NCBI GenBank assembly: GCA_036507075.1
Contig: DASXQR010000010.1
Span: forward strand, 26,485 to 90,484
Source of the DNA: Acidobacteriota bacterium
GTDB lineage: Bacteria; Acidobacteriota; UBA6911; JACQSX01
Reading direction: 5' to 3'
Length of the DNA stretch: 64,000 nt
Made by a program: the position numbers and the translations under genes
Notes under the pieces: generated by a model
What the model was told of the DNA's origin: nothing
The model's database searches: none
What the model saw: the letters and a program-made list of their open reading frames with translations, nothing else
Shown: positions 1 through 64,000 of the stretch, in pieces
How the letters are laid out: every line of letters begins with the position of its first letter
Numbering within the stretch: the stretch's first letter is position 1

Positions 1-130
1 GTTAACGAATAAACGATACTGAACGGAAACCAGCATCACAAACCGGCGGGCACCGGCGCTGGTTTTTGGGAACAGTTCCGTGCCACACACTGCAGAACCG
101 CGCGCGACAACAATCCTTAATTCGTTAGGC
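1..130 (-). repeat. attC-like recombination site (full length, ~130 bp) at the 3' end of the ParE/antitoxin cassette. Read on the minus strand it runs GCCTAACGAATTAAGG ... internal inverted repeats (AAACCAGCGCCGGT/ACCGGCGCTGGTTT) ... GTTAAC.
   Basis: RYYYAAC-type core (GCCTAAC) at one end and a GTTRRRY-like core at the other, with internal imperfect palindromes. The first 16 nt are identical to the truncated site at 3790-3812. It lies immediately downstream of a cassette ORF in the minus orientation. Confidence 0.5.
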
Positions 131-424
131 GTCTCGTCTCCTTCTCTTCCAACTGCGCGGGTCCCGAGCACAATGATAAAGGCCATACACGACTAATTCA
201 TTCCTCTCTATTTCATAGAAAACTTCATACGGAAACCGTCGGACCAGAGACCGTCGCATATGTCGGTGAACCATCGGGTATGCCTGGGGATATCGTTCAA
301 TACCCGCGATGCAGGTATCAACACAACGCAGGAATTCATCACCAAGTCCTCGGCCTCTCCGGTCGTACCAGTCGACGGCTCGGTCGAGGTCCTTTTCAGC
401 CTCAGGTGTAAGTCGCGCCTTCAC
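125..424 (-). CDS. Type II toxin, RelE/ParE family (ParE-like)
   Basis: 99-aa ORF with a typical ParE/RelE C-terminus (..RRFPYEVFYEIERNELVVYGLYHCARDP..). It overlaps the upstream antitoxin by 4 nt (ATGA). Confidence 0.85.
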   Translation of the reverse strand: MKARLTPEAEKDLDRAVDWYDRRGRGLGDEFLRCVDTCIAGIERYPQAYPMVHRHMRRSLVRRFPYEVFYEIERNELVVYGLYHCARDPRSWKRRRRDA

Positions 425-639
425 CTTCGGCGTTCAAGCCGCGCACGCACTTCTGACCAGGGCTTTGCTGCAGATGGGTCACGGCGATGTGCCCGCTTGC
501 GTCGATCCAGTTCTTTGCGCTGAGCTGCAGTTACAGGAATTAACTCGGGTTCGGCCAATATGCTGTCCCAAATCTCTTCAATCAACTGAATCCGCTCAGA
601 AACGCTCAATGCCAGGATGTCCTTGACCGATACACTCAT
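421..639 (-). CDS. Putative addiction-module antitoxin (TIGR02574-like component)
   Basis: ..LSVSERIQLIEEIWDSILAEPELIPVTAAQRKELDRRKRAHRRDP..PWSEVRARL matches the 'putative addiction module component' family. The start was trimmed to the internal Met (MSVSVKD); the ORF extends to 678. Confidence 0.7.
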   Translation of the reverse strand: MSVSVKDILALSVSERIQLIEEIWDSILAEPELIPVTAAQRKELDRRKRAHRRDPSAAKPWSEVRARLERRR

Positions 640-691
640 ATCGCCATTGTCCATCAGGAAACAAGATTCGACAAGCACGCTCTCTCGGTGC

Positions 692-780
692 GCCTAACGC
701 TTGGCATCAGCCGCGCGCCCCATTCAATGTTGCGATCCAATGCACCGGCGGTGGCGCGTCGGCATGCCGTTGGTCAGGCC
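692..780 (-). repeat. attC-like site, long class. On the plus strand: GCCTAAC ... GGCATCAGCCGCGCG ... GCGGTGGCGCGTCGGCATGCC ... GTTGGTCAGGC.
   Basis: Shares the conserved L''/L' arms GGCATCAGCCGCGCG / GCGGTGGCGCGTCGGCATGCC with the sites at 1498-1590, 6403-6493 and 7165-7249. Has RYYYAAC/GTTRRRY-like ends. Confidence 0.6.
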
Positions 781-859
781 TTTTTTTCCACCAAGCGTCC
801 CGAGACATACTTGTGCAGAAGGCTAGCGACAATGCCGCTCCCTGGAAAGGAGATACTGT

Positions 860-1306
860 ATGACACCGTTACGGCAACGGATGATTGAGGATATGCAGTG
901 CATCGACAACGACCAGGTCACCTTTCGTTATCGCGATAATCGCTGCCAACAGATGCGCTCAGTCAAGCTGCCGGCTGTCGAGTTTATTGGCCGCTTCCTG
1001 CAGCATGTACTGCCGCGCGGTTGTGCCAAGGTGCGCTACTACGGAATCTGCAGTCCTTCCTGCCGCAAGCAACTGGATCAGGCGCGCACTCTGCTAACGG
1101 TACCCATCGACCACTCCCAGTCCACTCCCATCGCGCCCTCCCCCGAGCCACCCGGAACCGCTCCACCGCTGTCCCCATTGCCACATCGGACAGTTCATCA
1201 TCATCGAGATGATCCGTCCGCAACGTATCTACCCTCCATGACATCGCCATTGAACCCATGCGCTCTATCCTGTTGGGTCTGCCATCCTGGGCCGCCATGC
1301 GAGTGA
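860..1306 (+). pseudogene. IS91-family (Y2/HUH rolling-circle) transposase C-terminal remnant. Homology is confined to roughly 860-1090.
   Basis: ..[47 protein letters not shown].. resembles the conserved C-terminal region of IS91/IS801 transposases (..[21 protein letters not shown]..). There is no N-terminal HUH domain, and the gene is in opposite orientation to the cassettes. Confidence 0.55.
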
Positions 1307-1467
1307 AGTACTCGATAAATGCTTCTTTTCCGTCAGCCACTGCTGGGTTGTGTTGAATGTAGACGCGCCCGACGTACTTCTCGATCGCCTCTGCAGGCTT
1401 CGGACTGGTTAAATATCAAGTCATAGAAGGCTTGCACGGCCTTTTTGTTTTGATCGAGGCTCCGCAT
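984..1467 (-). pseudogene. SnoaL/NTF2-like (ester-cyclase-like) cassette gene, frameshifted and 3'-truncated by the IS91 remnant
   Basis: The N-terminal piece ..[16 protein letters not shown].. (ORF 1333..1521) continues in another frame as ..[45 protein letters not shown].. (ORF 984..1340). The frameshift lies near 1390, and homology ends near 1210 where the IS91 fragment begins. Confidence 0.4.
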
Positions 1468-1497
1468 TGAGATTCTCCCAGATCCAGAGGGTGGCTC

Positions 1498-1590
1498 GTT
1501 AGGCGGCCTAACGGCAGGCATCAGCCGCGCGTCAGGAACTGTAGCAATCCAAGGAAACCGCGGTGGCGCGTCGGCATGCCGGGGTTAGCC
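1498..1590 (-). repeat. attC-like site, long class (GTTAGGC GG GCCTAAC ... GGCATCAGCCGCGCG ... GCGGTGGCGCGTCGGCATGCC ... GGTTAGCC)
   Basis: Same conserved arms as the sites at 692-780, 6403-6493 and 7165-7249. Both GCCTAAC and GTTAGCC cores are present. Confidence 0.6.
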
Positions 1591-1602
1591 TGCGTCGCCG
1601 AT

Positions 1603-1914
1603 TTATTCTCCTTGCCGCCACTTTGCGAAGTCACGAGCTCCGTGCACGAAAGCTAAGATCCGCACTTCGGTAGATGTAACTTCATAGATTAGTCGATAGC
1701 GCTGGATAAAAAGTTCACGAGTGTCGGAATTTCCAATTTCGGGAACCACCCTACCGCGTTCGCTGAAAGACGCTAGAGTAGCCGCCGTTGCCAGAGTCTG
1801 ATCGAGAAACTGCTCGGCAGCGATGGGAGAGTTCTGGGAGATATAACTGAGTACTTCGTCAAGCGCCGAGCGTGCCTCTCTTGACCAGATTACTTGGCGC
1901 TGCCGACTATCCAT
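1603..1914 (-). CDS. Type II toxin, RelE/ParE family (ParE-like)
   Basis: ..RQVIWSREARSALDEVLSYISQNSPIAAEQF..ERGRVVPEIGNSDTRELFIQRYRLIYEVTSTEVRILAFVHGARD.. shows the canonical ParE fold signature. It is overlapped by the upstream small antitoxin ORF. Confidence 0.85.
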   Translation of the reverse strand: MDSRQRQVIWSREARSALDEVLSYISQNSPIAAEQFLDQTLATAATLASFSERGRVVPEIGNSDTRELFIQRYRLIYEVTSTEVRILAFVHGARDFAKWRQGE

Positions 1915-2126
1915 TTCTTGCGCAGCTCTTCGACTACCTGCTCGTGTGGGATCGTGCGGCCGGCAGCTACGTCCTCTTGGCCCCGGTTCACAGCTTGAAT
2001 TACATAGAGGTGGTACAAAACGTCGTCTATGCTGCAGTCGTCAGGGAGTCGGTCCAGCAGGGCCTTGACAGTCTGTTTCGTTCGCAAGTTGTCCTCCGGT
2101 TCGTTCAAGTCGTTGGAGCTTATCAA
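1890..2126 (-). CDS. Putative antitoxin partner of the ParE-like toxin
   Basis: 78-aa ORF directly upstream of and overlapping the toxin, which is the typical antitoxin-toxin operon arrangement. Family not identified by eye. Confidence 0.55.
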   Translation of the reverse strand: MISSNDLNEPEDNLRTKQTVKALLDRLPDDCSIDDVLYHLYVIQAVNRGQEDVAAGRTIPHEQVVEELRKKWIVGSAK

Positions 2127-2170
2127 AATTATGACCCCATTATAAGCACTCGACCATGATCGCCCAAGCA

Positions 2171-2230
2171 GGCTAACGATTCTGGGTTTGAGCCGCGCGT
2201 TCTTTACGTCGGTTCCAAACCCGTGTTAAC
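2171..2230 (-). repeat. attC-like site, short class (~60 bp): GCTAACGATTCTGGGTTTGAGCCGCGCGTTCTTTACGTCGGTTCCAAACCCGTGTTAAC
   Basis: RYYYAAC / GTTRRRY-type ends (GCTAAC ... GTTAAC) with an internal inverted repeat GGGTTTG...CAAACCC. It sits between two cassettes. Confidence 0.45.
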
Positions 2231-2265
2231 CCGTCCAAGTCCACATTTCTGACCAGTACTGCATC

Positions 2266-2619
2266 TCACCCGCTGAACTCCGAAGCAGAGAGATAGGCTT
2301 CAGCAGTTTGTGACGCATGACGACGCACTCGATCAACCACGTCCGCGAGGCCCATCATGCCGCCGAGAACAAGATAGATATGCTCGTGATCCAACAGGAG
2401 AAGCGGGGTTCTTTCACCTGACGCCTCTTGTCGAGCTACCGCAGAGTATCCGGATATCGAAACCATGACGCCCATAGTATTGTCTGCTTTGGTGGTGACC
2501 TTTTTGTGGAATGTGTCAATATCGGTGGCGGCCGCTTGTTTCGCCGTGAACATCCATTCGATCAAATAAGTAGTACCGGACACAGTGAGAGAACCATCTA
2601 TCTGCGTTCCATTATGCAC
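2266..2619 (-). CDS. Stand-alone Mrr-cat-like (PD-(D/E)xK) restriction-endonuclease domain protein, probable fragment
   Basis: ..IDGSLTVSGTTYLIEWMFTAKQ...GVMVSISGYSAVARQEA.. resembles the Mrr/restriction-endonuclease catalytic domain (D...E.K). Only 117 aa with no N-terminal recognition domain. Confidence 0.4.
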   Translation of the reverse strand: MHNGTQIDGSLTVSGTTYLIEWMFTAKQAAATDIDTFHKKVTTKADNTMGVMVSISGYSAVARQEASGERTPLLLLDHEHIYLVLGGMMGLADVVDRVRRHASQTAEAYLSASEFSG

Positions 2620-2717
2620 ATAGGGTTTTCTGTTCGAATTTCGGAGAAATCGAGCAGATTACATTGATTTCACAATCCCGAATTGTGACAGGCATCTATC
2701 ATCCTATCCCATGGACC

Positions 2718-3763
2718 TCATCTCCGCGTCGCTGCCACCACGTCCCGAATCGCAGTAACCACGATGTCAGGCTGCGAGATCAGAATCTCATGGCCGCTGT
2801 GCCGGGCGATGACCTGCTTGCCGGCGCTCGATAGAGCCACCAACGCCGCCTGGTTTCTCTTGTGCTCATCTTCACTCACGCGGCCCTCCGGACCTTCATT
2901 TTCGGGAATCCCTCGCGACAGCACGATAAGCGGCATGTCGCCCAAGGGATGTTCCTTCTTGCCTTGCTGGGCGAGCATGGCCGCCAGCTCTTCACCTTCG
3001 AACGGGTTGTCATTGGTTGCCCAGTGCTTGATTTGCGAGAACGCCCATGCGCGCATGCGCTGGGCTTCGGCTGGAAGCTTGTTGCGTGGCGTGTCGTTCG
3101 CGTGCGGAGCCATCTGCCGGACAGCCGCTTCAATCTGACTTCGGATGTTCCCGGTAAGGTCGCTTTCGCGCAGTGGATCCGAGGTCTTGACCGCCGGGAT
3201 GGGTCTTCCAGTTGCGGTCTCCACCAAGCGGACCATGCGGCTATCTCTGAAGACCGCCACACCACTTTCATGGCCACTCTCCTCGAGTACCATGCCACCG
3301 ACCTCCGATGGATATGTGAAAGCGTAGAGGCGAGCCAATATGCCACCGTACGAGTGCCCCACAAGCACATAAGGAGGCCGAACGCCAGTCTTCTCGAGGA
3401 CGGCATGCACTCCCACACGACCTGGCGCAACGTTCGTGGGCGTGGACCCAGGTCGCTCCAACCGAGCCCGGCGCGATCGTACGAACACACGCGCGCGAAG
3501 CGGGCGACTTCTGGCTGGACGAGACTCCAATCCACCGAGAAACCACCGGCCCCGGCTTCGAGGATGACAGTCGGCTGTGACGCGCTGACCTGGCCCGTGC
3601 AATTGAGGTGGACTCGCCACCCGCCGAGATCTACTAGCTGGCCGGGCGCAGAAATGGGTGGCGAACTGGGTGGTGTCTGGGCTGTCGCCGGCATCGAAAC
3701 CCAGATGAGCAGAACGGCTGATATCGGCACCAGCAATCGACACCAAGCGAGCGTTTGTTGCAT
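2718..3763 (-). pseudogene. Secreted alpha/beta hydrolase, frameshifted
   Basis: The signal peptide and N-terminus (MQQTLAWCRLLVPISAVLLIWVSMPATAQ..GWRVHLNCTG..VILEAGAGGFSVDWS..) are in the frame of ORF 2876..3763. The catalytic part (..PYVLVGHSYGGILARLYA..) is in the frame of ORF 2718..3746. The shift is near 3430. Confidence 0.65.
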
Positions 3764-3785
3764 CTCACTCCCCTCTATCGAAACG

Positions 3786-3812
3786 ATGTCGCGGCCTTAA
3801 TTCGTTAGGCGT
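3786..3812 (-). repeat. Truncated attC-like site (GCCTAACGAATTAAGG...). It shares its first 16 nt with the full site at 1-130 but lacks the distal half.
   Basis: Exact 16-20 nt identity with the 114-133 region. It directly abuts the start codon of the hydrolase pseudogene. Confidence 0.4.
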
Positions 3813-4044
3813 CTCCACCGAACAGCTCTACAAGGAGACGTTCAGCTTCTTGAAGACCCTGTTCGGTGAACACAACTGATTTTGCCTTGCCGACAGGGTC
3901 TGAGATATATCCCTTTTCGTGAAGGCGCCTCATTGCATCCCAATCAAAGCCTTTCCACGCTCGATTATCTTCATGCAGCCCAAGAACGAGCAGCGCTAGA
4001 ACTGCACGATCGATCTTGTCTGTATTGAGTTTCATTTCTTTCAA
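3805..4044 (-). CDS. DUF6429-family small protein
   Basis: ..DKIDRAVLALLVLGLHEDNRAWKGFDWDAMRRLHEKGYISDPVGKAKSVVFTEQGLQEAERL.. matches the conserved pattern of DUF6429 proteins. Single-gene cassette. Confidence 0.65.
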   Translation of the reverse strand: MKEMKLNTDKIDRAVLALLVLGLHEDNRAWKGFDWDAMRRLHEKGYISDPVGKAKSVVFTEQGLQEAERLLVELFGGDA

Positions 4045-4056
4045 TAAATGCCAGAT

Positions 4057-4120
4057 GCCTAACGCTCGCGGTCAGCCGCGGTGGGTGCGCTCGAGTGCGA
4101 CTTCGCTGCTATCCCCCCGT
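4057..4120 (-). repeat. Degenerate attC-like site (GCCTAACGCTCGCGGTCAGCCGCGGTGGGTGCGCTCGAG...)
   Basis: RYYYAAC core followed by imperfect palindromic arms related to the long class. No clear GTTRRRY end. Confidence 0.3.
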
Positions 4121-4507
4121 CCCACTGGCGGCTGCACCGCGTCCTTGGGCGGCAGCCAAGCCTTGCTGCGGAACCAATCGCCTATTGACCACATATTGCA
4201 AGTAGAAGATTCCAAAGAAGAACACCGCCATTACAGATAGGGGGGTCTGAGCCTGAATGCTCCTCAGCGGGCTCTGGGGATCCTGAATCCTCCTCAAATG
4301 GGACAAGTGAGACTCCAGAATACGGCTCACCTTGAAGCATTGTACGATCAAGGTGATCCCTGCAGTGAGTTGCAACAGTTTTGTTACAAGGTTGACGGAT
4401 TGAGAGGCGTCAACCTCGCCAGCGCCCTCAAGAGCGCCTAAAAGCCAGTAAAGAATAAGGTTAATGCTGAGTATAACTATCGCGAACACGAATGGCCCAA
4501 CTCCCAC
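4109..4507 (-). CDS. Hypothetical small membrane protein (2-3 predicted TM helices)
   Basis: ORF with hydrophobic N- and C-terminal segments. It is co-cassetted downstream of the zinc-ribbon protein, and its 3' end runs into the attC-like site. Confidence 0.4.
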   Translation of the reverse strand: MGVGPFVFAIVILSINLILYWLLGALEGAGEVDASQSVNLVTKLLQLTAGITLIVQCFKVSRILESHLSHLRRIQDPQSPLRSIQAQTPLSVMAVFFFGIFYLQYVVNRRLVPQQGLAAAQGRGAAASGTGG

Positions 4508-4567
4508 CTTCTCCTTCGCTTGGAGACTGTTGAATGCCCCACGTCGCGACAGGAACCAACAGGGATA

Positions 4568-4771
4568 CTAAATGCTGGCCGTGATGATGACGAGCAAAAT
4601 GGTCAACAGGATACTCTGTCTCCTTAGCGTCGGCGATTCCGTGTCAGTATTTGGGCCGGCGTGTGGTGCAAGTGGAGTGCTGTTATGAAGGGCTGTACCG
4701 CACTGCCCACAGTATTTCGTGCCGTCCTGGAGGCTGGCTCCGCAATGTGTGCAGTACATAGGTTCCTCCAA
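4568..4771 (-). CDS. Zinc-ribbon domain protein with C-terminal transmembrane anchor
   Basis: CTHCG..(x10)..CGQCG double CxxC zinc-ribbon at the N-terminus and a hydrophobic tail (ILLTILLVIITASI). Confidence 0.55.
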   Translation of the reverse strand: MEEPMYCTHCGASLQDGTKYCGQCGTALHNSTPLAPHAGPNTDTESPTLRRQSILLTILLVIITASI

Positions 4772-4835
4772 CGATAGATTTCAGGCGTCCGATCGGCATC
4801 AGCGGCGCGGTTTGCCGTCTGCTGCATGCGTCAGG
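4768..4835 (-). repeat. Short hairpin repeat (GGCATCAGCGGCGCGGTTTGCCGTC). Second copy of the attC-related short class also seen at 7690-7735.
   Basis: ~30 nt near-identical to 7699-7730. The palindromic core resembles the GGCATCAGCCGCGCG arm of the long attC class. Confidence 0.3.
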
Positions 4836-4869
4836 CAGCACCCGATCGTGTGGTCGGAGGGTAGTATAT

Positions 4870-5459
4870 CTCAACATTCTGACTGGCAATGTCGAGCGGC
4901 CCGAACAGGTTCTCAGCTACCGCTTTCGAAGTGTGAATGAGTTCGTCATAGGTGAGAATGCGCAGCCTTGGAATCTGACCCTGGAGCGTGACGGCTTCCA
5001 GCGATCATCGGCCGAAAGAGCCGCAGACCTGCCGATTACTATTAGTTAGCGATCTGGGATTGGCGGAGATGCCGGCCAGCCCGAGTTCTTGTTGCACGCT
5101 GGGAAGGTTGTCCTCAATGAAAATGCGCCAGTCGATAATCTGATTGATTGCGTGAGTCAATTCCTCCCGGCTAGAAGGTCGGTTTCGGCCCACAGTGGGG
5201 CGAATTCAAGCTTCCAGTAGTCGCTTTGGAATTTGGGGTACACTTCGAGGGCTTGCCAGCCAACCTGCAGCTTGATAGCGCCTTTCGCGAGAAACTCGCG
5301 AGTTCGGTCAATGTTCCCGGCGGGGTCTGCAGGCACGATGATTCCCGACATGACGAGTTGCAGCTCGTTAGTGCAAGACACCAAGCAGGGAGGCCGAATC
5401 GGAGGAGGTGGAATGGAAATGCTTGGATCAAAATCGAGACTGGCCATGATTACCAGCAT
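4870..5459 (-). pseudogene. Decayed cassette ORF of unknown function, split over three frames
   Basis: Consecutive minus-strand ORF pieces 5157..5459, 5005..5193 and ~4870..5000 each have plausible protein-like composition but are interrupted by frameshifts and stops. Confidence 0.25.
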
Positions 5460-5844
5460 AATTGTCCGCTACGACCTCGGCACCGAGGGCGCTACCAAGA
5501 TTCGAGCGGCGGCGATCGACTCCGGCTTGACAGAACTGGCTCCGAAGTTCTCGAGCCTCTACATACATCGCCGTTTTGCGTGCTCTAAGTTCTTGCGGCA
5601 GACGTTTCACGAACATGCAGAACAATCCATCAGCCAGTCCACTTGGGCACGAGCCTTCTATCAACTGCAAAAAGCAGAGGCAAGGGCTATCATGCAGCCG
5701 TTCGGGCGTTCGCTTTTAAATGGATCCGGATTATTTTTCACTGCTGGAAAGACAGCACCCTTTACAACGAGGAGCAGTACCTGCAGGCACTGCGTCGCAG
5801 AAACTCACCGCTGGTCCCGCTGCGGCAGGCGAGTGCTTAACTAA
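5440..5844 (+). pseudogene. IS110-family transposase C-terminal remnant, frameshifted
   Basis: The C-terminal ORF 5643..5840 (..KGYHAAVRAFAFKWIRIIFHCWKDSTLYNEEQYLQALRRRNSPL..) matches the conserved IS110-family transposase C-terminus. The upstream piece (..KIRAAAIDSGLTELAP..) is in another frame. No DEDD N-terminal domain. Confidence 0.55.
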
Positions 5845-5893
5845 AAAAACTATTGACTAAAACACCTCAGATGTCTGGATGCAATTGTTAGGC
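5834..5893 (-). repeat. attC-like site, short AT-rich class (GCTTAAC ... GTTAGGC)
   Basis: RYYYAAC and GTTRRRY cores spaced ~60 bp apart, at a cassette boundary. Confidence 0.35.
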
Positions 5894-6334
5894 GCGTCGT
5901 GAATATAGCATCCGGCCCCGTTCGCTGAACGTGAACCAGGTCAAATAGATCCCCAATAGCAAGCCACCAGGAAGATAGTAAACCTGTGCAGAACAAATAT
6001 AGAACAGGAGCGATGATTGCCATTCTAGATCGGCAATTGGGACTCGGCTGCTGTAAGTTTTAAGCTGCTTAAGTAGAGCAAGCGTCTGTAAGAATGGCAG
6101 CGCGATTCCAGCCCACCTAACCCAGCCCTTGCGGCGCAGCAAGCCGCTGCCAATGACCAGCATGGGAAGAGGCGATGTAAACGCAATGACAAAGATCAGT
6201 AGTAAGGGTGTCTCGCCGCTTGCACCCTGGGAGTTCACCAATACCACAAAGAAGAGAAATAACCCAGCCAACAGACTGTAAACAAGGTAGCACTTGGCCA
6301 GTAGATTGTTATGCCAAATAGTATTACGGTTCAT
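5888..6334 (-). CDS. Hypothetical integral membrane protein (~4 TM helices), low GC
   Basis: 148-aa ORF with hydrophobic helices. Its GC (~45%) is well below the window average, as expected for a cassette gene. Confidence 0.5.
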   Translation of the reverse strand: MNRNTIWHNNLLAKCYLVYSLLAGLFLFFVVLVNSQGASGETPLLLIFVIAFTSPLPMLVIGSGLLRRKGWVRWAGIALPFLQTLALLKQLKTYSSRVPIADLEWQSSLLFYICSAQVYYLPGGLLLGIYLTWFTFSERGRMLYSRRA

Positions 6335-6402
6335 TTCAACACCGCCTCTTTTCCAGATCTCAGGATTAACTACTGTGCGTCAGGATATTGGTTAACAGAA
6401 GC

Positions 6403-6493
6403 GTCTAACGCCGAGGCATCAGCCGCGCGCCAGGAAAATCTGTCAGTCCAAGGGAATCGCGGTGGCGCGTCGGCTGCATGCCCGTGGTTAGCT
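6403..6493 (-). repeat. attC-like site, long class (GTCTAAC ... GGCATCAGCCGCGCGCC ... GCGGTGGCGCGTCGGCTGCATGCC ... GTTAGCT). Read on the minus strand, R' = GTTAGAC.
   Basis: Conserved arms shared with 692-780, 1498-1590 and 7165-7249. On the cassette coding strand it is a canonical R''(xGCTAAC)...R'(GTTAGAC) arrangement downstream of the DUF2442 gene. Confidence 0.6.
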
Positions 6494-6513
6494 GGCGTCT
6501 CACTAGGCACGTC

Positions 6514-6810
6514 TCATGCCTGTACTAAATCCCATCTTCGAGCACGGGCGGTCAACGCTTCGACAAATTGCGGCCAGTCGTGTAACGTGGCTGGATCAAA
6601 GTCGGCGCCACTGGGCCAAACCAATGTGTGAACCTCAGGATCAATCCGAACCTGATTGAAGAGCGACAAGTCACGCAACGGTTTGTATAGCTCGCCTGCC
6701 AAAACCGGCTCCAAGTTGATCGTCTGCTCGGTATTGTCATCGAATTGGACACGCACCGTGTAGGGCGCCACGATTTCAAACGACTCGACACGATAGATTG
6801 GGTGAATCAT
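6514..6810 (-). CDS. DUF2442 domain protein
   Basis: ..YRVESFEIVAPYTVRVQFDDNTEQTINLEPVL..LRDLSLFNQVRIDPEVHTLVWPSGADFDPATLHDW.. is the typical DUF2442 pattern. Paired with DUF4160. Confidence 0.8.
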   Translation of the reverse strand: MIHPIYRVESFEIVAPYTVRVQFDDNTEQTINLEPVLAGELYKPLRDLSLFNQVRIDPEVHTLVWPSGADFDPATLHDWPQFVEALTARARRWDLVQA

Positions 6811-6820
6811 TGCTTATCCG

Positions 6821-7090
6821 TTATTTGAGCGGGTCGATCGGTAAGGGCTTCCGGCCCACTTGCAACCTTTGCCAATCGGTGACTAATTCCGATTGGTGTA
6901 ACTCCGCCCAAGCCTCAACTAAGCGTTGTTGCCGTTTGGGCAGTGAACCAGCGATCAACTCGATTGGATCAATGCTATAGATCCCCACACCCTCCTGATA
7001 GTACGCGTGAAAATGTGGTCTATGGTGTGGCGTCTCTGCCTCCGCATACATGCGAATAATGATACCGAAAAACCGGCTGATTTCTGGCAT
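6821..7090 (-). CDS. DUF4160 domain protein
   Basis: MPEISRFFGIIIRMYAEAETPHHRPHFHAYYQE.. is the canonical DUF4160 N-terminus. It lies immediately upstream of the DUF2442 gene, a known two-gene module. Confidence 0.8.
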   Translation of the reverse strand: MPEISRFFGIIIRMYAEAETPHHRPHFHAYYQEGVGIYSIDPIELIAGSLPKRQQRLVEAWAELHQSELVTDWQRLQVGRKPLPIDPLK

Positions 7091-7164
7091 GCACGCATCT
7101 TATTGTTCAATGAAACGGCGAGAAACGCACTGGAAATCAATTGCCCGCCCAGGGACCGTGAGCC

Positions 7165-7249
7165 AGCTAACGCTCAGGCCCGCGCGCCAGGAAATCTATC
7201 AATCCCAGGGAATCGCGGTGGCGCGGCGGCTGCATGCCGGGGGTTAGGC
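7165..7249 (-). repeat. attC-like site, long class (AGCTAAC ... GCGGTGGCGCGGCGGCTGCATGCC ... GTTAGGC)
   Basis: The conserved right arm and both core motifs are present. The left arm is degenerate (CTCAGGCCCGCGCGCC instead of GGCATCAGCCGCGCG). Confidence 0.6.
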
Positions 7250-7313
7250 GGTACAGCTGTCGAACAATCCCGGGCGTGATCAGCACGACATAAGAGCCAA
7301 TCCGCCGTTCTGG

Positions 7314-7613
7314 TTAGGGTGTGTTAGTCCTTTGAATCCGAGTCAATCTCATGGACTTTGAAAACTCCAACATATAAATGGGCTCTCCGGTCTTCAGATT
7401 GCTTGTTTCAACGCCAGCTGGGGAAAAGACGACGAAGAGACCGTCACTATCGGGCGTGCTACTGTAGGCATCGTGTGGAACTGTTTCCTGGAAACTCTTG
7501 AAAGTCATACCCAACTGCAATGTCCTCCCGACCCATCGCTGTACGCGCCGGCGATGCTTGTAGAGAACGTAGATGCCCCGCATCCCACGCGGAAGAGCGT
7601 TAACGTTCTCCAT
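7314..7613 (-). CDS. Hypothetical cassette protein with a weak GIY-YIG-like N-terminal motif
   Basis: 99-aa ORF. ..RGIYVLYKHRRRVQRWVGRT.. is reminiscent of the GIY..(x9-11)..YIG motif. No further confirmation is possible by eye. Confidence 0.3.
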   Translation of the reverse strand: MENVNALPRGMRGIYVLYKHRRRVQRWVGRTLQLGMTFKSFQETVPHDAYSSTPDSDGLFVVFSPAGVETSNLKTGEPIYMLEFSKSMRLTRIQRTNTP

Positions 7614-7689
7614 TGGAACGAATTCTTCACGGCGCTTGAGCCGAAGTGGACTTATGATCGCTTTGATTTTCTCAGCAACCTCTCAGAGC

Positions 7690-7735
7690 CGCCCAACGCC
7701 CGGCATCAGCGGCGGCGCGGTTTGCCGTCCGGGAT
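7690..7735 (-). repeat. Short hairpin repeat (GCCCAACGCCCGGCATCAGCGGCGGCGCGGTTTGCCGTCCGGG), attC-related short class
   Basis: RYYYAAC core plus a palindrome CCCGG...CCGGG. ~30 nt shared with 4775-4810. Confidence 0.3.
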
Positions 7736-7885
7736 TGAAGAGCTGCACAGATATCGGGCAAGCACACGGTGACGTGGAGAAGGCACCAGTACGCTTTGCC
7801 AGCACGACATCGGTTCATGTCTTCCCAGTAGATAGTAAAGGCGGAAGACAGCGTTCCTTTCTGCAACATCTAGTTCCTCAGCGCC

Positions 7886-8035
7886 GCCTAACTTTAAGTA
7901 AATGTCGCAAATTATAAGGCTATTACGCCGTGTAATCAACGTGGGACCCACAGTTCCAGTTGCAATCTATGAACGGATGCGGATAGATATACGGCGTGTG
8001 AAATTTTTTGGTGCCAGGCCTGGCGACGAAGTTTC
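7886..8035 (-). promoter_or_regulatory. Putative attI / integron promoter region. Core GTTAGGC (minus strand, 7892-7886) sits at the first cassette boundary, and the AT-rich segment contains candidate -35/-10 hexamers (TTGCAA ...18 nt... TAGATA) facing the intI remnant.
   Basis: Position between the intI remnant and the first attC-bounded cassette. The GTTRRRY core is oriented as expected for attI. Confidence 0.35.
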
Positions 8036-8038
8036 TCT

Positions 8039-8254
8039 GTGCCTGAACTGCTGGAGCAGGCGCGCGATTTGATCCGCGTCAAACATTACAGTGTCGGGAC
8101 CGATCAGGCGTACCTGCGATGGATCAGAGAATTCATAACGGTGCAGGAATTACTGGGGCACAAAGACGTCAGCACGACGATGATTTACACCCATGTTCTA
8201 AATAGAGGAGGGCATGGGGTTCGCAGTCCAATCGACTTAATTTCAAAGCTGTGA
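8039..8254 (+). pseudogene. intI: Integron integrase (IntI, tyrosine recombinase) remnant. An in-frame internal deletion leaves N-terminal ~33 aa fused to C-terminal ~38 aa.
   Basis: [30 protein letters not shown] aligns with the IntI1 N-terminus ([33 protein letters not shown]). [35 protein letters not shown] aligns with the IntI1 C-terminus ([35 protein letters not shown]). The RHR/box I-II region and the integron-specific insertion are missing. Confidence 0.85.
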
Positions 8255-8264
8255 TCCAAACATC

Positions 8265-9980
8265 ATGTCCGGGGAGATTTCAATGAAGAAGTATTACCGC
8301 CTGCTTGGCTTCCTGCTTGCATTTCCTGCCGTATTGGGCTTTCTTGGCGCGCCGGAGAAGAAGGTTTATCCCTATCGCTGGGTGCGCGTCAGCAGCGGGC
8401 TGAGAGACGATGCGGAAGTCGAGCGCGTCCGCAAGATTGTCCAGGCGGCCTCCGGGCACGGGCTGAACGGGATCGCGCTTTCGGCGGGCCTGGATCAGCT
8501 CGATATGAAGCAGCCCGAATATTTTCGACGACTGGAGCAAGTGCGGCAGATATGCGCCGAGGCCAAAGTCGACGTCATTCCGTCGTTCATGTCGGCCGGA
8601 TACGGCGGAGCCGTCCTGGCACACGACAAGAACCTGGCCGCCGGGCTTCCGGTGCGCGACGCGCTGTTCGTTGTTCATGAAGGCAAGGCCGATTTTGCCG
8701 CCGATCCGGCGGTGAATCTTGAAAACGGCGGTTTTGAAGGGACAAAAGAGGGGCTGCCCATGTCATGGCGTGTGGCCCAGCCCGGGACCGCCTCGATTGA
8801 TACGGCTGTTTTTCATGAAGGCAAATCCTCACTGCGATTCCACAATCTGGAAGATCCAAGACAGCCGGCGCGCGTCAGCCAGACGGCGCGGGTCCGCCCC
8901 CACCGCTGCTACCGGGTCAGCTTCTGGATCCGCACCGAAAGCCTCGGCGCGTCGGATCCTTTCGGCTCGGGCAACGTCCAGCTCGATGTGCTGGGAGGCG
9001 AGGAGAAACGCCCGCTTCAGTACGAAAATCCGCGTTTTCCCAACGACGATCAGTGGCACCGCGTCGCAGTCGGATTCAACAGTTGGGGATATGACAGGGC
9101 CGACATCTCGCCGAAAGTCCGGGGCAGCAAAGGCGGCACAGTCTGGATAGACGATTTGCGAGTCGAAGAAGCCGGCCTGGTTAATCTGCTGCGCCGCGCA
9201 GGGACTCCGCTCGTGGTCCGCGGCGAATCGAACAGCACCGTGTATGAAGAGGGGCGCGATTTTGCGCCGGTGTCTGACCAACGGCTGAATTTCCGATACG
9301 ACCATGACGGGCCATCCATTCAGATTCTCCCGGGCAGCCGCATCGTGGAAGGAGAGCGCCTGCGCGTCAGTTTTTTCCACGGAACAAACATTTACAACGG
9401 CCAGACTCCGGTATGCATGTCCGAGCCCAGGCTGTACGAAATCTGGCGCACCCAGGCGCGCCTGGTACATCAGGCGCTCGCGCCGGGAAAGTACCTTCTC
9501 AATATGGATGAGATCCGTACCGGAGGATCGTGCGAGGCGTGCAAAAAGCGAGGCGCGACGATGGGCCAGATCCTGGGCGACTGCCTCACAAAACAGGTCA
9601 ATCTGCTGCGGGAAGTGAATCCGAAAGCGGAGATTTTTGTCTGGTCGGACATGCTCGATCCCAATCACAACGCCAATCCAAACAAGAAGTACTATTACCT
9701 GGCGGAAGGGATTTTCACCGATTCATGGAAGCATGTCCCCAAAGACTTGAACATCGTCTGCTGGTATTACGAGAAACGGGCCGAGAGCCTGCGACATTTC
9801 TCGAACCTCGGCTTTCGCACCGTTGCGGGCGCGTATTACGACGCCGATAATCTCGACAACCCGCGCGGCTGGCTCGAATCGCTCGACGCGACTCCCGGAG
9901 CGGCGGGAATCATGTATACCACCTGGTTGAACAAATACGATCTGCTGCCCGGGTTTGGCGATCTTGTTTCGGGCCGCTGA
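8265..9980 (+). CDS. Secreted hypothetical protein with a central CBM4/9-like carbohydrate-binding module, possibly a glycoside-hydrolase-like protein
   Basis: Signal peptide (KKYYRLLGFLLAFPAVLG). The central ..NLENGGFEG...WIDDLRVEE.. block resembles CBM4_9. Coding-like codon usage over 571 aa. Confidence 0.55.
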   Translation: MSGEISMKKYYRLLGFLLAFPAVLGFLGAPEKKVYPYRWVRVSSGLRDDAEVERVRKIVQAASGHGLNGIALSAGLDQLDMKQPEYFRRLEQVRQICAEAKVDVIPSFMSAGYGGAVLAHDKNLAAGLPVRDALFVVHEGKADFAADPAVNLENGGFEGTKEGLPMSWRVAQPGTASIDTAVFHEGKSSLRFHNLEDPRQPARVSQTARVRPHRCYRVSFWIRTESLGASDPFGSGNVQLDVLGGEEKRPLQYENPRFPNDDQWHRVAVGFNSWGYDRADISPKVRGSKGGTVWIDDLRVEEAGLVNLLRRAGTPLVVRGESNSTVYEEGRDFAPVSDQRLNFRYDHDGPSIQILPGSRIVEGERLRVSFFHGTNIYNGQTPVCMSEPRLYEIWRTQARLVHQALAPGKYLLNMDEIRTGGSCEACKKRGATMGQILGDCLTKQVNLLREVNPKAEIFVWSDMLDPNHNANPNKKYYYLAEGIFTDSWKHVPKDLNIVCWYYEKRAESLRHFSNLGFRTVAGAYYDADNLDNPRGWLESLDATPGAAGIMYTTWLNKYDLLPGFGDLVSGR

Positions 9981-10270
9981 TTTGCGCGGAATTGCGCGGA
10001 TTGATATCGGCCGCCGATTTACGCGGAATTGCGCGGATTGATATCGGCCGCCGATTTGCGCGGACTGCGCGGATTGATATCGGCCGCCGATTTACGCGGA
10101 ATTGCGCGGATTGATATTGGCCGCCGATTTGCGCGGACTGCGCGGATTGATATCGGCCGCTGATTTGCGCGGACTGCGCGGATTGATATCGGCCGCCGAT
10201 TTACGCGGAATTGCGCGGATTGATATCGGCCGCGGATTTGCGCGAAATGCGCGGATTGACATCAGGCCGC
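9979..10270. repeat. Tandem repeat, about 8 units of 36-37 bp (GATTTRCGCGGAMTTGCGCGGATTGATATCGGCCGCC), each unit containing the palindrome ATCGGCCGCCGAT
   Basis: Strict head-to-tail periodicity between the stop of the upstream gene and glyA. Alternating unit variants (TACGCGGAATTG / TGCGCGGACTG). Confidence 0.9.
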
Positions 10271-10313
10271 TGCGCCTTGAAAACCACCGTCGCCTGCGGT
10301 AACCTCGACCCAC

Positions 10314-11600
10314 TTGGAGAATTTGATGACGCATCTAAAGCGGACTTTAGAACAGATTGACCCGCAAGTGGCCGAGGCCATTGCCAATGAAGCGCGCCGG
10401 CAACACACGCATCTGGAATTGATCGCCTCAGAGAATTTCGTCTCCGAGGCGGTGCTGCAGGCGATGGGCTCTGTGTTCACAAACAAGTACGCCGAAGGAT
10501 TGCCGGGTAAGCGTTATTACGGAGGATGCGAATTCACCGACATTGTCGAGTCGCTGGCGATCGAGCGCGCAAAGCGGCTCTTCGGCGCCGATCACGCCAA
10601 CGTTCAGGCGCATGCGGGAAGCCAGGCCAATATGGCGGTATATCTTGCGGCCCTGCAGCCGGGCGACAAGGTGCTGGGAATGAATTTGTCGCACGGCGGC
10701 CACCTCACTCACGGCCACCCCCTGAACTTCTCCGGAAAAATGTTCCAGATTGTTCCCTACGGCGTCAGCCGCGAGACCGAAACGATTGATTACGAAGCGC
10801 TGCAGCTTCTGGCCGAACGGGAAAAACCTAAGATGATCATCACCGGCGCCAGCGCTTACTCAAGGACCATCGATTTCAAAAGAGTGGGCGAGATCGCCCG
10901 CTCGGCAGGCGCCGTTCACATGTCCGATATCGCTCATATCGCGGGACTGGTAGCAACCGGCCTGCATCCCAGTCCGATACCGCACGCCGAGTTTGTCACC
11001 ACCACCACGCATAAGACGCTGCGCGGTCCCCGCGGAGGCCTGGTCCTGTGCCAGGCATCTCGCGCCAAGGAACTCGATAAAGTAGTATTTCCCGGAATTC
11101 AAGGCGGCCCGCTGGTTCACATTATTGCCGCCAAGGCGGTCTGCCTTCAGGAAGCTCTGCAGCCTGAGTTCAAGACCTATCAGCAGCAAGTGATGCGAAA
11201 CGCGGCTACCCTGGCCCGCGTCGTCGCTTCCCGGGGATTCCGGATTGTTTCCGGAGGCACGGACAATCACCTGCTGTTGGTGGATGTGTTCGCGCGTGGA
11301 ATCACGGGCAAACAGGCGGAAGAAACTTTGGAGCACGCCAATATTACGGTCAACAAGAACACCATTCCTTTTGAAACAAATTCGCCTTTTGTGGCCAGCG
11401 GGATTCGAATCGGATCACCGGCGCTCACGACCCGAGGAATGAAGGAAGCTGAGATGGAGCTGATCGGCGAGTGGATCGCCTATGTGCTGGAGGATATTCA
11501 GGACGAGGCGCGGCAGCGAAGGGTGAAGGAAAAAGTACTGCAGCTTACCGACCGTTTTCCGCTGTATCTCTCGCGCCAGCAGGTGGTCGGTAAGATATAG
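10314..11600 (+). CDS. glyA: Serine hydroxymethyltransferase
   Basis: ..[61 protein letters not shown].. are diagnostic SHMT motifs, including the PLP-binding lysine region. Confidence 0.97.
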
Positions 11601-11616
11601 CTTTTCCTTTGTGTTC

Positions 11617-11662
11617 TTTGTGTCTTTGTGGTGAATCAATTTCTCACCACAAAGACACAAAG
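11617..11662. repeat. Perfect 19-bp stem hairpin (CTTTGTGTCTTTGTGGTGA ...9 nt... TCACCACAAAGACACAAAG). Member of the 'CACAAAG' palindromic repeat family and a possible terminator of glyA.
   Basis: Exact inverted repeat in the glyA-dinG intergenic region. Related motifs recur at 24225-24379, 28407-28527, 45690-45725 and 63130-63270. Confidence 0.55.
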
Positions 11663-11681
11663 GGCACAAAAGATATTACAC

Positions 11682-13580
11682 ATGGATTTCAAATCAATCT
11701 TCGGCCCGCGGGGGACTCTGGCCCGCCACCACCCGCATTACGAATACCGCCCCAGCCAGGCGACCATGGCCGAAGCCGTCGACGCCGCGATTCACGGCCC
11801 GCATCATCTTTGCGTGGAAGCCGGCACCGGCATCGGAAAAAGCATTGCCTATCTGCTCCCTGCCATTGGCACGCACAAGCGCACCATCATCAGCACCGCC
11901 ACCCGGGCGCTCCAGGAACAGCTCTTCTTCAAAGACATCCCCCTGCTGCGGCAGATTGCGGGCGCCGAGATTAAAGCAATATATATGAAGGGGCGGAACA
12001 ACTATCTGTGCCTCAAAAAGCTGGAGACACATCTACAAAACCCGGAACTCCTGCCTGGAGATCGCGGCGAACAGATCGACGCGATCGGCGACTGGGCGCA
12101 GAAGACCGCCACAGGGGACCGGGCCGAGCTTGACTTTCTGCGCGACGACGATCCGGTATGGCGGCAACTGGACGCCCGGCGCGAGACCTGCCTGGGGCAG
12201 AAGTGCTCGCACTTTGAAGCGTGCTATATCACCCGGCTTCGCCAGGACGCGCTCGCCTCGGATCTGATTGTTGTCAACCACGCGCTTTTCTTTGCCGATC
12301 TGGCTTTGCGGCGCCAGGGTACGGCCGGCGTTCTGCCTGATTATGCAACCGTGATATTTGACGAGGCCCATGAGATTGAAGACGTGGCGACTTCGTTCTT
12401 CGGCCGGCAGGTGAGCAGCTACCGATTTGAAGATTTCGAGCGAGACGTGATTCGCTCCTTTCAGAAGCATCCCGCGATCCTGCGTTATAGCCCCAAGCTG
12501 TTTGAAGCTGCGCGCTGGTTTTTTGACCTCTTCGCGGTATTTCACAACGATCAGCGCCAAAGCATCGGGCTTCTGGCGCGCCGGCCTGACTTCATCCGGC
12601 TGGCTGCGGCCGTGGATGAATTGCTGCAGCTTTTCATTTCAATGGCTGGAAAACTGGGAAGCCGCGACGATGAGCAGGACGCGCTGCTGGACCGCGCCCA
12701 GGAACTGCGGTCCGATTTTTCTTTCATCAGCTCGGCCGCCGATCCGGCTTACGTCTACTGGATTGATAAAAGGCACCGTGGGGTTTTCCTCAATGCTTCA
12801 CCCATCGACCTGGCTCCCATCCTTACCGAATGTCTTTTCAGCAAGACTCACAGCGTGATTTTGACATCGGCCACTCTCACCGCCGGCGGCAGTTTCCGCT
12901 ATCTGCGGGAGCGACTGGGCATTACCCAGTCAGAAGAACTGGTTTTGGAATCCGAATATGATCTGAACGCGCAGGCGGTGCTTTACATTCCGCCTCTGCC
13001 CGATCCACGCCAGGTGCAATTTGTCGAGACGGCTTGCGAAGCAATCGAGCAATTGCTCGAAATCTCGGAAGGACGCGCCTTCCTCCTCTTCACCAGCTTT
13101 GCCCAGATGGAGAAATGCTACGACAGACTGGCTCCGCTGCTGAGGTTCCCGTTGTTGAAGCAGGGGGACTTCCCGAAAAAAGTGCTGCTGGAGAGATTCC
13201 GACAAACGCCCTCTTCGGTGCTCTTTGCCACGGCCAGCTTCTGGCAGGGAGTCGACGTGCAGGGCGATGCTCTCAGTTGTGTTGTGATTGACAAGCTGCC
13301 TTTTGCCGTTCCCACCGATCCCATCGTTTCGGCCAGGTACCGTCTTCTTGAGCAGCAGGGGAGAAACGCATTCGAGGAATACAGCGTGCCCCAGGCCGTA
13401 ATCCTGCTAAAGCAGGGCCTTGGACGGCTGATCCGCAGCAAACAGGACCGCGGAATCTTGTCAATTCTGGACAACAGGATTCTCACCAAAAGTTACGGCC
13501 GCCACTTCCTCGAGAGCTTGCCAAAGTGCCCTCTTACCGATAACATTGAAAACTTGAGAAACTTTTTCGACATCAAGTAA
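11682..13580 (+). CDS. dinG: ATP-dependent DNA helicase, DinG/Rad3 (XPD-like) family
   Basis: ..YEYRPSQATMAEAVDAAIHGPHHLCVEAGTGIGKSIAYLLPA.. (Walker A), a 4-Cys cluster region (..CLGQKCSHFEACY..), a DEAH box (VIFDEAHEIED), and the C-terminal helicase motifs (..TSATL.. / ..GQGLGRLIRS..). Confidence 0.88.
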   Translation: MDFKSIFGPRGTLARHHPHYEYRPSQATMAEAVDAAIHGPHHLCVEAGTGIGKSIAYLLPAIGTHKRTIISTATRALQEQLFFKDIPLLRQIAGAEIKAIYMKGRNNYLCLKKLETHLQNPELLPGDRGEQIDAIGDWAQKTATGDRAELDFLRDDDPVWRQLDARRETCLGQKCSHFEACYITRLRQDALASDLIVVNHALFFADLALRRQGTAGVLPDYATVIFDEAHEIEDVATSFFGRQVSSYRFEDFERDVIRSFQKHPAILRYSPKLFEAARWFFDLFAVFHNDQRQSIGLLARRPDFIRLAAAVDELLQLFISMAGKLGSRDDEQDALLDRAQELRSDFSFISSAADPAYVYWIDKRHRGVFLNASPIDLAPILTECLFSKTHSVILTSATLTAGGSFRYLRERLGITQSEELVLESEYDLNAQAVLYIPPLPDPRQVQFVETACEAIEQLLEISEGRAFLLFTSFAQMEKCYDRLAPLLRFPLLKQGDFPKKVLLERFRQTPSSVLFATASFWQGVDVQGDALSCVVIDKLPFAVPTDPIVSARYRLLEQQGRNAFEEYSVPQAVILLKQGLGRLIRSKQDRGILSILDNRILTKSYGRHFLESLPKCPLTDNIENLRNFFDIK

Positions 13581-13673
13581 TCATTGCAATTGGCGGAGTG
13601 TGTGTCTGCCCTTCCGCGCCCCGGTTTGACGCGTGAAAACACAATCTTCGGATTAGCTTCAGAGGGAAATAAC

Positions 13674-14702
13674 ATGAATACATTATCCAGAAAGATCTCC
13701 TTTTTGGTGTCAGCGGCGCTGTTCCTGGCCATTTCGGTTCCGGCGTTCGGACAGGTTCGCGGCATCAAAGGGAAAGTAGTGGACGAAGAGGGTAAGCCGA
13801 TTGTCGGCGCCAAAGTGACGATCGAAGGCATCGATATCAAGCGCAATTACTCGACCAAGACGGACAAAAAGGGCGAGTACATTCACATGGGCCTGACCTT
13901 CGGGAAATACAGAGTGGGCATCGAGGCGGAGGGATTCCAACCCGACATGGTTTCCGGCATCACTCCGGCGGTGGGCGAGCCTACGGTCGCCGATTTTCAG
14001 TTAAAGAAGGGGAGCGGCAAACTCGCGCTCGGAATGACAGACGAGCAAAAGAAAAAAATGGCGGCCGAACAGGAAGAGGCCAAAAAGCAGGCCGCAGCGG
14101 CGGAAGCAGTAAAGACCGATTTCCAGGCCGGTATTGCCGCCTCCCAGGCGGGCAAGCTGGATGAAGCGGTTGATCTCTTCAAGAAGGCGATCGAGAAAGA
14201 TCCAAGCCAGCCTTATGTTTGGGCCAATCTGGCAGACACTTATGGAAAACAAAAGAAGTATCCCGAAGCCATCGAAGCCTTCAACAAGGCAATCAGTCTG
14301 AAGCCGGATGACTCTGCGCTGATCCAGAATCTTGGCAACATCTATGCCGCCAGCGGTGACACCGCGAAAGCTCAGGAGCAATACAACAAGGCGGCCAGCA
14401 TGGCTACCGCTTCGGCAGCCGCAGGAGGGAGCGGGAACGCGGCGGTCAGCTATTACAACCTGGGAGTCACCATGGTGAATGCCGGCAAGTCTCAGGAAGC
14501 AATCGACGCCTTTACCAAGTCGATCTCCGCCGATCCCACGTACGCCGAAGCTCACTACCAACTGGGCATCGCCTACATCAGTATCAGTAAGAACGATGAT
14601 GGCGTGAAAGCGCTCAAGGAATACATAAAGCTGGTATCCACCGGCCAGAATGCCGACACGGCCAAATTGCTGATTCAGGAACTGGGTAAAACGAAGAAGT
14701 AG
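13674..14702 (+). CDS. Secreted protein with N-terminal carboxypeptidase-regulatory-like (Ig-like) domain and C-terminal TPR repeats
   Basis: Signal peptide. GKVVDEEGKPIVGAKVTIEG is the CarboxypepD_reg-like motif. Multiple TPR-like AxxxFxKAIxxDP repeats follow. RBS GAGGG is upstream of the chosen ATG. Confidence 0.75.
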   Translation: MNTLSRKISFLVSAALFLAISVPAFGQVRGIKGKVVDEEGKPIVGAKVTIEGIDIKRNYSTKTDKKGEYIHMGLTFGKYRVGIEAEGFQPDMVSGITPAVGEPTVADFQLKKGSGKLALGMTDEQKKKMAAEQEEAKKQAAAAEAVKTDFQAGIAASQAGKLDEAVDLFKKAIEKDPSQPYVWANLADTYGKQKKYPEAIEAFNKAISLKPDDSALIQNLGNIYAASGDTAKAQEQYNKAASMATASAAAGGSGNAAVSYYNLGVTMVNAGKSQEAIDAFTKSISADPTYAEAHYQLGIAYISISKNDDGVKALKEYIKLVSTGQNADTAKLLIQELGKTKK

Positions 14703-14824
14703 CGGGTGATCCGTTGTCCGTGGTCAGTTGTCCGTGGCCAGAGGGTTTGAGTCAGTTGAGACTCGAAGGGTCAGCAGGGAATAGGTCCCGCGGTCAGGGT
14801 ACAAGGCATCATCATTCCTTCACC

Positions 14825-15541
14825 CTACTCCTTGCCAGCAGCGTCAAAGTAGTGCTCGGCCTTCTTGCATCCCAGGTCGGCCAGATTCGCCAGGGAGGCG
14901 ACCGCTGCGGATCGAACCTCGCTGTATTTGTCACGCGTCAGCTTGAGGAAGGACTCGAGCACGTCATCAGGGATCTGATTGGGCCGGTGCCAGTAAGCCA
15001 CAGACAGTTCGGTGACAGCATGGGCGCGCATCGCGGGATCATCGCAGAACAGGTATTCATTCAGAAATTCCACGGCCTCCTGGCCTCCCTGCTGCGCGAT
15101 TGACGCGGCAGCCGAGAGAATCATCTTTTGGCGCTTCTTAAGAAAGTTGTCGCGTTTGAAAGTGAAGTCCATCGCCTTACGCAGATAAGGGATGGCGCGA
15201 TCCTCTCCCACTTCACCCATGGCCACAATCAAGGCCGCCTGCAAAGACTGCGTCCCTGTCCCCGCGTGCGTTTTGTCTTCAAGCAGCGCCTGGAAGAGCG
15301 GGTCTAGAGTCTCTGTTCTTTCAAGGGTTCCAAGGGCGAGAGCGGCGAATTCCTTCTCTTTGCGCGAACCTTGTTTGAGTATTCTTAGTAAAGGCTGCAG
15401 AAACTTCCTGTTCCGGAGAACACTGATCTCAGGGAGGATATTGTATTTTTCGGCGGTAGTCCCAGTTTCGATAACTCCAACGCAGCGATCAACTGCATCA
15501 TCCTGCCTTTCATCGGGAGCAGCGGTTGTATCGAAACTCAT
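14825..15541 (-). CDS. HEAT-repeat (PBS-lyase-like) protein
   Basis: Repeated ..AVxALGxIGDxRAIPxL.. type HEAT units, e.g. RSAAVASLANLAD, RAHAVTELS, AALALGTL. Confidence 0.7.
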   Translation of the reverse strand: MSFDTTAAPDERQDDAVDRCVGVIETGTTAEKYNILPEISVLRNRKFLQPLLRILKQGSRKEKEFAALALGTLERTETLDPLFQALLEDKTHAGTGTQSLQAALIVAMGEVGEDRAIPYLRKAMDFTFKRDNFLKKRQKMILSAAASIAQQGGQEAVEFLNEYLFCDDPAMRAHAVTELSVAYWHRPNQIPDDVLESFLKLTRDKYSEVRSAAVASLANLADLGCKKAEHYFDAAGKE

Positions 15542-15649
15542 TACAAGCCTTAAGTCGCGGCCCATTATAGTGCTGCAAGGGTTTCCTGCAAAAGAAAAAA
15601 CCGGTTTGAGGCTGTTCGAGGTAGTGAACGTATCATGCCAATGTTGATC

Positions 15650-15760
15650 GTGAGCGTGAACGTAGTCGTTAACGTCTAACGTTGACGTGCACGTGGCCGT
15701 CCTCGGCTTTTTTTCTTTAGTTGCGGCTCTGCCGGGCTGTGCCTCCGTTGCGTGTTAGAA
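15650..15760. repeat. Dispersed palindromic repeat family B copy (..GACGTGCACGTGGCCGTCCTCGGCTTTTTTTCTTTAGTTGCGGC..CGGGCTGTGCCTC..)
   Basis: ~80-90% identical to the segments at 28440-28527 and 47555-47635. It forms a long stem-loop. Confidence 0.6.
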
Positions 15761-15767
15761 TAGTCGG

Positions 15768-16388
15768 ATGCAGAACAGAACACTGCCGGCAGTCATTGTC
15801 AGCCTGGTTGCCGGGTTGATCATCGGCTTTTTCGGCGGAGTGGCTTACGACTCGCAGAAGGCCGTATCAGCGCAAACGACAGCCGACCGTTCTGCTCCTG
15901 CCGACGCGACCCAGCCGGATAATTCCAAGCTTCCGGAAAACCATCCTTCCAAGGAAGTGATGGAAAAGGTCACCCATCTGCTGGAGCACGCCCAGAAGGA
16001 TCCCAATGACAAGGATTCGCGCATCGAACTGGGCAATATCTTTTATAACCTCGGCCAGTTCGAGCAGGCGATCAACTATTATGGCCAGGTCCTGGAGCTC
16101 GATCCCCGCAACGTAAACGTGCGCACGGATATGGGAACGTCATATCACTTTCTAGGCGATCATGACCGTGCTCTGAAAGAGTTTGCCATCTCGCTGAACC
16201 TGGATCCGACACATGCGGAAACCCTGCAGAACATGGGATGGGTGAAGTACAACGGAAAAAAGGACTACAAAGGCGCGCTCGAGGCCTGGAATAAGCTGCT
16301 TGCCACGCATCCGGACTATCGGCATGCCGATCAAATCCGCAAGCAGATCGAATTGGTGAAGAAAGAAATGGCGGGTGGAAAGAGTTAA
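15768..16388 (+). CDS. Membrane-anchored TPR-repeat protein
   Basis: N-terminal TM helix followed by 3-4 TPR units (..GNIFYNLGQFEQAINYYGQVLELDP.. etc.). Confidence 0.75.
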   Translation: MQNRTLPAVIVSLVAGLIIGFFGGVAYDSQKAVSAQTTADRSAPADATQPDNSKLPENHPSKEVMEKVTHLLEHAQKDPNDKDSRIELGNIFYNLGQFEQAINYYGQVLELDPRNVNVRTDMGTSYHFLGDHDRALKEFAISLNLDPTHAETLQNMGWVKYNGKKDYKGALEAWNKLLATHPDYRHADQIRKQIELVKKEMAGGKS

Positions 16389-16648
16389 TGCTCGGGCTGC
16401 TGATTCGACTAATCCTGATCCTTTTTATTCTTTACTTCATCCGCAAGGCGCTGCGAAGCCTGATGGGCGCGAGCACCGGGTCGCGCATGCCGCGCCAGAA
16501 TCGGGCTCGCGAGATCCGGGGAACGATGATGAAAGACCCGGTCTGCGGCACATACGTTGATACTCAAGCCTCGATTCGCGTCAACAGGAACGGTAAAGAT
16601 TTTTATTTTTGCTCGGAAGCCTGCAGGCGTCAGTTCGCGGCCAATTGA
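16388..16648 (+). CDS. YHS/TRASH-domain membrane protein
   Basis: N-terminal TM helix and a C-terminal DPVCGTYVD...GKDFYFCSEACRRQF metal-binding YHS motif. Start overlaps the upstream stop (ATGA). Confidence 0.7.
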   Translation: MLGLLIRLILILFILYFIRKALRSLMGASTGSRMPRQNRAREIRGTMMKDPVCGTYVDTQASIRVNRNGKDFYFCSEACRRQFAAN

Positions 16649-16665
16649 TTACCGGCAAGCTGGCC

Positions 16666-16714
16666 GGGAAAAAGGGGACAGTCCCCAATTGGAAAAAGGG
16701 GACAGTCCCCAATT
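16666..16714. repeat. Two tandem copies of a 24-bp palindromic unit (GAAAAAGGGGACAGTCCCCAATT)
   Basis: Exact duplication. The core GGGGAC-A-GTCCCC is a perfect palindrome. Confidence 0.6.
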
Positions 16715-16784
16715 AGTCTGCTCTTGTGCGTTCCTGGCGGCCTTGGCGGTTAAGGTTTTTGAATAATCCGCGCAAAAACCATTC

Positions 16785-17651
16785 GTGGCCAAAAAGAAAA
16801 TCCGCACCATAGGCATTGTCGCGAAGCTGAAACCCGAAATCGGCGATATCGTCGCCGCTGTCGTCCAATGGTGCCGCGAAAAAGGAATCAAGTTTTTTGT
16901 TGATTCCGAGTCGGCTGCGTTCCTTCCTTTCGAAGTCCCTGCCCTGCCCCGCGACCGACTTCCCTTCCGAACCGAGGTCATCGTGGTCCTGGGCGGCGAT
17001 GGCACGATCCTAGCGGCGGCGCGATCGCTCAAGAACAGCGGCACTCCCATGCTGGCAGTCAATGTCGGATCCCTCGGCTTCCTGACCGAAGTGAAACTGC
17101 AGGAGCTTTATCCGACGCTGGAGCGAGTGATCGAGAACAAGTTTTTTGTCGATGTTCGCTACATGATCGACGCACTGGTGAAACGGAAGCGAAAAGTTGT
17201 GGCAAAGTACACTGCCTTGAATGACGCAGTAATCAACAAAGGAGCGCTGGCGCGAATTATCCAGTTTGAGGCCTTCAGCAACCAGGACCAGATCGGCACC
17301 TTTCTGGCGGACGGTCTGATCATCGCCACACCAACGGGATCGACGGCATACTCGCTCTCGGCGGGTGGGCCTGTGGTGTTCCCCAACATGGAATGCCTGG
17401 TTCTTACTCCGATCTGCCCGCACACGCTGACCAACCGCCCGCTGGTGATTCCGCTCGACACAACAGTTCGCGTTGTCCTGACGCAGGGAGAAGAAGTCAT
17501 GCTGACTGTTGACGGCCAGGTCGGAACCCGTCTCCAGTTGCACGATGAAGTGGTTGTTTCCCGTTCTCGCAGCACGGTGAAACTGATTCATCCCGCCAAC
17601 AAAAACTACTTCGACGTGCTGCGCGAAAAGCTCAAATGGGGAGAGCGGTAG
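16785..17651 (+). CDS. nadK: NAD(+) kinase
   Basis: ..VVLGGDGTIL.. (GGDG motif), ..NVGSLGFLTE.., and ..GLIIATPTGSTAYSLSAGGP.. are conserved NadK motifs. Confidence 0.93.
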   Translation: MAKKKIRTIGIVAKLKPEIGDIVAAVVQWCREKGIKFFVDSESAAFLPFEVPALPRDRLPFRTEVIVVLGGDGTILAAARSLKNSGTPMLAVNVGSLGFLTEVKLQELYPTLERVIENKFFVDVRYMIDALVKRKRKVVAKYTALNDAVINKGALARIIQFEAFSNQDQIGTFLADGLIIATPTGSTAYSLSAGGPVVFPNMECLVLTPICPHTLTNRPLVIPLDTTVRVVLTQGEEVMLTVDGQVGTRLQLHDEVVVSRSRSTVKLIHPANKNYFDVLREKLKWGER

Positions 17652-17679
17652 GTAGCAAGCCGGAACATCCAAGAAAACT

Positions 17680-17853
17680 TTAACCGCCAAGATCGCCAAG
17701 AACGCTAAGAATGGCGCAAAGGACGGGGGCTGAAACTTGAAGGATGAAGGCCATAAAAGCCGTGTCACGCAGCGGTACTGTGCCTTCATCCTTCAAGTTT
17801 CAGCCCCCGTCCTTTGCGCTCTCTTGGCGCTCTTGGCGATCTTGGCGGTTAAG
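17680..17853. repeat. Palindromic MITE-like element family C (TTAACCGCCAAGATCGCCAAGAACGCTAAGA..GGACGGGGGCTGAAACTTGAAGGATGAAGGC ... mirror image)
   Basis: ~65-bp arms form a near-perfect inverted repeat around a ~40-bp loop. A second copy lies at 25745-25914 and a partial arm at 16725-16760. It sits between convergent nadK and the DHS-like gene. Confidence 0.7.
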
Positions 17854-18940
17854 TTTTCTTGGCCGCATTCTCATACTCCTGTTGCAACTGCTCCATCAGA
17901 CTGTCGAGTTTCTCCAGGAGTCGTTTCGGCTGCCTTGGTTTCCGTTTGTTGAGGGCGTAGGCGGCCATCAGCGGGAGCGCGATGGTGCAGTCCAGATAAC
18001 AGACGACCGCGTCGGGCAGCCGATCGGGATCAATCTTCCCCCAGCTCACCGCTTCTCCCGGGGTCGCTCCCGACAGACCTCCCGTGTCCGCGCGGGCGTC
18101 GGTCACCTGTAGGAAGTAATCATGTCCCTTCTCTTCAATTCCAAGAACCTCCTGAATCTGAGGCTCAGTTTGCAATACGAAATTCTTGGGCGAACCACCG
18201 CCCAGAATGACTACGGCGCTTTTTCCACCGGAACGCTTCGCTCCCAGCACGATCGCCGCCGTCTGATTTACGTCGCGGTTGACATCGAACACGAGCTTGT
18301 TACCGCTGAGAGCTTTCGCAGCCACGTTCATGCCGATTGAGCTGTCACCCGGCGATGAGGTAAAGATCGGAACCGCGTGCGTGTAAGCTGCAGACAAAAG
18401 GGAGCGGCGGTCCAGTTTGAGCATCCGCTCGCGTTCCGCCATGTAGCGGCCGATCCGATGATGAAATTCAGCCGTGCTCATGGAAGACTGAAACTCCGGG
18501 GCTGAAATCACTTCACGGTAGAAGGCGTCGGTGGACAGCAGCACGTCATATTCGAAAAAGATGTCATAAATTCGGACTACCCCTTCTTCACGCAGCACCA
18601 CGTCGCTCACGTTAGGAGTTCCGCGATGCATTTTCAGCCCGATGCCGAAGTGCGTGTCATGGTACAGATTGGCGCCCGTGCTTACAATCCAGTCTATGAA
18701 GCCCGCCTCAATCATCGGAATCAACGCGCTCCGCCCCAAGCCTGCGGGAGTAAGGGCCCCTGTGATGCCGACACCTACGGTCACGTCCGCCTCCAGCATC
18801 TTTTCGGCAAACAGATGGCATGCCTCGCGGAGCCGTGCCGCGTTGTAAGCCAGAAATGTCTGATCAATGAGCTCGACCAGAGACGTATCACCGCGGATGA
18901 TCAGCGGATCAATGGGCTTGCCTGTCAGGTATTTGCTCAT
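17849..18940 (-). CDS. Deoxyhypusine synthase family protein (homospermidine-synthase-like)
   Basis: ..[14 protein letters not shown].. / ..VFDVNRD.. / ..[10 protein letters not shown].. / ..[13 protein letters not shown].. are conserved DHS-like motifs, including the active-site Lys region. RBS GGAGGA is upstream of the trimmed start (MSKYLTG). Confidence 0.88.
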
Positions 18941-19748
18941 GATAAGGGAGTCCTCCAAGTTCCGAGCCGCCGGCGCTGCGGTGCAATCATATCTTGAACA
19001 GCTCGAATGTGGTGATCCCACCGGCAACGCATAAAAAATCCGAAAAAGCCGGGACCACGAAGGCGCGAAAGCGCGAAATGAGTCAGATCCCTTGGCTACC
19101 AAAAGGGACTGAGTATCGAAATGTTTGCGGTTCGGGTCATGCAGGAAGACTGGAACAATTTTCGATTTCGCGGCTTCGCGCCTTCGCGGTGGGTTTCTTC
19201 ATACCTTTCAAGCCCAATGGAGCTTGAGACACTGCTTGCATGTATACTGTCCTTCTGAGGGCCTCATTCAGGCCGCCTTGAATGAAAAGAATACGGTTCT
19301 GGGAACCGACAGGAAGATTGCGGCGCAAGCTGCTGGTGCTTGTGTTGACATCTTTCTTTGTGTCGGTTTTGACTGCAGAGTGTGTCCATCTCATCGACGA
19401 AACGATCGATCACGCCAGAGGTCACGCTTCAAGCGGCAGGCAGGGACCTGGCGGAGACTGGTCGCACCGCTGCCACAGTTGCCCCACCTCTCAGCCCCAG
19501 AGTCAGGGTCCGACACTGGATTTTCACATCGGGCTCAGCCCGACGCCTCTCGAACGCCCCACAAACAATGGGGGTCGTGGCTCCCTCTCTCTTGTAAGGC
19601 TTCCCGCCAAGCGCGCACCGCCCGTTTCAGTCTGACGTATCCTGAGTGCAGGACAACGACAACGCGTCCTGCTTAATCCATGCCGACTCTTCGGGCCATA
19701 CCAGGCGCCGGATGAAGTCGGCTCCTGAGTTTTCATTGGAGAAGCCGT

Positions 19749-21149
19749 ATGTATCGTGTCAGACAGAAATTGGCATTTGCCATCATTTTCTTCTCTTCTC
19801 AGATGGTGTGGAGTCCAGCGGCGCCAGCCGGTCAGCAGCCGGCCGAGCCGCGGAAGAATGAAGCACGACAAGATTTGACCCCTTCAGACGCCGCCGCTTT
19901 GAATGTGATACGCACCCAGATAGAGGCAATGAAGGCGGATTACGAAAAACGCATCAAGGACCTGGAGGACCAACTCGCACAGCTCCAATCCCGCCTGTCA
20001 CAGCAACCGGCAAGCGGCGAAATGGTGCAGGAGCCGCAGGCCCCGCAACCCGTGGTGCAGTCGATTCCCGGCGCGCTCAATCCCGCCATTTCTGTGATCG
20101 GGAATTTCGTGGGGAGAGGCGACACTCAAAAAGTGTTCAACGAAGACGGGGACCGCCTCGACAATAAAATGAACCTGCGGGAAGGCGAAATCGACATGAG
20201 AGTGCCGATCGATCCTTACGCGGATGGAGTATTGATCACGTCTTTGGAATCGGAAACTCCCGGAGCCTTTTCCGTCGACGCTGAAGAAGCCTACGTGAAC
20301 ATAAAAAAGCTCCCGTTCCTGGACCGCACACCACTGGGGCTGAGATTGAAGGTGGGCCGTTTTCGACCTGCGTTCGGCAAGATAAACATCCTGCACACGC
20401 ACGATCTTCCGCAGAGCTTTCGCCCGTTGCCGGTTGAAGAATTCATGGGTCCCAAAGGATTCAATCAGAACGGCATCTCGGCGAGTTTCTTCATTCCAAC
20501 GCCATGGGACGCCAATTCCACGTTGGATGCAACAGTAGAATTCCTGGGCGGCGGCGACGTGGCCATCTCTCCGCAAAAGCAAGCGCGAAATGCCTACCTG
20601 GCGCACCTGCGATGGTTCCGGACCGCCCGCGACACACACAATTTTGAGCTCGGCCTTTCCAGCTACTATCACCCCCGAGGCAATGACATCCGTTCCGCCA
20701 ATTTTAATGGCGTCGATTTTCTCTATCGCTGGAAGCCTTTGCGCCAGGGCGAATGGAAGTCATTCCTGCTGGGCGGTGAAATGATGTTTGCCGGTCGCGC
20801 TTACCCCGATGCGGGAGAACCGCCGGAGGTTGCCCGACTTTCCGATGAGATCCAGCCCGGATCCGGCAAGCCGTTCGGCTACACGGCATTCACTCAGTAT
20901 CAGTTCGACCGACGGAAATACGCCGGTATTCGGTGGGACCAGACCACCGCGCTTGTGAACCCCGGCTTGCGTCGCCGTGGGTTAACGCCGTACTTCTCAT
21001 ATTATTTCAGCGAGTTCCTGCGTTTCCGGCTGAACTACGAGCACCGCTGGAGCGATTTCTCGACCGAGGACCGCCGAAACTCGGTATTTCTTGAGTTGAA
21101 CTGGGTTTTCGGCGCCCATCCGCCCGAGCCGTTTTGGGTAAACAAATGA
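19749..21149 (+). CDS. Outer-membrane protein: signal peptide, N-terminal coiled coil, probable C-terminal beta-barrel (porin-like). First gene of a metal-uptake locus.
   Basis: Signal peptide, then a heptad-like IEAMKADYEKRIKDLEDQLAQLQSRL. The C-terminus has alternating hydrophobic beta-strand patterns ending ..NWVF. Confidence 0.55.
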   Translation: MYRVRQKLAFAIIFFSSQMVWSPAAPAGQQPAEPRKNEARQDLTPSDAAALNVIRTQIEAMKADYEKRIKDLEDQLAQLQSRLSQQPASGEMVQEPQAPQPVVQSIPGALNPAISVIGNFVGRGDTQKVFNEDGDRLDNKMNLREGEIDMRVPIDPYADGVLITSLESETPGAFSVDAEEAYVNIKKLPFLDRTPLGLRLKVGRFRPAFGKINILHTHDLPQSFRPLPVEEFMGPKGFNQNGISASFFIPTPWDANSTLDATVEFLGGGDVAISPQKQARNAYLAHLRWFRTARDTHNFELGLSSYYHPRGNDIRSANFNGVDFLYRWKPLRQGEWKSFLLGGEMMFAGRAYPDAGEPPEVARLSDEIQPGSGKPFGYTAFTQYQFDRRKYAGIRWDQTTALVNPGLRRRGLTPYFSYYFSEFLRFRLNYEHRWSDFSTEDRRNSVFLELNWVFGAHPPEPFWVNK

Positions 21150-21194
21150 TCCCAAACAACATTTTTCGTTTGTAAACATCGGAACGCTTATCAG

Positions 21195-22223
21195 GTGGTG
21201 CATATGAAATTTTTTAGATACGGCTTGGTTTTGTTCCTTTCTGTTCTCAATTCAGGACCGGCATTCGGGGCGGCGCAAAAAGTGCGTGTGGTATGTACTC
21301 TTCCAACCCTGCGGGCACTGACCGAGGAAGTAGGGGGTAATCGCGTCGATGTGATCAGCCTTGCAAAGGGAGATCAGGATCCGCACTTTGTCACTCCTAC
21401 CCCGGTTTTGATGAAAAAGACCCGGGAAGCGGATCTGTTCCTTGAAAACGGATTCTCGCTCGAATTATGGGCCGATGAGGTGGTCAACGGTTCCGGAAAT
21501 TCGAAGATCTTTCGGGGTACGCCGGGTCGGATTATCGCCGGAAGGAGGATTTCGGCACTCGAAATTCCGTCCGTCATCTCCCGCGAGCTGGGTGACATCC
21601 ATCCGCAGGGAAATCCACATGTCTGGCTCGATCCATTGCTGGCGAAAGTGGAAGCGGAAAACATCGCCGAGGCTCTCAAGTCAGCCGATCCGGCAGGGGC
21701 GAGCTATTATGACTCGCGGCTCGCCGATTTTGAAAGACGGATTGACCTGGCTCTATTTGGGTCGGAGCTTCTCAAGTCGGTGGGAATACAAAAACTCACT
21801 CGACTGGCGATGAGCGGCGAGCTGCATCGTTTCCTGGAGTCCAACAAGCTTACCGGCCAGGCCGGGGGCTGGCTGAAAGCTGCCGAACCTCTTCGAGGAA
21901 AGAAAGCGTACGAGTTCCACAAGGTATGGGTCTATTTCGCCCGTACTTTTGGCCTGCAGTTGGCCGGCACGATCGAAGAGCGGCCGGGGATCCCTCCGGG
22001 ACCGCAACACGTTCGGCAAGTGACCGAAAGAATAAAAGCGGAAAAGATCCCGCTTATTCTGGTGGATAATTTTTACGACGCCGCGCTGCCGCGAAACATC
22101 GCACGGCAAACAGGAGCAAGCGTTGTGGTGCTTCCCAATCAGGTGGATGGCGAGCCGGGGATCAAGACCTACTTTGATCTGATCGACCATATAATTCAGA
22201 AGATCGCGGCGGCGGTTAAGTAG
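21195..22223 (+). CDS. Metal (Zn/Mn) ABC transporter substrate-binding protein, ZnuA/TroA family
   Basis: Signal peptide. ..VVCTLPTLRALTEEVGG..VDVISLAKGDQDPHFV.P.. and ..DPHVWLDP.. are hallmark cluster-9 SBP motifs. Confidence 0.85.
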   Translation: MVHMKFFRYGLVLFLSVLNSGPAFGAAQKVRVVCTLPTLRALTEEVGGNRVDVISLAKGDQDPHFVTPTPVLMKKTREADLFLENGFSLELWADEVVNGSGNSKIFRGTPGRIIAGRRISALEIPSVISRELGDIHPQGNPHVWLDPLLAKVEAENIAEALKSADPAGASYYDSRLADFERRIDLALFGSELLKSVGIQKLTRLAMSGELHRFLESNKLTGQAGGWLKAAEPLRGKKAYEFHKVWVYFARTFGLQLAGTIEERPGIPPGPQHVRQVTERIKAEKIPLILVDNFYDAALPRNIARQTGASVVVLPNQVDGEPGIKTYFDLIDHIIQKIAAAVK

Positions 22224-22229
22224 AAAGTT

Positions 22230-22722
22230 TGCGAGTTGCGGGTTTGCGGGTTGCGGGTTTGCGCGTTGCGGGTTTGCGCGTTTGCGGGTTTGCGCGTTGC
22301 GGGTTTGCGCGTTTGCGCGTTTGCGGGTTTGCGGGTTGCGGGTTGCGGGTTTGCGGGTTACCGGGTTGCGGGTTTGCGCGTTTGCGGATTTGCGGGTTTG
22401 CGGGTTACCGGGTTGCGGGTTTGCGCGTTGCGGGTTTGCGCGTTGCGGGTTTACGGGTTGCGAGTTTGTGGGTTGCGGGGTTTGCGGGCTCAAACGATTC
22501 AGAGCCAGTCGCCGGTTGAAAAGCAGAGATTAAAAATTATTAAAAATTAAAAATTCCGAAAATTTCGAATTTTCAATTTTGAACCCGAACCTAAAGCGAA
22601 ACCCGAAACCTCATAATCCGGAAACCCACAACGTGGAACCCGTAACCCGTAAACTCGTAACCCGGAAACCCATAACCCGTAGACCTGGAACCCGTAACCC
22701 GGAAACCCGTAACTTGTAACTC
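22230..22722. repeat. ~490-bp inverted microsatellite: (GCGGGTT/GCGCGTT)n over ~270 bp, an AT-rich loop, then the complementary (AACCCGY/AACCCGTA)n array
   Basis: Heptamer periodicity is directly visible. The second half is the reverse complement of the first, giving a giant potential hairpin between the metal-binding-protein gene and the permease gene. Confidence 0.9.
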
Positions 22723-22742
22723 AAGCTGTAGCGCGAGGGCGC

Positions 22743-24194
22743 ATGCTCAGTTTTTCAGAACTAGCCTGGATGGTGACGCCGTTTCTGGCGTGTCTGGTGC
22801 TGTCCATCAACCATGTATATCTCGGTATTCACGTAATTGCCAGGAAGGTAATCTTCGTCGATCTGGCGCTGGCTCAAATCGCGGCTCTGGGCGCCACCTA
22901 CGCCATTACGCTTGGATATGATGCCCGCGAAGACGCGCTTAGAGTTTCGCTCTTTTCCCTTGCCTTCACGTTTGCGGGGGCGGGCGCATTCGCCATCGCC
23001 CGCATGCGCAAGGAAAGAGTTCCACAGGAAGCATTCATCGGAATCATTTATGCCGCAGCCTCCGCAGCAGCGATACTGATCCTTTCCAAATCCACCACCG
23101 GCGGTGAAGAACTCAAGCACATGCTGGTCGGCGATGTCCTGCTGGTGACAAACAAAGAAGTGCTTGAGATGGCTCTGCTGTACGCGGCTATCGGACTGTT
23201 TCACGTGATCTTCCGCCGGCAGTTCCTCACTATTTCTCTCGACCCCGAGACTGCGGAGAGGAAGCTCAATATTCGATTCTGGGACATCCTGTTCTATATG
23301 TCCTTTGGCGTGGTGATTACCAAGTCGGTAGCGATCGTCGGCGTGCTTCTGGTGTTCTCTTACCTGGTGGTGCCGGCCGTCATAGCCCAGATGTGGAGCA
23401 ATACGGTTCGCGGAAGACTTTTCCTGGGGTGGCTTGTGGCCATCGTTGCCAGCACCTTCGGCATTCTCTGGTCGTTCCGGGCTGATTATCCGACCGGCCC
23501 AGCCGTGGTTGTAATGCTCTTCCTGTTTCTGGTGCTTTCCGGCGTTATCTATTATCTGCAGCATGCGCCGTCGAAGCTGCGCGCCGCCGGCAACGTTGCC
23601 GCGATTTCACTGGCTGCCGTGCTCTTCTTTGCGGTTCTCTCTCATTTCCGCAAAACCGCTCCAGCGGAAGCCGGTCCGCGCCCGGGGGCGGTGGAGCTGT
23701 TGTTAAACGAGCTCAAGCACGATGATGAAGCGCGCCAACTGGACGGCATTCGCCATTTGGCGGAAATGCGCGATCCCCGCATTGTCCCGGCTCTGGAAAA
23801 TCTGTTAAAGCGCGCGCAGTCCGAGCAGGTCATCGAAGCCGCGGTGGATGCGCTGGCAAAGCAGGAAGATCCCCATGCCGCTCCGGCGCTGCGAGCGGCG
23901 GCACAAACTACTCATGACGATTTTCTGCAGCTTTCCATCGCAAGAGCCCAACTGGCGGTCGGGGACAAAGCGGGCTTTGAGACATTGATGCGGATTCTCA
24001 GCGGCCAGGGAGTAACCGTGGCGCGCCGGCAGGCCAACGAGTTAATCGAACGGTATGCCGGACGCTCATTCGGCTACAATGCCGACTATCCGGCGGCCCA
24101 GAATCGCGCAGCGCTGCAGCGAATCGAAGAATGGTGGAAAAGAGAAGGCAGCCGGCTGCGCTGGGACGCGAAAGCGAAGCGCTTCGTCGGCTAG
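22743..24194 (+). CDS. Metal ABC transporter permease (ZnuB/TroCD family) fused to a C-terminal HEAT-repeat domain
   Basis: N-terminal ~300 aa with 8-9 TM helices typical of ABC-3 permeases. The C-terminal ~170 aa carries PBS-lyase HEAT repeats (..RQLDGIRHLAEMRDPRIVPALENLL.. / ..AAVDALAKQEDPHAAPALRAA..). Confidence 0.8.
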   Translation: MLSFSELAWMVTPFLACLVLSINHVYLGIHVIARKVIFVDLALAQIAALGATYAITLGYDAREDALRVSLFSLAFTFAGAGAFAIARMRKERVPQEAFIGIIYAAASAAAILILSKSTTGGEELKHMLVGDVLLVTNKEVLEMALLYAAIGLFHVIFRRQFLTISLDPETAERKLNIRFWDILFYMSFGVVITKSVAIVGVLLVFSYLVVPAVIAQMWSNTVRGRLFLGWLVAIVASTFGILWSFRADYPTGPAVVVMLFLFLVLSGVIYYLQHAPSKLRAAGNVAAISLAAVLFFAVLSHFRKTAPAEAGPRPGAVELLLNELKHDDEARQLDGIRHLAEMRDPRIVPALENLLKRAQSEQVIEAAVDALAKQEDPHAAPALRAAAQTTHDDFLQLSIARAQLAVGDKAGFETLMRILSGQGVTVARRQANELIERYAGRSFGYNADYPAAQNRAALQRIEEWWKREGSRLRWDAKAKRFVG

Positions 24195-24224
24195 CGCTTG
24201 ATTCTGCAGGTTCGGCAAGGATTG

Positions 24225-24379
24225 TTCACCACAAAGGCACACAGAACACGAAGCAAGAGGCGGGGCGGGCAGAGACCGGTCAGCTTTAAAAACTCGTCGC
24301 TACGGGTCACCTTATTTTCGCTGACCGGTCTCTGCCCGCCCCGCGTCTTACTTTGTGCCCTTTGTGCCTTTGTGGTGAA
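24225..24379. repeat. 155-bp near-perfect palindrome (TTCACCACAAAGGCACA...GGGCGGGCAGAGACCGGTCAGC ... GCTGACCGGTCTCTGCCCGCCCC...TGTGCCTTTGTGGTGAA), a bidirectional-terminator-like hairpin
   Basis: Long inverted repeat between convergent genes (permease-HEAT on + and HAD hydrolase on -). Its arms carry the CACAAAG family motif. Confidence 0.65.
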
Positions 24380-24396
24380 AAGGCTTTTCCGAATTT

Positions 24397-25005
24397 TCAA
24401 ATGAGCACGCCACGCCTTCTAAACTCCGCAAGCAACTGTTCCTCGTTCTCGAAGCGGATGCTGAAAATCCCCATGCTGCGCGCCGCAACTAGGTTCTCCT
24501 CCAAATCATCCACGTAAACTGTCTCATCCGGTCTGGACGCGGCGCGCGCCATGGCTGCCTGGAAGATTTCCGGTTCCGGTTTCATCGCTCCCACTTCGAA
24601 AGAAAGAATGGCATCGTCAAATTCTCCCAGAACTGGATATCTTGTCCGCATAAAACCAAAATGCAGCGGGTTGGTATTGGACAACAGCATCAGTCGATAA
24701 CGTTCCTTCAGCGACCGCAGTGTCTCGGGTCTTACCAGCATTTCTTCATGGAAAATCGCGCTCCAGATATCCGCAAACTGCTGCGCCGTGATATCGCACA
24801 GTTTCAGGCGCGCGCAGATCTCATCAAAGAAATCCTCATTTTTCACTCTGCCGCTTTCAAAATCATTGATTCGCGGCCAGCCTCGAAGCAGGTCCACCAT
24901 TTCAGCAGTGGAGTACGAGGTTCTTCCCTGCAGGCCCTGCAGCGCTAAGCGGGGATCGAACTTGATCAGGACATTCCCGATGTCGAACAAAATCGTGCGG
25001 ATCAT
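24397..25005 (-). CDS. HAD-superfamily hydrolase (subfamily IA-like)
   Basis: ..ILFDIGNVL.. is the DxG/D-type motif I. ..LLSNTN.. and ..VDDLEEN.. resemble HAD motifs II and IV. Confidence 0.8.
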   Translation of the reverse strand: MIRTILFDIGNVLIKFDPRLALQGLQGRTSYSTAEMVDLLRGWPRINDFESGRVKNEDFFDEICARLKLCDITAQQFADIWSAIFHEEMLVRPETLRSLKERYRLMLLSNTNPLHFGFMRTRYPVLGEFDDAILSFEVGAMKPEPEIFQAAMARAASRPDETVYVDDLEENLVAARSMGIFSIRFENEEQLLAEFRRRGVLI

Positions 25006-25013
25006 GGAAGGTG

Positions 25014-25694
25014 TTATACCTGACCTTCGCGTGACGGAGCTGCGTTGCCGGTGAGTGAAAACTGAATGAAGGGGATGGCCAGGCCCGACAAAAGGCGCTG
25101 CAGGGCATCAAGCTGGGATTCGAAAAAATGGTCCGCGGGCAAAGTCACTTTCAAATTTGGAGCGCCCACCCATCCTCCCAGTTCCGATCGCTGAGCCGCG
25201 CTGCTGAAAGCGTCATTCTCGGCAAAAACCAAAACCGTCGGAAGCCGCAACTGCCGCAGAAAATCAAACGCATAATGCTCGGCCGGCGGGGCGATCAGCA
25301 CCAGGGCGGCGACAGCCTCGGAGCGGGCCACACTTGCTGCCACGAAGGAGCCAAAGGAGTAGCCGCACAGTACGATCTCGGTTTGCAGCGATCGCTTCCG
25401 GGCTTCGTGCAGCACGATTTTGAGGTCATCCTGCTCGCCCCTTCCCTCGTCAAATGAGCCGCTGCTCTGTCCTACACCCCGGAAATTGAAACGGATCACA
25501 TCAAAGCCGTTTTCAAAGAAAGCCTTTGAGGCGTGAAATACGACTTTGTTGTGCATTGTGCCGCCGTGCGTCGAGAGCGGATGGCAAATGACGACCATGC
25601 GACCCGCGGGCACAGGTTGATGCTTCCATTGCACCTCGAGCTTTCCGGAAGGCGAAGGTAAGAGCAAGCTCTCAATTTTTCCGAGATGAGACAT
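25014..25694 (-). CDS. Alpha/beta hydrolase
   Basis: ..VLCGYSFGS.. is a GxSxG nucleophile elbow. 226 aa with compact alpha/beta-fold pattern. Confidence 0.8.
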   Translation of the reverse strand: MSHLGKIESLLLPSPSGKLEVQWKHQPVPAGRMVVICHPLSTHGGTMHNKVVFHASKAFFENGFDVIRFNFRGVGQSSGSFDEGRGEQDDLKIVLHEARKRSLQTEIVLCGYSFGSFVAASVARSEAVAALVLIAPPAEHYAFDFLRQLRLPTVLVFAENDAFSSAAQRSELGGWVGAPNLKVTLPADHFFESQLDALQRLLSGLAIPFIQFSLTGNAAPSREGQV

Positions 25695-25744
25695 GTCACG
25701 TTACCGGTTTCCGGGCGCGCAAGCCTGGATTATTCACAAATCTC

Positions 25745-25914
25745 AACCGCCAAGAACGCTAACAGCGCTAAGAAAAGCGCCAAGGACGGGGGCTGAAACT
25801 TGAAGTATGAAGGCACCACGCATAGGCTTGACGCGGTTGATAACTTTCATACTTCAAGTTTCAGCCCCCGTCCTTGGCGCTCTCTTGGCGTTCTTGGTGT
25901 TCTTCGCGGTTAAG
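25745..25914. repeat. Palindromic MITE-like element family C, second copy
   Basis: Arms ..CCGCCAAGAACGCTAACAGCGCTAAGAAAAGCGCCAAGGACGGGGGCTGAAACTTGAAGTATGAAGGC.. and their mirror image. ~80% identical to 17680-17853. Confidence 0.7.
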
Positions 25915-25954
25915 ATTTGTGAATAATCCAGGTTTACGCGCCTGGCAGCCAATG

Positions 25955-27478
25955 TTATCGTGCCGCGCTTCTGCCGGCGGCGGCCCGGTCCCTGTTTGAA
26001 CGGGCCAGGTGGCTGTGCTTCCTCCCATAACCGAAGTAAATCAGAAACCCGAGTCCCAGCCAAACTATCAGCCGCAGCCAGTTTTCCGCCGGCAGCGAGA
26101 ACATCAGCAGCATGCAGGTCGCCATTCCCATGATCGGAACAAAGGGAACCAGCGGGGCCCGGAAAGGCCGCTCCGCTTCGGGATGCTTGCGACGCATGAT
26201 CAAAACCGCGGCGCAGACCATGACAAAGGCCAGCAGCGTGCCGATATTTACAAGCTGCGCCAGTATCCGCAGCGGCAGAAATGCGGCCATGATGGCGACA
26301 AATATTCCGGTCAGGATGGTTGATTTCCATGGTGTTCGGAAACGCTCATGGACCGCGCCGAAGAAACTTTCCGGTAGCAGGCCGTCTCTTGCCATCGCCA
26401 GAAAGACTCGGGGCTGGCTGAGCATCATCACCAGCAGCACGGATGTGATGCCCGTGAGCGCTCCCAGGGCAACCAGGTACTGTGCCCAAGGCAGACCGAC
26501 CTGCTTGAACGCGTCCACCACCGGGGCATTGATATCTATCTTGTTGTAGGGGACCATTCCCGTCAGGACAGCCGCGACGGCGATGTACAGCACCGTGCAG
26601 ATCAGCAGAGAGGAAATCAAGCCGATTGGAACGTCGCGTTGCGGCCGGCGTGCTTCTTCCGCGTGCGTAGAAACCGAGTCAAAACCAATGTAGGCAAAAA
26701 AGATGATGGCGGCACCGGCAAGCATGCCCAGCGGCTCACCCCCCGCATCCGCCTTCCCGAACAGGGTCTTCCCAAAGAAACTGATCCCGGTAAGGCCATA
26801 GGGAGCGAAGGGATGCCAGTTTGCCGGGTTCACGTACCGGATGCCTACCACGATCACAAAGATAACGATCGCCAGTTTCGTGATCACCATTCCGGCATTG
26901 ATGCTGGCGCTCTCTTTGATGCCAATGACCAGAATCATGGTCACCAGGCCCGCGATGATGATGGCGGGCAGATCAAAGTACGTCCCCGTTGCCACCAGCT
27001 TACCCTGCACCGGATCGTAGTCGAAGGGCGCGGTAGAGAAGACGTGAGGCACCTTCCAGCCGAATACCTGGATGAACTCCTGAAAGTGGGCCGACCAGCC
27101 ATGCGCCACCGTCCCTGACGCCACCGCGTACTCGAGAATCAAGTCCCAGCCGATGATCCATGCGAAGAGTTCTCCCATGGTGGCGTAGGAGTAGGTGTAG
27201 GCGGAGCCCGCGACCGGCACCATCGAGGCGAACTCGGCGTAACAGAGGGCCGCAAACACGCAGGCTACTCCGGCGGACACAAACGACAACATCAGAGCCG
27301 GACCCGTTTTGTCATGCGCGGCCTGCCCTGTCAGTACGAATATGCCCGTACCGATGATCGCGCCCACCCCCAGGCCCGTCAGTTGCACCGGACCCAGTAC
27401 TCTCCTGAGGCGGTTCTCTCCTCTCATCTCCTCCAGCAGCAGAGCCAGTGGCTTCCTGCTAAAATATTGGTTGGCCAT
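25955..27478 (-). CDS. Amino acid permease (APC superfamily)
   Basis: 12-TM pattern. The N-terminal ..GLGVGAIIGTGIFVLTGQAA.. is the APC signature. Confidence 0.9.
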   Translation of the reverse strand: MANQYFSRKPLALLLEEMRGENRLRRVLGPVQLTGLGVGAIIGTGIFVLTGQAAHDKTGPALMLSFVSAGVACVFAALCYAEFASMVPVAGSAYTYSYATMGELFAWIIGWDLILEYAVASGTVAHGWSAHFQEFIQVFGWKVPHVFSTAPFDYDPVQGKLVATGTYFDLPAIIIAGLVTMILVIGIKESASINAGMVITKLAIVIFVIVVGIRYVNPANWHPFAPYGLTGISFFGKTLFGKADAGGEPLGMLAGAAIIFFAYIGFDSVSTHAEEARRPQRDVPIGLISSLLICTVLYIAVAAVLTGMVPYNKIDINAPVVDAFKQVGLPWAQYLVALGALTGITSVLLVMMLSQPRVFLAMARDGLLPESFFGAVHERFRTPWKSTILTGIFVAIMAAFLPLRILAQLVNIGTLLAFVMVCAAVLIMRRKHPEAERPFRAPLVPFVPIMGMATCMLLMFSLPAENWLRLIVWLGLGFLIYFGYGRKHSHLARSNRDRAAAGRSAAR

Positions 27479-27553
27479 CCGTTAACCTCCGCGTCATTGA
27501 CAGCGCCCAAGAATATCAGTGGGATATCGCGCTAGCAAGCGCGGATCATCGCC

Positions 27554-28393
27554 ATGAAAATCATTGACACGCATCGGCACCTGTGGGATCTGGATCTGTT
27601 CTCGTACTCCTGGTGCAGGAACATCCCCGCTCTGAATCGCAGCTTTCGAATGAACGATTATAGGGAAGCGATTCAGCACCTGAACGTAACCAAGTCCGTT
27701 CATCTGGAAGCCGATGTGGATGAACCCTGGATGCTTCAGGAGACACGGCACATTCTCGCGCTTGCCGCACAGGACAACCTCTTGCAGGGAGTGGTGGCCT
27801 GCTGCCGTCCCGAGAAAAAAAGTTTCCGGGCATACCTGGATCAAATCGCAGGCGAGCCGGCATTAAAAGGAGTTCGCCGCGTACTGCACACCCAACCCGA
27901 CGAGCTATCGCAGAGCAGTCTATTTATCGAGAATATTCGCTCTCTCGCCGATTATGGCCTCTGTTTCGACATTTGTGTGTTGGCCCGCCAGCTTCCATTG
28001 GCTTTCCAGTTGGTCCGGGCATGCCCGGACGTTTCTTTTATCCTGGACCATTGCGGCAATCCACTGATCAGGGAAGGATTGGCGAAACCGTGGCGCGCTC
28101 AGATGGGCGAGATGGCTTTGCTGCCCAACCTGGTTTGCAAGATTTCGGGAATTGTGACGAACGCGGATCTAGACCACTGGTCTACCGAAAATCTGCGTCC
28201 CTATGTAGAGCACGTGCTGGAGCGCTTTGGTTGGGACCGCGTGATATTTGGCAGCGATTGGCCTGTGTGCACCCTTGCCGCAAGCTTGACGGAATGGGTC
28301 GAGGCTTTGATGAAAATCACCGGAACGGCTTCTCTGCAGGATCAGGAAAAACTCTTCTGGCGCAATGCGGAGAGAATTTACCGGCTTGGCTAG
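27554..28393 (+). CDS. Amidohydrolase-2 family metal-dependent hydrolase
   Basis: MKIIDTHRHLWD... HxH start. ..ILDHCGNP.. and ..FGSDWP.. are amidohydrolase_2 metal-ligand motifs. Confidence 0.85.
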   Translation: MKIIDTHRHLWDLDLFSYSWCRNIPALNRSFRMNDYREAIQHLNVTKSVHLEADVDEPWMLQETRHILALAAQDNLLQGVVACCRPEKKSFRAYLDQIAGEPALKGVRRVLHTQPDELSQSSLFIENIRSLADYGLCFDICVLARQLPLAFQLVRACPDVSFILDHCGNPLIREGLAKPWRAQMGEMALLPNLVCKISGIVTNADLDHWSTENLRPYVEHVLERFGWDRVIFGSDWPVCTLAASLTEWVEALMKITGTASLQDQEKLFWRNAERIYRLG

Positions 28394-28406
28394 GAGAACC
28401 CAAAGA

Positions 28407-28527
28407 ATCACCACAAAGACACAGCCCGGCCGCTGGCTGCAACCAAAAAGCCGTCGACGTGCACGTGAGCCTCCTCGGCTTTTTCTTTGGTTGCGGCCTA
28501 CGGCCGGGCTGTGCCTCTGTGGTGAAA
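28407..28527. repeat. Dispersed palindromic repeat family B, complete hairpin copy (CACCACAAAGACACAGCCCGGCCG..GCAACCAAAAAGCCGTCGACGTGCACGTGAGCCTCCTCGGCTTTTTCTTTGGTTGCGGC..CGGGCTGTGCCTCTGTGGTGA)
   Basis: Left and right halves are reverse complements. The right half is ~85-90% identical to 15680-15750 and 47560-47635. Confidence 0.7.
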
Positions 28528-28534
28528 GAGTCAA

Positions 28535-29596
28535 TCACTCGCGCCAGGCAAAGGCGACTTGCTCAGGCATTTCCGCATTTTTGTCTTGCAGCAGCTCCTC
28601 GCTGCCGCCTCTTTTACCGGCGGCGCCCCGCGGAGGCATGCCGTGACGCTGCTGCAGCATTCGCACAATGGATTGCACTTGGGCAATGTAGCCCTTTGGC
28701 GCGTATTTCTTTGCGTATAAAGTTTTGTACTTTGGCAATAACTGGGGAAACTCCGTATTCAGAAAGCGGAGAAAGTGATCGCGCGTGCCGCCTTCCAGAT
28801 AAAGCACATTGGCGCCGACAAAACGAGCCCCGTGCCGCGCGATCTCGCAAATGGTGCGCTCCAGTTTGGAGCGGTTAGAAGTGATGCCGGGCACGATTGG
28901 CGCCATCAGAACGCCGGCATTCACTCCCGCATTCACCAACTCGCGCACCGCTCTCAAGCGCTGCAAGGGATGTGCTGTTCCCGGCTCCAGCCTCCGCCAG
29001 GCTTCTTCGTCTACCGTGGGGACGCTGAAGTAGACGGTGCACCCGGCTGCCCGGGTAAGGTCGGCCAGCACATCACAGTCACGTACAATCATCGGCCCTT
29101 TGGTAACCAGACCGACGGGAGTATGAAAATCGCGCAGAGCTTCCAGCGACCGCCGGCTCAGTTTGTAGTGACCTTCGATGGGTTGGTAAGGGTCTGTGGC
29201 CGTCCCGAACGCTACCAACTCCCGGTTCCATGAGGATTTCCGGAGCTCGCGCCGCAGGACGTCTGTAAAATTCGTTTTTACCAGAATCAACGAGGAGAAC
29301 TCATCTCCCGGGTTTAATTCGAACTGAGTCTGATATCGCCGGGCGAAACAGTAATGACAACCGTGCGTGCACCCCCGGTAAGGGTTGAGCGTCCAGCCAA
29401 AGGGCATTCCTTCGACCCGGTTAAGAGCCGAACGACAGACCACTTCCTGGTAAGAAGCATCGTCGGATCGGTGGACGGCACCCGTCAGGGCGGCAACTCC
29501 ACCTTCTTTTACCAGCCGCGCAATAGTGCGCGTGGTTGGCTTTTCGGAAGCCAGGTCAAAGAGAAACGGGGTTTTTTGGGTCCGGTCCGGCGGCAT
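28535..29596 (-). CDS. Radical SAM protein (Rv2578c / SPL-like family)
   Basis: ..LNPYRGCTHGCHYCFAR.. is the CxxxCxxC radical-SAM cluster motif in the family-typical context. The start was trimmed to Met52 (MPPDRTQ) and is preceded by an AGGTGG RBS. Confidence 0.85.
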   Translation of the reverse strand: MPPDRTQKTPFLFDLASEKPTTRTIARLVKEGGVAALTGAVHRSDDASYQEVVCRSALNRVEGMPFGWTLNPYRGCTHGCHYCFARRYQTQFELNPGDEFSSLILVKTNFTDVLRRELRKSSWNRELVAFGTATDPYQPIEGHYKLSRRSLEALRDFHTPVGLVTKGPMIVRDCDVLADLTRAAGCTVYFSVPTVDEEAWRRLEPGTAHPLQRLRAVRELVNAGVNAGVLMAPIVPGITSNRSKLERTICEIARHGARFVGANVLYLEGGTRDHFLRFLNTEFPQLLPKYKTLYAKKYAPKGYIAQVQSIVRMLQQRHGMPPRGAAGKRGGSEELLQDKNAEMPEQVAFAWRE

Positions 29597-29923
29597 TACC
29601 ACCTTTTTTTCACCTCTCTGGTCATTGTCCTCCCAGACGCACATTCGAGTCAAGCTGTCTCTGGCGCAGGTAGTGATCTGGCTTGTGCCCGTCGAGAAAA
29701 AGACTTCACCACAGAGGTTTAGCGCGGCAGAGCCGCAACCAAAAGTCAAGGAGAGACGGCCTGAGGGCCGTCTCTCTGCGGTGCCCTGCCAAGCTGAGAC
29801 GGCCGTCAGGCCGTCTCTCCGCTCCCGAATGATTTGCGCAGGCCCCGAAAATTCTCAATGGTGCACGCCAGGAGAAACTGATAGAGACGGGCGGGAGAAC
29901 AAAGTAGCCGATAGGAGGTCCGA

Positions 29924-31294
29924 ATGAAATACGACGCGATCGTGATAGGGTCCGGTCAGGGCGGCAATCCTCTTTCCCACAAGCTGGCCGACCTTGGCTG
30001 GACGGTGGCTTTGATCGAGAAAGAACATCTGGGCGGCACCTGCATCAACACCGGATGCACCCCCACCAAGACCATGGTGGCCAGCGCTCAGGTAGCCCAC
30101 TACGCGCGCAACGCGTCTCGCTGGGGCGTACACACGGGCGACGTCAAGGTCGATCTGCCTGCCGTTGTGGCCCGCAAGAACAAGATCGTGCAGTCATTCC
30201 GCTCCGGGCAGCAGCGCCAGGTGGACGCGCGCAAAAAACTGCACCTTCACCACGGGCAGGCCCGATTCACGGGTCCCCATCAGATCCAGGTCGGAGAAGA
30301 AAGGCTGGACAGCGAGCGAATCTTTATTAATACCGGCACCCGTCCTGACATTCCCCGCCTTGCCGGGCTCGATACGGTCGATTACCTCACAAACGCGAGC
30401 GTCATGGAATTAAGCGAGATTCCGGAGCATCTCCTTGTAATCGGCGGTGGTTACATAGGCCTGGAATTCGGCCAGATGTTCCGGCGCTTCGGAAGCCGCG
30501 TCACGGTCGTCCACCGTGGTGATGTCCTTCTCGGACGCGAAGATGCCGATGTCGCACAGGAACTGCAGAAGGCGCTCGAGAGCGAAGGGATGCACTTTGT
30601 GCTCAACTGCCGGACGACTCGCGTCGAGCGCAAGAACGGGCGCGTCAACTTGGCTGTGGAGACCAGCCAGGGATCGGAAGAAATCACAAGCTCGCATCTG
30701 CTCATCGCCACGGGACGCCGTCCCAATACCGACGATCTCGGACTGGACCAGGCTGGAATCGCGACCGATGAGCGCGGTTTCATTCATGTCAACAATCGAC
30801 TAGAGACCAATGTGCCGGGTGTCTGGGCGCTGGGGGATGTCAAAGGCGGACCGGCCTTCACCCACATCTCCTACAATGACTTCCAGATAATTTACGGGAA
30901 TTTGATCGAGGGCAAAAACCTGAGCATCAAAGATCGATATGTGCCGTACTCCGTCTTCACGGACCCGCAACTGGGTCGCGTCGGCCTCACGGAAAAAGAG
31001 GCGCGAGCCTCAGGCCGCAAGCTCAAGATGGGAACCAACCGAATGGAGCGCGTCGCTCGCGCCATTGAGCGCGATGAAACAGCGGGCATGATGAAGCTCC
31101 TCGTTGACGCGGAAACCGACAAGATCCTGGGCGCCGCCATACTCTCCACAGAAGGCGGCGAGCTGGTTCAGATTCTTGGCGCCCTCATGCTTGCCGGCGC
31201 GCCGTACACGGTGCTGAAAGGGGCGGTTTACATACACCCGACATTGGTCGAAGGATTCTTTGGACTGATGGATAGCGTAAAGCCGGCGAACTGA
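29924..31294 (+). CDS. FAD-dependent pyridine nucleotide-disulfide oxidoreductase (class I, mercuric-reductase/dihydrolipoamide-dehydrogenase-like, no NmerA domain)
   Basis: ..YDAIVIGSGQGG.. (FAD GxGxxG), ..GGTCINTGCTPTK.. (redox-active CxxxxC), ..LLVIGGGYIGLEFG.. (NAD GxGxxG), and a C-terminal dimerisation domain with ..HPTL.E.. Confidence 0.85.
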   Translation: MKYDAIVIGSGQGGNPLSHKLADLGWTVALIEKEHLGGTCINTGCTPTKTMVASAQVAHYARNASRWGVHTGDVKVDLPAVVARKNKIVQSFRSGQQRQVDARKKLHLHHGQARFTGPHQIQVGEERLDSERIFINTGTRPDIPRLAGLDTVDYLTNASVMELSEIPEHLLVIGGGYIGLEFGQMFRRFGSRVTVVHRGDVLLGREDADVAQELQKALESEGMHFVLNCRTTRVERKNGRVNLAVETSQGSEEITSSHLLIATGRRPNTDDLGLDQAGIATDERGFIHVNNRLETNVPGVWALGDVKGGPAFTHISYNDFQIIYGNLIEGKNLSIKDRYVPYSVFTDPQLGRVGLTEKEARASGRKLKMGTNRMERVARAIERDETAGMMKLLVDAETDKILGAAILSTEGGELVQILGALMLAGAPYTVLKGAVYIHPTLVEGFFGLMDSVKPAN

Positions 31295-31309
31295 AAGGGC
31301 AGGGCCGGC

Positions 31310-32125
31310 TCAGCTTCTTGGTTGCGGCCAAGCCGTGTGGCTCTGCAGTGAATTTTTCGCGCGTTGTGCCGCTCGCGGCTCTGTGAGTGCCGGCGATGAA
31401 AGTGCGGCGAATTCTCTCATCGCTTTCCATGCCTCGCGGCGAACCACCAGCGACGGGCGTGCCAGGCGCAGCCGATCTACAGCCGCTTCTACGGTCGTGG
31501 CGAAGCCATTTGCCAGCAGATAAGCGCCCAACACTGCCGCACTGCGTGAATACCCGACCTTGCAGTGCACATAGACCGTGCCTCGATTCGATTGTTCGGC
31601 AATGAAGGCCACCGCTTCCCGTAACTGGTTCTGCGTCGGACCCGTCAAGTCGAGAATCGGAATGTGTCGGCGCGTGATCTCCAGGAATGGCGACGACTCC
31701 GAAAACTCCGCGGTCAGATCCAACACAGACGTTACTCCGTGGCGGAGAGCTTCGGCGGCCTCCTTATCCGTCAGCTTGCGCCCCATCCACACTCCCGGGA
31801 TAACGACATCCCAAGGACGACATTGACGCCGGTAGTACGCGAGGGAGAGCTGCTGGCCAAAAAGATAGGGTGCGAGCAGGATTCGTCCGCTGAGCGGCAG
31901 GTACCCTTCCTTCTTCCGGAAGACTTTCGCGCCTGCTCCACAGTAGGCCACCGTCACCACAGCCAGCGAGAGAGCCGGCCAGAGAAAGATCGCCGTCCAG
32001 GGTCGCCCGAGAAAGGCCAATCCACACATTGCCAAAGTTCCGATCGCATAACAGGCTGCCACCGTGACGCTGCCAGGCAGCAGCGACAGAAACATCGACG
32101 CCCTGGCCGCTGATAAGGCCTTCAT
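31310..32125 (-). CDS. Membrane-anchored dual-specificity (PTP-family) phosphatase, PTPMT1-like, a candidate lipid-phosphate (PGP) phosphatase
   Basis: Two N-terminal TM helices. The catalytic P-loop VYVHCKVGYSRSAAVLGAYLL is HCxxGxxRS, resembling PTPMT1 HCKAGRSRSAT. Confidence 0.7.
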   Translation of the reverse strand: MKALSAARASMFLSLLPGSVTVAACYAIGTLAMCGLAFLGRPWTAIFLWPALSLAVVTVAYCGAGAKVFRKKEGYLPLSGRILLAPYLFGQQLSLAYYRRQCRPWDVVIPGVWMGRKLTDKEAAEALRHGVTSVLDLTAEFSESSPFLEITRRHIPILDLTGPTQNQLREAVAFIAEQSNRGTVYVHCKVGYSRSAAVLGAYLLANGFATTVEAAVDRLRLARPSLVVRREAWKAMREFAALSSPALTEPRAAQRAKNSLQSHTAWPQPRS

Positions 32126-33882
32126 GTCCGAATTCGCCGAGCAGCGGATACAGTGAATATTCCCCACCGATCAATTTCCTGCGAACTTTTCACGAACCCT
32201 GCGGCCCGGACCAGTTCATCCATCTCTGCCTGCGTGCGGCGACGCATTCGCCAGGGCTTCCCTTCACGATTGGTCAGGACACCCGCGATGAAGTTCAACT
32301 GCGGATGCCAGGGTTGATTGGTGTAGATAAGATGCCCTTCGGGTTCGATCGCGTCCGTGAGCCCATAAAGCGATTCGAGCACCTGCCGGTTGCCCGGAAA
32401 CAGCTCGTACAGTCCCGACACGATGCCGATCGTGGATCGAGGCACGGCAGCCGCCAGAGAGGCGCGGTCGAAGGCGTCGCCCTGAAGTGTGATTACGTTT
32501 TCCAGACCCAGTTCGCGAGCCAGCCGGCGCGCCGCGTCAAGGTTTTCCGTCTTATAATCGCACAGTACTGCCGTAATCGGAATGTGCCTGAGCTCCTGCA
32601 TGGTCTGCAAGATGTAACGCCCCGGGCCTGAAGCGACGTCGAATATGCGGACCGGCCGGCCGGCAGCGTGCGTAGCCAGGATGGCATTACGCAGCGTCTT
32701 TTGAAGATGATTGCGGCGCTGACGGATGCCTCGCCATCCGACGCTGTTCAAGTACGCGCGATCGATGGAACAGCCGAGCGGCGTCACCCCCTGCGGCCTG
32801 TTGTCATAGACGTAGTCGAGTGTCATCCCCGAGTCGAATCCCGTCCGCCATCCGAGTCGAATTCCGGCGCTCAACCGGCCGACGGTCTTCAGGGCAAAGC
32901 GCATCGCAGCGTACGAGACGCGCCTCTCGCGCCGAAGACAGTCGTACTCGGCTCTGGTGTAGCCATGTTCATCGGCATCGAGAAGCGACGCGTGTCCGTT
33001 AGGTCTCTGGAATTGTTTGAGCATGAATTCACGGAGAACCGCGATCAGGCGACGGCGATCCTTCTCGTGGAAGACCGCATGATGAAAGCCGCGAAAGATC
33101 AGCAACTGTTTGCTATGCGATGAGAGCCCTTCCAGGAACTTCTGCTGGGCCCCAAGCTTCACAATCCAGTCCGAGCCGGCGCTCACCATAAGAGTCGGCA
33201 CCGTGATCGCGCCTGCATCCGACAGCAGGCGCGTGGAAGTATCGTGCAGGTCCAGCAGGACATTGACGGCGATCTGGCGAAAGATAAATTCGTCGTCCTG
33301 GTACCGCCTGGCTTCCTCCAGATCGTGCGTCAGCATTCTCGCTTTTACGTAACTCTTTACGTAACCCGGCCCCAGCAGCTTCTGCCGCAAACGTAAGAGC
33401 GTCACCGCGAAGGGGAAGTACAATTTGACGCGAAACGCCGGCGTCGCCAGGATCAGGGCGCGAATCGGCGGCGCATAGTCATGCACCCACGCGGCGACTA
33501 TCACCGCGCCGACGCTATGCGCCATCACAATCATGTCTTCCGTTGCGATTCCATACCGCTCTGAGACATGACGCACAAAATCATCCACGTCCTTGACCAG
33601 CATGGACAGGTTCACGGCCGAGCCTCTTTCACCTGATGAACGCCCGTGCCCGCGGGCATCCCAGGCGAAAACAGCCACATCGTCGAGTGCAAGCGCTTCC
33701 ACTGTCTGCTGCCAGCGGGCAGAGTGCTCGTGCCCGCGATGGAACAGCAGAAGCGCTTTCTTTGCGCGCATTGACGGAAGCCAGACACGATAAAACAATT
33801 CCCCACCATCGGGAAGCGCCAGGGTGTGCTCTGTTTGTCGGAAGGACGTTGCCCTGTTCGGGCTTGTTTCAACTTCGATCAT
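32122..33882 (-). CDS. Bifunctional alpha/beta hydrolase (lysophospholipase-like) / class I SAM-dependent methyltransferase fusion
   Basis: N-terminal ..VMAHSVGA.. GxSxG hydrolase region. C-terminal ..IFDVASGPGRY.. is methyltransferase motif I. Start trimmed to MIEVETSP. Confidence 0.7.
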   Translation of the reverse strand: MIEVETSPNRATSFRQTEHTLALPDGGELFYRVWLPSMRAKKALLLFHRGHEHSARWQQTVEALALDDVAVFAWDARGHGRSSGERGSAVNLSMLVKDVDDFVRHVSERYGIATEDMIVMAHSVGAVIVAAWVHDYAPPIRALILATPAFRVKLYFPFAVTLLRLRQKLLGPGYVKSYVKARMLTHDLEEARRYQDDEFIFRQIAVNVLLDLHDTSTRLLSDAGAITVPTLMVSAGSDWIVKLGAQQKFLEGLSSHSKQLLIFRGFHHAVFHEKDRRRLIAVLREFMLKQFQRPNGHASLLDADEHGYTRAEYDCLRRERRVSYAAMRFALKTVGRLSAGIRLGWRTGFDSGMTLDYVYDNRPQGVTPLGCSIDRAYLNSVGWRGIRQRRNHLQKTLRNAILATHAAGRPVRIFDVASGPGRYILQTMQELRHIPITAVLCDYKTENLDAARRLARELGLENVITLQGDAFDRASLAAAVPRSTIGIVSGLYELFPGNRQVLESLYGLTDAIEPEGHLIYTNQPWHPQLNFIAGVLTNREGKPWRMRRRTQAEMDELVRAAGFVKSSQEIDRWGIFTVSAARRIRT

Positions 33883-33910
33883 GACAATACTCCTCGCCTG
33901 CGACGCGCGA

Positions 33911-34639
33911 TCATTGTGAGTCGCCGGCCAGCGCGAGCACTTCATTGCGAAGTTCCGCGCAAATGTGACGTGCCGAATCGATTCCGCCCTCGCGGTCGGA
34001 GTAAGTGCGCGGCTCTCCGATTGTCAACCGGATTTGACCCGGCCTTGGAAACCATCGGTGCCTCGACCATGATTCGTAGGCGCCTGCCAGGTAACAAGGG
34101 ACTACCGGGTACCGCGTTCCTGCCAGCAGCAGCCCTACACCCGACTTGAATTCAGCGATTTCTCCCGCCGCCGATCGCGTCCCTTCAGGAAAGAAGATCA
34201 GGACGTTACCGGGGGCCGCGAGCAACTGCCGGCAAAGATTCAGGCTCTCGCAGGCGCGCGCCTGCCGGTCGAACGGCAGGGCGTTTACCGCAACCACAGC
34301 GGCGATCAGGCGCGAACTTCTAACAAAGAAGTAGTCCTGCGCAGCGGCCGGAAAAGCGTGGTGCACTCTTCTTAACTGCAGCGCCGCCAGCAGGCAGAGC
34401 GCATCAAGATGGCTCGAGTGATTGGCGACCATCACGAACGATTCGCTTTTTGGAAGTTTTCCTTGACCCGTAATCGACAGACGATGGTACGTGCGAAGCC
34501 ACAAACGCATCAGGAGTGCGGAGATCAGTCTTGCCCCATATACCAGCATGTCCGGCTCGCGCGGAAAAATTCGGAGCCGCTCAAGCGGCGTCACATCCAA
34601 ATCTCGCGCCGAATCATATTGCCATGCGCTCATAATCAA
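33911..34639 (-). CDS. plsC: 1-acyl-sn-glycerol-3-phosphate acyltransferase (lysophospholipid acyltransferase)
   Basis: ..FVMVANHSSHLDAL.. (HxxxxD) and ..IFFPEGTRS.. (FPEGTR) are canonical PlsC motifs. Confidence 0.85.
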   Translation of the reverse strand: MIMSAWQYDSARDLDVTPLERLRIFPREPDMLVYGARLISALLMRLWLRTYHRLSITGQGKLPKSESFVMVANHSSHLDALCLLAALQLRRVHHAFPAAAQDYFFVRSSRLIAAVVAVNALPFDRQARACESLNLCRQLLAAPGNVLIFFPEGTRSAAGEIAEFKSGVGLLLAGTRYPVVPCYLAGAYESWSRHRWFPRPGQIRLTIGEPRTYSDREGGIDSARHICAELRNEVLALAGDSQ

Positions 34640-34731
34640 TCTCGCTCGCTTCCGCGAATAATCGCCCGGCCAAGAGCAGTCAAAGATTTATCCACAATGA
34701 TGCGACCCATACCCACCGATCCACGACACTC

Positions 34732-35679
34732 TCAATAGAGATCATGAAAATATCGGATCATATGGAGGAACAATGGCGCCGTATAAACGAGGCTGTCCAC
34801 GCGATCCAGGATGCCTCCGTGTCCGGGAATGCAGGCGCCCATGTCTTTGATTCCCAGATCACGCTTAATCACACTCACAGCCAGGTCTCCCAACTGCCCT
34901 CCCACGCCGATGATCAAACCGGCCAGCAGGCAGTCGCGTGGTTGAAAATCAGGAAGCGTAAACCGCAGCAGCCACGGCAGGGTCATGGAGACCGCCAGCG
35001 CGGCCAGCGATCCTTCCCAGGTTTTGTTGGGACTGATGTTGCTCCTGAGCGGATGAACGCCAAAGAACTTCCCGCAGACGTACCCAGCCACGTCATTCAG
35101 CTCCACCGCGAACAGAACGAAGAGTAGATAGCTGTACGCGTGAACGGCATTCGTTAGAAAAGCCAGGTGGCCGAACATCCAGCCGAAGTAAATGAATCCC
35201 ACGATCGACAGAGCCAGCGACTGCAACTGTCCGCGCACCCGGTTCCGCGCGATGGGGATGATCAGAATTGCAGCAATCACATAAACAGGCAGCGCCATAA
35301 AGAGTCCGTACCAGCCGGGCACGTGTGCGTGGGGGTCAGAGACAAATGAAATCACGCCGGCAGCGACGATTCCGAGGTAAACGACCGCGGTCATCAACCA
35401 GTCGCGGTAAAGCCCGGTAGCGCGGGCGAACTCTTTAAAGGCGATCATCGCGACAATGGTAAAGAACAGGATGGACGTGCCCCGGCCCAATAAAATCGAG
35501 AAAACCAGCACGGGCATCATCATCAGCCAGCCGCGGTACGCCCTTAGAGCCTGGTCCACCTTTGCGCCGAATCCCCATTTCAACAGCGCAATCACTCCCC
35601 CGGCCAATACCAGAGCCTCCAACGTGATAACCAAATAAAATCTGAAGACGTCACTCTGCAGCGCTGCATGCACCGACAT
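34732..35679 (-). CDS. cdsA: Phosphatidate cytidylyltransferase (CDP-diacylglycerol synthase)
   Basis: Multi-TM protein with the C-terminal signature ..SVIKRDLGIKDMGACIPGHGGILDRVDSL... Confidence 0.88.
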   Translation of the reverse strand: MSVHAALQSDVFRFYLVITLEALVLAGGVIALLKWGFGAKVDQALRAYRGWLMMMPVLVFSILLGRGTSILFFTIVAMIAFKEFARATGLYRDWLMTAVVYLGIVAAGVISFVSDPHAHVPGWYGLFMALPVYVIAAILIIPIARNRVRGQLQSLALSIVGFIYFGWMFGHLAFLTNAVHAYSYLLFVLFAVELNDVAGYVCGKFFGVHPLRSNISPNKTWEGSLAALAVSMTLPWLLRFTLPDFQPRDCLLAGLIIGVGGQLGDLAVSVIKRDLGIKDMGACIPGHGGILDRVDSLVYTAPLFLHMIRYFHDLY

Positions 35680-35682
35680 GAC

Positions 35683-36431
35683 TCATGCCTCCCGCCACGC
35701 AGCGGACGAAGCCGGCTTTTTCGGGCTTCCAGCCAGCACACGCCTGATTCGGATCAACCTGACGCCGATGGTTTCAACACACCCGAAAATAATGGAGAGA
35801 TTCGTCCAGTCCAGGACCGACAGGCCTGCATAAATGATTTGCCCGCTTCCCCACCAGAGCAGCCCCAACGTGAGCCACCCCCCCAGATGCAGCGCAACAA
35901 TTCGCCAAGGTTTGGACATAACACCGCTGAACTCACGCTGCGCGCCCACGGCCTGGCCGAGTGTTCCGACGTAGGCAACCAGCAGCGCGAAAATTGCGGA
36001 CCAGTAACCGCCGAGCGGCCGGCAAAGACCGCTGTGCGCCACACCTGCAAAAGTGATGACGTCAGAAAGGCGATCCGGCAATTCGTTGACAATTTCGCCG
36101 GCGGGGCTCCCCGTGCCGGAGGCCAGGGCCACCATCCCGTCGAGCATATTCAGCCAAAGCCGCAAGTAGCAAAACACAACCGCCGCGATCAGCAGTGAAG
36201 GCATGGCCTGTGACTGCCAGAAGCACACTCCGGCCGCCGACGCAGCCAGGATTGAGGTGTAAGAGATCAAGTCCGGATGGATGCCGACAGCCACACAGAA
36301 ACGAACCGCGCCGCGCGCAGTGCGACGAACCAGGTCCGATATCGGCCGTCGAGAACGGGGCCGGTAAGATCCGGACTCCCAGTCCCCGGACTTCCGTGGC
36401 GGCGCGACTATCTTCACTGTTCCATAGCGCA
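35683..36431 (-). CDS. CDP-alcohol phosphatidyltransferase family protein (PgsA / PIP-synthase-like)
   Basis: Multi-TM. ..NMLDGMVALASGTGSPAGEIVNELPDRLSD.. fits D-G-x2-A-x8-G-x3-D-x3-D. The start was trimmed to MRYGTVK; the upstream 124 codons of ORF 35683..36804 have no protein-like features and overlap the neighbouring gene. Confidence 0.7.
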
Positions 36432-36646
36432 TGTTGAAACACCCCTGTCCTCCGAAGGCAAATCTGGGACCATTCGCCAACCGGCGACTGTCTTCTGGCA
36501 GCAGGCGAATCGAGACGGGCAAATGAGTTTCTAAAGCCTTGCAGCCGTGCCTATTCGAACTTTCTCTCCAACCTGAAGGGATACCGTCGGCGGGGGGACT
36601 GCTGGTTGTGACTCCCGCGGTCACAGATGTGAACTCAAATTCGGTC

Positions 36647-39600
36647 TCAACTGATGCTGCCGGTACTGAGCTCGATTGCCTGGCGCCGGACAGCAGAAAG
36701 ATCCAACTTGCCGGTTCCCAATAACGGGATGTTTTCAATGCGAAAAAATGCGTTCGGGCGGGGTATCCAAAGGTTTGGAAGGCCTGACTTGTCCAGGTTG
36801 GCAAGAAGCCGCTCCAGCACCTGGTCGGGCAAGGTATGCAGAACGACGAGCTTTTCTCCTTTGCGATCGTCTGGAACGCCCACCACAGCCAAAACCTGCT
36901 CGCCGATTCCCGTCAACTCCTGCAGCGCTTCCTCGATGCGTAAATGCGGGACCATCTCACCTCCAATCTTGCTGAAGCGCGAAAGCCGGTCTGTAACGTG
37001 AATGAAGCCATCCTCGTCAACCATGGCGATGTCACCGGTTACGTACCATCCGTCGCGAATCACCTCGGCGGTTTTATCCGGCCTGTTCAGATAACCGATC
37101 ATCACATTGCCCCCCTTGACCAGAAGCAAACCGGGCTGTCCGCTGAGAACCGGCTGCAGGGTCGCAGGATCGACAATTTGTACGCTCACGCCCGGAAGAG
37201 GTTGTCCGATGGTTCCGCTCCTGTGACCTGCCTGGTAAAAGCCGGCGCTTCGAAAATCGGGCACGTTTACCGAGACGACAGGCGAGCACTCCGTGCAGCC
37301 ATAACCCTCCATGACGTGAATACCGAATCTCTCTTCAAACGACCGGGCAACGGCGGCGCTCAACTTTTCGGCCCCCGCGATGACATATTGAAGACCCCCC
37401 AGCAACTCGGGCTCGCAGCGGCGGATCAGGCTCTGGAGCATTGTGGGCGTGGCAAGAAGCATGGTGGCGCGGCAACGCGCCGCCAGCACTCCCACAGCGC
37501 GTGAATCAAAAGGATTCGGATGGTAAATCGCAGCCATCCCGTTCAGCAGCGGAAACCATATGGTTGCGGTAAACCCGAACGAGTGGAAAAAGGGAAGAAT
37601 CCCCATGATCCGATCGTGACGGGTCGGGGCAAAGACTTGCGCCAGCCCTTCCAGATTTGAGCGGATATTGCGATGCGAAAGCATCACTCCCTTGGGCTCG
37701 CCCGTACTCCCGCTGGAGAAAATGATGGTGGCCAGAGTGTCCACACCCTTTGATTCAGCGGCGCTCAGACGGCGGGCAAGGAAACCAGCAGGCAGCAATA
37801 TGGCGGAGAGCAGAGCGAACGCGAACCGGAAGACCGTCTTCTCGCCCGCCAGGTCTTCCATCAGGAGGGAGGACGCGGGAACAGCCAGCCGCACTTTTTC
37901 AAGGAACTGACGAGAGGTGATGATCGTTCGTATTTCGCATTGGCGGACGCACGAGTCAAAGATCGGCTGAGATACGGTGTAATTGAGATTTACCGGCACC
38001 TTGCCGCACAGCAGAGCGGCGATATTGGCGACGGCGCCCGCCACGGAAGGCGGCAACAGCAACCCGATTTTTTCGTCCGCCGCAAACCGGCTCCGCAGCA
38101 GGCGCGCCAGAAAGACCGAACGCACCAGCAGCCCAAGGTAGCTCACGCGCGGGTTGAGTCCGTCGGCGACCGCCAGGCGGAAAGGATGGCGTCGTGCCTG
38201 TCGCGCAAAATCGACGTGAAGCGGTTTCAGATACTGTTGGCGAAGGCTGAATGCCTCGGCGGCAAGCCTCTGTACTTCCTGGCGTACTTCCGCCGCGCCG
38301 GAAGCTGCCCGCATGGGAGCTCCAAACGTGACAGTGACCGGATACGGAATGCGGCGGGGCCGCTTCCACAAGAACCGCCCCCGCTGAAAGCTGAAAATGC
38401 TGCCCCAGACGCCGTCCAGATGGACAGGGATAATCGGCGCATCGACACTTTTCATGATGCGCTCGAATCCTCGGCGAAACGGCAGGAGCTGGCCGGTGCG
38501 CGTGATTTGTCCTTCGGCAAAAATGCATACCACGCGGCCTTCCTGAATGGCGCGCGAAGCCTGACGCAACGATCGGATGACTTCGCGAGGGCCTCCGGTC
38601 GACGAAATCGGGATCGATTTCATCATGCGCGCAAATGGCCGAATCAATTTCTGGTCATAAAAGCCCTTGAACATCACAAAACGGATGCGCCGGTCGGTGG
38701 AGGCGAGCAGCAGCAGCGCATCCACAAATGAGAGATGGTTGCAGACAAACAGCGCGCCGCCGCGCTCCGGAATGTTGTCGCGGCCGATCACCCGGATCCT
38801 GTAAACCGTGTGGACCAGTACCCACAAACAAAACCGCAGCAGCGCTTCGGGCAAAAGCACGCAAAGATACGCGGTGACGGCAGCCGTGATGCAGCCGGTA
38901 AGGAGAAAAATCTGGGAGGGCGACCATCGCAGATGCACCGTCACGATCCAGTAAACTCCGGCCGAGACGAGCATCCCCACAAAGGTCATCAGATTGGCGG
39001 CCGCGATCATGGCGCCCTTGCTTTCAGGCTGGGGCCGATGCTGAATCAGCGCGTTGACGGGAACGGCAAAAAAACCCGCCGAGAATCCAACCGCCGCCAG
39101 CAACACGCCGGTCTGAAGGAAGGTGGTGGCGTAAAACGCCAGCGCGGTCGCGAACAGCGCCAATCCCGCGGACCCGAGCGGCACCAGGCCATATTCAATT
39201 TTGCTGTGCGAAAGATAACCGGCGACGTAGCTTCCCAGCCCGATGCCGACGGCCAGGATGGCCAGCAAATATCCGATGCGGGTTTCCGGAAGGTGAAGCT
39301 GGTCCTTTCCCAGCAGAATAATGTTCAACTGGAAAAGAAAACCCAGGAACCAGAAATAGATATTCCCCAGAATGGCCAGCCATAGGACGCGGTCCCGGCG
39401 CGCCAGCGACAAATTGCGCCAAACGTCTTTTAGAAAGTTCCATTGGAACGCGGCCTTCGGGTTAGCCGCAGGAACAGCGGTAATCGCCAGGCTGGTTATA
39501 ACTCCCGCCAAAGCTAGGATCGTGAGGGCGATTCCCGACAGGTAAAGCCTCGACCGCAGGTGTTCCACCGGGAATGCGCCTGCAACCGTGCCGAGTATGA

Positions 39601-40120
39601 TCGCCACGAAGGTGGTCAGTTCCAAAACGCCGTTGCCCCAGGAGAGCTCCTTTTCAGGAAGGAGTTCCGGGAGGATCCCGTATTTGCTGGGGCTGAAAAA
39701 GGCGGCCTGCGCTCCGGTCAGGAACAACAACGCCATGGAAAAGTACAGGTTTCCGTACCAGAAAGCGATGGTTGCAAAGATCATGATGACCACCTCGACC
39801 AGCTTGGTCCAGATGGTCACAGAGCGTTTGCTGTATCGATCGGCCAGAAATCCGCCATACATGGAGAAAAACAGAAAAGGCAGAATAAACAGCGCTCCGA
39901 TGGCGGAGACTCTTTGATTCCCCTGAATCTCGGACGAAGCGGTCAGCAGTGCCAGCAGCGTGATCACGTTCTTGTAGGCGTTATCGCTGAAAGCACCCTG
40001 AAACTGCGTCGCTATCAAAAACCAAAAGCCCCGCTTCGATTGAGCGGAAGGGATTTCAGACCGGCCCACAGAGTTAACGACCTGCTGATTTGGAGTCGGC
40101 GGAGTTGTATTGCTGTTCAT
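36647..40120 (-). CDS. Triple-domain fusion: LplT-like MFS lysophospholipid transporter, then PlsC-type acyltransferase, then Aas-type AMP-binding acyl-ACP synthetase
   Basis: N-terminal ~430 aa with 12 TM helices (MFS). Middle: ..LFVCNHLSFVDALLL.. (HxxxxD) and FAEGQITRTG. C-terminal: ..TIIFSSGSTGEPKGVMLSHRNI.. AMP-binding motif and ..GYGCTE.. / ..TGDIA...DGF..TDR.. adenylation motifs. Confidence 0.85.
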   Translation of the reverse strand: MNSNTTPPTPNQQVVNSVGRSEIPSAQSKRGFWFLIATQFQGAFSDNAYKNVITLLALLTASSEIQGNQRVSAIGALFILPFLFFSMYGGFLADRYSKRSVTIWTKLVEVVIMIFATIAFWYGNLYFSMALLFLTGAQAAFFSPSKYGILPELLPEKELSWGNGVLELTTFVAIILGTVAGAFPVEHLRSRLYLSGIALTILALAGVITSLAITAVPAANPKAAFQWNFLKDVWRNLSLARRDRVLWLAILGNIYFWFLGFLFQLNIILLGKDQLHLPETRIGYLLAILAVGIGLGSYVAGYLSHSKIEYGLVPLGSAGLALFATALAFYATTFLQTGVLLAAVGFSAGFFAVPVNALIQHRPQPESKGAMIAAANLMTFVGMLVSAGVYWIVTVHLRWSPSQIFLLTGCITAAVTAYLCVLLPEALLRFCLWVLVHTVYRIRVIGRDNIPERGGALFVCNHLSFVDALLLLASTDRRIRFVMFKGFYDQKLIRPFARMMKSIPISSTGGPREVIRSLRQASRAIQEGRVVCIFAEGQITRTGQLLPFRRGFERIMKSVDAPIIPVHLDGVWGSIFSFQRGRFLWKRPRRIPYPVTVTFGAPMRAASGAAEVRQEVQRLAAEAFSLRQQYLKPLHVDFARQARRHPFRLAVADGLNPRVSYLGLLVRSVFLARLLRSRFAADEKIGLLLPPSVAGAVANIAALLCGKVPVNLNYTVSQPIFDSCVRQCEIRTIITSRQFLEKVRLAVPASSLLMEDLAGEKTVFRFAFALLSAILLPAGFLARRLSAAESKGVDTLATIIFSSGSTGEPKGVMLSHRNIRSNLEGLAQVFAPTRHDRIMGILPFFHSFGFTATIWFPLLNGMAAIYHPNPFDSRAVGVLAARCRATMLLATPTMLQSLIRRCEPELLGGLQYVIAGAEKLSAAVARSFEERFGIHVMEGYGCTECSPVVSVNVPDFRSAGFYQAGHRSGTIGQPLPGVSVQIVDPATLQPVLSGQPGLLLVKGGNVMIGYLNRPDKTAEVIRDGWYVTGDIAMVDEDGFIHVTDRLSRFSKIGGEMVPHLRIEEALQELTGIGEQVLAVVGVPDDRKGEKLVVLHTLPDQVLERLLANLDKSGLPNLWIPRPNAFFRIENIPLLGTGKLDLSAVRRQAIELSTGSIS

Positions 40121-40227
40121 CGCACACGAAGCGGCCCAACTCGGCGAGCGAGGCTTGAGACAATATCGGAAATACAAGACGGCGAGTTGATCACGAATTT
40201 CACGAATGCGCGAATTTCGTGCTCAAC

Positions 40228-41769
40228 CTACGGTTCCGAGAACGAATAACTGACGAACGCAAAGCGCCGGCTGTCCGGTGACCACGACGCCACGTTGATC
40301 GTCCCCTGCCCGCCGAAGAGCTTTCCCAACTCCAGGGTTTTTGCGCCGGCCGGCCTGTCCATCTTGTCCCCAGGCAACGGCATGATGCGCAGCAGCACGT
40401 TTTGATTGGCGGGATGGCCCTGCGTACCTTTGCGATAAGAGAGAAAGAGCAGCCATTTGCCGTCCGGCGAGGGGTGCGGGAACCAATCGACATAGTCGTC
40501 GCTGGTAACCTGCTCGGCTTTGCTGTCGCCCTCTCCCGCGCCCTGCGCCGGGATGCGCCAGATGTCTCCGCCTCCGGCCCGGTCCGAGTTGTAGTAAATC
40601 CATTTCCCATCCGGGGAAAAATCGGGGCCGTCTTCATGGGCCGGGTTGATAGTAAGCCGCTTCGCTGTGCCGCCTTCCAACGGGATACTGAAAATGTCGT
40701 AGCTCTCATGCTGCCTGGCTACGTATGCAAGCTCTCTGCCGTCGGGAGACCATCCATGGAAGTAGCTCGGTTTGTGCTCGGTAACCTGACGTGCCTGACC
40801 GCCCGAAACGGGTAAGACAAAAATAGGACCGCTGTTCACCGACACGGCCAGCAGTTTCCCGTCCGGAGAAATCCCGTGATCGTTGTTAATCGCCCCGATC
40901 GATCCCAGGGAAATGTTTTGTGGCTCACCTCCCGCAACGGGAATGCGCCACAGTTTGCCTTCGGAGTTCACGAGCAGATACTCGCCGTCATGCGACCAAT
41001 TCGGCGCTTCAAAGCGTCTCGCGGCCGAGAAGACCACTCGCTTATCTTTCCCGTCGACGCTCATGATGGTGACATGACTGTTGAGAACAGAGGTCCCGGC
41101 CGGATTGGGCGCGAGCTTCACCTGATCCAGAGTTGAAGTGCTTAACACATCTTTCCGATGTGATGAAGCGACGAGACCGACCAAGATGCTGCGTCCCATA
41201 GTGATTGTGTCCGAACCTGTGAACTCCCAGCTCATCCCGTCCGTGGATTCGTAGCCGGTGAATTGATCTCCGCGCCGAACCAGTTTGACCCAGTAAGGCA
41301 ACCTGCCTTTGTTGATGCGGGGATTATTCGGATAGGTGATATCTCCCGGAGCGAGGCGGCGCAGAAACTGCACGCCATCGGTTGGAGTAACGACAACAGT
41401 GGCGTGCCTGGCGCCAGGGGCGAGATCCTCGCGAAACATGACGCCCGCCTTGGCGTGATCATTCGTGTTTTCCACCTGTGTGATTCGAGCAATGATCTGG
41501 CCATCGCCGGTGAAGGGCTGGTGCACGAAATGAAAACCATCGCTGTTTCCCCAGATATCCAGCGTTCCCTGCAGCGTAAATCTTTCATCTGCGCAGGAGG
41601 CGCGCCCTGCTACTTGCACACTCCCGACGTCCTGGCTGGCCCAGGGCCGGGGAAGCGAACTCTCCGGGCGGACTCGCGCTTCAGGATGGGACAGGTGCAG
41701 CGAAACAATGAATATCAGGCAACCCGCGAAGATCCACGTTGTTCGAGGAATTGTCAGTCTGATTTTCAT
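40228..41769 (-). CDS. Secreted protein: N-terminal jelly-roll (DUF1349/LamG-like) domain plus C-terminal TolB-like PD40 beta-propeller
   Basis: Signal peptide. Repeated ..SPDGK.. / ..SWSPDG.. / ..FSPDGKWIYY.. WD40-like-beta-propeller (PD40) motifs. Confidence 0.7.
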   Translation of the reverse strand: MKIRLTIPRTTWIFAGCLIFIVSLHLSHPEARVRPESSLPRPWASQDVGSVQVAGRASCADERFTLQGTLDIWGNSDGFHFVHQPFTGDGQIIARITQVENTNDHAKAGVMFREDLAPGARHATVVVTPTDGVQFLRRLAPGDITYPNNPRINKGRLPYWVKLVRRGDQFTGYESTDGMSWEFTGSDTITMGRSILVGLVASSHRKDVLSTSTLDQVKLAPNPAGTSVLNSHVTIMSVDGKDKRVVFSAARRFEAPNWSHDGEYLLVNSEGKLWRIPVAGGEPQNISLGSIGAINNDHGISPDGKLLAVSVNSGPIFVLPVSGGQARQVTEHKPSYFHGWSPDGRELAYVARQHESYDIFSIPLEGGTAKRLTINPAHEDGPDFSPDGKWIYYNSDRAGGGDIWRIPAQGAGEGDSKAEQVTSDDYVDWFPHPSPDGKWLLFLSYRKGTQGHPANQNVLLRIMPLPGDKMDRPAGAKTLELGKLFGGQGTINVASWSPDSRRFAFVSYSFSEP

Positions 41770-41774
41770 GGTTA

Positions 41775-42860
41775 TCAGGTTCTCACACCCAAGCCAAGTA
41801 TCTCTTTGCAGTACCGGATGCTCTTCTCCAGCTCTGATTTCTGGAATTCCCTTTCCGCCGACGCCCGATCCTGACCTGTGGGAATCGCAAAAGCAGTCAT
41901 CGGCCTGCCTCTTTTGGCCAAAGCAAGGAATTTCGCGAAGTCACTTGCCTTCGCTTTGGGGTAAGGCTTCCAGAATTCTGGTTTCAAATACGGAAAGCGT
42001 CTTTGAGATCCCGAAATGATTTCCAACACGAAGGCAACTCCCGGGCAAAGCTGCGCAAATCTGTCGACGTAGGCATGGAAATCCACCGAGCCTTCGCCGA
42101 TTCCTGTCCACTGAACCGCAGCTCCTTCATCGGTTTCCCACACCACAGAATTACGCAGGCCGGTGGTAACGGCATACGCGCCCAGAACCTCCAGGTTTGC
42201 CAGCGGATCCTCCAGCGTCCAGACCGCATTTCCGGAGTCCATCGTTGCGCCTACGTAATCTCGGCCTGCCTCTTCAATCAGGGTGACAAGTTCCCAGGCC
42301 TGCATATCTCCGGCATGATTTTCAACAGCGATCTTGATCCCTGCGTCGAGCGCCAGACTGCGCGCGCTCCGGCAAACCTTGACAGTGTTCTTAATGTGGG
42401 TTTCGATTCCTCCCTCTGACTTTCGGTCTTCACTGTTTCCCAGATAACAACGTGCCACGGGCGAGCCGACCACTTTGGCCACGCGAATAGTCAGCGCCAG
42501 GTGCTCTTCGGCAGTGCCGAAACGATTGCTGAACGTCCTGGAAGAAGGACAGATGCTGCCGGTGCCGGCATGAATTTCAAGACCCAGATGGTCGGCCTTC
42601 GCTTTAACCTCTTTGAGGTAATTGTCTGAATGACTTTCGTACACATCGAGGTCGGACAGAAGCAGAGTATCGACCTTTAACCCAGCAGCATAATCGAGCA
42701 ATTGCGGAGCTTTCCATCCAAAGGCGCGAATGGAGAAATTGTCGAAGCCGAGCTTGATATTTCTGCGCGAGGATTGTGCCCGACTCGAAGTAGTGACAGC
42801 CAATGATGCACCGCCAACAACCGCCTTTTTCAGGAAATCACGACGCGGTTGGGAATTCAT
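41775..42860 (-). CDS. Tat-secreted sugar phosphate isomerase/epimerase (xylose-isomerase-like TIM barrel)
   Basis: Tat-type signal ([21 protein letters not shown]). ..IAVENHAGD.. / ..EIHAGTGS.. are TIM-barrel metal-site motifs. Confidence 0.8.
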
Positions 42861-43022
42861 CTGTTTCTATTCTTCTTCTTATGTCCGGAAAATTCCAGCG
42901 CATTCATTACTTCAAAGAGCAATCCAAGCTACAAATAAAATTAGGTTCGTAAAAACACCCTGGCAAGTACTCCGCTCGTAGATACCGGACATTATAAGCG
43001 GAAGTGGAAGAAAGGGGACAAT

Positions 43023-44273
43023 TTGAAGATCAAAGTCATTGTACTCCTGCTATTTGCGATGATCATGCTCGCTATAGTAGGTGAGGCGCAGGTACCTAAA
43101 CCAAAATTTAGACGCGTGGCTCAGCGAATGCCCGACAACTATATTGTTGTCTTTAAGGACACTGTATCGACTGCTGATGTTCCCTCAATTGCCCGGCAGA
43201 TCGCTAGCGCACACAATTCTGTGGCCCGCTTTATCTATCAATACGCCCTTAAGGGTTTTGCAGTTCAGGTGTCTGAAGCTGACGCTATTGAGATCAGCAA
43301 CGACTCTCGCGTTGAATGGGTAGAGGAAGATGCCGTCGGATCCATTGTTGAGCAGTGGGGCCTGGATAGGATCGATCAGCGGTATCTACCATTGGACAAT
43401 GTCTATTCCTTTTGGCAACTTGCGGCAAACGTAAACATTTATGTCCTAGATACCGGCATTCGGGCCACTCACTCAGAGTTTGGGGGACGAGTAGTTTCTG
43501 CTTTCGATGCTGTTCAAGCAAACTGCTATTGTGGTTTCACATGTGACAATGCATTCGCTGCTACCCGAGGGCATGGGACGGCTGTTGCTAGTGTTGCTTC
43601 AGGGGCAACATACGGCGTGATTAGAAACGCGACCCTTTATGACGTCAGAGTGGTTAATTGTGACGGCGGTGTGGATTCTGCAAAACTCATCAGCGGAATC
43701 AATTGGGTTACTCAGAATTTCGTCGGTCCTGCGGTTGCGAATATTAGTAGCGCTATCGCTGCGAATGACTCGGTCGATACCGCGGTGCGAAATTCGGCAG
43801 CGGCAGGGGTTCTCTATGTTGTTGGTGCGGGCAATGACAGTACAGACGCAATAGGTTATTCCCCTGCCCGCATGGCCGACATTGAGGTTCTCACCGTTGG
43901 CGCAACCGACATTGTCGATCGACGCGGCCATGACTGGGATCCCCAGAATCCGATAAAAGGTTCGAATTGGGGCTCCGTAGTGGATATCTTTGCGCCAGGT
44001 ACGAATATTAATGTCGCATGGTCAGATAGCGACTCTGATACGCGGACGGGTATAAATGGCACCTCCTTGGCAAGCCCGTACGTTGCAGGAGTTGCGGCGC
44101 ATTACAAGCAGCAGCACCCCGGGGCGAGCCCGACTACGGTTGCTAATTGGATCATCGGTATCGCAACTTCAGGTGTTGTAACTGATCAGCGTCCAGACGG
44201 ATGGATTCTCGGAATTGACCAAGTTCATCCGGGCACGCCCAATCGGCTGCTGTTTCAACCGTTCTCGTTCTGA
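43023..44273 (+). CDS. Secreted subtilisin-like serine protease (S8 family, proteinase-K-like) with N-terminal I9 inhibitor propeptide
   Basis: Signal peptide. Propeptide ..YIVVFKD.. Catalytic triad in context: ..VYVLDTGI.. (D), ..HGTAVASVASG.. (H), ..GTSLASPYVAGVAA.. (S). GC ~48%. Confidence 0.9.
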   Translation: MKIKVIVLLLFAMIMLAIVGEAQVPKPKFRRVAQRMPDNYIVVFKDTVSTADVPSIARQIASAHNSVARFIYQYALKGFAVQVSEADAIEISNDSRVEWVEEDAVGSIVEQWGLDRIDQRYLPLDNVYSFWQLAANVNIYVLDTGIRATHSEFGGRVVSAFDAVQANCYCGFTCDNAFAATRGHGTAVASVASGATYGVIRNATLYDVRVVNCDGGVDSAKLISGINWVTQNFVGPAVANISSAIAANDSVDTAVRNSAAAGVLYVVGAGNDSTDAIGYSPARMADIEVLTVGATDIVDRRGHDWDPQNPIKGSNWGSVVDIFAPGTNINVAWSDSDSDTRTGINGTSLASPYVAGVAAHYKQQHPGASPTTVANWIIGIATSGVVTDQRPDGWILGIDQVHPGTPNRLLFQPFSF

Positions 44274-44336
44274 GGAGCGAAGTGATCGAAGAAAAAAGGC
44301 ACTTGGCGACTTTTTTCCTGCTCTCGCATCTTTTGT

Positions 44337-45563
44337 TTGCGAATCGGCGAAAGCAAATGGTGGGGGGAGATCTTGAGGCGGAAAATATTTCAAATTAAGG
44401 CCTTCTTGCTGTTTTCAGTCTTTTTGTGGCCTAGCTATGGCCAGAATCTTGGTGGAACTGCCTATCAGCAGACCGTCGAGAACACGCTCGCTGGATCGCT
44501 TCTTTATCATTTCGTCGCTCACACCGGCACAATTGACACAGCTTTGAGCCTTTCAAACGTGCGAATAGACCCTTTGACCGCCCCGACTCCTGGTACATTC
44601 GAAATTCTCATGTTTGGCGATGATGGCACTTTTGTAAGAGCTCATTCTAATCAACTGAAGGGTGGAGTATTCAACTTGGTGGGCTCGACCGATCGGGGAT
44701 TGCAAGCAACGGCTGCCTTCTTTCTGGGAGACGTTTTCGCCGATCTCGGTTTGCCTCCAACAACCAGGTTCGTTGGATATGTCAGGATTAATCACAGTTT
44801 CACGAAGGCTGCAGGAACGGCTCAGGTCATGGATCTCGGTGCCGGCCGTGGATTCCGAATAGGCTACACGGCTTCAGAGATTTCGACAGCCCCTGTCATC
44901 AAAAGCATTTCTCCTTCACCTGTTGACGCTGGGGTTGTTGTGACACTGTCCGTGTCGGGTGAGAATTTTTTTTCCGGGCTGACTGCCTCAATTACCACTG
45001 ACGATGGCACAATCGTCGTTCCCCCAAATGATCTGTTGGTTGATTCTTCCAGCCAGATCCGTATACGCGCAATCTTTGCAGAAAAGACAGCAGCATACGC
45101 GGCGACGATTACAGTTAAGAATCCGGACGGCCAAAACAGCTCTGGAATAGTTCAAGTACGAGCATCGAAGAAACCGTTTAGTCAACTGCAAGCACAGCGA
45201 CTCCTCGGGACCTGGGTGTTCACCTACTCGAACAATCGCCCTGCTGAAACATACCGTTTCACAGAGGTCAAGGAAGGCGGGCCGGGCCAGCATCAGGCTA
45301 TTGGTGAACGCCTTCCCACTGGGTTCCCGGGATCTGCGACTACACCCCTGCCAGCCAGCGGTTATTACGATTTCAACCTGAAGAAGTTCGTAATCAATAC
45401 GTTGTATGGTGCTGTCTCCACATCTCACGTGTTTGAATTTAACTCGCCAGGAATGATTTCAGGCTGCTTTTCGAGTGCTTTCATAAAACGTTCAGACACT
45501 GCTGATAGAAACGCAGACGCTTGCGAGGTGACTTTTACCGGAAGACTTGTTTCTCTGCCCTGA
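44337..45563 (+). CDS. Hypothetical secreted protein with a possible IPT/TIG-like domain, low GC
   Basis: Signal-peptide-like LRRKIFQIKAFLLFSVFLWPSYGQ. ..ISPSPVDAGVVVTLSVSGENFFSGLTASIT.. resembles an IPT/TIG Ig-like fold. The true start codon is uncertain. Confidence 0.45.
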   Translation: MRIGESKWWGEILRRKIFQIKAFLLFSVFLWPSYGQNLGGTAYQQTVENTLAGSLLYHFVAHTGTIDTALSLSNVRIDPLTAPTPGTFEILMFGDDGTFVRAHSNQLKGGVFNLVGSTDRGLQATAAFFLGDVFADLGLPPTTRFVGYVRINHSFTKAAGTAQVMDLGAGRGFRIGYTASEISTAPVIKSISPSPVDAGVVVTLSVSGENFFSGLTASITTDDGTIVVPPNDLLVDSSSQIRIRAIFAEKTAAYAATITVKNPDGQNSSGIVQVRASKKPFSQLQAQRLLGTWVFTYSNNRPAETYRFTEVKEGGPGQHQAIGERLPTGFPGSATTPLPASGYYDFNLKKFVINTLYGAVSTSHVFEFNSPGMISGCFSSAFIKRSDTADRNADACEVTFTGRLVSLP

Positions 45564-45735
45564 CGAAAGCCCAACTCCTTCACCAAACAGAAATTTTCTC
45601 TCAATCGGATTGACTCCGGGCCCGTGCATCGCTGACTGCATTTCGCTGAAAATTCACCATTTGCATCTCCGGCTGACTCCTAAAAGCTAAAAGATTCTTT
45701 GTGCCCTTCGTATCTTTGTGGTGATATTGGGAGTG

Positions 45736-47292
45736 ATGAACTCAAACTTTTCAACTATCGCCACGCGCCTTTCAGGCAAACGCGGCATCTGGCCGGTGCT
45801 GGTACTTCTTGCCATCCTGCACAGCACAGTGCCGCTGGCGCCGCAAAGCTTCGATGCCCGCTCCATCGATGACATGGTTCAAGACGGGCTCAGGATTTGG
45901 GAGGTGCCGGGCGCTTCACTGGCGATCGTCCGGGATGACAGGCTGATTCACTTAAAAGGATACGGCGTCAAGCGGCTGGGTACCGCCGACCCGGTCACCA
46001 CGGAAACCTTATTTGCGATTGCGTCCACAACCAAAGCCTTTACAACAACCGCTATGGCGATGCTTGTCGATGAACGCAAGATGGAATGGGACGAGCCGGT
46101 TCGCAAACACCTCGAGTATTTTCATTTGTCCGATCCGCTGGCCGATCAAAATGTGACATCGCGTGATTTGGTTACTCATCGCACCGGCTTGAGCCGTAAC
46201 GATGCGCTCTGGGACCGGTCTCCCTGGTCGCGCGAGGAAATCATTCGGCGGATTGCTTTCGTCAAACCGGCGCGACCGTTCCGCACGACCTATCAATATA
46301 ACAACATCATGTTTGTCGCCGCCGGGGAAGCAGTGGGAAAAGCTGCGGGCATGACCTGGGACAATTTTGTACGCCGCCGGATTTTCATTCCACTGGGAAT
46401 GAGCAGTGCCAATTTCAGCGTTTCGGTCGCGGAAAAAGCCGCCGATCATGCCACGCCCCATCGAAAGAACAAACAGGGCAGGATCGAAGTTACGTCCTGG
46501 CACAACGTGGACAATATCGGCGGGGCGGGCTGCATCAATGCCGGCGCCAGAGATATGAGCCAGTGGCTCCGCTTTCAGCTTTCAGACGGAGTTTTCAACG
46601 GAAAGCGCCTGGTATCGAGCGAGAACCTTGCAGAAAGCCACACTCCTCAAATTGTGATCCGTATGGACACACCCACTCGTGCACTTAATCCTTACACTAC
46701 GCAGATGAGTTATGGCATGGGATGGATCGTTCACGATTACCACGGACGTCGGTTGCTTTCGCATACGGGGGGATTGAATGGCTTTCGGGCTCGCATCGTG
46801 CTCGTTCCGGATGAAAAACTGGGAATCGTGATCCTGACAAATTCCAGTGTCGGGACCAGTAGCGCTTCCATGCATGTCGCGGTCACAAACAACCTGCTCG
46901 ATCTGCTGCTGGGCTTCACCCGGACGGACTGGAACGTCCTGCTGATGCAGCAGGCCGGCAAGTTTCTTTCAGAAGAGCGGGCCAGGATTGAAGAAAGGCA
47001 GGAGAAAAGACAGAAGGACACCCGGCCGTCTCACCCGCTTGCCGATTATGCGGGAAGCTACGAAGAACCTGCCTACGGCAAAGCGACCATCAAGATGCAG
47101 AATGGAAACCTTGAGCTGCATTGGAGCAGTTTTACGACACGACTGGAACATTTCCACTACGATACGTTCGTGGCTGCCGAGACAGATGAACTTCAGGACG
47201 AGCAGGTGCAGTTTGGTTTGGACATGAGCGGAGAGGTTGCCCGGATTAATTTTCTGGGAATGGATTTTGCCAGGATTAAAGCAAAGCAGTAG
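45736..47292 (+). CDS. Serine hydrolase of the beta-lactamase/transpeptidase-like superfamily (class-C-like) with C-terminal DUF3471-like domain
   Basis: Signal peptide. ..FAIASTTKAFTTTAM.. is the SxxK active site. ..YQYNNIM.. (Y-x-N) and ..HTGG.. (KTG-like) are present. Start trimmed to MNSNFS (RBS GGGAG). Confidence 0.85.
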   Translation: MNSNFSTIATRLSGKRGIWPVLVLLAILHSTVPLAPQSFDARSIDDMVQDGLRIWEVPGASLAIVRDDRLIHLKGYGVKRLGTADPVTTETLFAIASTTKAFTTTAMAMLVDERKMEWDEPVRKHLEYFHLSDPLADQNVTSRDLVTHRTGLSRNDALWDRSPWSREEIIRRIAFVKPARPFRTTYQYNNIMFVAAGEAVGKAAGMTWDNFVRRRIFIPLGMSSANFSVSVAEKAADHATPHRKNKQGRIEVTSWHNVDNIGGAGCINAGARDMSQWLRFQLSDGVFNGKRLVSSENLAESHTPQIVIRMDTPTRALNPYTTQMSYGMGWIVHDYHGRRLLSHTGGLNGFRARIVLVPDEKLGIVILTNSSVGTSSASMHVAVTNNLLDLLLGFTRTDWNVLLMQQAGKFLSEERARIEERQEKRQKDTRPSHPLADYAGSYEEPAYGKATIKMQNGNLELHWSSFTTRLEHFHYDTFVAAETDELQDEQVQFGLDMSGEVARINFLGMDFARIKAKQ

Positions 47293-47534
47293 TGGCATAC
47301 GCCTGGGAGGACTCGGTGTGAAACTTTCGGGCTGACCACTGTAAGCTAAAAGAAAACATCCGATCACGTCAACGTCGACGTTTATCGTCTACGGCCACGT
47401 GCACGTCAATGTCCACGGAACACGTCCAAGCTGATTGACAGATTACGAGCTTAATCATTTTGGCAACATGGACATGATGCGTTGTCTTGTGGCACACCTG
47501 ACCGGCTGGCAGGCAAACTCGCGATTTTTTCTTC

Positions 47535-47635
47535 GTGACCGTTGACGTAGTCGTTAACGCGCACGTGCACGTGGCCGTCCTCGGCTTTTTCTTTGGTTGC
47601 AACCTACAGCCCGGGCTGTGCCTCTATTGGAAAGC
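47535..47635. repeat. Dispersed palindromic repeat family B copy, preceded (47380-47530) by ACGT-rich degenerate direct repeats
   Basis: ..GTTGACGTAGTCGTTAACGCGCACGTGCACGTGGCCGTCCTCGGCTTTTTCTTTGGTTGCAACCTACAGCCCGGGCTGTGCCTC.. is ~90% identical to 15660-15750. Confidence 0.6.
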
Positions 47636-47687
47636 CTTTTCTTGGGTAGCACCAAACTGGATCACTACACGGACCAGGACCAGACCC

Positions 47688-48491
47688 TTACTTCCCGAGC
47701 CGCTTTGACAATATCCAGGGAATCAAGCGTGACTCTGCGTAGGCCCGATCCCAGGAATTATGACCCACTCTTTCATACTCGGTGTAGGTGACCTCTCCGC
47801 CGGCGTCCTTCAAAGCCTGGGCCATCCTGCGGGATTCGGAAACTGGAACAGTGTTGTCCGCGCCGCCGTGAAAGATCCACACCGGTGTTTTACCGACCTT
47901 TTGCGCGACCAGTTTGTAGGGGTTGGGCGCTTCAGAGAGCCGAACGCTCTCCCGGTTCAGCTTCAGGGTTGTCAGGGTTGATGGAAGGCGAACCCCTCCG
48001 CAGACTGGTGCAAGCGCAGCAAAACGACCGGGATAGTCTGCAGCAATGCCCCACGTCCCGTAACCACCCATTGAAATCCCGGTCAGGTAGGTGCGTTGTG
48101 GATCGCCTTTGAATTCCTTGATCGCCTGTGCGAGAGCCTTTAACGCCATCGCCTCCATTTGGGGGTCGGTCCACCAGAGCCCTGTTCGGCACTGCGGAAA
48201 AACCACCACACAGGGAAATCGCCCCGTATACCTGCGGACAGCGGTACCGATGCCCACTTCCGTTTGAATGATGCCGTCGTCTCCGCGCTCTCCGGCTGCG
48301 TGCAGGAAGAGAATCACGGGCCAGCGCTGACGCTTGTTCCAATTGGAAGGGACGTAAACCTGGTATTTGAAGACCTTTTTTTCAATGGTGATCGTGCGGT
48401 TCAGAAAACCGGTTTCCTGCCGGGCGCCAAAAGTTGGGAACTGGGGCATGGTTGCCAAGATCAGCAGCGAGACTATCCCTAAACTAAACAT
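47688..48491 (-). CDS. Secreted esterase / alpha/beta hydrolase (phospholipase/carboxylesterase / PHB-depolymerase-like)
   Basis: Signal peptide MFSLGIVSLLILA. ..YLTGISMGGYGTW.. is a GxSxG elbow. ..IFHGGADNTVP.. and ..GHNSW.. are catalytic D/H motifs. The GGAGGA RBS is 7 nt upstream. Only the last 267 codons of the 671-codon ORF are coding-like. Confidence 0.8.
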   Translation of the reverse strand: MFSLGIVSLLILATMPQFPTFGARQETGFLNRTITIEKKVFKYQVYVPSNWNKRQRWPVILFLHAAGERGDDGIIQTEVGIGTAVRRYTGRFPCVVVFPQCRTGLWWTDPQMEAMALKALAQAIKEFKGDPQRTYLTGISMGGYGTWGIAADYPGRFAALAPVCGGVRLPSTLTTLKLNRESVRLSEAPNPYKLVAQKVGKTPVWIFHGGADNTVPVSESRRMAQALKDAGGEVTYTEYERVGHNSWDRAYAESRLIPWILSKRLGK

Positions 48492-48575
48492 GCAGCATTC
48501 CTCCGAAAGCCGTCCAGGAAATGCTATATTTTCACATCTGCGTCCCCTTTCCGATGCAAAAGTTGCGGAGGTCCC

Positions 48576-50303
48576 ATGACAGTTAAGAACAAACCCGGAA
48601 TAATCTTTTGTGCAGTGACGCTCTTTGCCGTTGCGGCCGCCATCGGTTTCTTGCTGCCAGTCGGATCCGCGGCGGCCGGGGAGGCGTCGCTGGGCAAGAT
48701 CGATTTTCCCACATCCGGCTCGCCTGAAGCTCAGGCGCACTTCCTGCGAGGCGTGGCCGCTCTTCATTCCTTCTGGTTTGAGGAAGCGCTGGAAGAGTTT
48801 CAGAAAGCCACGCAAGTCCAGCCTGATTTCATGATGGGGTACTGGGGCGAGGCAATGGCCCACAACCATCCACTTTGGGCCGAACAGGATACCGAAGCTG
48901 CACGCAAGGTTGTGCAGAAAATCCGGGACAATGAAAAGTTGACGGCCAAAGAGCGCGCTTATCTGGGCGCAGTGAAGGCGCTCTACGGAGAAGGGGACAA
49001 ACTGACGCGCGACAAGGCGTACTCGGCAGCGATGGAGAAGATGTATCGTGACCATCCCGACGACCTGGAAGTAGCCACTTTCTACGCGCTTTCTCTGCTG
49101 GGAACAGTCCGTCCCGACGACAAGGGTTTCCGCCGCCAGATGCAGGCGGGCGCCATTGCAATGGACGTGTCTGCAAAGAATCCAAACCATCCCGGGGCGG
49201 CGCATTTCATCATCCATTCCTTTGATGATCCCGAGCACGCGATTCTGGCGCTTCCGGCGGCGCGTCGCTATGCTCAGATCGCGCCCGAGGCGCATCATGC
49301 GCGCCATATGCCCGCGCATATTTTCCTTCAGCTCGGAATGTGGCCGGACGCGGCTGCTTCCAACGAGTCGGCCTGGTCGGCGTCCGACGCGTGGGTCAAG
49401 AGCAAGTCCCTTCCGCTCATCCGGCGGGATTATCACAGCCTTCACTGGCTGACCTATGTTTACCTGCAGCAGGGCCGCTACGCCAAAGCCGACCAGCTTC
49501 TGAACCTGATGCGAAAAACCATGACCGAATCGACCGATGATTCCAAGTTTCGGCCTAATTACTACGCCAACAACTTCGCCGACATGGCATCCATTTTCGT
49601 GGTGGAAACGGAGAAGTGGAACCTGGCCGAGACGATCTTCCAGTCCGCGAACAAGGCCTCCGAACCTGAAGCCGCCGGCGCTTCCGGCGGGCATGCCGGC
49701 CACGGCGGGAATCCAACCGACGCGACGGCCGCAGTGACGCGGCGATCCAACGCCAGCCAGGTGCTGCCCGTTTTTGTGCGCGGCCTGGCGGCGGCCAGAA
49801 CCTCGCCCGCGCAGGCGGAAAAGGCGATCGCGGAATTGAAGTCGTTAATGGCAAAAGGCAGCAGCGCGGACAACGCGAGCAATCGGAATGCCGGCGTGGG
49901 GGAGATCAGAGTGCTGGAAGTGGGCGCGCTGGCCAGTGCCTACAACGGGGATTATGCGGCGGCGATTGAAGCGATGAAAAAAGCAACCGCGCTGGAAGAA
50001 AGTTTGTCGCCCCCTTCAGGACCGCCACCGCTGATCAAGCCGTCACATGAACTCTTCGGTGAAATCCTGCTGCGCGCGGGGCAGCCAAAGGAAGCTTCCA
50101 GGCAGTTTGCCGTTTCCCTTCTCCGCCAGCCCAATCGCGCGCGGTCGCTGCTCGGAGCGGCGCGCGCCGCAGCCATGGCCGACGACCGGCCGGCGGCCGC
50201 CGGCGCTTACTCCAGTTTCCTGGCTAACTGGAAGCAGGCCGATGCCGGCTTGCCGGAGATTGCCGAGGCGCGTAATTACGTGGCCCAGGCCAACAGGCCG
50301 TGA
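48576..50303 (+). CDS. Secreted TPR-like repeat protein, function unknown
   Basis: Signal peptide/TM anchor. Alpha-helical repeat composition throughout. Coding-like, with good RBS (GGAGG). Confidence 0.65.
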   Translation: MTVKNKPGIIFCAVTLFAVAAAIGFLLPVGSAAAGEASLGKIDFPTSGSPEAQAHFLRGVAALHSFWFEEALEEFQKATQVQPDFMMGYWGEAMAHNHPLWAEQDTEAARKVVQKIRDNEKLTAKERAYLGAVKALYGEGDKLTRDKAYSAAMEKMYRDHPDDLEVATFYALSLLGTVRPDDKGFRRQMQAGAIAMDVSAKNPNHPGAAHFIIHSFDDPEHAILALPAARRYAQIAPEAHHARHMPAHIFLQLGMWPDAAASNESAWSASDAWVKSKSLPLIRRDYHSLHWLTYVYLQQGRYAKADQLLNLMRKTMTESTDDSKFRPNYYANNFADMASIFVVETEKWNLAETIFQSANKASEPEAAGASGGHAGHGGNPTDATAAVTRRSNASQVLPVFVRGLAAARTSPAQAEKAIAELKSLMAKGSSADNASNRNAGVGEIRVLEVGALASAYNGDYAAAIEAMKKATALEESLSPPSGPPPLIKPSHELFGEILLRAGQPKEASRQFAVSLLRQPNRARSLLGAARAAAMADDRPAAAGAYSSFLANWKQADAGLPEIAEARNYVAQANRP

Positions 50304-50452
50304 CGAATGGGGAATGCGGAATGCGGAATGGGGAATGCGGAATGTGGAATGAGGAATGAGGAATGAGAAGTGGTTTGCTCCAAGTTGTGAAGAGATAACT
50401 TGAAGTTATTCCGTATTCCGCATTCCCAATTCCGCATTTCGCATCCCCATTT
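50304..50452. repeat. Inverted microsatellite: (GAATGSG)n x ~9, loop, (CSCATTC)n
   Basis: GAATGGGGAATGCGGAATGCGGAATGGGGAATGCGGAATGTGGAATGAGGAATGAGGAATGAG ... TTCCGTATTCCGCATTCCCAATTCCGCATTTCGCATCCCCATT. The halves are reverse complements. Confidence 0.85.
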
Positions 50453-50455
50453 GAT

Positions 50456-50746
50456 TCACCCCAGGTAGTCGAGCCTTTTGATCTCTTCTGCCAGCGGTTT
50501 TACGATCTCCTCAACGAAGCGCAGGTGGTCGGGATGGACTCGATACCGGTCCAGCGCCGCTTCATCCTCAAAGTACATCACCAGCGCGCACTGGTAAGGA
50601 TCGTCTTTGTAGATGGAAACCCCCGCCGTCAGGTTTCTCACACCCGGCACTGCAGGCAAGCGCGTGCGAGCCTGGCGCAACAGATTCTCTCGCTGGGACG
50701 CCGTGGTCGATGACTTCAATTTATACAGTACGATGTGGGTCAGCAT
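50456..50746 (-). CDS. Dabb-family stress-responsive protein (dimeric alpha/beta barrel)
   Basis: MLTHIVLYKLK...L..VPGV......YDCALVMYFEDEAALDRYRVHPDH..FV is the typical Dabb pattern. Confidence 0.75.
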   Translation of the reverse strand: MLTHIVLYKLKSSTTASQRENLLRQARTRLPAVPGVRNLTAGVSIYKDDPYQCALVMYFEDEAALDRYRVHPDHLRFVEEIVKPLAEEIKRLDYLG

Positions 50747-50756
50747 TTGTCCGTGT

Positions 50757-51045
50757 CCGTGGTCGGTTGTCAGTTGTTACAGGTTTTCCGGTTGCGGGTT
50801 TTCGGGTTACGAGTTTTCACGTAGGGCGCGTTCGATGGTTACGTGATGTTTGTGGGTTTCAAATCCTGCCAAAGCATCGAATCTGACATCTTTGGATCCG
50901 CCATTTTCAATCGAACCGAATCCGCAACCGGTGACCCGAAAACCCGTAACCTGAACACTCGTAACTCGAAATCTCGTAACCCGAAAACCCGCAACTCGAA
51001 AACCCGCAACCCGAAAACCTGTAACAACTGACCACGGACAACGGA
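50757..51045. repeat. Inverted microsatellite related to 22230-22722: (GGTTTTCGG/GGGTTACGA)n, unique ~130-bp loop, (CGAAAACCCGYAAC)n, flanked by GTTGTCCGTGG-family motifs
   Basis: The repeat arms are reverse complements. The flanks (CCGTGGTCGGTTGTCAGTTGTTACAG / CTGTAACAACTGACCACGGACAACGGAC) are also inverted copies. Confidence 0.85.
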
Positions 51046-52839
51046 CTACTTAGGAATCATCCAGGGGAAAACGTAGGCCTGCAGCAGCACAATCAATCCC
51101 ATGATGCAGGCCAGGGCGACTGAGTGCCAGAATACAAAACGCAGGATTGCTCCCTCATGACCGCTCTGGTTGGTAGCCGCCGTGCTCACCACGATACTTT
51201 GCGCGTCCACCATCTTGCCCATTACCCCGCCGGTGCTGTTGGCGACAGTGATCAGGACCGGATCCAGAGAAAGCTGCTGGGCCGTGATCTTCTGCAGGCT
51301 TCCGAACAGAACGTTGCTGGAGGTATCCGAGCCGGTCAGCGCCACGCCCAGCCATCCGAGCAGCGCGGCAAAAAACGGGTACGCCACTCCGGTGTGAGTG
51401 AATGCCAGACCCAGCGTCGCATCCGTCCCGCTGTAGCGCGTGACATACCCGAGCGCCAGCATGCAGGCGATGGTCAGCAGCGGCCACTTCATGCGGACCA
51501 GCGTTCTTCCGGCCACGCGCGCCAGAATGCGCAGCCGGATTCTCAAATATAGGGCGGTGGCCAACGCAGCCACGAGAATTCCCGTGCCTGAGGCGCTCAG
51601 CCAATTGAAGCTGTACACGGCAGCTTCGGCGTTTTTCTGGCGATAAGGGCCGCTTCCGATTTGACCTCGATCAATCTGAACCGGAACTACGGGAAAGTCC
51701 CGGTACACCATTTTATGCAGCAGCGGCACCTGGATCTGCGGACTGAGCGCCGGGTTCGGCGGACTTGGTTTTCCGGTGGCGCGATAAGCGCGCAAACTGG
51801 CCGGACCGCCATTCAGAAAGGCCTTCACCGGAGGCAGGCCCCAGCAGAAGACGAAAACGCTCAGAAACACCCAGGGCATCCACGCTTTTACAACCTGCCC
51901 CCGCGAATAGGTTGCCGTCTCAGAGGATCGGCTCGCCGGCATCGCCCGGGCCGGAACCGGGACATTCGGCGCCGCTGCATTTGCGTCCGGCATCTTATTA
52001 AGATTCTCCGGAAATTCCCAATTGTCTTTTGGCTTCCACCAGGCTGCAAATCCCGCCGTGATAAAGAGACTCACCAGCCCCCCCAGGATGTCCACCAGCT
52101 CCGGACCAACGTAATTACTCCAGAAAAACTGAACCACAGCGAAGCTTCCACCGCTGACAAGCACCACCGGCCAGACGCCCTTGAAGCCTTTCCAACCGCT
52201 CATGGTCACGACCAGCCAGATCGTCACCAGCAAAGAAACAAACGGCAACTGCCGGCCTGCCATCTGTCCCAGAATGAAGGGGTCCTGCTGGGTCACGGCG
52301 GCCAGCGTGAGAATTGGAGTTCCGAGGGCGCCAAACGCCACGGGCGCCGTGTTGGCGATCAGGCAAAGACCGGCGGCATAGAGCGGCGGGAATCCCAGGC
52401 CCATCAACAGCGCCGCGCAAATGGCAACAGGTGTTCCAAAGCCGGCGGCGCCTTCGATAAACGCGCCAAAGCTGTAGCCGATCAGCAGCGCCTGCACGCG
52501 GCGATCCGCCGACAGCGATGCCACCGAATGCTTGATGATTTCAAACTGGCCGGTTTCCACCGTCAGGTTGTACAGGAAGACGGCCGTGATAATGATCCAG
52601 CCGATCGGAACCAGGCCAAATGCCGCTCCATAACCGGCCGAGGCCAAAGCCGTGGCAGCAGGCATTCGATAGAACACAATCGCGATCAGCAATGCAGCAG
52701 CCAGGCCACTCATCGCCGCCCACTGCGCCGGCACTTCAAAAGCAGCGAGCAGGACGAGCAAAACCACGATTGGCAGCGCCGCCAGCAGCGTGGAAATTAC
52801 AGCGTTACCTGCCGGATTATAAATCTGGATCCATTCCAT
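51046..52839 (-). CDS. lctP: L-lactate/glycolate permease (LctP family)
   Basis: MEWIQIYNPAGNAVISTLLAALPIVVLL.. / ..GYSFGAFIEGAAGFGTPVAICAALLMGLGF.. are hallmark LctP motifs. ~14 TM helices. Confidence 0.92.
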   Translation of the reverse strand: MEWIQIYNPAGNAVISTLLAALPIVVLLVLLAAFEVPAQWAAMSGLAAALLIAIVFYRMPAATALASAGYGAAFGLVPIGWIIITAVFLYNLTVETGQFEIIKHSVASLSADRRVQALLIGYSFGAFIEGAAGFGTPVAICAALLMGLGFPPLYAAGLCLIANTAPVAFGALGTPILTLAAVTQQDPFILGQMAGRQLPFVSLLVTIWLVVTMSGWKGFKGVWPVVLVSGGSFAVVQFFWSNYVGPELVDILGGLVSLFITAGFAAWWKPKDNWEFPENLNKMPDANAAAPNVPVPARAMPASRSSETATYSRGQVVKAWMPWVFLSVFVFCWGLPPVKAFLNGGPASLRAYRATGKPSPPNPALSPQIQVPLLHKMVYRDFPVVPVQIDRGQIGSGPYRQKNAEAAVYSFNWLSASGTGILVAALATALYLRIRLRILARVAGRTLVRMKWPLLTIACMLALGYVTRYSGTDATLGLAFTHTGVAYPFFAALLGWLGVALTGSDTSSNVLFGSLQKITAQQLSLDPVLITVANSTGGVMGKMVDAQSIVVSTAATNQSGHEGAILRFVFWHSVALACIMGLIVLLQAYVFPWMIPK

Positions 52840-53049
52840 CGTATTCGAAGGGGAACGAAGCCGGACTATACCAGTGGAATTTCGAATTCAAAATTGAAAA
52901 ATTATCAAAGTTAAAGTTTCGTACTTTGGTGGTCAAAGAATTTGAAACCGGCTGAGAGCGATAGGGTAGGGAGAGCCGCTAGGCTCCCCCACCCCTTCGA
53001 ACCGGACGAGCGGATTTCCCGCATCCGACTCTCCAGTTGATAGGTCACC

Positions 53050-54186
53050 TCATAGAGGATTGACAGGCTGCGTGATGGGCTGCTTCCAGCGAAAGCAGTC
53101 CTTCAGCAGCAAAGAAAGCGTTGGTCCAGCGTTGATGATCCTGCCAGCCGCGTGAAACTCCTTTCCTGCCACTCCAAGCCCATTACGGCCCCTTCCTAGC
53201 TCGTTCGGAAGTGTAAACATTCTGACTCCCCCGCCTATTAGTGGGTCATTAGGATTCAAAAAAGTTCCGCTTGCCACTGTTTCTGGGGGTGACCAATGAA
53301 CTCCGTGATCCAGGGATGTGGCCATTCTAATGGAATTGGTAGTGAAATCAGTCCACAAAAGATAGACATCACCGGTTGTTGAATTTACGACAATATCAGG
53401 GCCTTGAACCCAGCCAGTCGTTGCGGTATATGAGCCGAGAAAGCTGTTTCCACCATCTAAACTAACTGCCACGAACAGTGTGTTTTGGTTTGCATCCAGG
53501 TTATCAACTCGGTTCCACGTGACATAAACATACCCGAGACTCCCTGGATCCCAAGAGACAGCGCAGAACGGCTTGTCTAAAACGTAGCGGTTGCTTCCAT
53601 TGGATACGATAACAGAAGCCGAAAGCCATGAAACTCCTCCGTCATCCGATCGCCAAAGCACGATCGCGTTAGGTGGGTCGTGAGCCGGACCATTACTGAC
53701 AAGCCCAGAGCAATACATCCGAAGTGGCGCTATGCCTGTTGTGTATGGATTGATATCCAGCCAAGGATCCGCTGACACCCAGTAGAATGGAGGCATTTGA
53801 AGCTGACCGCGGCTGAAATTCAGAAAGTCGGTCGTAGTCGAGTACCACACGGTCGGGATACCTTGCGCGTCATACTTAATGTGGCTCACGGTTGTGAAGT
53901 CAATTGAATTACGTCTCAAAGAGCAAATCGATGGTTCGACATCTTGAAGACTGTCCGATGTAGCGTTAATCGTATAGAGTGACGACGTTGACGGAGTCGT
54001 TGGGCCCCGAGGTTGTACTGATGTCGGTGGAAATTGTGGCGACCGTCCCAAGGCTCTAAGAGTGATGAAGTAAAGTGTCCCGCTGAGGGTATTCAGGCTC
54101 TTCTCGCTTATTTGAAAAGCCTGGCCATGGATACCTAGAATTAGTATGATTATTGACAATAAAATAAGAATAGGAAGTCTTTTCAT
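53050..54186 (-). CDS. Secreted BNR/Asp-box repeat protein (sialidase/glycosyl-hydrolase-like beta-propeller), low-GC island
   Basis: Signal peptide. Asp-box-like motifs SDDGGVSW, SLDGGNSF and SLDHGVHW (S-x-D-x-G-x-T/S-W/F). GC ~45%. Confidence 0.6.
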   Translation of the reverse strand: MKRLPILILLSIIILILGIHGQAFQISEKSLNTLSGTLYFITLRALGRSPQFPPTSVQPRGPTTPSTSSLYTINATSDSLQDVEPSICSLRRNSIDFTTVSHIKYDAQGIPTVWYSTTTDFLNFSRGQLQMPPFYWVSADPWLDINPYTTGIAPLRMYCSGLVSNGPAHDPPNAIVLWRSDDGGVSWLSASVIVSNGSNRYVLDKPFCAVSWDPGSLGYVYVTWNRVDNLDANQNTLFVAVSLDGGNSFLGSYTATTGWVQGPDIVVNSTTGDVYLLWTDFTTNSIRMATSLDHGVHWSPPETVASGTFLNPNDPLIGGGVRMFTLPNELGRGRNGLGVAGKEFHAAGRIINAGPTLSLLLKDCFRWKQPITQPVNPL

Positions 54187-54225
54187 AAGAGCTCTCCAAG
54201 ATTCAGAATATTAGAACCTATAGCC

Positions 54226-55056
54226 TTACTGGCTAATTAAACCAGAATTGGCCTCCTGAAAATGTTCTCCAGCACTGCTGGTCGAAACGTCAACCGCGGT
54301 AACTCCGATATCGCGGTTGGCACGTATTTCGAGCGTCCCTCCAAAGAACAATGTCACTTGGGGGAATAAGTCAGTTAGAGTCTTAAGCGTGTTGCCACCC
54401 GCCGGAATGGATACCGCTGCTTGACCTACCTGATTACCAGATCCGTCTCGAAGAACCAAAATTACGTCTGCCTGACCGTCAGAGCCCAGGGGAAGCGCAA
54501 GCCCAATGCCCAGACTCTCGAAGATATTTGGGTCAGCTTGCTGGCCGAGAGGCACGAATCTAGCATCCATAAAAAACCGCTTGCCTAGACTGCCTGGCCG
54601 TAAGAGCAATCGAGCACTTACGATAATAGAGGGAGGATTAAAAAGAGTATCGGAGCTATGAGTGATTTCTTCTTGGACAATGACTGGCACATTCGAGGTT
54701 ACGAGCATGCACCCCGCAATGATAGAGTCTCGAAAGTCAAAGTCTATGTTGCGCCTAAATGAGAACGGAGCAATCTGGAAGGTCGTTACGAACACAGGAA
54801 GTGGTTTGATTTCCTTCCCTAACGGATCAAGAATCATAAAAGAAATCGTCGCCGTCGATGAGTTTGGGTTAACTACATTAAAATACGAGTGATAGGCATC
54901 ATAAACAGAGAAAGCGGGATTGCTTGGATTCCGCGCTATTGAGACACGTACATAAAGTGGAAAGAAGGCTGTGGTGGCTGCCCCTGATTGAGCCATCATC
55001 AGACTAGGGCAAAGGCTTAGGATTCCGAGTAGGCAAAATACTGGCTTCATGGTCAA
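54226..55056 (-). CDS. Hypothetical secreted protein (low-GC island)
   Basis: Signal peptide (MTMKPVFCLLGILSLCPSLMMAQS). Protein-like composition, no recognisable motifs. Confidence 0.45.
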   Translation of the reverse strand: MTMKPVFCLLGILSLCPSLMMAQSGAATTAFFPLYVRVSIARNPSNPAFSVYDAYHSYFNVVNPNSSTATISFMILDPLGKEIKPLPVFVTTFQIAPFSFRRNIDFDFRDSIIAGCMLVTSNVPVIVQEEITHSSDTLFNPPSIIVSARLLLRPGSLGKRFFMDARFVPLGQQADPNIFESLGIGLALPLGSDGQADVILVLRDGSGNQVGQAAVSIPAGGNTLKTLTDLFPQVTLFFGGTLEIRANRDIGVTAVDVSTSSAGEHFQEANSGLISQ

Positions 55057-55129
55057 GGTCTCCTTTTGACCTTTAGATTGGTCTTTGAGTGGTGGGCATG
55101 CCGGTAACGCAAATGAGGAAGGTCACCTG

Positions 55130-55228
55130 CACCAAAATACCGGCAGATATGTCTTGATAACATCCAGACCTGCAAAAGCTCGGCGGATGATATATACTAA
55201 GGATGCCGCGGCATTAAAAATGTCTAAA
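55130..55228. repeat. Direct repeat copy 1 (~100 bp, ..CCAAAATACCGGCAGATATGTCTTGATAACATCCAGAC..TAAGGATGCCGCGGCATTAAAAATGTCT..)
   Basis: ~80% identical to 55659-55760. Together they flank a ~430-bp segment carrying the lctP 5' fragment. Confidence 0.55.
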
Positions 55229-55519
55229 GAAAACTTTATCTTAGATCCTACGTGGGCCCCCCCACGACCCAGCGGAAGGCCTCCAAACGGCCTCGCCCTA
55301 ATATTTAAGTAGCATGATTTCTGTTCCTAAACCATGTCAACTCTCTTTTTTGTGAAAATCATTAAAATTGGCCACGGCCTGCCCAAAACAGTACCGAACT
55401 GATTAGATATCTAGATCGTAGAACCTCATGATGGCATAGCTTTGGGGACAGTATTTGGGGTCAAGGGGTTCCAGCCTGAATCTACGTTGACCGAGTGCCG
55501 ACGGCCGGAAACGGTGCTT

Positions 55520-55640
55520 CTCACGACCATGTTCACCAGCAGCGTGGAAATTACGGCGTTACCTGCAAAATTGTAGATTTGAACCCACTCCATGGTGAGC
55601 GAAGGGAAACGAAGTCGGACAAAAGAATTGGAACCAGCGC
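55520..55640 (-). pseudogene. Diverged duplicate of the lctP 5' end (first ~19 codons MEWVQIYNFAGNAVISTLL plus ~40 bp of leader)
   Basis: ~80% nucleotide identity to 52780-52880 over ~100 bp. The reading frame is preserved for 19 codons, then unrelated sequence follows. Confidence 0.6.
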
Positions 55641-55658
55641 ATCCAGCGGTAGGATCTG

Positions 55659-55760
55659 CACCAAAATTACGGCAGATATCTGCTGATAACATCCAAACGC
55701 CCAAAAAAGCCTAAGGATGCCCTACTTCGCTAAGGATCCTGCGGCGTAGGAAATGTCTGC
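55659..55760. repeat. Direct repeat copy 2 (see 55130-55228)
   Basis: Sequence similarity to copy 1. Confidence 0.55.
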
Positions 55761-55845
55761 TCGGCGGCAACTCGGGTGGCCATGTTAGACCGCCCTACGA
55801 GCGCTTTTCAAAGCTCAGTCACGCGACTTGAGTCATCACACCAAT

Positions 55846-56258
55846 AGTGCCGCGTGGCGTAAGCCCGCGTCCAGCGAATCGACCCGCCTTCTCCACGTCA
55901 GTGGTCGCGTGGCGTGAGCCTGCGGCGCGCGCATCGAGCGGCCTGAGGCTAAAGTGCGACACTAATGGATCAGAGATGACGGTCGTAAGAGCGCCGCGGG
56001 TTGAAGAACCTGTAAAAAAATTGGACGCCACCGGGCTTGTCCCGCTGGTGAACGCGATTCTTCACTAGGATACAAACCCCTACGGAGCTCCCGGAACACT
56101 GGCGAAGTATTTGTGGGCACGCGTTCTAGTGAAGAATCATACTCACCAGCGGGACGAGCCCGGAGGCGTCGATTTTTTCGCAGGTTCGACGTCACGTGGT
56201 ACTGACGGGGAGGAAGTGGGTCGATTCGCCACACGCGGGCTGACGCCACGCGGTACTG
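55846..56258. repeat. MITE-like element: ~70-bp terminal inverted repeats (AGTGCCGCGTGGCGTAAGCCCGCGT..GAATCGACCCGCCTTCTCCACGTCAGTGG.. and its reverse complement) flanking a ~260-bp core, with an internal GCGTGGCGT subrepeat
   Basis: 55846-55915 is ~80% identical to the reverse complement of 56175-56245. No ORF of significance lies inside. Confidence 0.5.
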
Positions 56259-56285
56259 CAAGAGGCAGAGCCGGCTCAGCGCCTG

Positions 56286-59200
56286 TCACCGTACGGTCGC
56301 TTCCGAGGGGCGCTTTGTTTCCTTCAGGCTGCTCAGGAATTCGAGCAGGTCGGCCAACTGCTGTTCCGTCATGGTGGAGACGAGATCTTCGGGCATTAGA
56401 GAGAGCTTGCTGCGGCGCCGCGATGTGATCTCGGACGGCTTGAACCGCAGGATTTCGTTTGCGTCCGTCCGCACAGCGACGCGCTGCGGCGTGTCTTCCA
56501 TGATGATCCCGATGACATCGCCTTGCGTTTTGGTTTCCAGTATCCACACGTAGTACTCCGGCGCGATGCCGGCGCTCGGATTTAGAATGGAGTCGAGCAG
56601 GGCGTCCTTGCCCAATTTGCTGCCGATTACCGACAGATCCGGACCAACCAGCCTCTTGCCTCCGATGCTGTGGCAGGAACTGCATTTCGGACCTGTGGCG
56701 GACAAAAAGACCCTGCGTCCCCTTTCCCGGTCGGCAGGACGCGAGAACAACGCCCACGAAGGCGGAAGCGGGGTTTTGCCTCTGGTAGTGGCAAGCGGCA
56801 ACAGCTTTTCCGCCCGCGACTTGATCGCAGGATTGCGGCTGGCGTTGGTGACCACGCTTGCCGCGCGTTTCAACTCCGGCGGTAATTGGCCGTTCTGTTC
56901 CAGGTTCAGCAGCAGGGTCATTCCCTGTTCGGATCGACCCAGCACCTTTACCGCTTCAGTGCGGATCTCGTTGGGCGCGTCGCTGCGAATCAGGCGTCCA
57001 AAACGCGTCTCCAGATCTTTGGGCCGGGAAAAACCGATGGCACGTATCGCCGCCAGCCTGATGGGCATCGGTCCGGTATGGGAAAAGCGCTCCAATTCCG
57101 GCAGATAAACGGGGTCGCGCGTCTTCCCCAACGCGTGAATCGCGGTGATGCGGACTTCATCGGCGGTGGACGCGGCCTGGATAATGGCGATCAGCTCCGG
57201 TCCGTAAGATGTATCCTCCATGTCATCGGCCAGTTCCAGGGCGCGGGCCTGCAACTCCGGAGTGTGCAAGGCTTTTTTAATTACCGCTGCGGTGGCGGGA
57301 TGCTTGCGAAGCGGAATCCACAGGCTGAAAAGCTGGCGGGAAAAAACGTCGAAGGCATGCTGCGACAACTCGGGCGGGTTCCCTTCGATGTTGAGAAATT
57401 CGGCGACCGCCTTTCCCGCTTCGACATCGGGCATCACGGCCAGCGCGTCGAGCGCCTCTGTCCTTTGGGCGATGGAGAGCTCGGGACTCTGGAAGCTGGC
57501 AATCAGGTAAGGCACGGCATCGGAGGGCCTGAATTCCCAGATAAAGCGAGCCAGCGTGGAATCCCACTTTCCCGGATACAGATCTCGCAGCCGGCCATAC
57601 AGCAGATTCTCTTTGCCGCGCGCGCTGATTCCCAAAGCTTCAAGGTACCAGCGGTCCTTTCCGTCATACCGCCGACAGAGCTCAATTAAGGGACCGACAG
57701 CCATCTGAGGTTCCGCGTGCTGCAAAGCGATGGCGACCTCACGGCGAACCTGGGGCGAAGGATCCTTCGCAAGGGAACTGATCAGCCGGTTCGCGTCATT
57801 CTCTTTGCAGGCGCGCAGTATCCGGGTCGCCAGGATGCGAAAATCAGGATCCGGATCCTGCAACGTCTCCAGCACCTTCTTTTCTCCTTCACCGGGAATC
57901 CCACCCAGCAACCAGAGAGCGCGAGCCCTGAGAATTCTGTCTCCGCTTCCCAGCATGGATTGAAGCATGCCTGCGGCGGCCGGGCCCCGCTTTTTGAATT
58001 CCATGTAGGCGAGATAACGAACCGACTGCGCCGGAGAGCTCAACGCGGCCGCCAATCCTTCACTCGACTTGAGATCGACCACGGGATTGCGGCTTCTGAA
58101 GCCTGCGGGGGCGAGCCTGTAAATCCTACCCTGGCTGATGTCCACCATCTGATGGCCGCCTACACCCGGATCGTACCAATCGCTGATATAGACGGCGCCA
58201 TCCGGTCCGACGCAAACATCCGAAGGACGGAACCATGTGTCCTGGGACTCTACGGTGTTTTCGATGTCAATCGCGTACCCTGCTCCGTCCCGGGAAAGGG
58301 AATAAGTATTGATCAGCCGCTTCCCTGCTTCGGCGTGAATCAGCTGGCCCCGGTGCTTCTCCGGCAGAAGCCTTCCTTCGTAAACCAGGAGACCGCAGGG
58401 AGCGCCCGCGCCGGTTCTCTTGATATTGGGAACAACTCCGGGATTCTCAGAATGAAAATGAGTTCCCTTGTCTTCCCGCCAGCTCCTGCCGCCGGGTCCC
58501 CAGTAACCAAAATTTCCGCCTTCCATCACGTAATTCACCCGCACCCAGGCGTTCCCATCGTCGTCATTGTCGGTCTGCCAGATATTGCCGAATGAATCCA
58601 GTGCCAGCTCATAAGGATTGCGGAAGTTATGCGCCAGGACAGTGAGCCCCGTGCCGTCCGGGTTCACTCTTAAAGCACAACCGGCAAAGTACGGACCTGA
58701 TTTGGAACTGACCAAGCGGGTTCCGGACCGGTCTGTGATGTCAAACCCCTGGTCTCCGTTGTTCAGGTAGTAACGTCCGTCATGACCAAACACTACGGCA
58801 TGCACGCCATGGTCGTGATCGATTCCGCGCCACCCGGTCAGCAATACCTCTTTCTTTACAATGTTGTCCTGATCGTCCTTGGTAAAGATGATCAGGTCCG
58901 GTGATTGTGAAACGATTACCTGGTTACCGAGAACGGCGATGCCCAACGGCGAGCGAAGACTGGGATCCTGGGCGAAAACTTTGGTCTTATCCGCTTTTCC
59001 GTCACCGTCGGTGTCTTCCAATATCAGGATGCGATCACCCTTGGCGCGATAGTCCGGCTTGCCAAAAAGAGTGCGCCGATAATTGACAGCCTCCAGGACC
59101 CAGATTCTGCCGCGCGCATCAACATCAATGTTTGTGGGATTGACCATGCTCGGCTCGGAAGCCCACAGCGTGATTTCCAGGCCATCGGCAGTCTTCAATC

Positions 59201-59303
59201 CGGCAAGGGTCTGCTGCGGCGACTTCTGAGGAAGCAGGACTGCGGTGAGCGAGATGGAAAAACAAAGGAAAAGGATGAATGGATAAGTGGAAGGTCTTTG
59301 CAT
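56286..59303 (-). CDS. PVC-type 'putative membrane-bound dehydrogenase' domain protein with HEAT repeats and a C-terminal cytochrome c domain (Pirellula/Verrucomicrobium-type heme-binding domain)
   Basis: Signal peptide. The N-terminal beta-propeller-like dehydrogenase domain (..GLEITLWASEP..NPTNIDVDARGRIWV..) is characteristic of the TIGR02604-like family. A central HEAT region follows. The C-terminal CSSCH heme-binding motif (..GPKCSSCHSIGGK..) is followed by ..SLMPEDL.. Start trimmed to Met53 (MQRPSTYP). Confidence 0.85.
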   Translation of the reverse strand: MQRPSTYPFILFLCFSISLTAVLLPQKSPQQTLAGLKTADGLEITLWASEPSMVNPTNIDVDARGRIWVLEAVNYRRTLFGKPDYRAKGDRILILEDTDGDGKADKTKVFAQDPSLRSPLGIAVLGNQVIVSQSPDLIIFTKDDQDNIVKKEVLLTGWRGIDHDHGVHAVVFGHDGRYYLNNGDQGFDITDRSGTRLVSSKSGPYFAGCALRVNPDGTGLTVLAHNFRNPYELALDSFGNIWQTDNDDDGNAWVRVNYVMEGGNFGYWGPGGRSWREDKGTHFHSENPGVVPNIKRTGAGAPCGLLVYEGRLLPEKHRGQLIHAEAGKRLINTYSLSRDGAGYAIDIENTVESQDTWFRPSDVCVGPDGAVYISDWYDPGVGGHQMVDISQGRIYRLAPAGFRSRNPVVDLKSSEGLAAALSSPAQSVRYLAYMEFKKRGPAAAGMLQSMLGSGDRILRARALWLLGGIPGEGEKKVLETLQDPDPDFRILATRILRACKENDANRLISSLAKDPSPQVRREVAIALQHAEPQMAVGPLIELCRRYDGKDRWYLEALGISARGKENLLYGRLRDLYPGKWDSTLARFIWEFRPSDAVPYLIASFQSPELSIAQRTEALDALAVMPDVEAGKAVAEFLNIEGNPPELSQHAFDVFSRQLFSLWIPLRKHPATAAVIKKALHTPELQARALELADDMEDTSYGPELIAIIQAASTADEVRITAIHALGKTRDPVYLPELERFSHTGPMPIRLAAIRAIGFSRPKDLETRFGRLIRSDAPNEIRTEAVKVLGRSEQGMTLLLNLEQNGQLPPELKRAASVVTNASRNPAIKSRAEKLLPLATTRGKTPLPPSWALFSRPADRERGRRVFLSATGPKCSSCHSIGGKRLVGPDLSVIGSKLGKDALLDSILNPSAGIAPEYYVWILETKTQGDVIGIIMEDTPQRVAVRTDANEILRFKPSEITSRRRSKLSLMPEDLVSTMTEQQLADLLEFLSSLKETKRPSEATVR

Positions 59304-59356
59304 TTGGTTGTTGTGTTTGCCGGTAGAGCATAACAAAAGAAAATGTGGAAAGTCAC

Positions 59357-59460
59357 ATTGCTTCACCGCAGAGGCGCAGAGAACGCAGAGGTTGCGCAGA
59401 GACATGCAAGCGAAACACTGCGCATTCTCTGCGTCCTCTGCGCCTCTGCGGTGAAGCAAT
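59357..59460. promoter_or_regulatory. ~100-bp hairpin (arms TTGCTTCACCGCAGAGGCGCAGAG / CTCTGCGCCTCTGCGGTGAAGCAA with nested GCAGAG/CTCTGC sub-repeats) between the response-regulator gene and the dehydrogenase gene. Terminator/operator candidate.
   Basis: 24-bp perfect inverted arms separated by ~50 bp that itself contains inverted copies of GCGCAGAG. Confidence 0.4.
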
Positions 59461-59623
59461 GCAGGCGCCAGACAAAACTTTGTTAAAAAAGCGAGAAGTT
59501 GTCAACAGGTTACAGAGAGGACACAGAGTTTTGTCCGTTGTCTGTGGTCAGTGGTTCTTGCATGCTAGTCGTCAGGAGCGACAACTGACAACGGGCCACG
59601 GACAACGAACAAAACGCTTTCGT

Positions 59624-60088
59624 TTACGCCACGGCAGTGGGATCGTTTCTTTTCAGGAAGGGATCAAAGGACAGAAGATATTCCAGCTCTTTCACCTGTT
59701 CCGACAGACGCTGCTGCAATTCAACCACGCGCTCGCCCACCCTCACCCGGGCCAATAACTCCTCGCGATCGAAGGGCTTTGTGATGTAATCATCTGCTCC
59801 GGCCTGCAAGCCGGTGATGATATTTTCCTTTCCGGTCTTGGTAGTCAGCAGAAGAAGGTACGTCGGACTCTTTTTGTTATGTTCACGTACATACCGGCAA
59901 ATCTCAACGCCGCTGAATTCCGGCATGTCCCAATCAAGAATGGCAAGCGGCGCCGGGTCATCTCTCTGGAGAGCCTCCATGGCCTCCCTGCCATTGCAGG
60001 CGATCTCGACCTGGTATCCTCGTTTTACCAGTGTTGTCTCGAGAAGGCGGCGTGAAACCAAATCATCTTCAGCAATTAAGATTCTCAA
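59624..60088 (-). CDS. Stand-alone response regulator receiver protein (CheY-like)
   Basis: MRILIAEDD (D-D), ..LAILDWDMP.. (phospho-acceptor D), ..LLLTTK.. (T), ..ADDYITKPF.. (K). Confidence 0.85.
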
Positions 60089-62850
60089 ACTACACCTTCC
60101 TGTATGAAAGCGCTCAGCTCGGGTTTGAGCCGCGCTATTTCAGCTTCCAGTCCCTGGCAGGCTTCATGTATACGCGCCAGGTCCTGCCCGAAAGCCATCT
60201 TCTCGAGCACGAGCGCCGCGTTAAACGCCGCGTCGGCTGAGAAATTTCCCACCGAACCCTTTAGTTTGTGCGCGGCGCGTTCCAGCGACTGCACATCGCG
60301 CCTGCTGATCGCCTCACGGATGTCAGACAACAGCCTCGGGCAATCCTCAAAGAACAAACCGACCACTTCCTTCATCAGCGCCATGTCTCCCTCGAATCGA
60401 TCCAGCGCAGCGGTTGGGTTGAAGGCAGCAATTTGTGCCATTACCTGGCGCGGACGCGCTCCGGATTCAGCGGCAGATGCTGCATTTGTCGTCAGCTTGT
60501 CGATGGCGGCAAAGAAGGCTTTTGTCTGGATCGGCTTGGCTAAATAATCATCCATTCCCGCTTCAAGGCACCTCTCGCGATCGCCCTTCATGGCATGGGC
60601 CGTCATTGCCACGATCGGCACATGCGCGCCGGTTGCCGCCTCTCTCCTTCTGATTTCCGCCGTGGCTTCGAACCCTCCCATTTCGGGCATCTGCACATCC
60701 ATCAGCACCAGATCAAAAGCCTCTCTGGCAAGCGCTGCCAGCGCTTCGCGGCCGTTGTTTGCCACCACCACGCTATAGGCCCGCTTGTGAAGCAGGCCCA
60801 GCACCAGTTTTTGATTAACCTCGTTATCCTCGGCAAGAAGGATGTGAAGGCTGCGCCGGTTCTCGCGCAGCGTATGACGAGTAACCAGTGCCTGCTCGCC
60901 CTGCAGGGTTTCGGCTTTGTTGATCACGGTCATGATGGCGTCAAACAGATCCATTTGCCTGAAAGGCTTGGTCAGGTAAGCCGAAATGCCAAGCTCGCGG
61001 CAGCGCGACGCGTCGCCATGCTGGCCGACTGAGGACAGCATCATGATGGTCGGGCCTGTAAGCTCGGGTTGAGTTCGAATCTTCTCTGCCAATGCGAACC
61101 CATCCATGCCGGGCATGTGGGCGTCGACAAGAACCAGGTCATAGAGCTTGCCCGAGCGACGGGCCTCCTGCAGCACAGCAATGGCGGCCGGGCCTCCATC
61201 AGCCAAGTCGGGAACCATCTGCCAGTTCATGAGTGACTCCTGCAGCACGCGGCGATTGGTTTCATTGTCGTCAACCACCAGCACCCGCAGGCCTTTGAGA
61301 TTAACCGGTTGCGTGCGGGGTGGAGCCGCTGCATTCTGCTTTGGTAACCCAAAACGGGCAGTGAAATGGAAGGTGCTGCCCTTTCCCGGTTCGCTTTCCA
61401 GCCAGATGGCGCCTCCCATCATCTCCACCAGACGCGCGGAAATCGTCAATCCCAAGCCGGTCCCGCCGTACTTGCGCGTGGTGGAGCCATCCACCTGTGT
61501 AAATGCTTCGAAAATGGCAACCTGCTTTTCGGGCGGTATTCCAATTCCTGTGTCGCTGACATCGAAACGAAGAACCACCTCATTCTTCGCGCGGGACTCC
61601 TCTGTTACGCGAAGAGCCACTTCGCCTCGCTCGGTAAACTTGATGGCGTTGCCTACCAGGTTCACGATCACCTGGCGCAGGCGCCCGGGATCCGCGCTTA
61701 GCATTTCCGGTATCTCGGAAGGAACCTCATAGATCAGTTCCAGACCCTTCTGATGCGCGCGCAAAGAGAGAACTTTCATGGCATCATGAAGACCATCGCG
61801 CAGGTTGAAGTCCAGCGGATCCAGGTCGAGCCGGCCCGCCTCAATCTTCGAAAAGTCCAGGATATCGTCCACCAAAGCAAGCAGGGCGTCCGCCGACGCT
61901 TTCACCAGACCGAGGTATTCTCGCTGTTCGGACTTCAATTCTGTGTCGAGCGTCAGTTCCGTCATGCCCAGAATTCCATTCATGGGCGTGCGAATTTCGT
62001 GGCTCATGTTCGCCAGAAATTCACTCTTGGCGCGGCTCGCTTCCTCGGCCCTGTCTTTGGCCGCGATTAATTGCGCGTTGACTGTGAGCACTTCCGCCGT
62101 GCGGGCAGCCACCTGCTCTTCCAAATGGTTCCGGTGTTGTTGTAATTCTTCGTCCCTGTTCTGGATTTGTTCGAGCATCCCGTTGAAGCCGTCAATCAGC
62201 AAACCGACTTCATCTTCGCTTCGCTTGGGCACTCGAATGGAGTAATTCTTTTCCGCGGAGACGCTGCGGGCGGTCCTGGCCAGCTCCAGAATCGGCTCGG
62301 AGATCACCTTCTGCAATCGGGAAGACATCACGAAAGCCACAAACGAAGATGACAGCATGAACAAAAGCACGATCCCCGCGTAGCGGATCAGACGCTCGTG
62401 AAACTCGCCCAGGTCGGACTCGATGTACACGGTCCCGATTATGTTGCGGTTGACCGGGATAGTGCGAAAGAGAGCCAGCCGGTTTGAGCCGAAATAACTG
62501 CCGTCCTTCAATGGCAGCGACGGGGTGAAGTCTGCCTTCGCGTCGCTCTTTACGTATTTGGCAAAGGGCTCGCCTTCCCGCGTGTAGATACACGCCGATA
62601 TGACGTGTTCTTTCGCTTCCAGTGACTGGAGCAGATCCTGGGCAGAACGCGATTCATTGAATGTAAGTGCCGAGGCGCAGTTGGTGCCTATGATCTCGGC
62701 CAGGATCGATAGATCGCGCACCATTGACTGGCGGAAAGTGACCGCGTCGTAAACAACAAAGGCCGCGCATGCCAGCAGCAGCGCCACACTGCTTGTCAGC
62801 ATGATGATGTTTCTGAGCTTTTTCTTGATGGAAAGATCCTGGAATTTCAT
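60085..62850 (-). CDS. Hybrid sensor histidine kinase/response regulator: TM sensor, HAMP, HisKA, HATPase_c, two receiver domains, C-terminal HPt
   Basis: H-box ..[15 protein letters not shown].. N/G boxes ..VGNAIKFT.. / ..DTGIGI.. / ..GGTGLGL.. Two receiver domains (..[23 protein letters not shown].. and ..[24 protein letters not shown]..). HPt ..HKLKGS.. is at the C-terminus. It overlaps the downstream RR by 4 nt. Confidence 0.9.
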
Positions 62851-63327
62851 CTCAGCGTTTCATCGAAACGAGTGGACCTGCAAACAAATATCCGGCCTTT
62901 TTCATCAGCCTTCCCCGTCCGGTCATCTCCTCAATTGCGAAAATCAATTTTCAGTTCCCCGAGTGTCCTGAGAATATTACGGTATGGATGGGATCTTCAG
63001 GAGTGCTATCAGTCACCAAACTTGACTGTAAATAACTGAATAATAAGTAGATTGAGTCATATTATTGACGGTGAACCGTCACAATCTTGACAGAAGGCTG
63101 ACCCCGCCAGAAAATCCAGATTATTCACAAACTGATTGCCACGAAGACACGAAAACACAAAGGGTCATCATTTAACCCGAAGTGGCACTTCTGAATTAAT
63201 CTCTTTGGCTGTTGCCAGAGTATTACTTCTAATTGAAGGTTAAGAACTTCGTGTCTTTGTGGCAAGTCATGTTTGTGGATAAGTCCAAGAAAAAACGGCG
63301 GGCTCCTCTTAACTTTGGATGAACAGA

Positions 63328-64000
63328 TCAGCCGAGGCCGACTTTTTCTCTTACCGCGACGAGAGTTTCTTCGGCCACAGGCCGAACTCGATCGGCACCC
63401 TGCTTGAGGAGTGAATCGATGTGGCCCGGATCGGACTTAAGTTGCAGGTAGCGCGTCTGTAATGGTCTTAAACCTTCGATCACCGCGTCGGCAAGCTCTC
63501 TCTTCAAGTCGGCGTATCCTTTGCCTTCGAATTGAGCTTCGATTCCCGCTCGTTCCTTACCGGTGAAAAGCTCGTAAATCGTAAGCAGGTTAAAGATCTC
63601 GGGACGGTGTTTGTCGAACCGGATTTCGCGGCCTGAGTCGGTGGTGGCGCTCATTACCGACGCGCGGATATCCTCGGGCGAATCCAGCAGGTCGATAGCA
63701 TGCCCCACCCGTCGCTCGCTCTTGCTCATCTTCTTGGAAGCGTTGTCCAATCCCATGATCCGGGCCCCTTTAACCGGGATTGAGGGTTCGGGCACTTTGA
63801 AGGTCTGTCCGTAAATAGAATTGAAACGCTGCGCCACCTCCCGCGTCAACTCCAGATGCTGCTTCTGGTCCTCGCCCACTGGAACCTCGTCGGTTTTGTA
63901 AAGGAGTATGTCGGCGGCCATCAGCGATGGATAATCGAAAAGACCCACGTTGACCTGGTCTCTTCGGTTTTGCGACTTCTCCTTGAACTGCGTCATGCGC
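63328..64000 (-). CDS. trpS: Tryptophan--tRNA ligase (C-terminal part; the N-terminus lies beyond the window end)
   Basis: ..LMAADILLYKTDEVPVGEDQKQHLELTREVAQRFN.. and ..KMSKSE.. (KMSKS motif) are class-I TrpRS signatures. The ORF is open at the window edge. Confidence 0.9.
   Translation of the reverse strand, partial: RMTQFKEKSQNRRDQVNVGLFDYPSLMAADILLYKTDEVPVGEDQKQHLELTREVAQRFNSIYGQTFKVPEPSIPVKGARIMGLDNASKKMSKSERRVGHAIDLLDSPEDIRASVMSATTDSGREIRFDKHRPEIFNLLTIYELFTGKERAGIEAQFEGKGYADLKRELADAVIEGLRPLQTRYLQLKSDPGHIDSLLKQGADRVRPVAEETLVAVREKVGLG

Follow-up and report, generated by a model that had tools for sequence, protein, structure and literature searches.

Introduction

Integrons are platforms with which bacteria capture genes, and chromosomal integrons whose integrase gene has been disabled are already described. 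In the account of Xanthomonas integrons in PMC12444791, large deletions, frameshifts or stop codons have put intI out of action (Gillings et al. 2005, via PMC12444791), leaving a stable, slowly eroding chromosomal array of mostly unknown function. Clusters of attC sites without an integron-integrase are termed CALINs (Cury et al. 2016, PMC4889954); intI pseudogenes were found near 15 of 279 of them, and loss of intI was proposed as one origin. The Vibrio cholerae superintegron and other sedentary chromosomal integrons carry a homogeneous, lineage-specific attC family, together with toxin-antitoxin cassettes and many ORFs of unknown function. For the Acidobacteria, Ghaly, Tetu and Gillings (2021, PMC8352920) built an attC model from 120 sites, with a sensitivity of only 30%. 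Hence the view that such platforms are little described outside Proteobacteria, expressed in the initial annotation of the DNA analysed here, is out of date given PMC8352920 and PMC4889954.

The locus considered here occupies the first 8 kb of a 64-kb stretch of DNA (the window). It is chromosomal, with a dead intI and an eroding array, and in these respects resembles the Xanthomonas integrons as that account presents them, whereas its phylum and attC family are different, and its integrase gene is a clean in-frame fusion of two termini. Like a CALIN, it has at least two attC sites and no functional intI, although the pseudogene screen of PMC4889954 would probably miss this remnant, because the intI_Cterm region used for detection there is absent. 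It shares with the V. cholerae superintegron an attC family whose conservation extends even to the loop, like that of VCRs, as well as the types of cassette, but has about 14 sites, below the criterion of >19 attC sites, of mixed sub-families, and a dead intI.

Results

The integrase remnant and adjoining spacer

Three features lie at the right-hand end of the array:

8039–8254, + strand: intI remnant, a fusion of IntI residues ~14–46 and ~297–329 (Pfam, NCBIfam and structure matches, alignment)
7911–7939, − strand: candidate Pc promoter, directed into the array (TTGATT, 17-nt spacer, TATAAT; 10/12 matches)
7886–7892, − strand: GTTAGGC, putative core of the attI crossover; intI start codon 147 nt away

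The first is an integron-integrase gene, now of 71 aa, with an internal in-frame deletion of ~250 codons that has cost it three quarters of its length and left about 33 residues of the N-terminus and 38 of the C-terminus. Its product aligns with residues 14–46 and 297–329 of a 330-aa IntI, and matches the Pfam families Phage_int_SAM_4 (profile positions 1–32 of 85) and Phage_integrase (149–169 of 172). The top NCBIfam match, in two stretches, is the integron integrase TIGR02249 (C-terminal positions 281–313 of 315), with a score of 75 bits that is far below the cut-off of 265 bits, but compares with only 31 bits for the XerC profile; the closest solved structure is VchIntIA 2a3v. The catalytic tyrosine motif (IYTHV) and LLGH are present, while the Arg, Lys and His-x-x-Arg residues are gone, and the defining feature of IntI is missing because the IntI-specific insertion has been deleted. 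Judged by its sequence, 8039–8254 is a descendant of IntI, as the initial annotation proposed. No further intI pieces were found in the 64-kb window or the extended 15.8-kb contig. The in-frame loss of so much of the catalytic domain leaves the platform without recombination of its own.

The frame is nevertheless open and called as a gene in metagenomes, and more than 200 distinct short sequences in public data join an IntI N-terminus to a C-terminus in frame, as would be expected if the 71-aa product were retained as a functional protein, such as a small DNA-binding or regulatory protein, rather than a mere pseudogene. However, the junctions of these fusions are scattered (27–249 on the N side, mostly 27–100, and 107–309 on the C side), and therefore fit independent deletions, themselves selected by the search, rather than a conserved architecture. 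With both domains and the catalytic residues largely lost, such a retained function is extremely improbable.

An attI site had also been claimed, and a GTTAGGC core does occur on the minus strand of the spacer, although its assignment as the putative crossover point comes from its position only. The candidate Pc, located between the intI start and this core, would direct transcription leftwards into the array; the promoter search found one site where 0.6 would be expected by chance, making the evidence weak.

Structure and distribution of the attC sites

To the left of the intI remnant, ~8 kb of small minus-strand ORFs is divided by 11 attC sites or remnants, all with the same polarity, which makes the window's + strand the bottom strand that folds:

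1–130, − strand: attC A, a candidate long site whose 8-bp terminal inverted repeat (TAACGAAT/ATTCGTTA) surrounds an internal hairpin; R' end at the window start
690–782, − strand: attC B, long family (GCCTAAC...GTCAGGC, R'' box with one substitution; 80 bits)
1504–1593, − strand: attC C, long family (GCCTAAC...GTTAGCC; 93 bits)
2169–2234, − strand: attC D, distinct 60-nt type (GGCTAAC...GTTAACC; z = −1.75; 17.5 bits)
3795–3815, − strand: attC E remnant, R'' end only, remainder of the site missing
4055–4153, − strand: attC F, divergent long-type site overlapping the 3' end of the upstream ORF (GCCTAAC...CTTGGGC; 24 bits, E 4e-4)
4782–4843, − strand: attC G, short sub-family, stem kept, both R boxes mutated (GGCGTCC...GTCAGGC; 19 bits)
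5875–5893, − strand: attC H remnant, CT GGATGCAATTGTTAGGC, the 19-nt R''/L'' end of a long-family attC
6401–6496, − strand: attC I, best-preserved long-family site (GTCTAAC...GTTAGCT; 99.5 bits; DNA fold z = −3.4)
7163–7252, − strand: attC J, long family with a 5-nt L-box deletion (AGCTAAC...GTTAGGC; 81 bits)
7689–7738, − strand: attC K, short sub-family, R' box GCCCAAC and 5' arm kept, R''/L'' half deleted (11.9 bits)

The earlier figure of at least 11 attC-bounded cassettes holds as a count of sites or remnants, but only five to six are structurally intact, and one counted site, 5834–5893, is not a 60-nt attC but consists of an IS110-family remnant's right end and, next to it, 19 nt of attC. 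Four of the 11 are ~90-nt members of one tight family, one is a clean 60-nt site (attC D, a hairpin whose single bulge lies in the + strand's 3' arm), and the other six are degenerate or truncated, fold poorly, or have been interrupted. Confidence in attC A is low because it folds no better than shuffled sequence; its R-box end (115–135) is identical over 21 nt to the attC E remnant.

The near-identical arms that first drew attention to several sites are borne out. GGCATCAGCCGCGCG (≤2 mismatches) occurs four times in positions 1–8000, always on the + strand; 0.34 occurrences are expected by chance. CGCGGTGGCGCGTCGGC occurs four times in the window, always within the array and likewise on the + strand. 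The RYYYAAC...GTTRRRY ends attributed to the sites fared less well, as the strict pair is satisfied at a single, spurious position; the conserved core is instead CTAAC...GTTAG (in the first 8 kb, CTAACG 7/9 and GTTAG[GC] 9/13). A covariance model made for this analysis, with four sites from this window as its training set, scored the four strong sites at 80–99 bits on the + strand against 16–29 bits on the minus strand, and found nothing above 18.5 bits outside the array across the 64-kb window. Across 15 sites of the family from six loci, 90.8% of the cells are paired, with compensatory changes in seven pairs; none of 500 shuffles equalled this, and slid controls reached 22–50%. The two single-base bulges, seen in attC I alongside an R box, spacer and L box, are always on the 3' arm of the + strand, the side expected for extrahelical bases of the bottom strand with minus-strand cassettes. 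Of 15 sites that were folded one by one, only two were clearly beyond their shuffled controls (z −3.4 and −4.9).

Run with its HMM component, the attC model published for Acidobacteria (PMC8352920 Supplementary Data 1) placed its five best matches in the window at sites I, B, C, F and K, on the predicted minus strand, although the matches are weak (at most 12 bits, best E 0.012). That model has the same R boxes (GCCUAAC/GUUAGGC), order of spacer, L box, stem and loop, and R''/L''-side bulges, but its L-box/stem consensus (GUUgAAGCgGA...) differs from GGCATCAGCCGCGCG. Given the model's sensitivity of only 30%, this indicates that the array's attC belong to another sub-family.

These repeats have attC-like architecture, polarity and clustering. 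As GC-rich imperfect palindromes at ORF 3' ends, most of which fold no better than shuffled sequence, they could alternatively be generic REP/BIME-like intergenic palindromes or transcription terminators, with the recombinase fragment nearby by coincidence; the covariance model also matches other palindromes in the window weakly (e.g. 28422–28512, 18.5 bits), and the confinement of the repeats rests on about 70 kb of genome (64 kb + 6 kb). Multiple observations make this very improbable. Firstly, the other 56 kb of the window contain no dispersed copies, which would mark generic repeats, bar one GGCATCAGCCGCGCG match with two mismatches inside glyA. Secondly, all copies share a single orientation. 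Thirdly, the sites are built like attC, with CTAAC/GTTAG ends, a spacer and L box, and bulges on one side only, and the published model matches on the expected strand. Fourthly, the R'' box contains stop codons, and the adjoining fragment is specifically IntI-like. Finally, related sites form arrays in other genomes at a spacing of about 0.9 kb.

Cassettes and insertion sequences

ORFs stop 13–65 nt from an attC or inside it, and the next ORF starts 13–75 nt past the R' box:

125–678, − strand: toxin-antitoxin cassette, Unstab_antitox antitoxin (421–678) and ParE toxin (125–424) by family matches; stop codon in R'' box
860–1521: decayed cassette, minus-strand ORF fragments 1333–1521 and 984–1340 overlapping the IS91-family remnant
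860–1306, + strand: IS91-family transposase remnant (profile positions 253–324 of 356)
1603–2126, − strand: toxin-antitoxin cassette, ParE toxin (1603–1914; family match) and 78-aa upstream partner (1890–2126)
2266–2619, − strand: 117-aa ORF, weak Mrr-type nuclease-like match (E 0.014, below cut-off)
2718–3763, − strand: alpha/beta-hydrolase gene, signal-peptide-like N-terminus, frameshift near 3420
3805–4044, − strand: DUF6429 cassette ORF (family match); stop codon in R'' box
4109–4771, − strand: cassette of zinc-ribbon protein (4568–4771) and 132-aa predicted membrane protein (4109–4507), from ORF and family searches
4844–5544, − strand: decayed cassette region, overlapping ORF fragments 5157–5459 and 5005–5193, no family match
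5545–5874, + strand: IS110-family remnant, last ~95–110 transposase codons, frameshifted, and right end ...CCTCAGATGT
5888–6334, − strand: 148-aa cassette ORF, predicted membrane protein; stop codon inside R'' box
6514–7090, − strand: two-gene cassette, DUF4160 (DhiT-like toxin, 6821–7090) and DUF2442 (6514–6810)
7314–7613, − strand: 99-aa cassette ORF, no family match
7697–7890, − strand: first "cassette", a truncated ORF only

The array therefore comprises two ParE/antitoxin pairs, DUF4160/DUF2442, DUF6429 and small membrane proteins. No attC was found between the 117-aa ORF and the hydrolase, or between the zinc-ribbon and membrane-protein genes. Joining the hydrolase frames lengthens its Pfam match to profile positions 2–191, with a score of 53 bits instead of 38.

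The IS110-family remnant sits inside an attC (site H), the remainder of which was split off by the insertion and afterwards lost. It is 88.5% identical to an intact element on another contig (L054), which occupies the same attC position and has an apparent bridge RNA with guides that match that attC. The fixed position and orientation of a DEDD-transposase IS in one attC arm recall the IS1111-attC group (ISPst6, ISKpn4 and others; Tetu and Holmes 2008; Post and Hall 2009), as does RNA-guided target choice (seekRNA, PMC11187229). However, the L054 element carries its long non-coding region, of about 250 nt, upstream of tnp, where the downstream one has about 35 nt; the upstream region folds into two guide-bearing loops, resembling the bridge RNAs of IS110/IS621 (PMC11208160) rather than the downstream seekRNA of IS1111 elements.

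The array beyond the window and in related genomes

The suggestion that the array continues beyond the window start proved right: a metagenome contig (L024, 99.98% identical) extends it by 1.8 kb with three more sites, one a textbook 60-nt attC (fold z = −4.9), giving about 14 sites in about 9.7 kb. The predicted Acidobacteriota lineage likewise agrees with the labels of an identical cassette protein and of neighbour-gene homologues, whereas the GC content, expected to be high, is a moderate 52–59% in the region. The same long attC family recurs in cassette-like arrays of other Acidobacteriota MAGs, at 80–97% identity between genomes, including a Vicinamibacterales contig with at least four sites at intervals of about 0.9 kb, and in contigs from soil metagenomes; none of the loci fetched had an intact intI beside it.

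Such a family suggests a shared cassette pool. Given also that R and L boxes are intact at five to six sites, and that about half of CALINs are in replicons with IntI encoded elsewhere (Cury et al. 2016, PMC4889954), the array might not be frozen, but work as a satellite mobilised in trans by an IntI from elsewhere in the genome or an incoming element. This is unlikely: a second intI is absent from the 64-kb window and the 15.8-kb contig, and truncated attCs, frameshifts and dead IS copies indicate widespread decay. All contigs carrying the array, from three samples, are near-identical (99.8–100%) and free of cassette differences, hence cassette gain or loss was not observed.

Discussion

The locus is very likely a fossil chromosomal integron of an uncultured Acidobacteriota bacterium from soil, in agreement with the initial reading of a chromosomal locus where an intI remnant points away from an array of small ORFs, all in one orientation and divided by attC sites. 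Originally, intI would have been on the + strand, separated from the array by a short intI-attI spacer, probably with a leftward Pc, and followed by promoterless minus-strand cassettes, each closed by an attC. The platform would once have been active, with IntI inserting and excising cassettes through recombination of attI with the folded attC bottom strand, the + strand of the window. Inactivation came with the in-frame loss of ~250 codons, nearly the whole IntI catalytic domain. Subsequently, some attC lost one half, R boxes mutated and the hydrolase acquired a frameshift, while IS91- and IS110-type elements entered the array and were in turn truncated.

The locus is in decay, and the three toxin-antitoxin cassettes may have a stabilising role. 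Operationally, it counts as a CALIN that has an intI pseudogene beside it. Hence it is a real element, but of an already familiar kind, since integrons and attC models for Acidobacteria have already been published.

Collapse of an integron integrase gene

The first 8.25 kb of the window (GC content 52-59%) contain small ORFs that are almost all encoded on the minus strand, and that end at a plus-strand ORF of 71 codons (8039-8254). Domain matches of the encoded protein are limited to positions 1-32 of the SAM-like integrase domain (N-terminal) and the final 21 of the catalytic domain. Its best match among the NCBI curated families is the integron integrase TIGR02249, at 75 bits relative to a cut-off of 265 bits; this is divided into two stretches, with the C-terminal one covering positions 281-313 of 315. 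The XerC and XerD models score 28-31 bits, and the closest solved structure is the Vibrio cholerae integron integrase (2a3v). When aligned to a 330-residue IntI, residues ~14-46 are joined directly, in frame, to residues ~297-329, and no further intI fragments were found in any frame of the 64-kb window, or of the longer contig L024, a near-identical metagenome sequence. Therefore the ORF is an intI gene from which ~250 codons were removed by one clean internal deletion, in agreement with the pseudogene proposed in the initial annotation.

The deleted part includes the catalytic Arg, Lys and His-x-x-Arg residues, as well as the IntI-specific insertion near patch III (intI_Cterm). Hence the 71-aa product is of IntI ancestry, but is unable to act as a recombinase, and the locus lacks the intI with an IntI-specific insertion that defines a complete integron.

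Similar collapsed genes occur elsewhere. Using the remnant to search public metagenomes identified more than 200 different short proteins (57-230 aa) in which the IntI N-terminus is joined in frame to the IntI C-terminus, with the 71-aa query itself selecting for such short fusions. Their junctions are spread over residues 27-249 (mostly 27-100) and 107-309, with a few falling on short motifs (IRT and THL) that recur in the two halves. These scattered junctions suggest many independent deletions, selected by the query, rather than a conserved "mini-IntI" protein. Judged from these sequences, internal collapse looks like a common route of intI decay.

Structure of the attC array

Leftward of intI, eleven attC sites or remnants were found within 8 kb, labelled A to K. 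The initial annotation had counted at least eleven attC-bounded cassettes. Five of the sites are structurally intact, and the rest are divergent, mutated, halved, interrupted or of low confidence.

Features of the array and its integrase end
1-130, minus: attC A, a 130-nt site at the window edge, low confidence
690-782, minus: attC B, structurally intact, with one R'' box substitution
860-1306, plus: IS91-family transposase remnant (profile positions 253-324 of 356) within a decayed cassette
1504-1593, minus: attC C, structurally intact
2169-2234, minus: attC D, structurally intact
3795-3815, minus: attC E, one half lost
4055-4153, minus: attC F, divergent
4782-4843, minus: attC G, both R boxes mutated
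5545-5840, plus: ORF fragments, C-terminal quarter of an IS110-family transposase
5875-5893, minus: attC H, cut by an insertion sequence
6401-6496, minus: attC I, structurally intact
7163-7252, minus: attC J, structurally intact
7691-7738, minus: attC K, one half lost
7886-7892, minus: putative attI core GTTAGGC, taken as the crossover point by position alone
7939-7911: weak candidate for a sigma-70-like promoter (Pc), pointing into the array
8039-8254, plus: intI remnant

Both arm motifs quoted in the initial annotation are real, and are restricted to it save for one imperfect match. GGCATCAGCCGCGCG has four copies in 1-8000, relative to 0.34 expected by chance, with the sole other match containing two mismatches and lying inside glyA; CGCGGTGGCGCGTCGGC also has four copies, all within the array. 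Every copy in the array is on the plus strand. The sites at 690-782, 1504-1593, 6401-6496 and 7163-7252 form one family of ~90-nt sequences. In their consensus, a terminal stem of 5 bp (CTAAC/GTTAG) is followed on either side by a spacer of 4-5 nt and then by a GGCAT/ATGCC box, which encloses a further 12-bp GC-rich stem and a conserved ~30-nt loop. A covariance model trained on this quartet, together with four homologous sites of other genomes, scored 80-99 bits on the plus strand of the window's sites, and 16-29 bits on the minus strand, a comparison that is circular for the model's own training sites. Weaker relatives were detected at 4055-4153 (24 bits), 4782-4843 (19 bits), 2169-2234 (17.5 bits) and 7689-7738 (12 bits), and nothing exceeded 18.5 bits in the remaining 56 kb of the window. 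When 15 sites of the family, taken from six loci, were compared, 90.8% of cells were in standard pairs, and seven pairs exhibited compensatory changes, values reached by none of 500 shuffles; sliding the pairing partner by one to three columns cut pairing to 22-50%. Dispersed repeats of the REP or BIME type, which would be spread between genes throughout the genome and in either orientation, are a very unlikely explanation, as there were no family copies in 8255-64000, and the repeats had a single orientation (~70 kb of the genome being examined).

An attC site is 57-141 bp in length. Its inverse R''/R' core sites are followed by an unpaired spacer and an L''/L' box that is imperfect, with extrahelical bases confined to one strand, and its loop is variable. 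Sites B, C, D, I and J, along with positions 10419-10481 of L024, have this arrangement in 60-95 nt: their ends are CTAAC/GTTAG, the spacer is 4-5 nt long, the L box is GGCAT/ATGCC and there are two one-sided bulges. Of the RYYYAAC...GTTRRRY ends attributed to these sites by the initial annotation, CTAAC...GTTAG is the part that is conserved, whereas the strict motif has only a single pair in the region, which is spurious. This candidate 60-nt attC at 5834-5893 was discarded, as its GCTTAAC lies within the stop region of a transposase, and the stretch does not fold.

As an independent check, the profile-HMM component of the attC model that Ghaly et al. 2021 published for Acidobacteria (PMC8352920, Supplementary Data 1) was rebuilt, and run over the whole window with nhmmer. 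Sites I, B, C, F and K gave the five best matches, each of them on the minus strand. Despite weak scores (the best being 12.2 bits, with an E value of 0.012, from only the sequence half of the model), these fall exactly at the predicted locations and on the predicted strand. The L-box consensus of the published model, GUUgAAGCgGA, differs from that of the window's family, which is a distinct sub-family of the known Acidobacteria attC set. Rfam contains no attC family, and had no matches in 1-9000 at E <= 1.

Polarity and cassette content

Every family member has two unpaired single bases on the 3' arm of the plus strand, six pairs apart. The extrahelical bases of attC sites reportedly lie on the R''/L'' side, in the 3' half of the recombining bottom strand, as in the VchIntIA-VCR structure and in Bouvier et al. 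2009. Therefore the plus strand is the bottom strand, and the cassettes are read on the minus strand. This polarity agrees with the strand of the ORFs, that of the published-model matches and the divergent intI: all cassette ORFs and attC top strands are in the minus orientation, and intI in the plus orientation, resulting in an alternation of co-oriented cassettes and sites. Stop codons are 13-65 nt ahead of the attC, or within the R'' box (125-127, 3805-3807 and 5888-5890), and the next ORF begins 13-75 nt past the R' box. The candidate Pc and the putative attI core are in the expected place and orientation.

The cassettes encode two ParE-type toxin-antitoxin pairs, a DUF4160 (DhiT-like)/DUF2442 pair, a DUF6429 protein, a zinc-ribbon protein, two small predicted membrane proteins, a weakly-matched Mrr-like nuclease fragment and several ORFs without a family match. 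An alpha/beta hydrolase is broken by a frameshift; when its two frames are joined, the Pfam match grows from profile positions 59-191 to 2-191. A SnoaL-like protein considered at 984-1521 was not confirmed, as it had no Pfam matches. The first 13 residues of the IS91-family remnant resemble the start of an integrase-type protein.

Two further details concern the cassette boundaries. An identical 21-nt stretch, CCTTAATTCGTTAGGCGTCTC, occurs at 115-135 and 3795-3815, comprising the last three codons (..D-A-stop) and R'' box of unrelated cassettes, encoding ParE and DUF6429, with the copy at 3795-3815 lacking the rest of the site. As this shared stretch spans the stop codons, the attC extends into coding sequence. 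At 1498-1512, the R' box of attC C and a solitary R-box-like heptamer, arranged back to back, make up a near-palindrome of 15 nt (GTTAGGC-G-GCCTAAC).

Extent, relatives and host of the array

The first 9476 bases of the window are 99.98% identical to L024, a 15.8-kb JGI metagenome contig, and 868-10014 and 6454-7977 are 100% identical to two Logan contigs assembled from SRA runs. As the initial annotation had suspected, the array continues beyond the window start: L024 runs 6.3 kb further, and has three more attC sites, one of which is a textbook 60-nt example (DNA fold z = -4.9). These are followed by two to four small cassettes, with unrelated minus-orientation genes from ~1.8 kb beyond the window start. 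Hence the whole array is about 9.7 kb, with ~14 sites. All the contigs carrying it are 99.8-100% identical, and no cassette turnover was seen among them.

The same attC family is present elsewhere. An exact-pattern scan of one genome per species returned 21 loci, of which four were true; these are Acidobacteriota MAG contigs that share the family, loop included. Among these relatives, the Vicinamibacterales MAG contig L001 has at least four sites, ~0.9 kb apart, at 2028-4698 (minus strand). The family also occurs in three metagenome contigs from soil or sediment, identified by a scan in which the pattern allowed GCGGTGGCGCGGCGGC, such that chance matches in GC-rich coding DNA dominated, and 3 of the 120 stretches returned were true members. 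None of the four genome loci has an intI, and no intact intI adjoined the family in any fetched locus.

The suggestion of an Acidobacteriota host is supported by a cassette protein identical to one in the window, labelled "MAG TPA: Acidobacteriota bacterium" by NCBI, and by homologues of the flanking 571-aa protein (64-70% identical), which have Acidobacteriota labels. On long contigs, the closest of these homologues have no integron beside them, instead neighbouring an arginine-biosynthesis operon or other genes. Therefore the insertion site is not conserved, and the platform is not ancient at this position. Homologues of the DUF4160 protein are 79-84% identical to it, and one adjoins housekeeping genes. 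In the ENA contig L156 (828-6221, plus strand), small ORFs of shared orientation form a run that includes a single weak attC-like site (GCCCAAC...GTTGGGC), and at its end is a pair 82% identical to the window's DUF4160/DUF2442 pair. These observations are no more than suggestive of cassette mobility.

An IS110-type element within attC sites

The transposase fragments at 5545-5840 belong to an element that has an intact relative. The sequence at 5553-5882 is 88.5% identical to the end of L054 (metagenome contig Ga0070697_100174555), which encodes a complete 425-aa transposase containing PF01548 and PF02371. In L054 (1-1820), the element lies within an attC of the window's family, at the same position as the dead window copy (5545-5874). 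The insertion junctions have CT on both sides, reading ...GGCGCGTCGG CT, then the IS, then CT GCATGCC....

Upstream of the L054 transposase gene is a long non-coding region (252-502, ~250 nt), with two stem-loops (RNA fold z = -5.25); ~35 nt follow the stop codon. Four guide-like segments were identified in this region. The first, GCGCGTCGG, is identical to the left target flank; the second, CATGCAG, is the complement of CT plus the right target flank; the third, CCTCAGATGTC, corresponds to the right end of the IS; and the fourth, CTATAAG, is the complement of CT plus the left end of the IS. These are in the expected order, each pair flanking a small hairpin, a combination reached by none of 20,000 shuffles.

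Such a guide arrangement has been described for IS110 bridge RNAs (PMC11208160). These systems combine a DEDD transposase, an upstream ncRNA with two internal loops and a CT core, with the 5' sides of the loops matching the left flanks of target and donor, and the 3' sides being complementary to the right flanks. The L054 element has these features, whereas the RNA region is missing from the window copy. So far, the elements described as targeting attC have been of the IS1111 group, in which the guide RNA is downstream of the transposase gene (PMC11187229); these have a downstream seekRNA, subterminal inverted repeats and insertion in attC. Insertion into attC is common to both, but the L054 element does not share the downstream non-coding organisation, and is instead organised as an IS110-type element. 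There is an even chance that this lineage's attC family is the programmed target of an IS110-type bridge-RNA element, which would represent a second RNA-guided lineage parasitising attC sites, independent of the IS1111-attC group. This is still a lead, as there are only two insertions, and the window copy is without the RNA region.

Other repeats and RNA elements in the window

Outside the array, a match to the Rfam group II intron domain V/VI (52961-53033, minus strand; 42.5 bits relative to a gathering threshold of 40) lies where GC content is low (47-50%), with a lactate permease gene on one side and an unassigned 378-aa ORF on the other, and no reverse-transcriptase ORF nearby. Between the 571-aa gene and glyA, 9972-10270 contains 8.2 tandem copies of a 37-nt unit, GGCCGCCGATTTGCGCGGAATTGCGCGGATTGATATC (90% matches). 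Long intergenic runs of 7-8-nt units are found at 22227-22488, 22597-22720, 50305-50449 and 50776-51025, consisting of GTTTGCGG (x34) followed by AACCCGT-type units, GAATGCG (x8.7) followed by an inverted copy, and AACCCGTAACCCGAA (x6.7). The interval from glyA to a DinG-like helicase gene contains a ~60-nt inverted repeat that is nearly perfect (TTTGTGTCTTTGTGGTGAATCAATTTCTCACCACAAAGACACAAA, 11609-11668), and that yields mirror-image spurious ORFs on both strands.

Discussion

The anatomy of this locus is that of an integron platform. The array would have been built by IntI, recombining folded bottom strands in attI x attC and attC x attC reactions, with a promoter in the intI-attI spacer presumably expressing the proximal cassettes. 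The internal deletion of intI would then have frozen the array, and point mutations, small deletions, IS traffic and one frameshift have since worn it down. By analogy with proposals for other chromosomal integrons, the toxin-antitoxin cassettes plausibly slow large deletions. Mobilisation of the array in trans by another IntI is improbable. A frozen array is instead the reading we favour, and is functionally and structurally similar to the chromosomal integrons of Xanthomonas, in which intI is often disabled by deletions, frameshifts or stop codons, and the arrays are then stable (PMC12444791).

Classification depends on the definitions applied. CALINs are defined by two or more attC sites at spacings below 4 kb, in the absence of a functional intI close by; with eleven sites or remnants in 8 kb, and a 71-aa remnant as the sole trace of intI, the locus is, in IntegronFinder terms, a CALIN that has an intI pseudogene beside it. 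In the survey of Cury et al., 15 of 279 CALINs had an intI pseudogene in their vicinity, and the loss of intI was put forward as one way in which such clusters arise (PMC4889954). Their pseudogene screen relied on the intI_Cterm region (PMC4889954), which is deleted from the window's remnant. Sedentary chromosomal integrons have been defined by the possession of more than 19 attC sites, or by presence in 100% of a species' genomes (Cury et al. 2016). The ~14 sites found here, including the L024 extension, fall below the former threshold, whereas the chromosomal context (glyA and the DinG-like helicase gene) and homogeneous attC family are features of the sedentary type. The integron interpretation in the initial annotation was correct overall, albeit with some over-counting, but its view that such platforms are little described outside Proteobacteria no longer holds, as 120 Acidobacteria attC sites have already been collected and modelled, with 30% sensitivity (PMC8352920).

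The locus is a well-delimited example of integron decay outside Proteobacteria, featuring a clean in-frame collapse of intI. It adds a distinct and highly conserved Acidobacteriota attC sub-family, barely detected by the published taxon model, associated with cassettes whose functions are mostly unknown. In practical terms its value is modest: this family could improve attC models for soil metagenomes, given the 30% sensitivity for Acidobacteria, and screens based on intI_Cterm would probably miss such remnants, labelling their arrays as orphan CALINs. The general understanding of integrons is unchanged, and it is the attC-targeting IS110-type element that most merits follow-up. If its RNA-guided targeting is real, such elements would erode arrays after the loss of IntI, and would mark attC sites in lineages that attC models cover poorly.

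Follow-up and report, generated by a model that had tools for sequence, protein, structure and literature searches.

The window, the whole 64-kb stretch of DNA analysed here, probably harbors an eroding sedentary chromosomal integron of an Acidobacteriota bacterium, which was invaded by insertion sequences and in which deletions of these elements together with attC sequence left scars. The cassette array spans positions 1 to about 7,900, with cassettes on the minus strand, and corresponds to the integrase-proximal end of the integron. An earlier note on this DNA had described cassettes recruited from different donor pools, followed by local decay. The decay is borne out by an intI remnant and by attC sites that are mutated, truncated or missing; the sequences that seemed foreign derive from insertion sequences in attC sites, not from cassettes of a second pool.

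The integrase end features an attI region (7886-7939, minus strand) with the core GTTAGGC (7892->7886) and a Pc-like promoter, TTGATT-17-TATAAT (7939->7911), directed into the array. On the plus strand, an intI remnant of 71 codons (8039-8254) matches TIGR02249 (E = 5.8e-21). Its residues 2-33 align to IntI residues 61-92 and its residues 34-66 to residues 343-375, an alignment from which about 250 internal codons are seen to be missing, evidently through an in-frame deletion. As judged from its sequence, the integron is unable to recombine by itself and its array is eroding.

Profile searches of the translations matched minus-strand ORFs of the array to cassette-typical families. A first toxin-antitoxin cassette (125-678) encodes a ParE toxin (125-424; PF05016, E = 1.7e-9) and an Unstab_antitox antitoxin (421-678; PF09720, E = 1.7e-16), and a second one (1603-2126) combines a ParE gene (1603-1914; PF05016, E = 2.7e-18) with an upstream small ORF (1890-2126). 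Further along the same strand are an ORF of 117 aa (2266-2619) without a match in family searches, an alpha/beta-hydrolase gene (2718-3763), no attC being found between these two, a DUF6429 gene (3805-4044; E = 2.8e-32) and, from profile search, a two-gene cassette encoding DUF4160 and DUF2442 proteins (6514-7090). A frameshifted SnoaL/NTF2-like pseudogene (1245-1468), matching SnoaL_2 weakly (E = 0.007), has its 3' end cut off by an IS91 remnant; the SnoaL and SduA pseudogene assignments are both weak (E about 0.006).

The attC sites come in two lengths, long (about 85-91 nt) and short (57-60 nt), and make up a single host-type family. The long sites were used to build a covariance model (R1), which was run on the 64-kb window and on other contigs; its eight matches in the window all fall within 692-7736 and on the plus strand, which is the folding (bottom) strand of the sites, the cassettes being on the minus strand. 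The long sites at 692-778 (82.1 bits, E = 1e-16), 1506-1590 (92.4 bits, E = 4e-19), 6403-6492 (98 bits; the best-folding copy, at -24.9 kcal/mol and z -3.5) and 7165-7248 (75.2 bits; a 5-nt deletion in the L' arm) thus score 75-98 bits, and the conserved arms noticed earlier extend into homology over their full length. The second of these had been placed from 1498 onwards: the attC is real and starts at 1506, positions 1498-1504 being an isolated inverted core (GTTAGGC, plus strand) one base from its R' box. In the site at 692-778, the R'' position (769-775, GTTGGTC on the plus strand) comes from the terIS end of an adjoining IS91 remnant. In the attC folds, the 3' arm of the plus strand carries extra bases. 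Stem cells are paired at 95%, against 31-53% in slid controls, and compensatory changes occur in 15 of 16 pairs.

These data bear on the concern, already raised in the earlier note, that the arms are coincidental GC-rich low-complexity sequence, in which case the repeats would be chance matches and the sites non-functional. The single-sequence fold z-scores of several sites are modest, only -0.1 to -0.9, as that reading would have it. It has nonetheless been refuted, and its probability is negligible: the matches in the window all lie inside the array and on a single strand, the stem covaries, and the same families are seen in unrelated contigs. Against shuffles, the L-arm motif has six matches (five of them inside the array) where 0.86 are expected, and the 16-mer within the repeat discussed below is found twice (115-130 and 3795-3810) where 0.03 are expected.

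The division into two size classes with different internal sequence holds for length and for the central segment, which is unlike between the forms; as R1 matches indicate, both have R and L arms in common and make up a single family. They also occur together in arrays on other contigs, which, with the shared arms, speaks against different donor pools. The family extends to Vicinamibacterales and Acidobacteriota MAG contigs, and an intact 58-nt copy lies just beyond the window (L004, 10422-10479; 41.9 bits, fold z -6.0). A short site proposed at 2171-2230 is confirmed as a 61-nt hairpin (2171-2231; 23.2 bits, E = 0.0056) with paired R boxes (-10.9 kcal/mol, z -1.9), a distant family member that has ACGCGCGGCT in common with the long sites. 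A 94-nt attC that had gone unnoticed (4057-4150; 32 bits, E = 5e-5) forms a long bulged stem (z -1.5); its L arms are variants, and mutation has turned its R'' box into GCCCAAG. Two supposed very short hairpins, 4775-4810 and 7699-7730, do belong to attC sites, as the left halves of short sites at 4784-4840 and 7691-7736. The former is degenerate (18.8 bits, E = 0.058; z -0.9), with mutations in both R boxes (R' GTT to GGA, R'' AAC to GAC); the latter, the truncated site of the first cassette (16.8 bits, E = 0.17; z +0.3), retains R' (GTTGGGC) and has lost the outer L''/R'' arm. Alignment and structure prediction, the check that had been suggested for all sites, unites the four intact long ones; two sequences, 1-130 and 5834-5893, fail to fold.

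The stretch 1-130, previously taken for a long attC, has no attC-model match, folds no better than shuffles (z -0.05), lacks a stem partner and includes transposase codons; it was rejected as an attC in favor of a much-deleted IS91-family copy (1-123, plus strand). What is left of this copy is the terminus with the oriIS palindrome's 3' arm (98-123, CGCGCGACAACAATCCTTAATTC) and, at 39-57, 19 nt of transposase coding sequence (the 'CKPAGTG' codons), identical at 19/19 nt to the transposase gene of contig L024. A hairpin model, R2, matches it from 130 to 80 with 30.8 bits through the 5' arm only, the stem being unformed. At 124-130 stands the R'' box GCCTAAC of the ParE cassette (minus strand), which includes the ParE stop codon; the complement of this box provides GTTA, the target tetranucleotide beside the IS91 oriIS end. 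The identical 16-nt end reported for this stretch and a second site is indeed an exact repeat, but of 21 nt (115-135 = 3795-3815) and not an attC-family end: it appears to consist of the R'' box, a semi-conserved flank (GAGACGCCTAAC) and the terminal 9 nt of an IS91-family oriIS end (GAATTAAGG).

A larger IS91-family remnant occupies 769-1241 on the plus strand, antisense to the cassettes (Y2_Tnp, E = 5e-16; IS91 transposase, E = 2.5e-19). Besides a terIS end, it contains the 5'UTR and initial 13 codons of a tyrosine-recombinase gene (860-897), to which a frameshifted C-terminal portion of a Y2 transposase (902-1241) is fused; the stretches 827-897 and 902-1195 match full copies at the nucleotide level. 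The 16-mer is present in more than 120 metagenome contigs, in about 85 of which it runs on into a conserved hairpin. An IS91 Y2 transposase gene lies antisense about 354 nt off in 27 of the 52 testable hairpin copies, with the tyrosine-recombinase gene beyond. Near-identical elements were found in differing flanks; in the 7-mer preceding GAATTAAGG, AAC alone is constant across copies, and the far end of the element runs into an attC body in L114, L060, L032 and the window. GCCTAAC was part of the pattern used to search the metagenomes, which biases target preference and enrichment in integron contexts by design. IS91-family elements make no target duplication, have a tetranucleotide target beside oriIS and carry subterminal palindromes (PMC13181058); insertion here would place the oriIS end against GTTN, in this case the conserved GTT of the R'' box bottom strand. 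No pair of empty and occupied sites was found, and the exact element boundary is therefore one that we infer.

Some features count against an IS91 origin. The oriIS hairpin is itself attC-like, with RYYYAAC and GTTRRRY boxes, a covarying stem and lengths of 57 and 86 nt; symmetric solo palindromes sit inside the arrays of L109 and L032, and a transposase is lacking in the vicinity of about half of the testable copies. Positions 1-130 and 3786-3812 could accordingly represent a second, foreign attC family (the 'AATTAAGG' family) from another donor pool, with a deletion that removed the distal half of the second copy; the family's R''-like and R'-like boxes, the exact start of both copies at a cassette ORF stop codon and the support for the deletion itself would fit. 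We consider this unlikely, given the fixed distance and orientation of the transposase in 27 hairpin copies and the MITE-like copies that carry fused IS ends. Moreover, the hairpin keeps to the sequence on its R' side and has varying ORFs upstream, the reverse of the linkage of a travelling attC; 1-130 does not fold, and there is a second IS91 remnant in this array with the same relative orientation.

Alternatively, the recombinase-transposase unit might be an integron gene cassette moved by IntI, its GTTGAAC and GTTCAAC ends being, respectively, a split R' box and an R'' box, both from an attC of its own. The ends are exact complements that covary between subfamilies (GTTGAAC/GTTCAAC versus GTTGGAC/GTCCAAC), the unit adjoins attI or intI in L110 and L020, and the far end runs into homologous attC bodies in L114 and L060. 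We regard this as quite improbable: the flanks beyond GTTCAAC are in most copies unrelated and not attC-like, it is the hairpin at the opposite side that is conserved along with the unit, 14 of 15 arrays have the genes in antisense orientation, and the architecture matches the IS91 rules (PMC13181058).

The IS91 reading also accounts for the second copy of the repeat. At 3795-3810 (minus strand), the R'' box GCCTAAC of the DUF6429 cassette and GAATTAAGG meet the 5' end of the hydrolase cassette, the junction falling within TTA(A)GG / TTAGG microhomology. Three hydrolase homologues elsewhere (L129, L130 and L131) have a core box (GTTAGGC in L129 and L131, the variant GCTAGGC in L130) and then CGCnnnATCGTTTCGATAGAGG..ATG, whereas in the window GCCTAACGAATTAAGG is joined directly to CCGCGACATCGTTTCGATAGAGG. 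Because a complete long-class attC is visible ahead of the core box in L129, the deletion fusing two cassettes that the earlier note had suggested at this place is supported as the probable origin of the junction. It would have run from the oriIS remnant to the R' core of the same attC via the microhomology, and would leave DUF6429 and hydrolase genes as one unit, inseparable by IntI. The same fused junction, without any difference, is present in four other assemblies of the locus. The frameshift of the abutting hydrolase gene, seen as overlapping ORFs 2876-3763 and 2718-3746, is real and consists of a 1-nt deletion after 3408; it is missing from two of these four assemblies (intact 348-aa alleles in L006 and L007), all of which have the fused junction, and is a separate population polymorphism unrelated to the deletion.

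The other sequence that fails to fold (-1.3 kcal/mol, z +1.0), 5834-5893, had been listed as a short attC. It was rejected as such: it consists of an R'' box, GCCTAAC (5887-5893, minus strand), which holds the stop codon of ORF 5888-6334, plus the stretch back to and overlapping the stop codon of an IS110-family transposase pseudogene; the remainder of the attC is absent. This C-terminal remnant (5440-5840, plus strand; E = 2.2e-5) is frameshifted and antisense to the cassettes, is, over 86 aa, 52-56% identical to transposases annotated as IS110-family (E = 8e-27) and abuts the R'' box, with 46 nt following the transposase stop codon.

Sequence relationships among these pieces suggest an invasion followed by deletions. 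Insertion sequences would have entered the array by splitting attC sites: one IS91-family copy each in the attC at 692-778 and in those that follow the ParE and DUF6429 cassettes, and likewise an IS110-family element in the attC after ORF 5888-6334. Later deletions would then have taken most of each element plus adjoining attC or gene sequence.

Sedentary chromosomal integrons carry homogeneous, taxon-specific attC sites, as in Vibrio VCRs and Xanthomonas arrays, and taxon-specific models include Acidobacteria (Ghaly et al. 2021, PMC8352920). The window resembles them in its small cassettes of uniform orientation, with toxin-antitoxin pairs and DUFs, in the full-length homology of its attC sites, which related genomes share, and in one end that carries attI, a Pc-like promoter and a divergently oriented intI; it differs in an intI of 71 codons, in several attC sites being mutated, truncated or missing, and in two length forms of one attC family side by side. 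In degenerate integrons with inactivated intI and in CALINs, integrase function is lost and erosion of the array follows. The term CALIN, for clusters of attC sites without integrase, is that of Cury et al. 2016. The window likewise shows loss of integrase function and an eroding array, but its intI remnant and attI are still in place, so that the stages of decay can be read directly, and the four other assemblies of the same population separate fixed lesions from polymorphic ones.

Among mobile elements, group IIC-attC introns are retroelements homing to folded attC sites in one orientation (PMC3001079). The IS91 elements described here are also found at attC in one orientation, but they are not retroelements and their sequences are unrelated; the only intron-like match in the window (52961-53033) is 45 kb away from the array. 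The IS1111-attC group comprises IS110-family elements inserting at one end of attC (Tetu & Holmes 2008; Post & Hall 2009, as cited in PMC11187229 and PMC11089894). The window agrees with this group in having insertion sequences at one attC end, in fixed orientation and antisense to the cassettes, with the IS110-family remnant abutting the R'' box at 5887-5893. It departs from the group in that the 16-nt repeat stems from IS91-family (HUH Y2) elements rather than DEDD transposases, and in that the IS110 remnant, with 46 nt past its stop codon, is without the expected downstream non-coding region.

The elements of the array resemble the rolling-circle elements IS91, IS801, IS1294 and ISCR (PMC13181058): they have a Y2 transposase, a downstream oriIS with a subterminal palindrome abutting GTTN, a terIS end with a short palindrome, no evident target duplication and frequent internally deleted copies. 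Unlike those, their tetranucleotide is the integron core-site GTT in the retrieved contigs, a retrieval biased that way, they add a tyrosine-recombinase gene upstream of the transposase, and their oriIS palindrome has an attC layout.

The minus-strand ORFs between position 125 and about 7,870, delineated by ORF and family searches, encode products typical of integron cassettes, namely two ParE toxin-antitoxin pairs, a DUF6429 protein, a DUF4160/DUF2442 pair, a zinc-ribbon protein, an alpha/beta hydrolase and several orphans. At the end of this array lies an integrase remnant (8039-8254, plus strand), a 71-codon ORF matching TIGR02249 (E 5.8e-21), whose first 33 residues resemble the N-terminus and last 38 the C-terminus of integron integrases. 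Because its residues 2-33 and 34-66 align to residues 61-92 and 343-375 of the full IntI of the retrieved contig L096, about 250 codons (IntI residues ~93-342) are missing in frame; at 75 bits against the TIGR02249 cut-off of 265, the remnant does not qualify as an integron integrase with the IntI-specific additional domain and catalytic residues. Between the remnant and the first cassette are found a putative attI core GTTAGGC (7892->7886, minus strand) and a near-consensus sigma-70 promoter-like site, TTGATT-17-TATAAT (7939->7911, minus strand), which reads into the array. The promoter scans recorded consensus matches only, and no integrase-binding repeats were identified. The first cassettes may still be transcribed from this predicted promoter despite the dead intI.

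The DUF6429 product has a counterpart of 100% identity that NCBI assigns to an Acidobacteriota MAG, and four other assemblies of the same locus (L004-L007) were found at 99.8-100% identity. In L004 the array runs on for ~1.8 kb past window position 1; this continuation (L004 9477-11250) carries three attC sites, one of the long type (9565-9654), one degenerate (9814-9916) and one intact at 58 nt (10422-10479), then gives way to chromosomal genes, with a MazE/PemK pair 3.5 kb beyond the array end (L004 14695-15287). Degenerate integrons and the invasion of attC sites by insertion sequences are already known. As a decaying chromosomal integron whose attC sites are typical of its taxon, the array is an ordinary, well-documented object; attC families specific to a taxon have been established, among them one for Acidobacteria (PMC8352920).

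Alignment of the sites at 692-778, 1506-1590, 6403-6492 and 7165-7248 showed homology over their full length, which bears out, for these four, the claim of the earlier note that the long sites share conserved arms. Their consensus fold is a bulged stem with extra bases in the 3' arm of the plus strand, which makes the plus strand the bottom strand, as the minus-strand cassettes predict. Three more copies were recovered from Vicinamibacterales and Acidobacteriota MAG contigs with an exact gapped pattern drawn from the long sites. A covariance model built from eight copies was then searched over the 64-kb window, where all its matches fell within 692-7736 and on the plus strand, at eight sites each located 3' of minus-strand ORFs: 6403-6492 (98 bits, E 2.1e-20), 1506-1590 (92 bits, E 4.1e-19), 692-778 (82 bits, E 1.1e-16), 7165-7248 (75 bits, E 4.3e-15), 4057-4150 (32 bits, E 5e-5), 2171-2231 (23 bits, E 0.006), 4784-4840 (19 bits, E 0.06) and 7691-7736 (17 bits, E 0.17). 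Over 41 matches from the window and related loci, 95% of the stem cells are paired, a figure somewhat inflated by an alignment fitted to the model, and 15 of the 16 pairs display changes on both sides, against 31-53% pairing when the partners were slid by 1-3 columns. The restriction of the matches to the array and to one strand, together with this covariation, refutes the objection that the arms are coincidental GC-rich sequence. A scan for boxes plus an ungapped stem yielded almost nothing useful, and covariance models were used instead. Rfam contains no attC family, and its only matches were group II intron domains. One domain V/VI match (52961-53033, minus strand; 42.5 bits, gathering score 40) is flanked by a lactate permease gene and a BNR-like ORF, with no reverse-transcriptase ORF nearby, and may be an orphan intron fragment or a borderline false positive.

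Structurally, an attC was taken to be an imperfect hairpin of 55-141 nt between an R'' (RYYYAAC) and an R' (GTTRRRY) box, its bottom strand carrying extrahelical bases. This organization is present at 692-778, 1506-1590, 6403-6492, 7165-7248 and 2171-2231, and, with a mutated R'', at 4057-4150. The long form measures 84-91 nt, with a 94-nt variant at 4057-4150, and the short form 57-60 nt (L004 10422-10479, window 4784-4840 and sites in the retrieved contigs L096, L114, L008 and L032). The two size classes proposed previously thus exist as lengths but not as unrelated sequences, the arms GGCATnCAGC...GCTGATGCC beside the R boxes being common to both forms and the centre alone being shorter in the short one. 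The intact short site just outside the window (L004 10422-10479) has a textbook attC fold (z -6.0), and the 61-nt site 2171-2231, which folds well with its R boxes paired (z -1.9), is a distant member of the family and has ACGCGCGGCT in common with the long sites. The very short hairpins once set apart as a class of their own turned out to be the left halves of damaged short sites: 4784-4840 lacks GTT in its R' box and AAC in its R'' box (z -0.9), and 7691-7736 has lost its outer L''/R'' arm (z +0.3). A perfect inverted core pair, GTTAGGC-G-GCCTAAC (1498-1512), is visible at the R' end of the attC 1506-1590. The start GTTAGGCCGC is common to many cassettes of this array and of relatives, which suggests an extended R' consensus.

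The segment 5834-5893, previously listed among the short sites, is not an attC: its two end boxes, one RYYYAAC-like and the other GTTAGGC, enclose no stem (-1.3 kcal/mol, z +1.0). A frameshifted IS110-family transposase remnant, limited to the C-terminal part and encoded on the plus strand (NF033542, E 2.2e-5; 52-56% identity over 86 aa to annotated IS110-family transposases), has a stop codon that overlaps the left box, and the right box is the R'' box holding the stop codon of the ORF 5888-6334. Since the left box is a transposase stop region and the right box an R'', the attC after this ORF was probably interrupted just past R'' by an IS110-family element.

The identical end by which the earlier note linked its sites at 1-130 and 3786-3812 is real, but it spans 21 nt rather than 16 (115-135 and 3795-3815; GAGAC GCCTAAC GAATTAAGG on the cassette strand) and consists of an R'' box with its flank followed by an oriIS end, oriIS and terIS being the two ends of an IS91-family element. 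Its first 12 nt are an ORF end plus the R'' box. GACGC lies just 5' of R'' on the cassette strand at five sites (124-137, 3804-3817, 5887-5900, 1584-1597 and 6487-6500), the ORF stop being the TAA within GCCTAAC at three of them. At 3795-3810 just R'' and 9 nt of the oriIS end are kept, and the surrounding 3775-3812 has only the R'' box and no attC fold (z +0.1), so that 3786-3812 is no attC.

Scanning metagenomes with GCCTAACGAATTAAGG, a pattern that includes the R'' box and thereby biases the sample of targets, retrieved at least 120 contigs, in about 85 of which a conserved hairpin follows, GCCTAAC-GAATTAAGG-stem-loop-stem-GTTGRAC, 57-58 or 85-86 nt long and with many compensatory stem changes. 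Among the matches listed, 52 copies have sufficient flanking sequence, and 27 of these have a full-length gene for an IS91-family HUH Y2 transposase on the opposite strand, its 3' end ~354 nt from the hairpin; the remaining copies include MITE-like ones in which both element ends are fused (L061, L052). A tyrosine-recombinase gene, starting MTPLRQRMIEDMQ, precedes the transposase, giving on the transposase strand the order terIS palindrome, recombinase, transposase, oriIS palindrome, CCTTAATTC and, beyond the element, GTTN, the next bases past the hairpin being GTTA, GTTC or GTTG. Near-identical elements occur in unrelated flanks and diverge immediately before GCCTAAC, and AAC alone is constant in the 7-mer (variants GCCGAAC, CTGCAAC and CGCTAAC).

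The main alternative, in which the hairpins form a genuine attC family, would account for their attC-like design and their many solo copies, but the hairpin is conserved with the R'-side sequence and not with the upstream ORF, and we consider this explanation unlikely. A second one, in which the whole recombinase-transposase unit is a cassette, agrees with the complementary, covarying ends of the unit and is countered by the unrelated far-end flanks of most copies. A guide or omega RNA, or a CRISPR association suggested by a CRISPR-like repeat in L110, was dropped, the neighbours being an IS91 transposase and a recombinase; this repeat-like sequence (GTCAAAATGCCCCTATGAAGGGGATTGAAAC) lies near the contig end (within L110 1-146), directly before the IS91 oriIS target box. 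When viral contigs were searched for the hairpin with the 7-mer left out, the only matches were chance ones within coding sequence. The element has one orientation relative to the attC sites, the same as in the window, in 14 of 15 arrays, where the hairpin follows the top strand, and a reading of the unit as inverted relative to the array was given up on this ground. The terIS end runs straight into the body of a host-family attC in L114, L060, L032 and the window (769-775), joining both element flanks in L114 restores a normal attC, and in L110 and L020 the terIS end adjoins attI or intI.

Within the window, an IS91 remnant (769-1241) in which the recombinase start is fused to the transposase C-terminus (transposase fragment 902-1241; PF04986, E 5e-16; NF033538, E 2.5e-19) parts the attC 692-778 from a truncated SnoaL-like gene. 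The segment 1-130, formerly read as a long attC, folds like its shuffles (z -0.05) and has no match to the attC model; its match to the hairpin model is confined to the first 23 to ~33 nt, with the stem partner absent. A 19-nt stretch in it equals the 'CKPAGTG' codons of an IS91 transposase without mismatch. The segment is a much-deleted IS91 copy adjoining the R'' box of the ParE cassette. Past it, the next recognisable attC body lies outside the window (L004 9565-9654, 35 bits). A third degenerate hairpin arm considered at 2671-2695 was unsupported by the hairpin model, and a terIS-like sequence lying outside the window, past its start (L004 9545-9572), displays weak similarity only.

The deletion that had been proposed to fuse two cassettes is supported by three homologues of the hydrolase (contigs L129, L130 and L131; 82-91% protein identity), because each has a core box followed by CGCnnnATCGTTTCGATAGAGG..ATG (GTTAGGC in L129 and L131, GCTAGGC in L130), with a complete long-class attC ahead of it in L129, where the window has a direct join, GCCTAACGAATTAAGG abutting CCGCGACATCGTTTCGATAGAGG..ATG. 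The hydrolase cassette is complete from about position 4-7 of its own R' core, nothing is left between this core and the first 9 nt of the IS end, and the junction falls within a TTA(A)GG / TTAGG microhomology. A DUF6429 homologue (L008, 89% nucleotide identity) was rejected as the undeleted state, because its short attC differs and the gene downstream is unrelated. On the other side of the gene, an attC of ~70 nt follows the hydrolase in L129 and L130, and is absent from the window, where the 98-nt spacer 2620-2718 forms two small hairpins (z -2.0) without R boxes; the ORF 2266-2619 was therefore probably welded to the hydrolase as well, in a second cassette fusion. The frameshift in the hydrolase is due to one A missing after 3408. 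Because this A is present in L006 and L007, and all four other assemblies have the junction of the window, the frameshift is a population polymorphism or a recent mutation, independent of the deletion and no old lesion. Several assemblies of one population thus tell fixed lesions from recent ones.

The most likely history would begin with a working integron bearing one attC family. IS91-family and IS110-family elements would have invaded the R'' end of several attC sites, an internal deletion would have destroyed intI, and deletions and point mutations would have stripped the bodies of elements and of attC sites as well as parts of genes; IS invasion, intI loss and erosion may also have come in another order. 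The array offers a worked example of erosion after integrase loss, with IS entry at R'' and deletions welding cassettes. It also illustrates that automated attC finders and human readers can mistake an IS91-type oriIS palindrome for an attC.

More tentatively, the widespread two-gene IS91-family units, with their Y2 transposase, tyrosine recombinase and MITE-like derivatives, could constitute an undescribed integron-homing class, in which an attC-like oriIS palindrome is set against the GTT of core sites, either the bottom-strand R'' of attC sites (with a single orientation in 14 of the 15 arrays) or the core of attI (L110, L020), and could rank among the main causes of cassettes fusing and arrays decaying in soil bacteria. 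Because an R'' box in the search pattern biased the retrieval, and empty sites were not encountered, we keep homing as a possible reading, rather less probable than even, and not as a result. Our full-text literature search returned no description of IS91-family elements homing to integron core sites. Should an unbiased census uphold homing, a rolling-circle transposon family would join the integron parasites and a mechanism for cassette fusion would be offered.

IS91-family elements have, downstream of the transposase gene, an oriIS end with a subterminal palindrome and take a tetranucleotide target (GTTC/CTTG type) beside it, with no target duplication, and the layout of the metagenome units is the published one for this family (PMC13181058), although AAC stands at both junctions, so that the absence of duplication is unproven in these units. 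Members of the IS1111 group are known to insert at one attC end (PMC11187229, PMC11089894); such elements have an IS110-family DEDD transposase, a long non-coding region downstream of it and subterminal inverted repeats. The IS110-family remnant of the window, a possible member, has kept the transposase C-terminus next to an R'' box, with only 46 nt left after its transposase stop. If homing holds, attC sites would be targeted by a third kind of element, the IS91-family units, in addition to IS1111-attC and the group IIC-attC introns.

Follow-up and report, generated by a model that had tools for sequence, protein, structure and literature searches.

Pseudogenes make up about one-third of intI genes, and some of them carry major deletions (PMC2426708). 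An active IntI imposes a cost and is rapidly inactivated (PMC3510236), which provides a selective rationale for integrase loss. The evolved intI1 null alleles of Starikova et al. 2012 (PMC3510236) lost function through early frameshifts and kept their cassettes. In Xanthomonas, intI genes with large deletions are found, with common lesions alongside identical arrays, as summarized from Gillings et al. 2005 in bioRxiv 10.1101/2025.06.18.660453 (see also Nemergut et al. 2008, PMC2426708). As defined by Cury et al. 2016 (PMC4889954), a CALIN has at least two clustered attC sites and lacks a protein able to match Pfam PF00589 together with the IntI-specific profile. A pseudo-intI was detected near 15 of 279 CALINs in that study, by a screen needing >50% coverage of either profile; it and the survey of Nemergut et al. 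both recognize a pseudo-intI by its IntI-specific domain or by coverage of 50% or more of a profile (PMC4889954, PMC2426708).

Here we describe an integron locus in a 64-kb stretch of DNA (64,000 nucleotides; "the window", to which all coordinates refer) from an uncultured Acidobacteriota-like bacterium. A short ORF beside a cassette array appears to be the leftover of the integron's own integrase gene, an intI pseudogene that lost its interior, probably in a single event. We assign this reading a probability of roughly 0.88. The locus resembles the Xanthomonas pseudogenes in combining a large deletion with a kept array, and in the association of one inactivating lesion with an identical array, across isolates there and across assemblies here. 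It differs from them, as far as those sources describe them, in that the deletion is in frame, removes 78% of the codons and leaves the termini alone, and in that no intact allele is known in relatives of its uncultured host. Apparent loss of function with cassettes kept is shared with the intI1 null alleles, although a large in-frame deletion takes the place of their early frameshifts. Several attCs with apparently no protein able to match both profiles would also place the array among CALINs, but here a recognizable intI remnant persists at the expected place.

The ORF (8039–8254, plus strand), delimited from the ORF listing and by homology, starts with GTG and comprises 71 codons and a stop at 8252–8254. 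Residues 1–33 (8039–8137) cover the start of the SAM-like N-terminal domain, with residues 4–33 equivalent to residues 6–35 of full-length IntI, and residues 34–71 (8138–8251) aligned with full-length residues 286–323. The two parts meet at ATA|ACG (8137–8138, Ile33|Thr34), where 750 nt (250 codons) are absent relative to relatives. LLGH (H41), IYTHV (Y50) and the IntI-type tail NRGGxGVxSPxD are all retained in the C-terminal part. The NCBIfam "integron integrase" model TIGR02249 matched the ORF in two stretches (E = 5.8e-21, 75.2 bits), the second covering profile positions 281–313 of 315. The IntI1-type model NF011946 gave 2e-18, compared to 1.8e-7 for XerC and 1e-6 for XerD; XerC reached 31 bits against 75 for TIGR02249. 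Pfam Phage_int_SAM_4 was matched by residues 4–35 (profile 1–32 of 85) and Phage_integrase (PF00589) by residues 34–54 (profile 149–169 of 172, i.e. the last 21 positions), the latter at 24.6 bits with a gathering score of 27.1 and coverage of 21/172 positions. The best match to a solved structure (phmmer against the PDB) was Vibrio cholerae IntIA (VchIntIA; 2a3v, 4.3e-13), placing ORF residues 5–33 on chain positions 6–34 and residues 31–66 on positions 283–318 of 320, with H41 and Y50 aligned to positions 293 and 302.

A preliminary description of the DNA had divided the ORF into ~33 N-terminal and ~38 C-terminal IntI residues, naming alignment to VchIntIA as a check and absence of similarity to the IntI termini as grounds for rejection. 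Both ends of the ORF matched VchIntIA and TIGR02249 significantly, and the division was correct by profile, structure and tblastn matches alike. The termini are thus closer to IntI than to XerC or XerD, with the tail aligned to position 318 of 320 in 2a3v, and the plus-strand remnant is divergent from the minus-strand attCs and cassette ORFs directly upstream, as expected of an intI by descent. Its score of 75.2 bits is below the curated TIGR02249 cutoff of 265. Exact-sequence look-ups of the 71-residue product with a Met start, and of the 571-residue neighboring protein, returned no match; the 71-residue product is on record with a Val start (P0001).

A metagenome scan seeded with the 71-residue product yielded 80 related loci. 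Among the 58 related metagenomic intI loci in which both parts were located, about 45 had them exactly 750 nt apart and in the same frame. Two full-length relatives tested on TIGR02249 scored 487 and 483 bits (cutoff 265) and are bona fide IntI. The higher-scoring one (L037, 325 residues) was used as tblastn reference against the whole window: its residues 6–35 matched 8048–8137 and its residues 286–323 matched 8138–8251, abutting and in one frame, with no further intI fragment in the 64 kb. The remnant therefore lacks the 250 codons, and the lost piece has not been relocated within the window.

The deleted interval corresponds to residues 36–285 of the reference (~35–285 in VchIntIA numbering). 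Inside it lie the HxxR motif (HTLRHSFATHLL) seen in full-length relatives and their IntI-specific patch ALxRKYPxAxxxWxWQYxFP. Going by general knowledge of the tyrosine recombinase family, the interval presumably also took in the arginine of box I and the lysine of the active site. Of the complete catalytic set (Arg, Lys, His-x-x-Arg, His/Trp, Tyr), only the positions for His (293) and Tyr (302) are left. Three to four of six catalytic residues and 78% of the codons are gone, and the segment bearing the IntI-specific additional domain, near patch III, is deleted. Alignment to the relatives and to 2a3v thus bore out the preliminary proposal that the RHR residues and the IntI-specific domain were lost and the tyrosine motif kept. 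Compared to VchIntIA and IntI1 (2a3v, TIGR02249, NF011946), the first ~30 and last ~38 residues of the integrase are represented, whereas residues ~35–285, and hence the catalytic core and additional domain, are not. The remnant would be unable to bind or cut attI or attC, since the rest of both domains, the catalytic residues and the IntI-specific domain are missing, and it is most readily seen as a dead recombinase.

The DNA on the left side of the remnant has the appearance, throughout, of a cassette array on the minus strand; the preliminary description had likewise spoken of a cassette array. The array measures ~9.6 kb in total, with ~25 gene calls and at least nine attC-like sites within the window; on an overlapping JGI contig it runs ~1.8 kb past the window start and then gives way to non-cassette genes. 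Four minus-strand attCs form a homogeneous family (7165–7249, 6403–6493, 1506–1590 and 692–779), ~81% alike and ~85–90 nt long, of the form GCCTAAC...GTTAGGC and with imperfect-hairpin folds. Their scores with covariance model R1 (79, 88.8, 102 and 90.7 bits, respectively; 79–102 bits in the plus-strand reading and ~16–22 bits on the opposite strand) are circular, as R1 was built from these four sites, and the model is too sequence-specific for heterogeneous attCs. The other minus-strand sites are a short, weak attC-like site at 7691–7740 (R' = GTTGGGC), which has a 23-nt block in common with 4797–4819; an imperfect hairpin CTCCAAC...GTCGGAG at 4766–4859; a site at 4057–4154 (R' = GTTAGGC, 16 bits with R1); a short attC of 61 nt, GGCTAAC...GTTAACC, at 2171–2231; and an attC of 130 nt cut by the window start (1–130). 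The list of sites was curated by hand: a scan for RYYYAAC/GTTRRRY cores with folding returned nothing with strict cores, and when loosened also gave false matches inside ORFs. No Rfam match near the remnant locus was found at gathering scores. Read on the minus strand, every site presents a GTT-type R' core (GTTAGGC, GTTAGCC, GTTGGAG, GTTAGAC, GTTAGCT or GTTGGGC), with R'' cores less regular, a pattern consistent with leftward transcription of the cassettes.

Between the sites lie small minus-strand ORFs of typical cassette content. They include genes for DUF4160 (6821–7090) and DUF2442 (6514–6810) proteins, two ParE toxins (125–424 and 1603–1914), an Unstab_antitox antitoxin (421–678), an alpha/beta hydrolase (2718–3746), a DUF6429 protein (3805–4044) and a zinc ribbon protein (4568–4771), all on the minus strand. 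On the opposite strand within the array, a 148-residue ORF (860–1306, plus strand) matches only positions 125–180 of 183 of a Y2 (IS91-family) transposase profile, and probably represents a piece of a transposase. Two exact copies of a 21-nt sequence, CCTTAATTCGTTAGGCGTCTC, occur at 115–135 and 3795–3815. The first copy forms the R''-side arm of the attC at 1–130; the second, overlapping the DUF6429 stop codon, has no arm to pair with and looks like a truncated attC.

An AT-rich spacer (7893–8038), a putative attI and promoter region, separates the remnant from the first cassette boundary. A minus-strand GTTAGGC core at 7886–7892, 147 nt from the remnant start codon, is the likely attI/first-cassette recombination point. 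The spacer contains an 11-nt imperfect direct repeat, ACGSCGTGTRA, at 7925–7935 (ACGCCGTGTAA) and 7991–8001 (ACGGCGTGTGA), copies of which could be accessory integrase-binding or regulatory sites. A sigma-70-like sequence, TTGATT-17-TATAAT, on the minus strand at 7911–7939 is a candidate Pc by consensus match only (10/12); it was the one such match in 7600–8400, where 0.6 were expected, and is directed into the cassettes, the placement anticipated for a cassette promoter.

Genes for a 571-residue CBM-domain protein, GlyA (glyA) and a helicase-like ORF flank the array on its right, and CarboxypepD_reg and Sortilin-like genes flank it on the left on the JGI contig. Flanking genes on both sides suggest that the element is chromosomal. 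Set against the criterion of >19 attCs for sedentary chromosomal integrons, the ~9.6-kb array has at least nine, four of them alike (~81%). A 37-bp tandem repeat (9972–10270; 8.2 copies, 90% matches, consensus GGCCGCCGATTTGCGCGGAATTGCGCGGATTGATATC) separates the 571-residue protein gene from glyA. Elsewhere in the window, an Rfam group II intron match (RF00029, 52961–53033, minus strand; 42.5 bits, gathering score 40) lies between a lactate permease gene (51046–52839) and an ORF that matches BNR weakly, and no reverse-transcriptase domain was found in the three scanned ORFs adjoining it. GC content falls to 0.47–0.51 over 53–55 kb of the window.

The identical junction was recovered from three other metagenome assemblies. 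JGI contigs encoding the same 71-residue product were 99.98% identical to the window over 9.5 kb (3300036861) and 99.94% identical over 6.9 kb (3300036860), and a Logan contig (SRR11742962) was 100% identical over 9.1 kb, junction included. This recurrence indicates that the junction is not an assembly artefact. A sequencing or assembly gap at this position, which the preliminary description had named as a possible undoing of its claim, was not seen: there are no Ns at the locus, and the N- and C-terminal parts have no common repeat able to collapse an assembly. The sole array difference relative to JGI contig Ga0376049_0006472 was a 1-nt indel at 718, in a C run of the attC at 692–779; a C to T difference at 9398 is outside the cassettes.

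An intact orthologue at the same locus had been proposed as a means of dating the deletion. A scan of genome contigs with the 571-residue neighbor returned 30 loci, the best matches being Acidobacteriota MAGs at up to 69% identity, and no adjacent intI was found at any of them. Neither the metagenome scan nor a protein search of all representatives yielded a close full-length relative (best identity 60–68% over 71 residues). These searches recovered no intact orthologue, and synteny was uninformative as to the age of the deletion.

At breakpoints equivalent to the junction here (REFI|TVQ), the 35 full-length relatives had only 0–2 nt of identity, so a microhomology-mediated origin is unsupported, judged from these relatives in place of the true ancestor. 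A different junction, HYSIRT|VQELLGH, recurs among public IntI fusions (P0078; P0091, Leptolyngbya O-77; P0092, Sulfuricella; P0106; P0110; P0113), as does FL|THLLE (P0005, P0008, P0016, P0071, P0102, P0115). Direct repeats of 6–10 nt flank the HYSIRT|VQELLGH breakpoints in 5/35 full-length genes, whereas random in-frame pairs had their 95th percentile at 3 nt, making recurrent slippage at this site plausible from sequence comparison. Derivation of the present remnant from that hot spot, which would require a parental direct repeat of at least 6 nt, was rejected on account of its different junction and the 0–2 nt of identity at the equivalent breakpoints.

The remnant itself has no stop or frameshift, and its C-terminal part is fully consensus, albeit relative to a comparison set picked by C-part similarity and hence biased. 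In the N-terminal part, G20, D22 and E31 occupy positions where at least 91% of the 35 full-length relatives have R, E and R, respectively, and the substitutes are absent from those relatives. Overall deviation of the N-terminal part was not significant against these relatives (z = -1.5). Intact frame, consensus C-terminal part and z value together amount to no clear sign of neutral decay in the ORF. Such a pattern agrees with a loss in the fairly recent past and some slight relaxation since, without proving it.

Together these observations suggest the following history. An ancestral intI of ~320 codons would have stood divergent from attI and a minus-strand cassette array. Loss of 750 bp from its interior, most simply through a single illegitimate deletion that used little microhomology, if any, would have brought codons 35 and 286 together, by chance in frame. 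Of the N-terminal DNA-binding domain the product would keep ~30 residues, and of the C terminus the last ~38, including the final histidine and the tyrosine nucleophile. No integrase encoded at the locus could then rearrange the array, which would count as a CALIN, while the candidate promoter (7939–7911) may continue to drive transcription of attI-proximal cassettes. The CALIN assignment is in keeping with the clustered attCs (four at 79–102 bits, a circular score, and at least four more that are structurally attC-like with RYYYAAC/GTTRRRY-type cores). On the integrase side, PF00589 reached 24.6 bits (<27.1), the intI_Cterm region is absent by alignment, and there is no other intI in the 64 kb.

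That the array is frozen is plausible, as judged from 64 kb. Cassettes might nevertheless be excised and inserted by an intact IntI from another part of the genome: the R' cores of all recognized attCs and the attI-like core are intact, and ~20% of integron-bearing bacteria have more than one intI (PMC2426708). We consider such rescue in trans unlikely. The window contains no second intI, and cassette order is the same in four assemblies from at least three samples, which is weak evidence because the assemblies probably represent one population.

Less likely still is a gap assembled from several successive smaller deletions. Intermediates of this kind do exist, about 10 of the 80 related loci having internal deletions of 20 to 240 codons. 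In the remnant, however, no unalignable residues stand between the two abutting parts and the loss is exactly the modal spacing, and several events summing to an in-frame, scar-free loss would be less parsimonious. Given this abutting alignment and a loss of exactly 750 nt, one deletion event is the parsimonious choice. The single in-frame deletion of ~250 codons put forward in the preliminary description therefore stands as to size and frame, with its single-event origin a matter of parsimony of which the frame is no proof.

We also considered whether the in-frame fusion could be a selected micro-protein that poisons or regulates full-length IntI made elsewhere, or binds DNA. In tyrosine recombinases, the C-terminal segment past the tyrosine packs on the neighboring subunit, and a free copy of it could therefore disturb this contact. 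In-frame IntI N/C fusions are numerous in public data, some of them in complete isolate genomes (P0002–P0253; also the metagenomic loci L033, L039, L045 and L080), and the remnant's own intact frame and consensus C-terminal part would suit a selected product. However, these fusions range from about 57 to 290 residues with junctions at dozens of positions, and their lengths are continuous from 60 to 290 residues, indicating no preferred architecture. The retained part of either domain is also probably too small for known folds. In the sample ranked by C-part similarity, out-of-frame internal deletions (L049, L070, L075 and others) were at least as frequent as in-frame ones (L033, L039, L045 and L080), and several more of the 80 loci are frameshifted. 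Internal intI deletions being common both in and out of frame, an intact frame is no evidence of function, and protein searches see in-frame fusions only, an ascertainment bias.

The lengths returned by such searches require similar care. A first, word-indexed protein search returned only fusions of up to 123 residues; it is length-biased, and no frequency was drawn from it. An overwhelming excess of miniature IntI was entertained as a candidate pattern and rejected, as an exhaustive search gave a length continuum up to 464 residues at similar scores: its best 150 representatives span 60–464 residues continuously, with 23/150 of at least 300 residues. Clustering inflates the number of variants among protein representatives, from which frequencies are accordingly not readable.

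Codon comparison also bears on the micro-protein proposal. Over 52 codons, P0092 (Sulfuricella denitrificans skB26) and P0106, both with the IRT junction, show 24 synonymous and 4 non-synonymous codon differences. The same pattern is equally expected from selected full-length orthologues that later lost the same segment at the IRT repeat. The two mini-intI ORFs (L120:4001–4201 and L121:1355–1561) have ~114 nt of conserved upstream sequence and differ in their adjacent cassettes, which fits independent late deletions. Independent late hot-spot deletions in orthologous genes are thus favored over selection on the mini-ORFs. Taken together, a selected role for the present ORF seems a long shot, and it is just as doubtful that some IntI N/C fusions persist as selected small proteins, possibly interfering with full-length IntI. 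Finally, an assembly or sequencing artefact (a collapsed or chimeric contig), or descent from a non-integron tyrosine recombinase such as Xer, may be dismissed, given the identical junction in three assemblies from different pipelines without Ns or a collapsing repeat, the IntI score of 75 bits against 31 for XerC, a tail that reaches the end of VchIntIA, and the correct placement beside attI and attCs.

An intI gene emptied of its interior is accordingly our preferred reading, and the remnant is an instance of ordinary intI decay in a very clean form. Annotation pipelines would call the array a CALIN and the ORF "hypothetical" or "integrase". The remnant would fail the screen of Cury et al. 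2016, as it has no IntI-specific region and covers 21/172 PF00589 positions, and its array would be counted with the 95% of CALINs described as "without recognisable intI pseudogene" (PMC4889954). Remnants consisting of the two termini of intI would thus be invisible to published pseudo-intI screens, a point that is mildly new. That intI pseudogenes of this N/C type are widespread, and lie behind some "orphan" CALINs, is more likely than that they are selected proteins. For the bacterium, the ~9.6-kb array with its ~25 cassette genes is most likely a fossil beyond the reach of its own integrase. For integrons at large, local integrase loss may have produced a larger share of CALINs than has been estimated, since many remnants in public data evade these screens.
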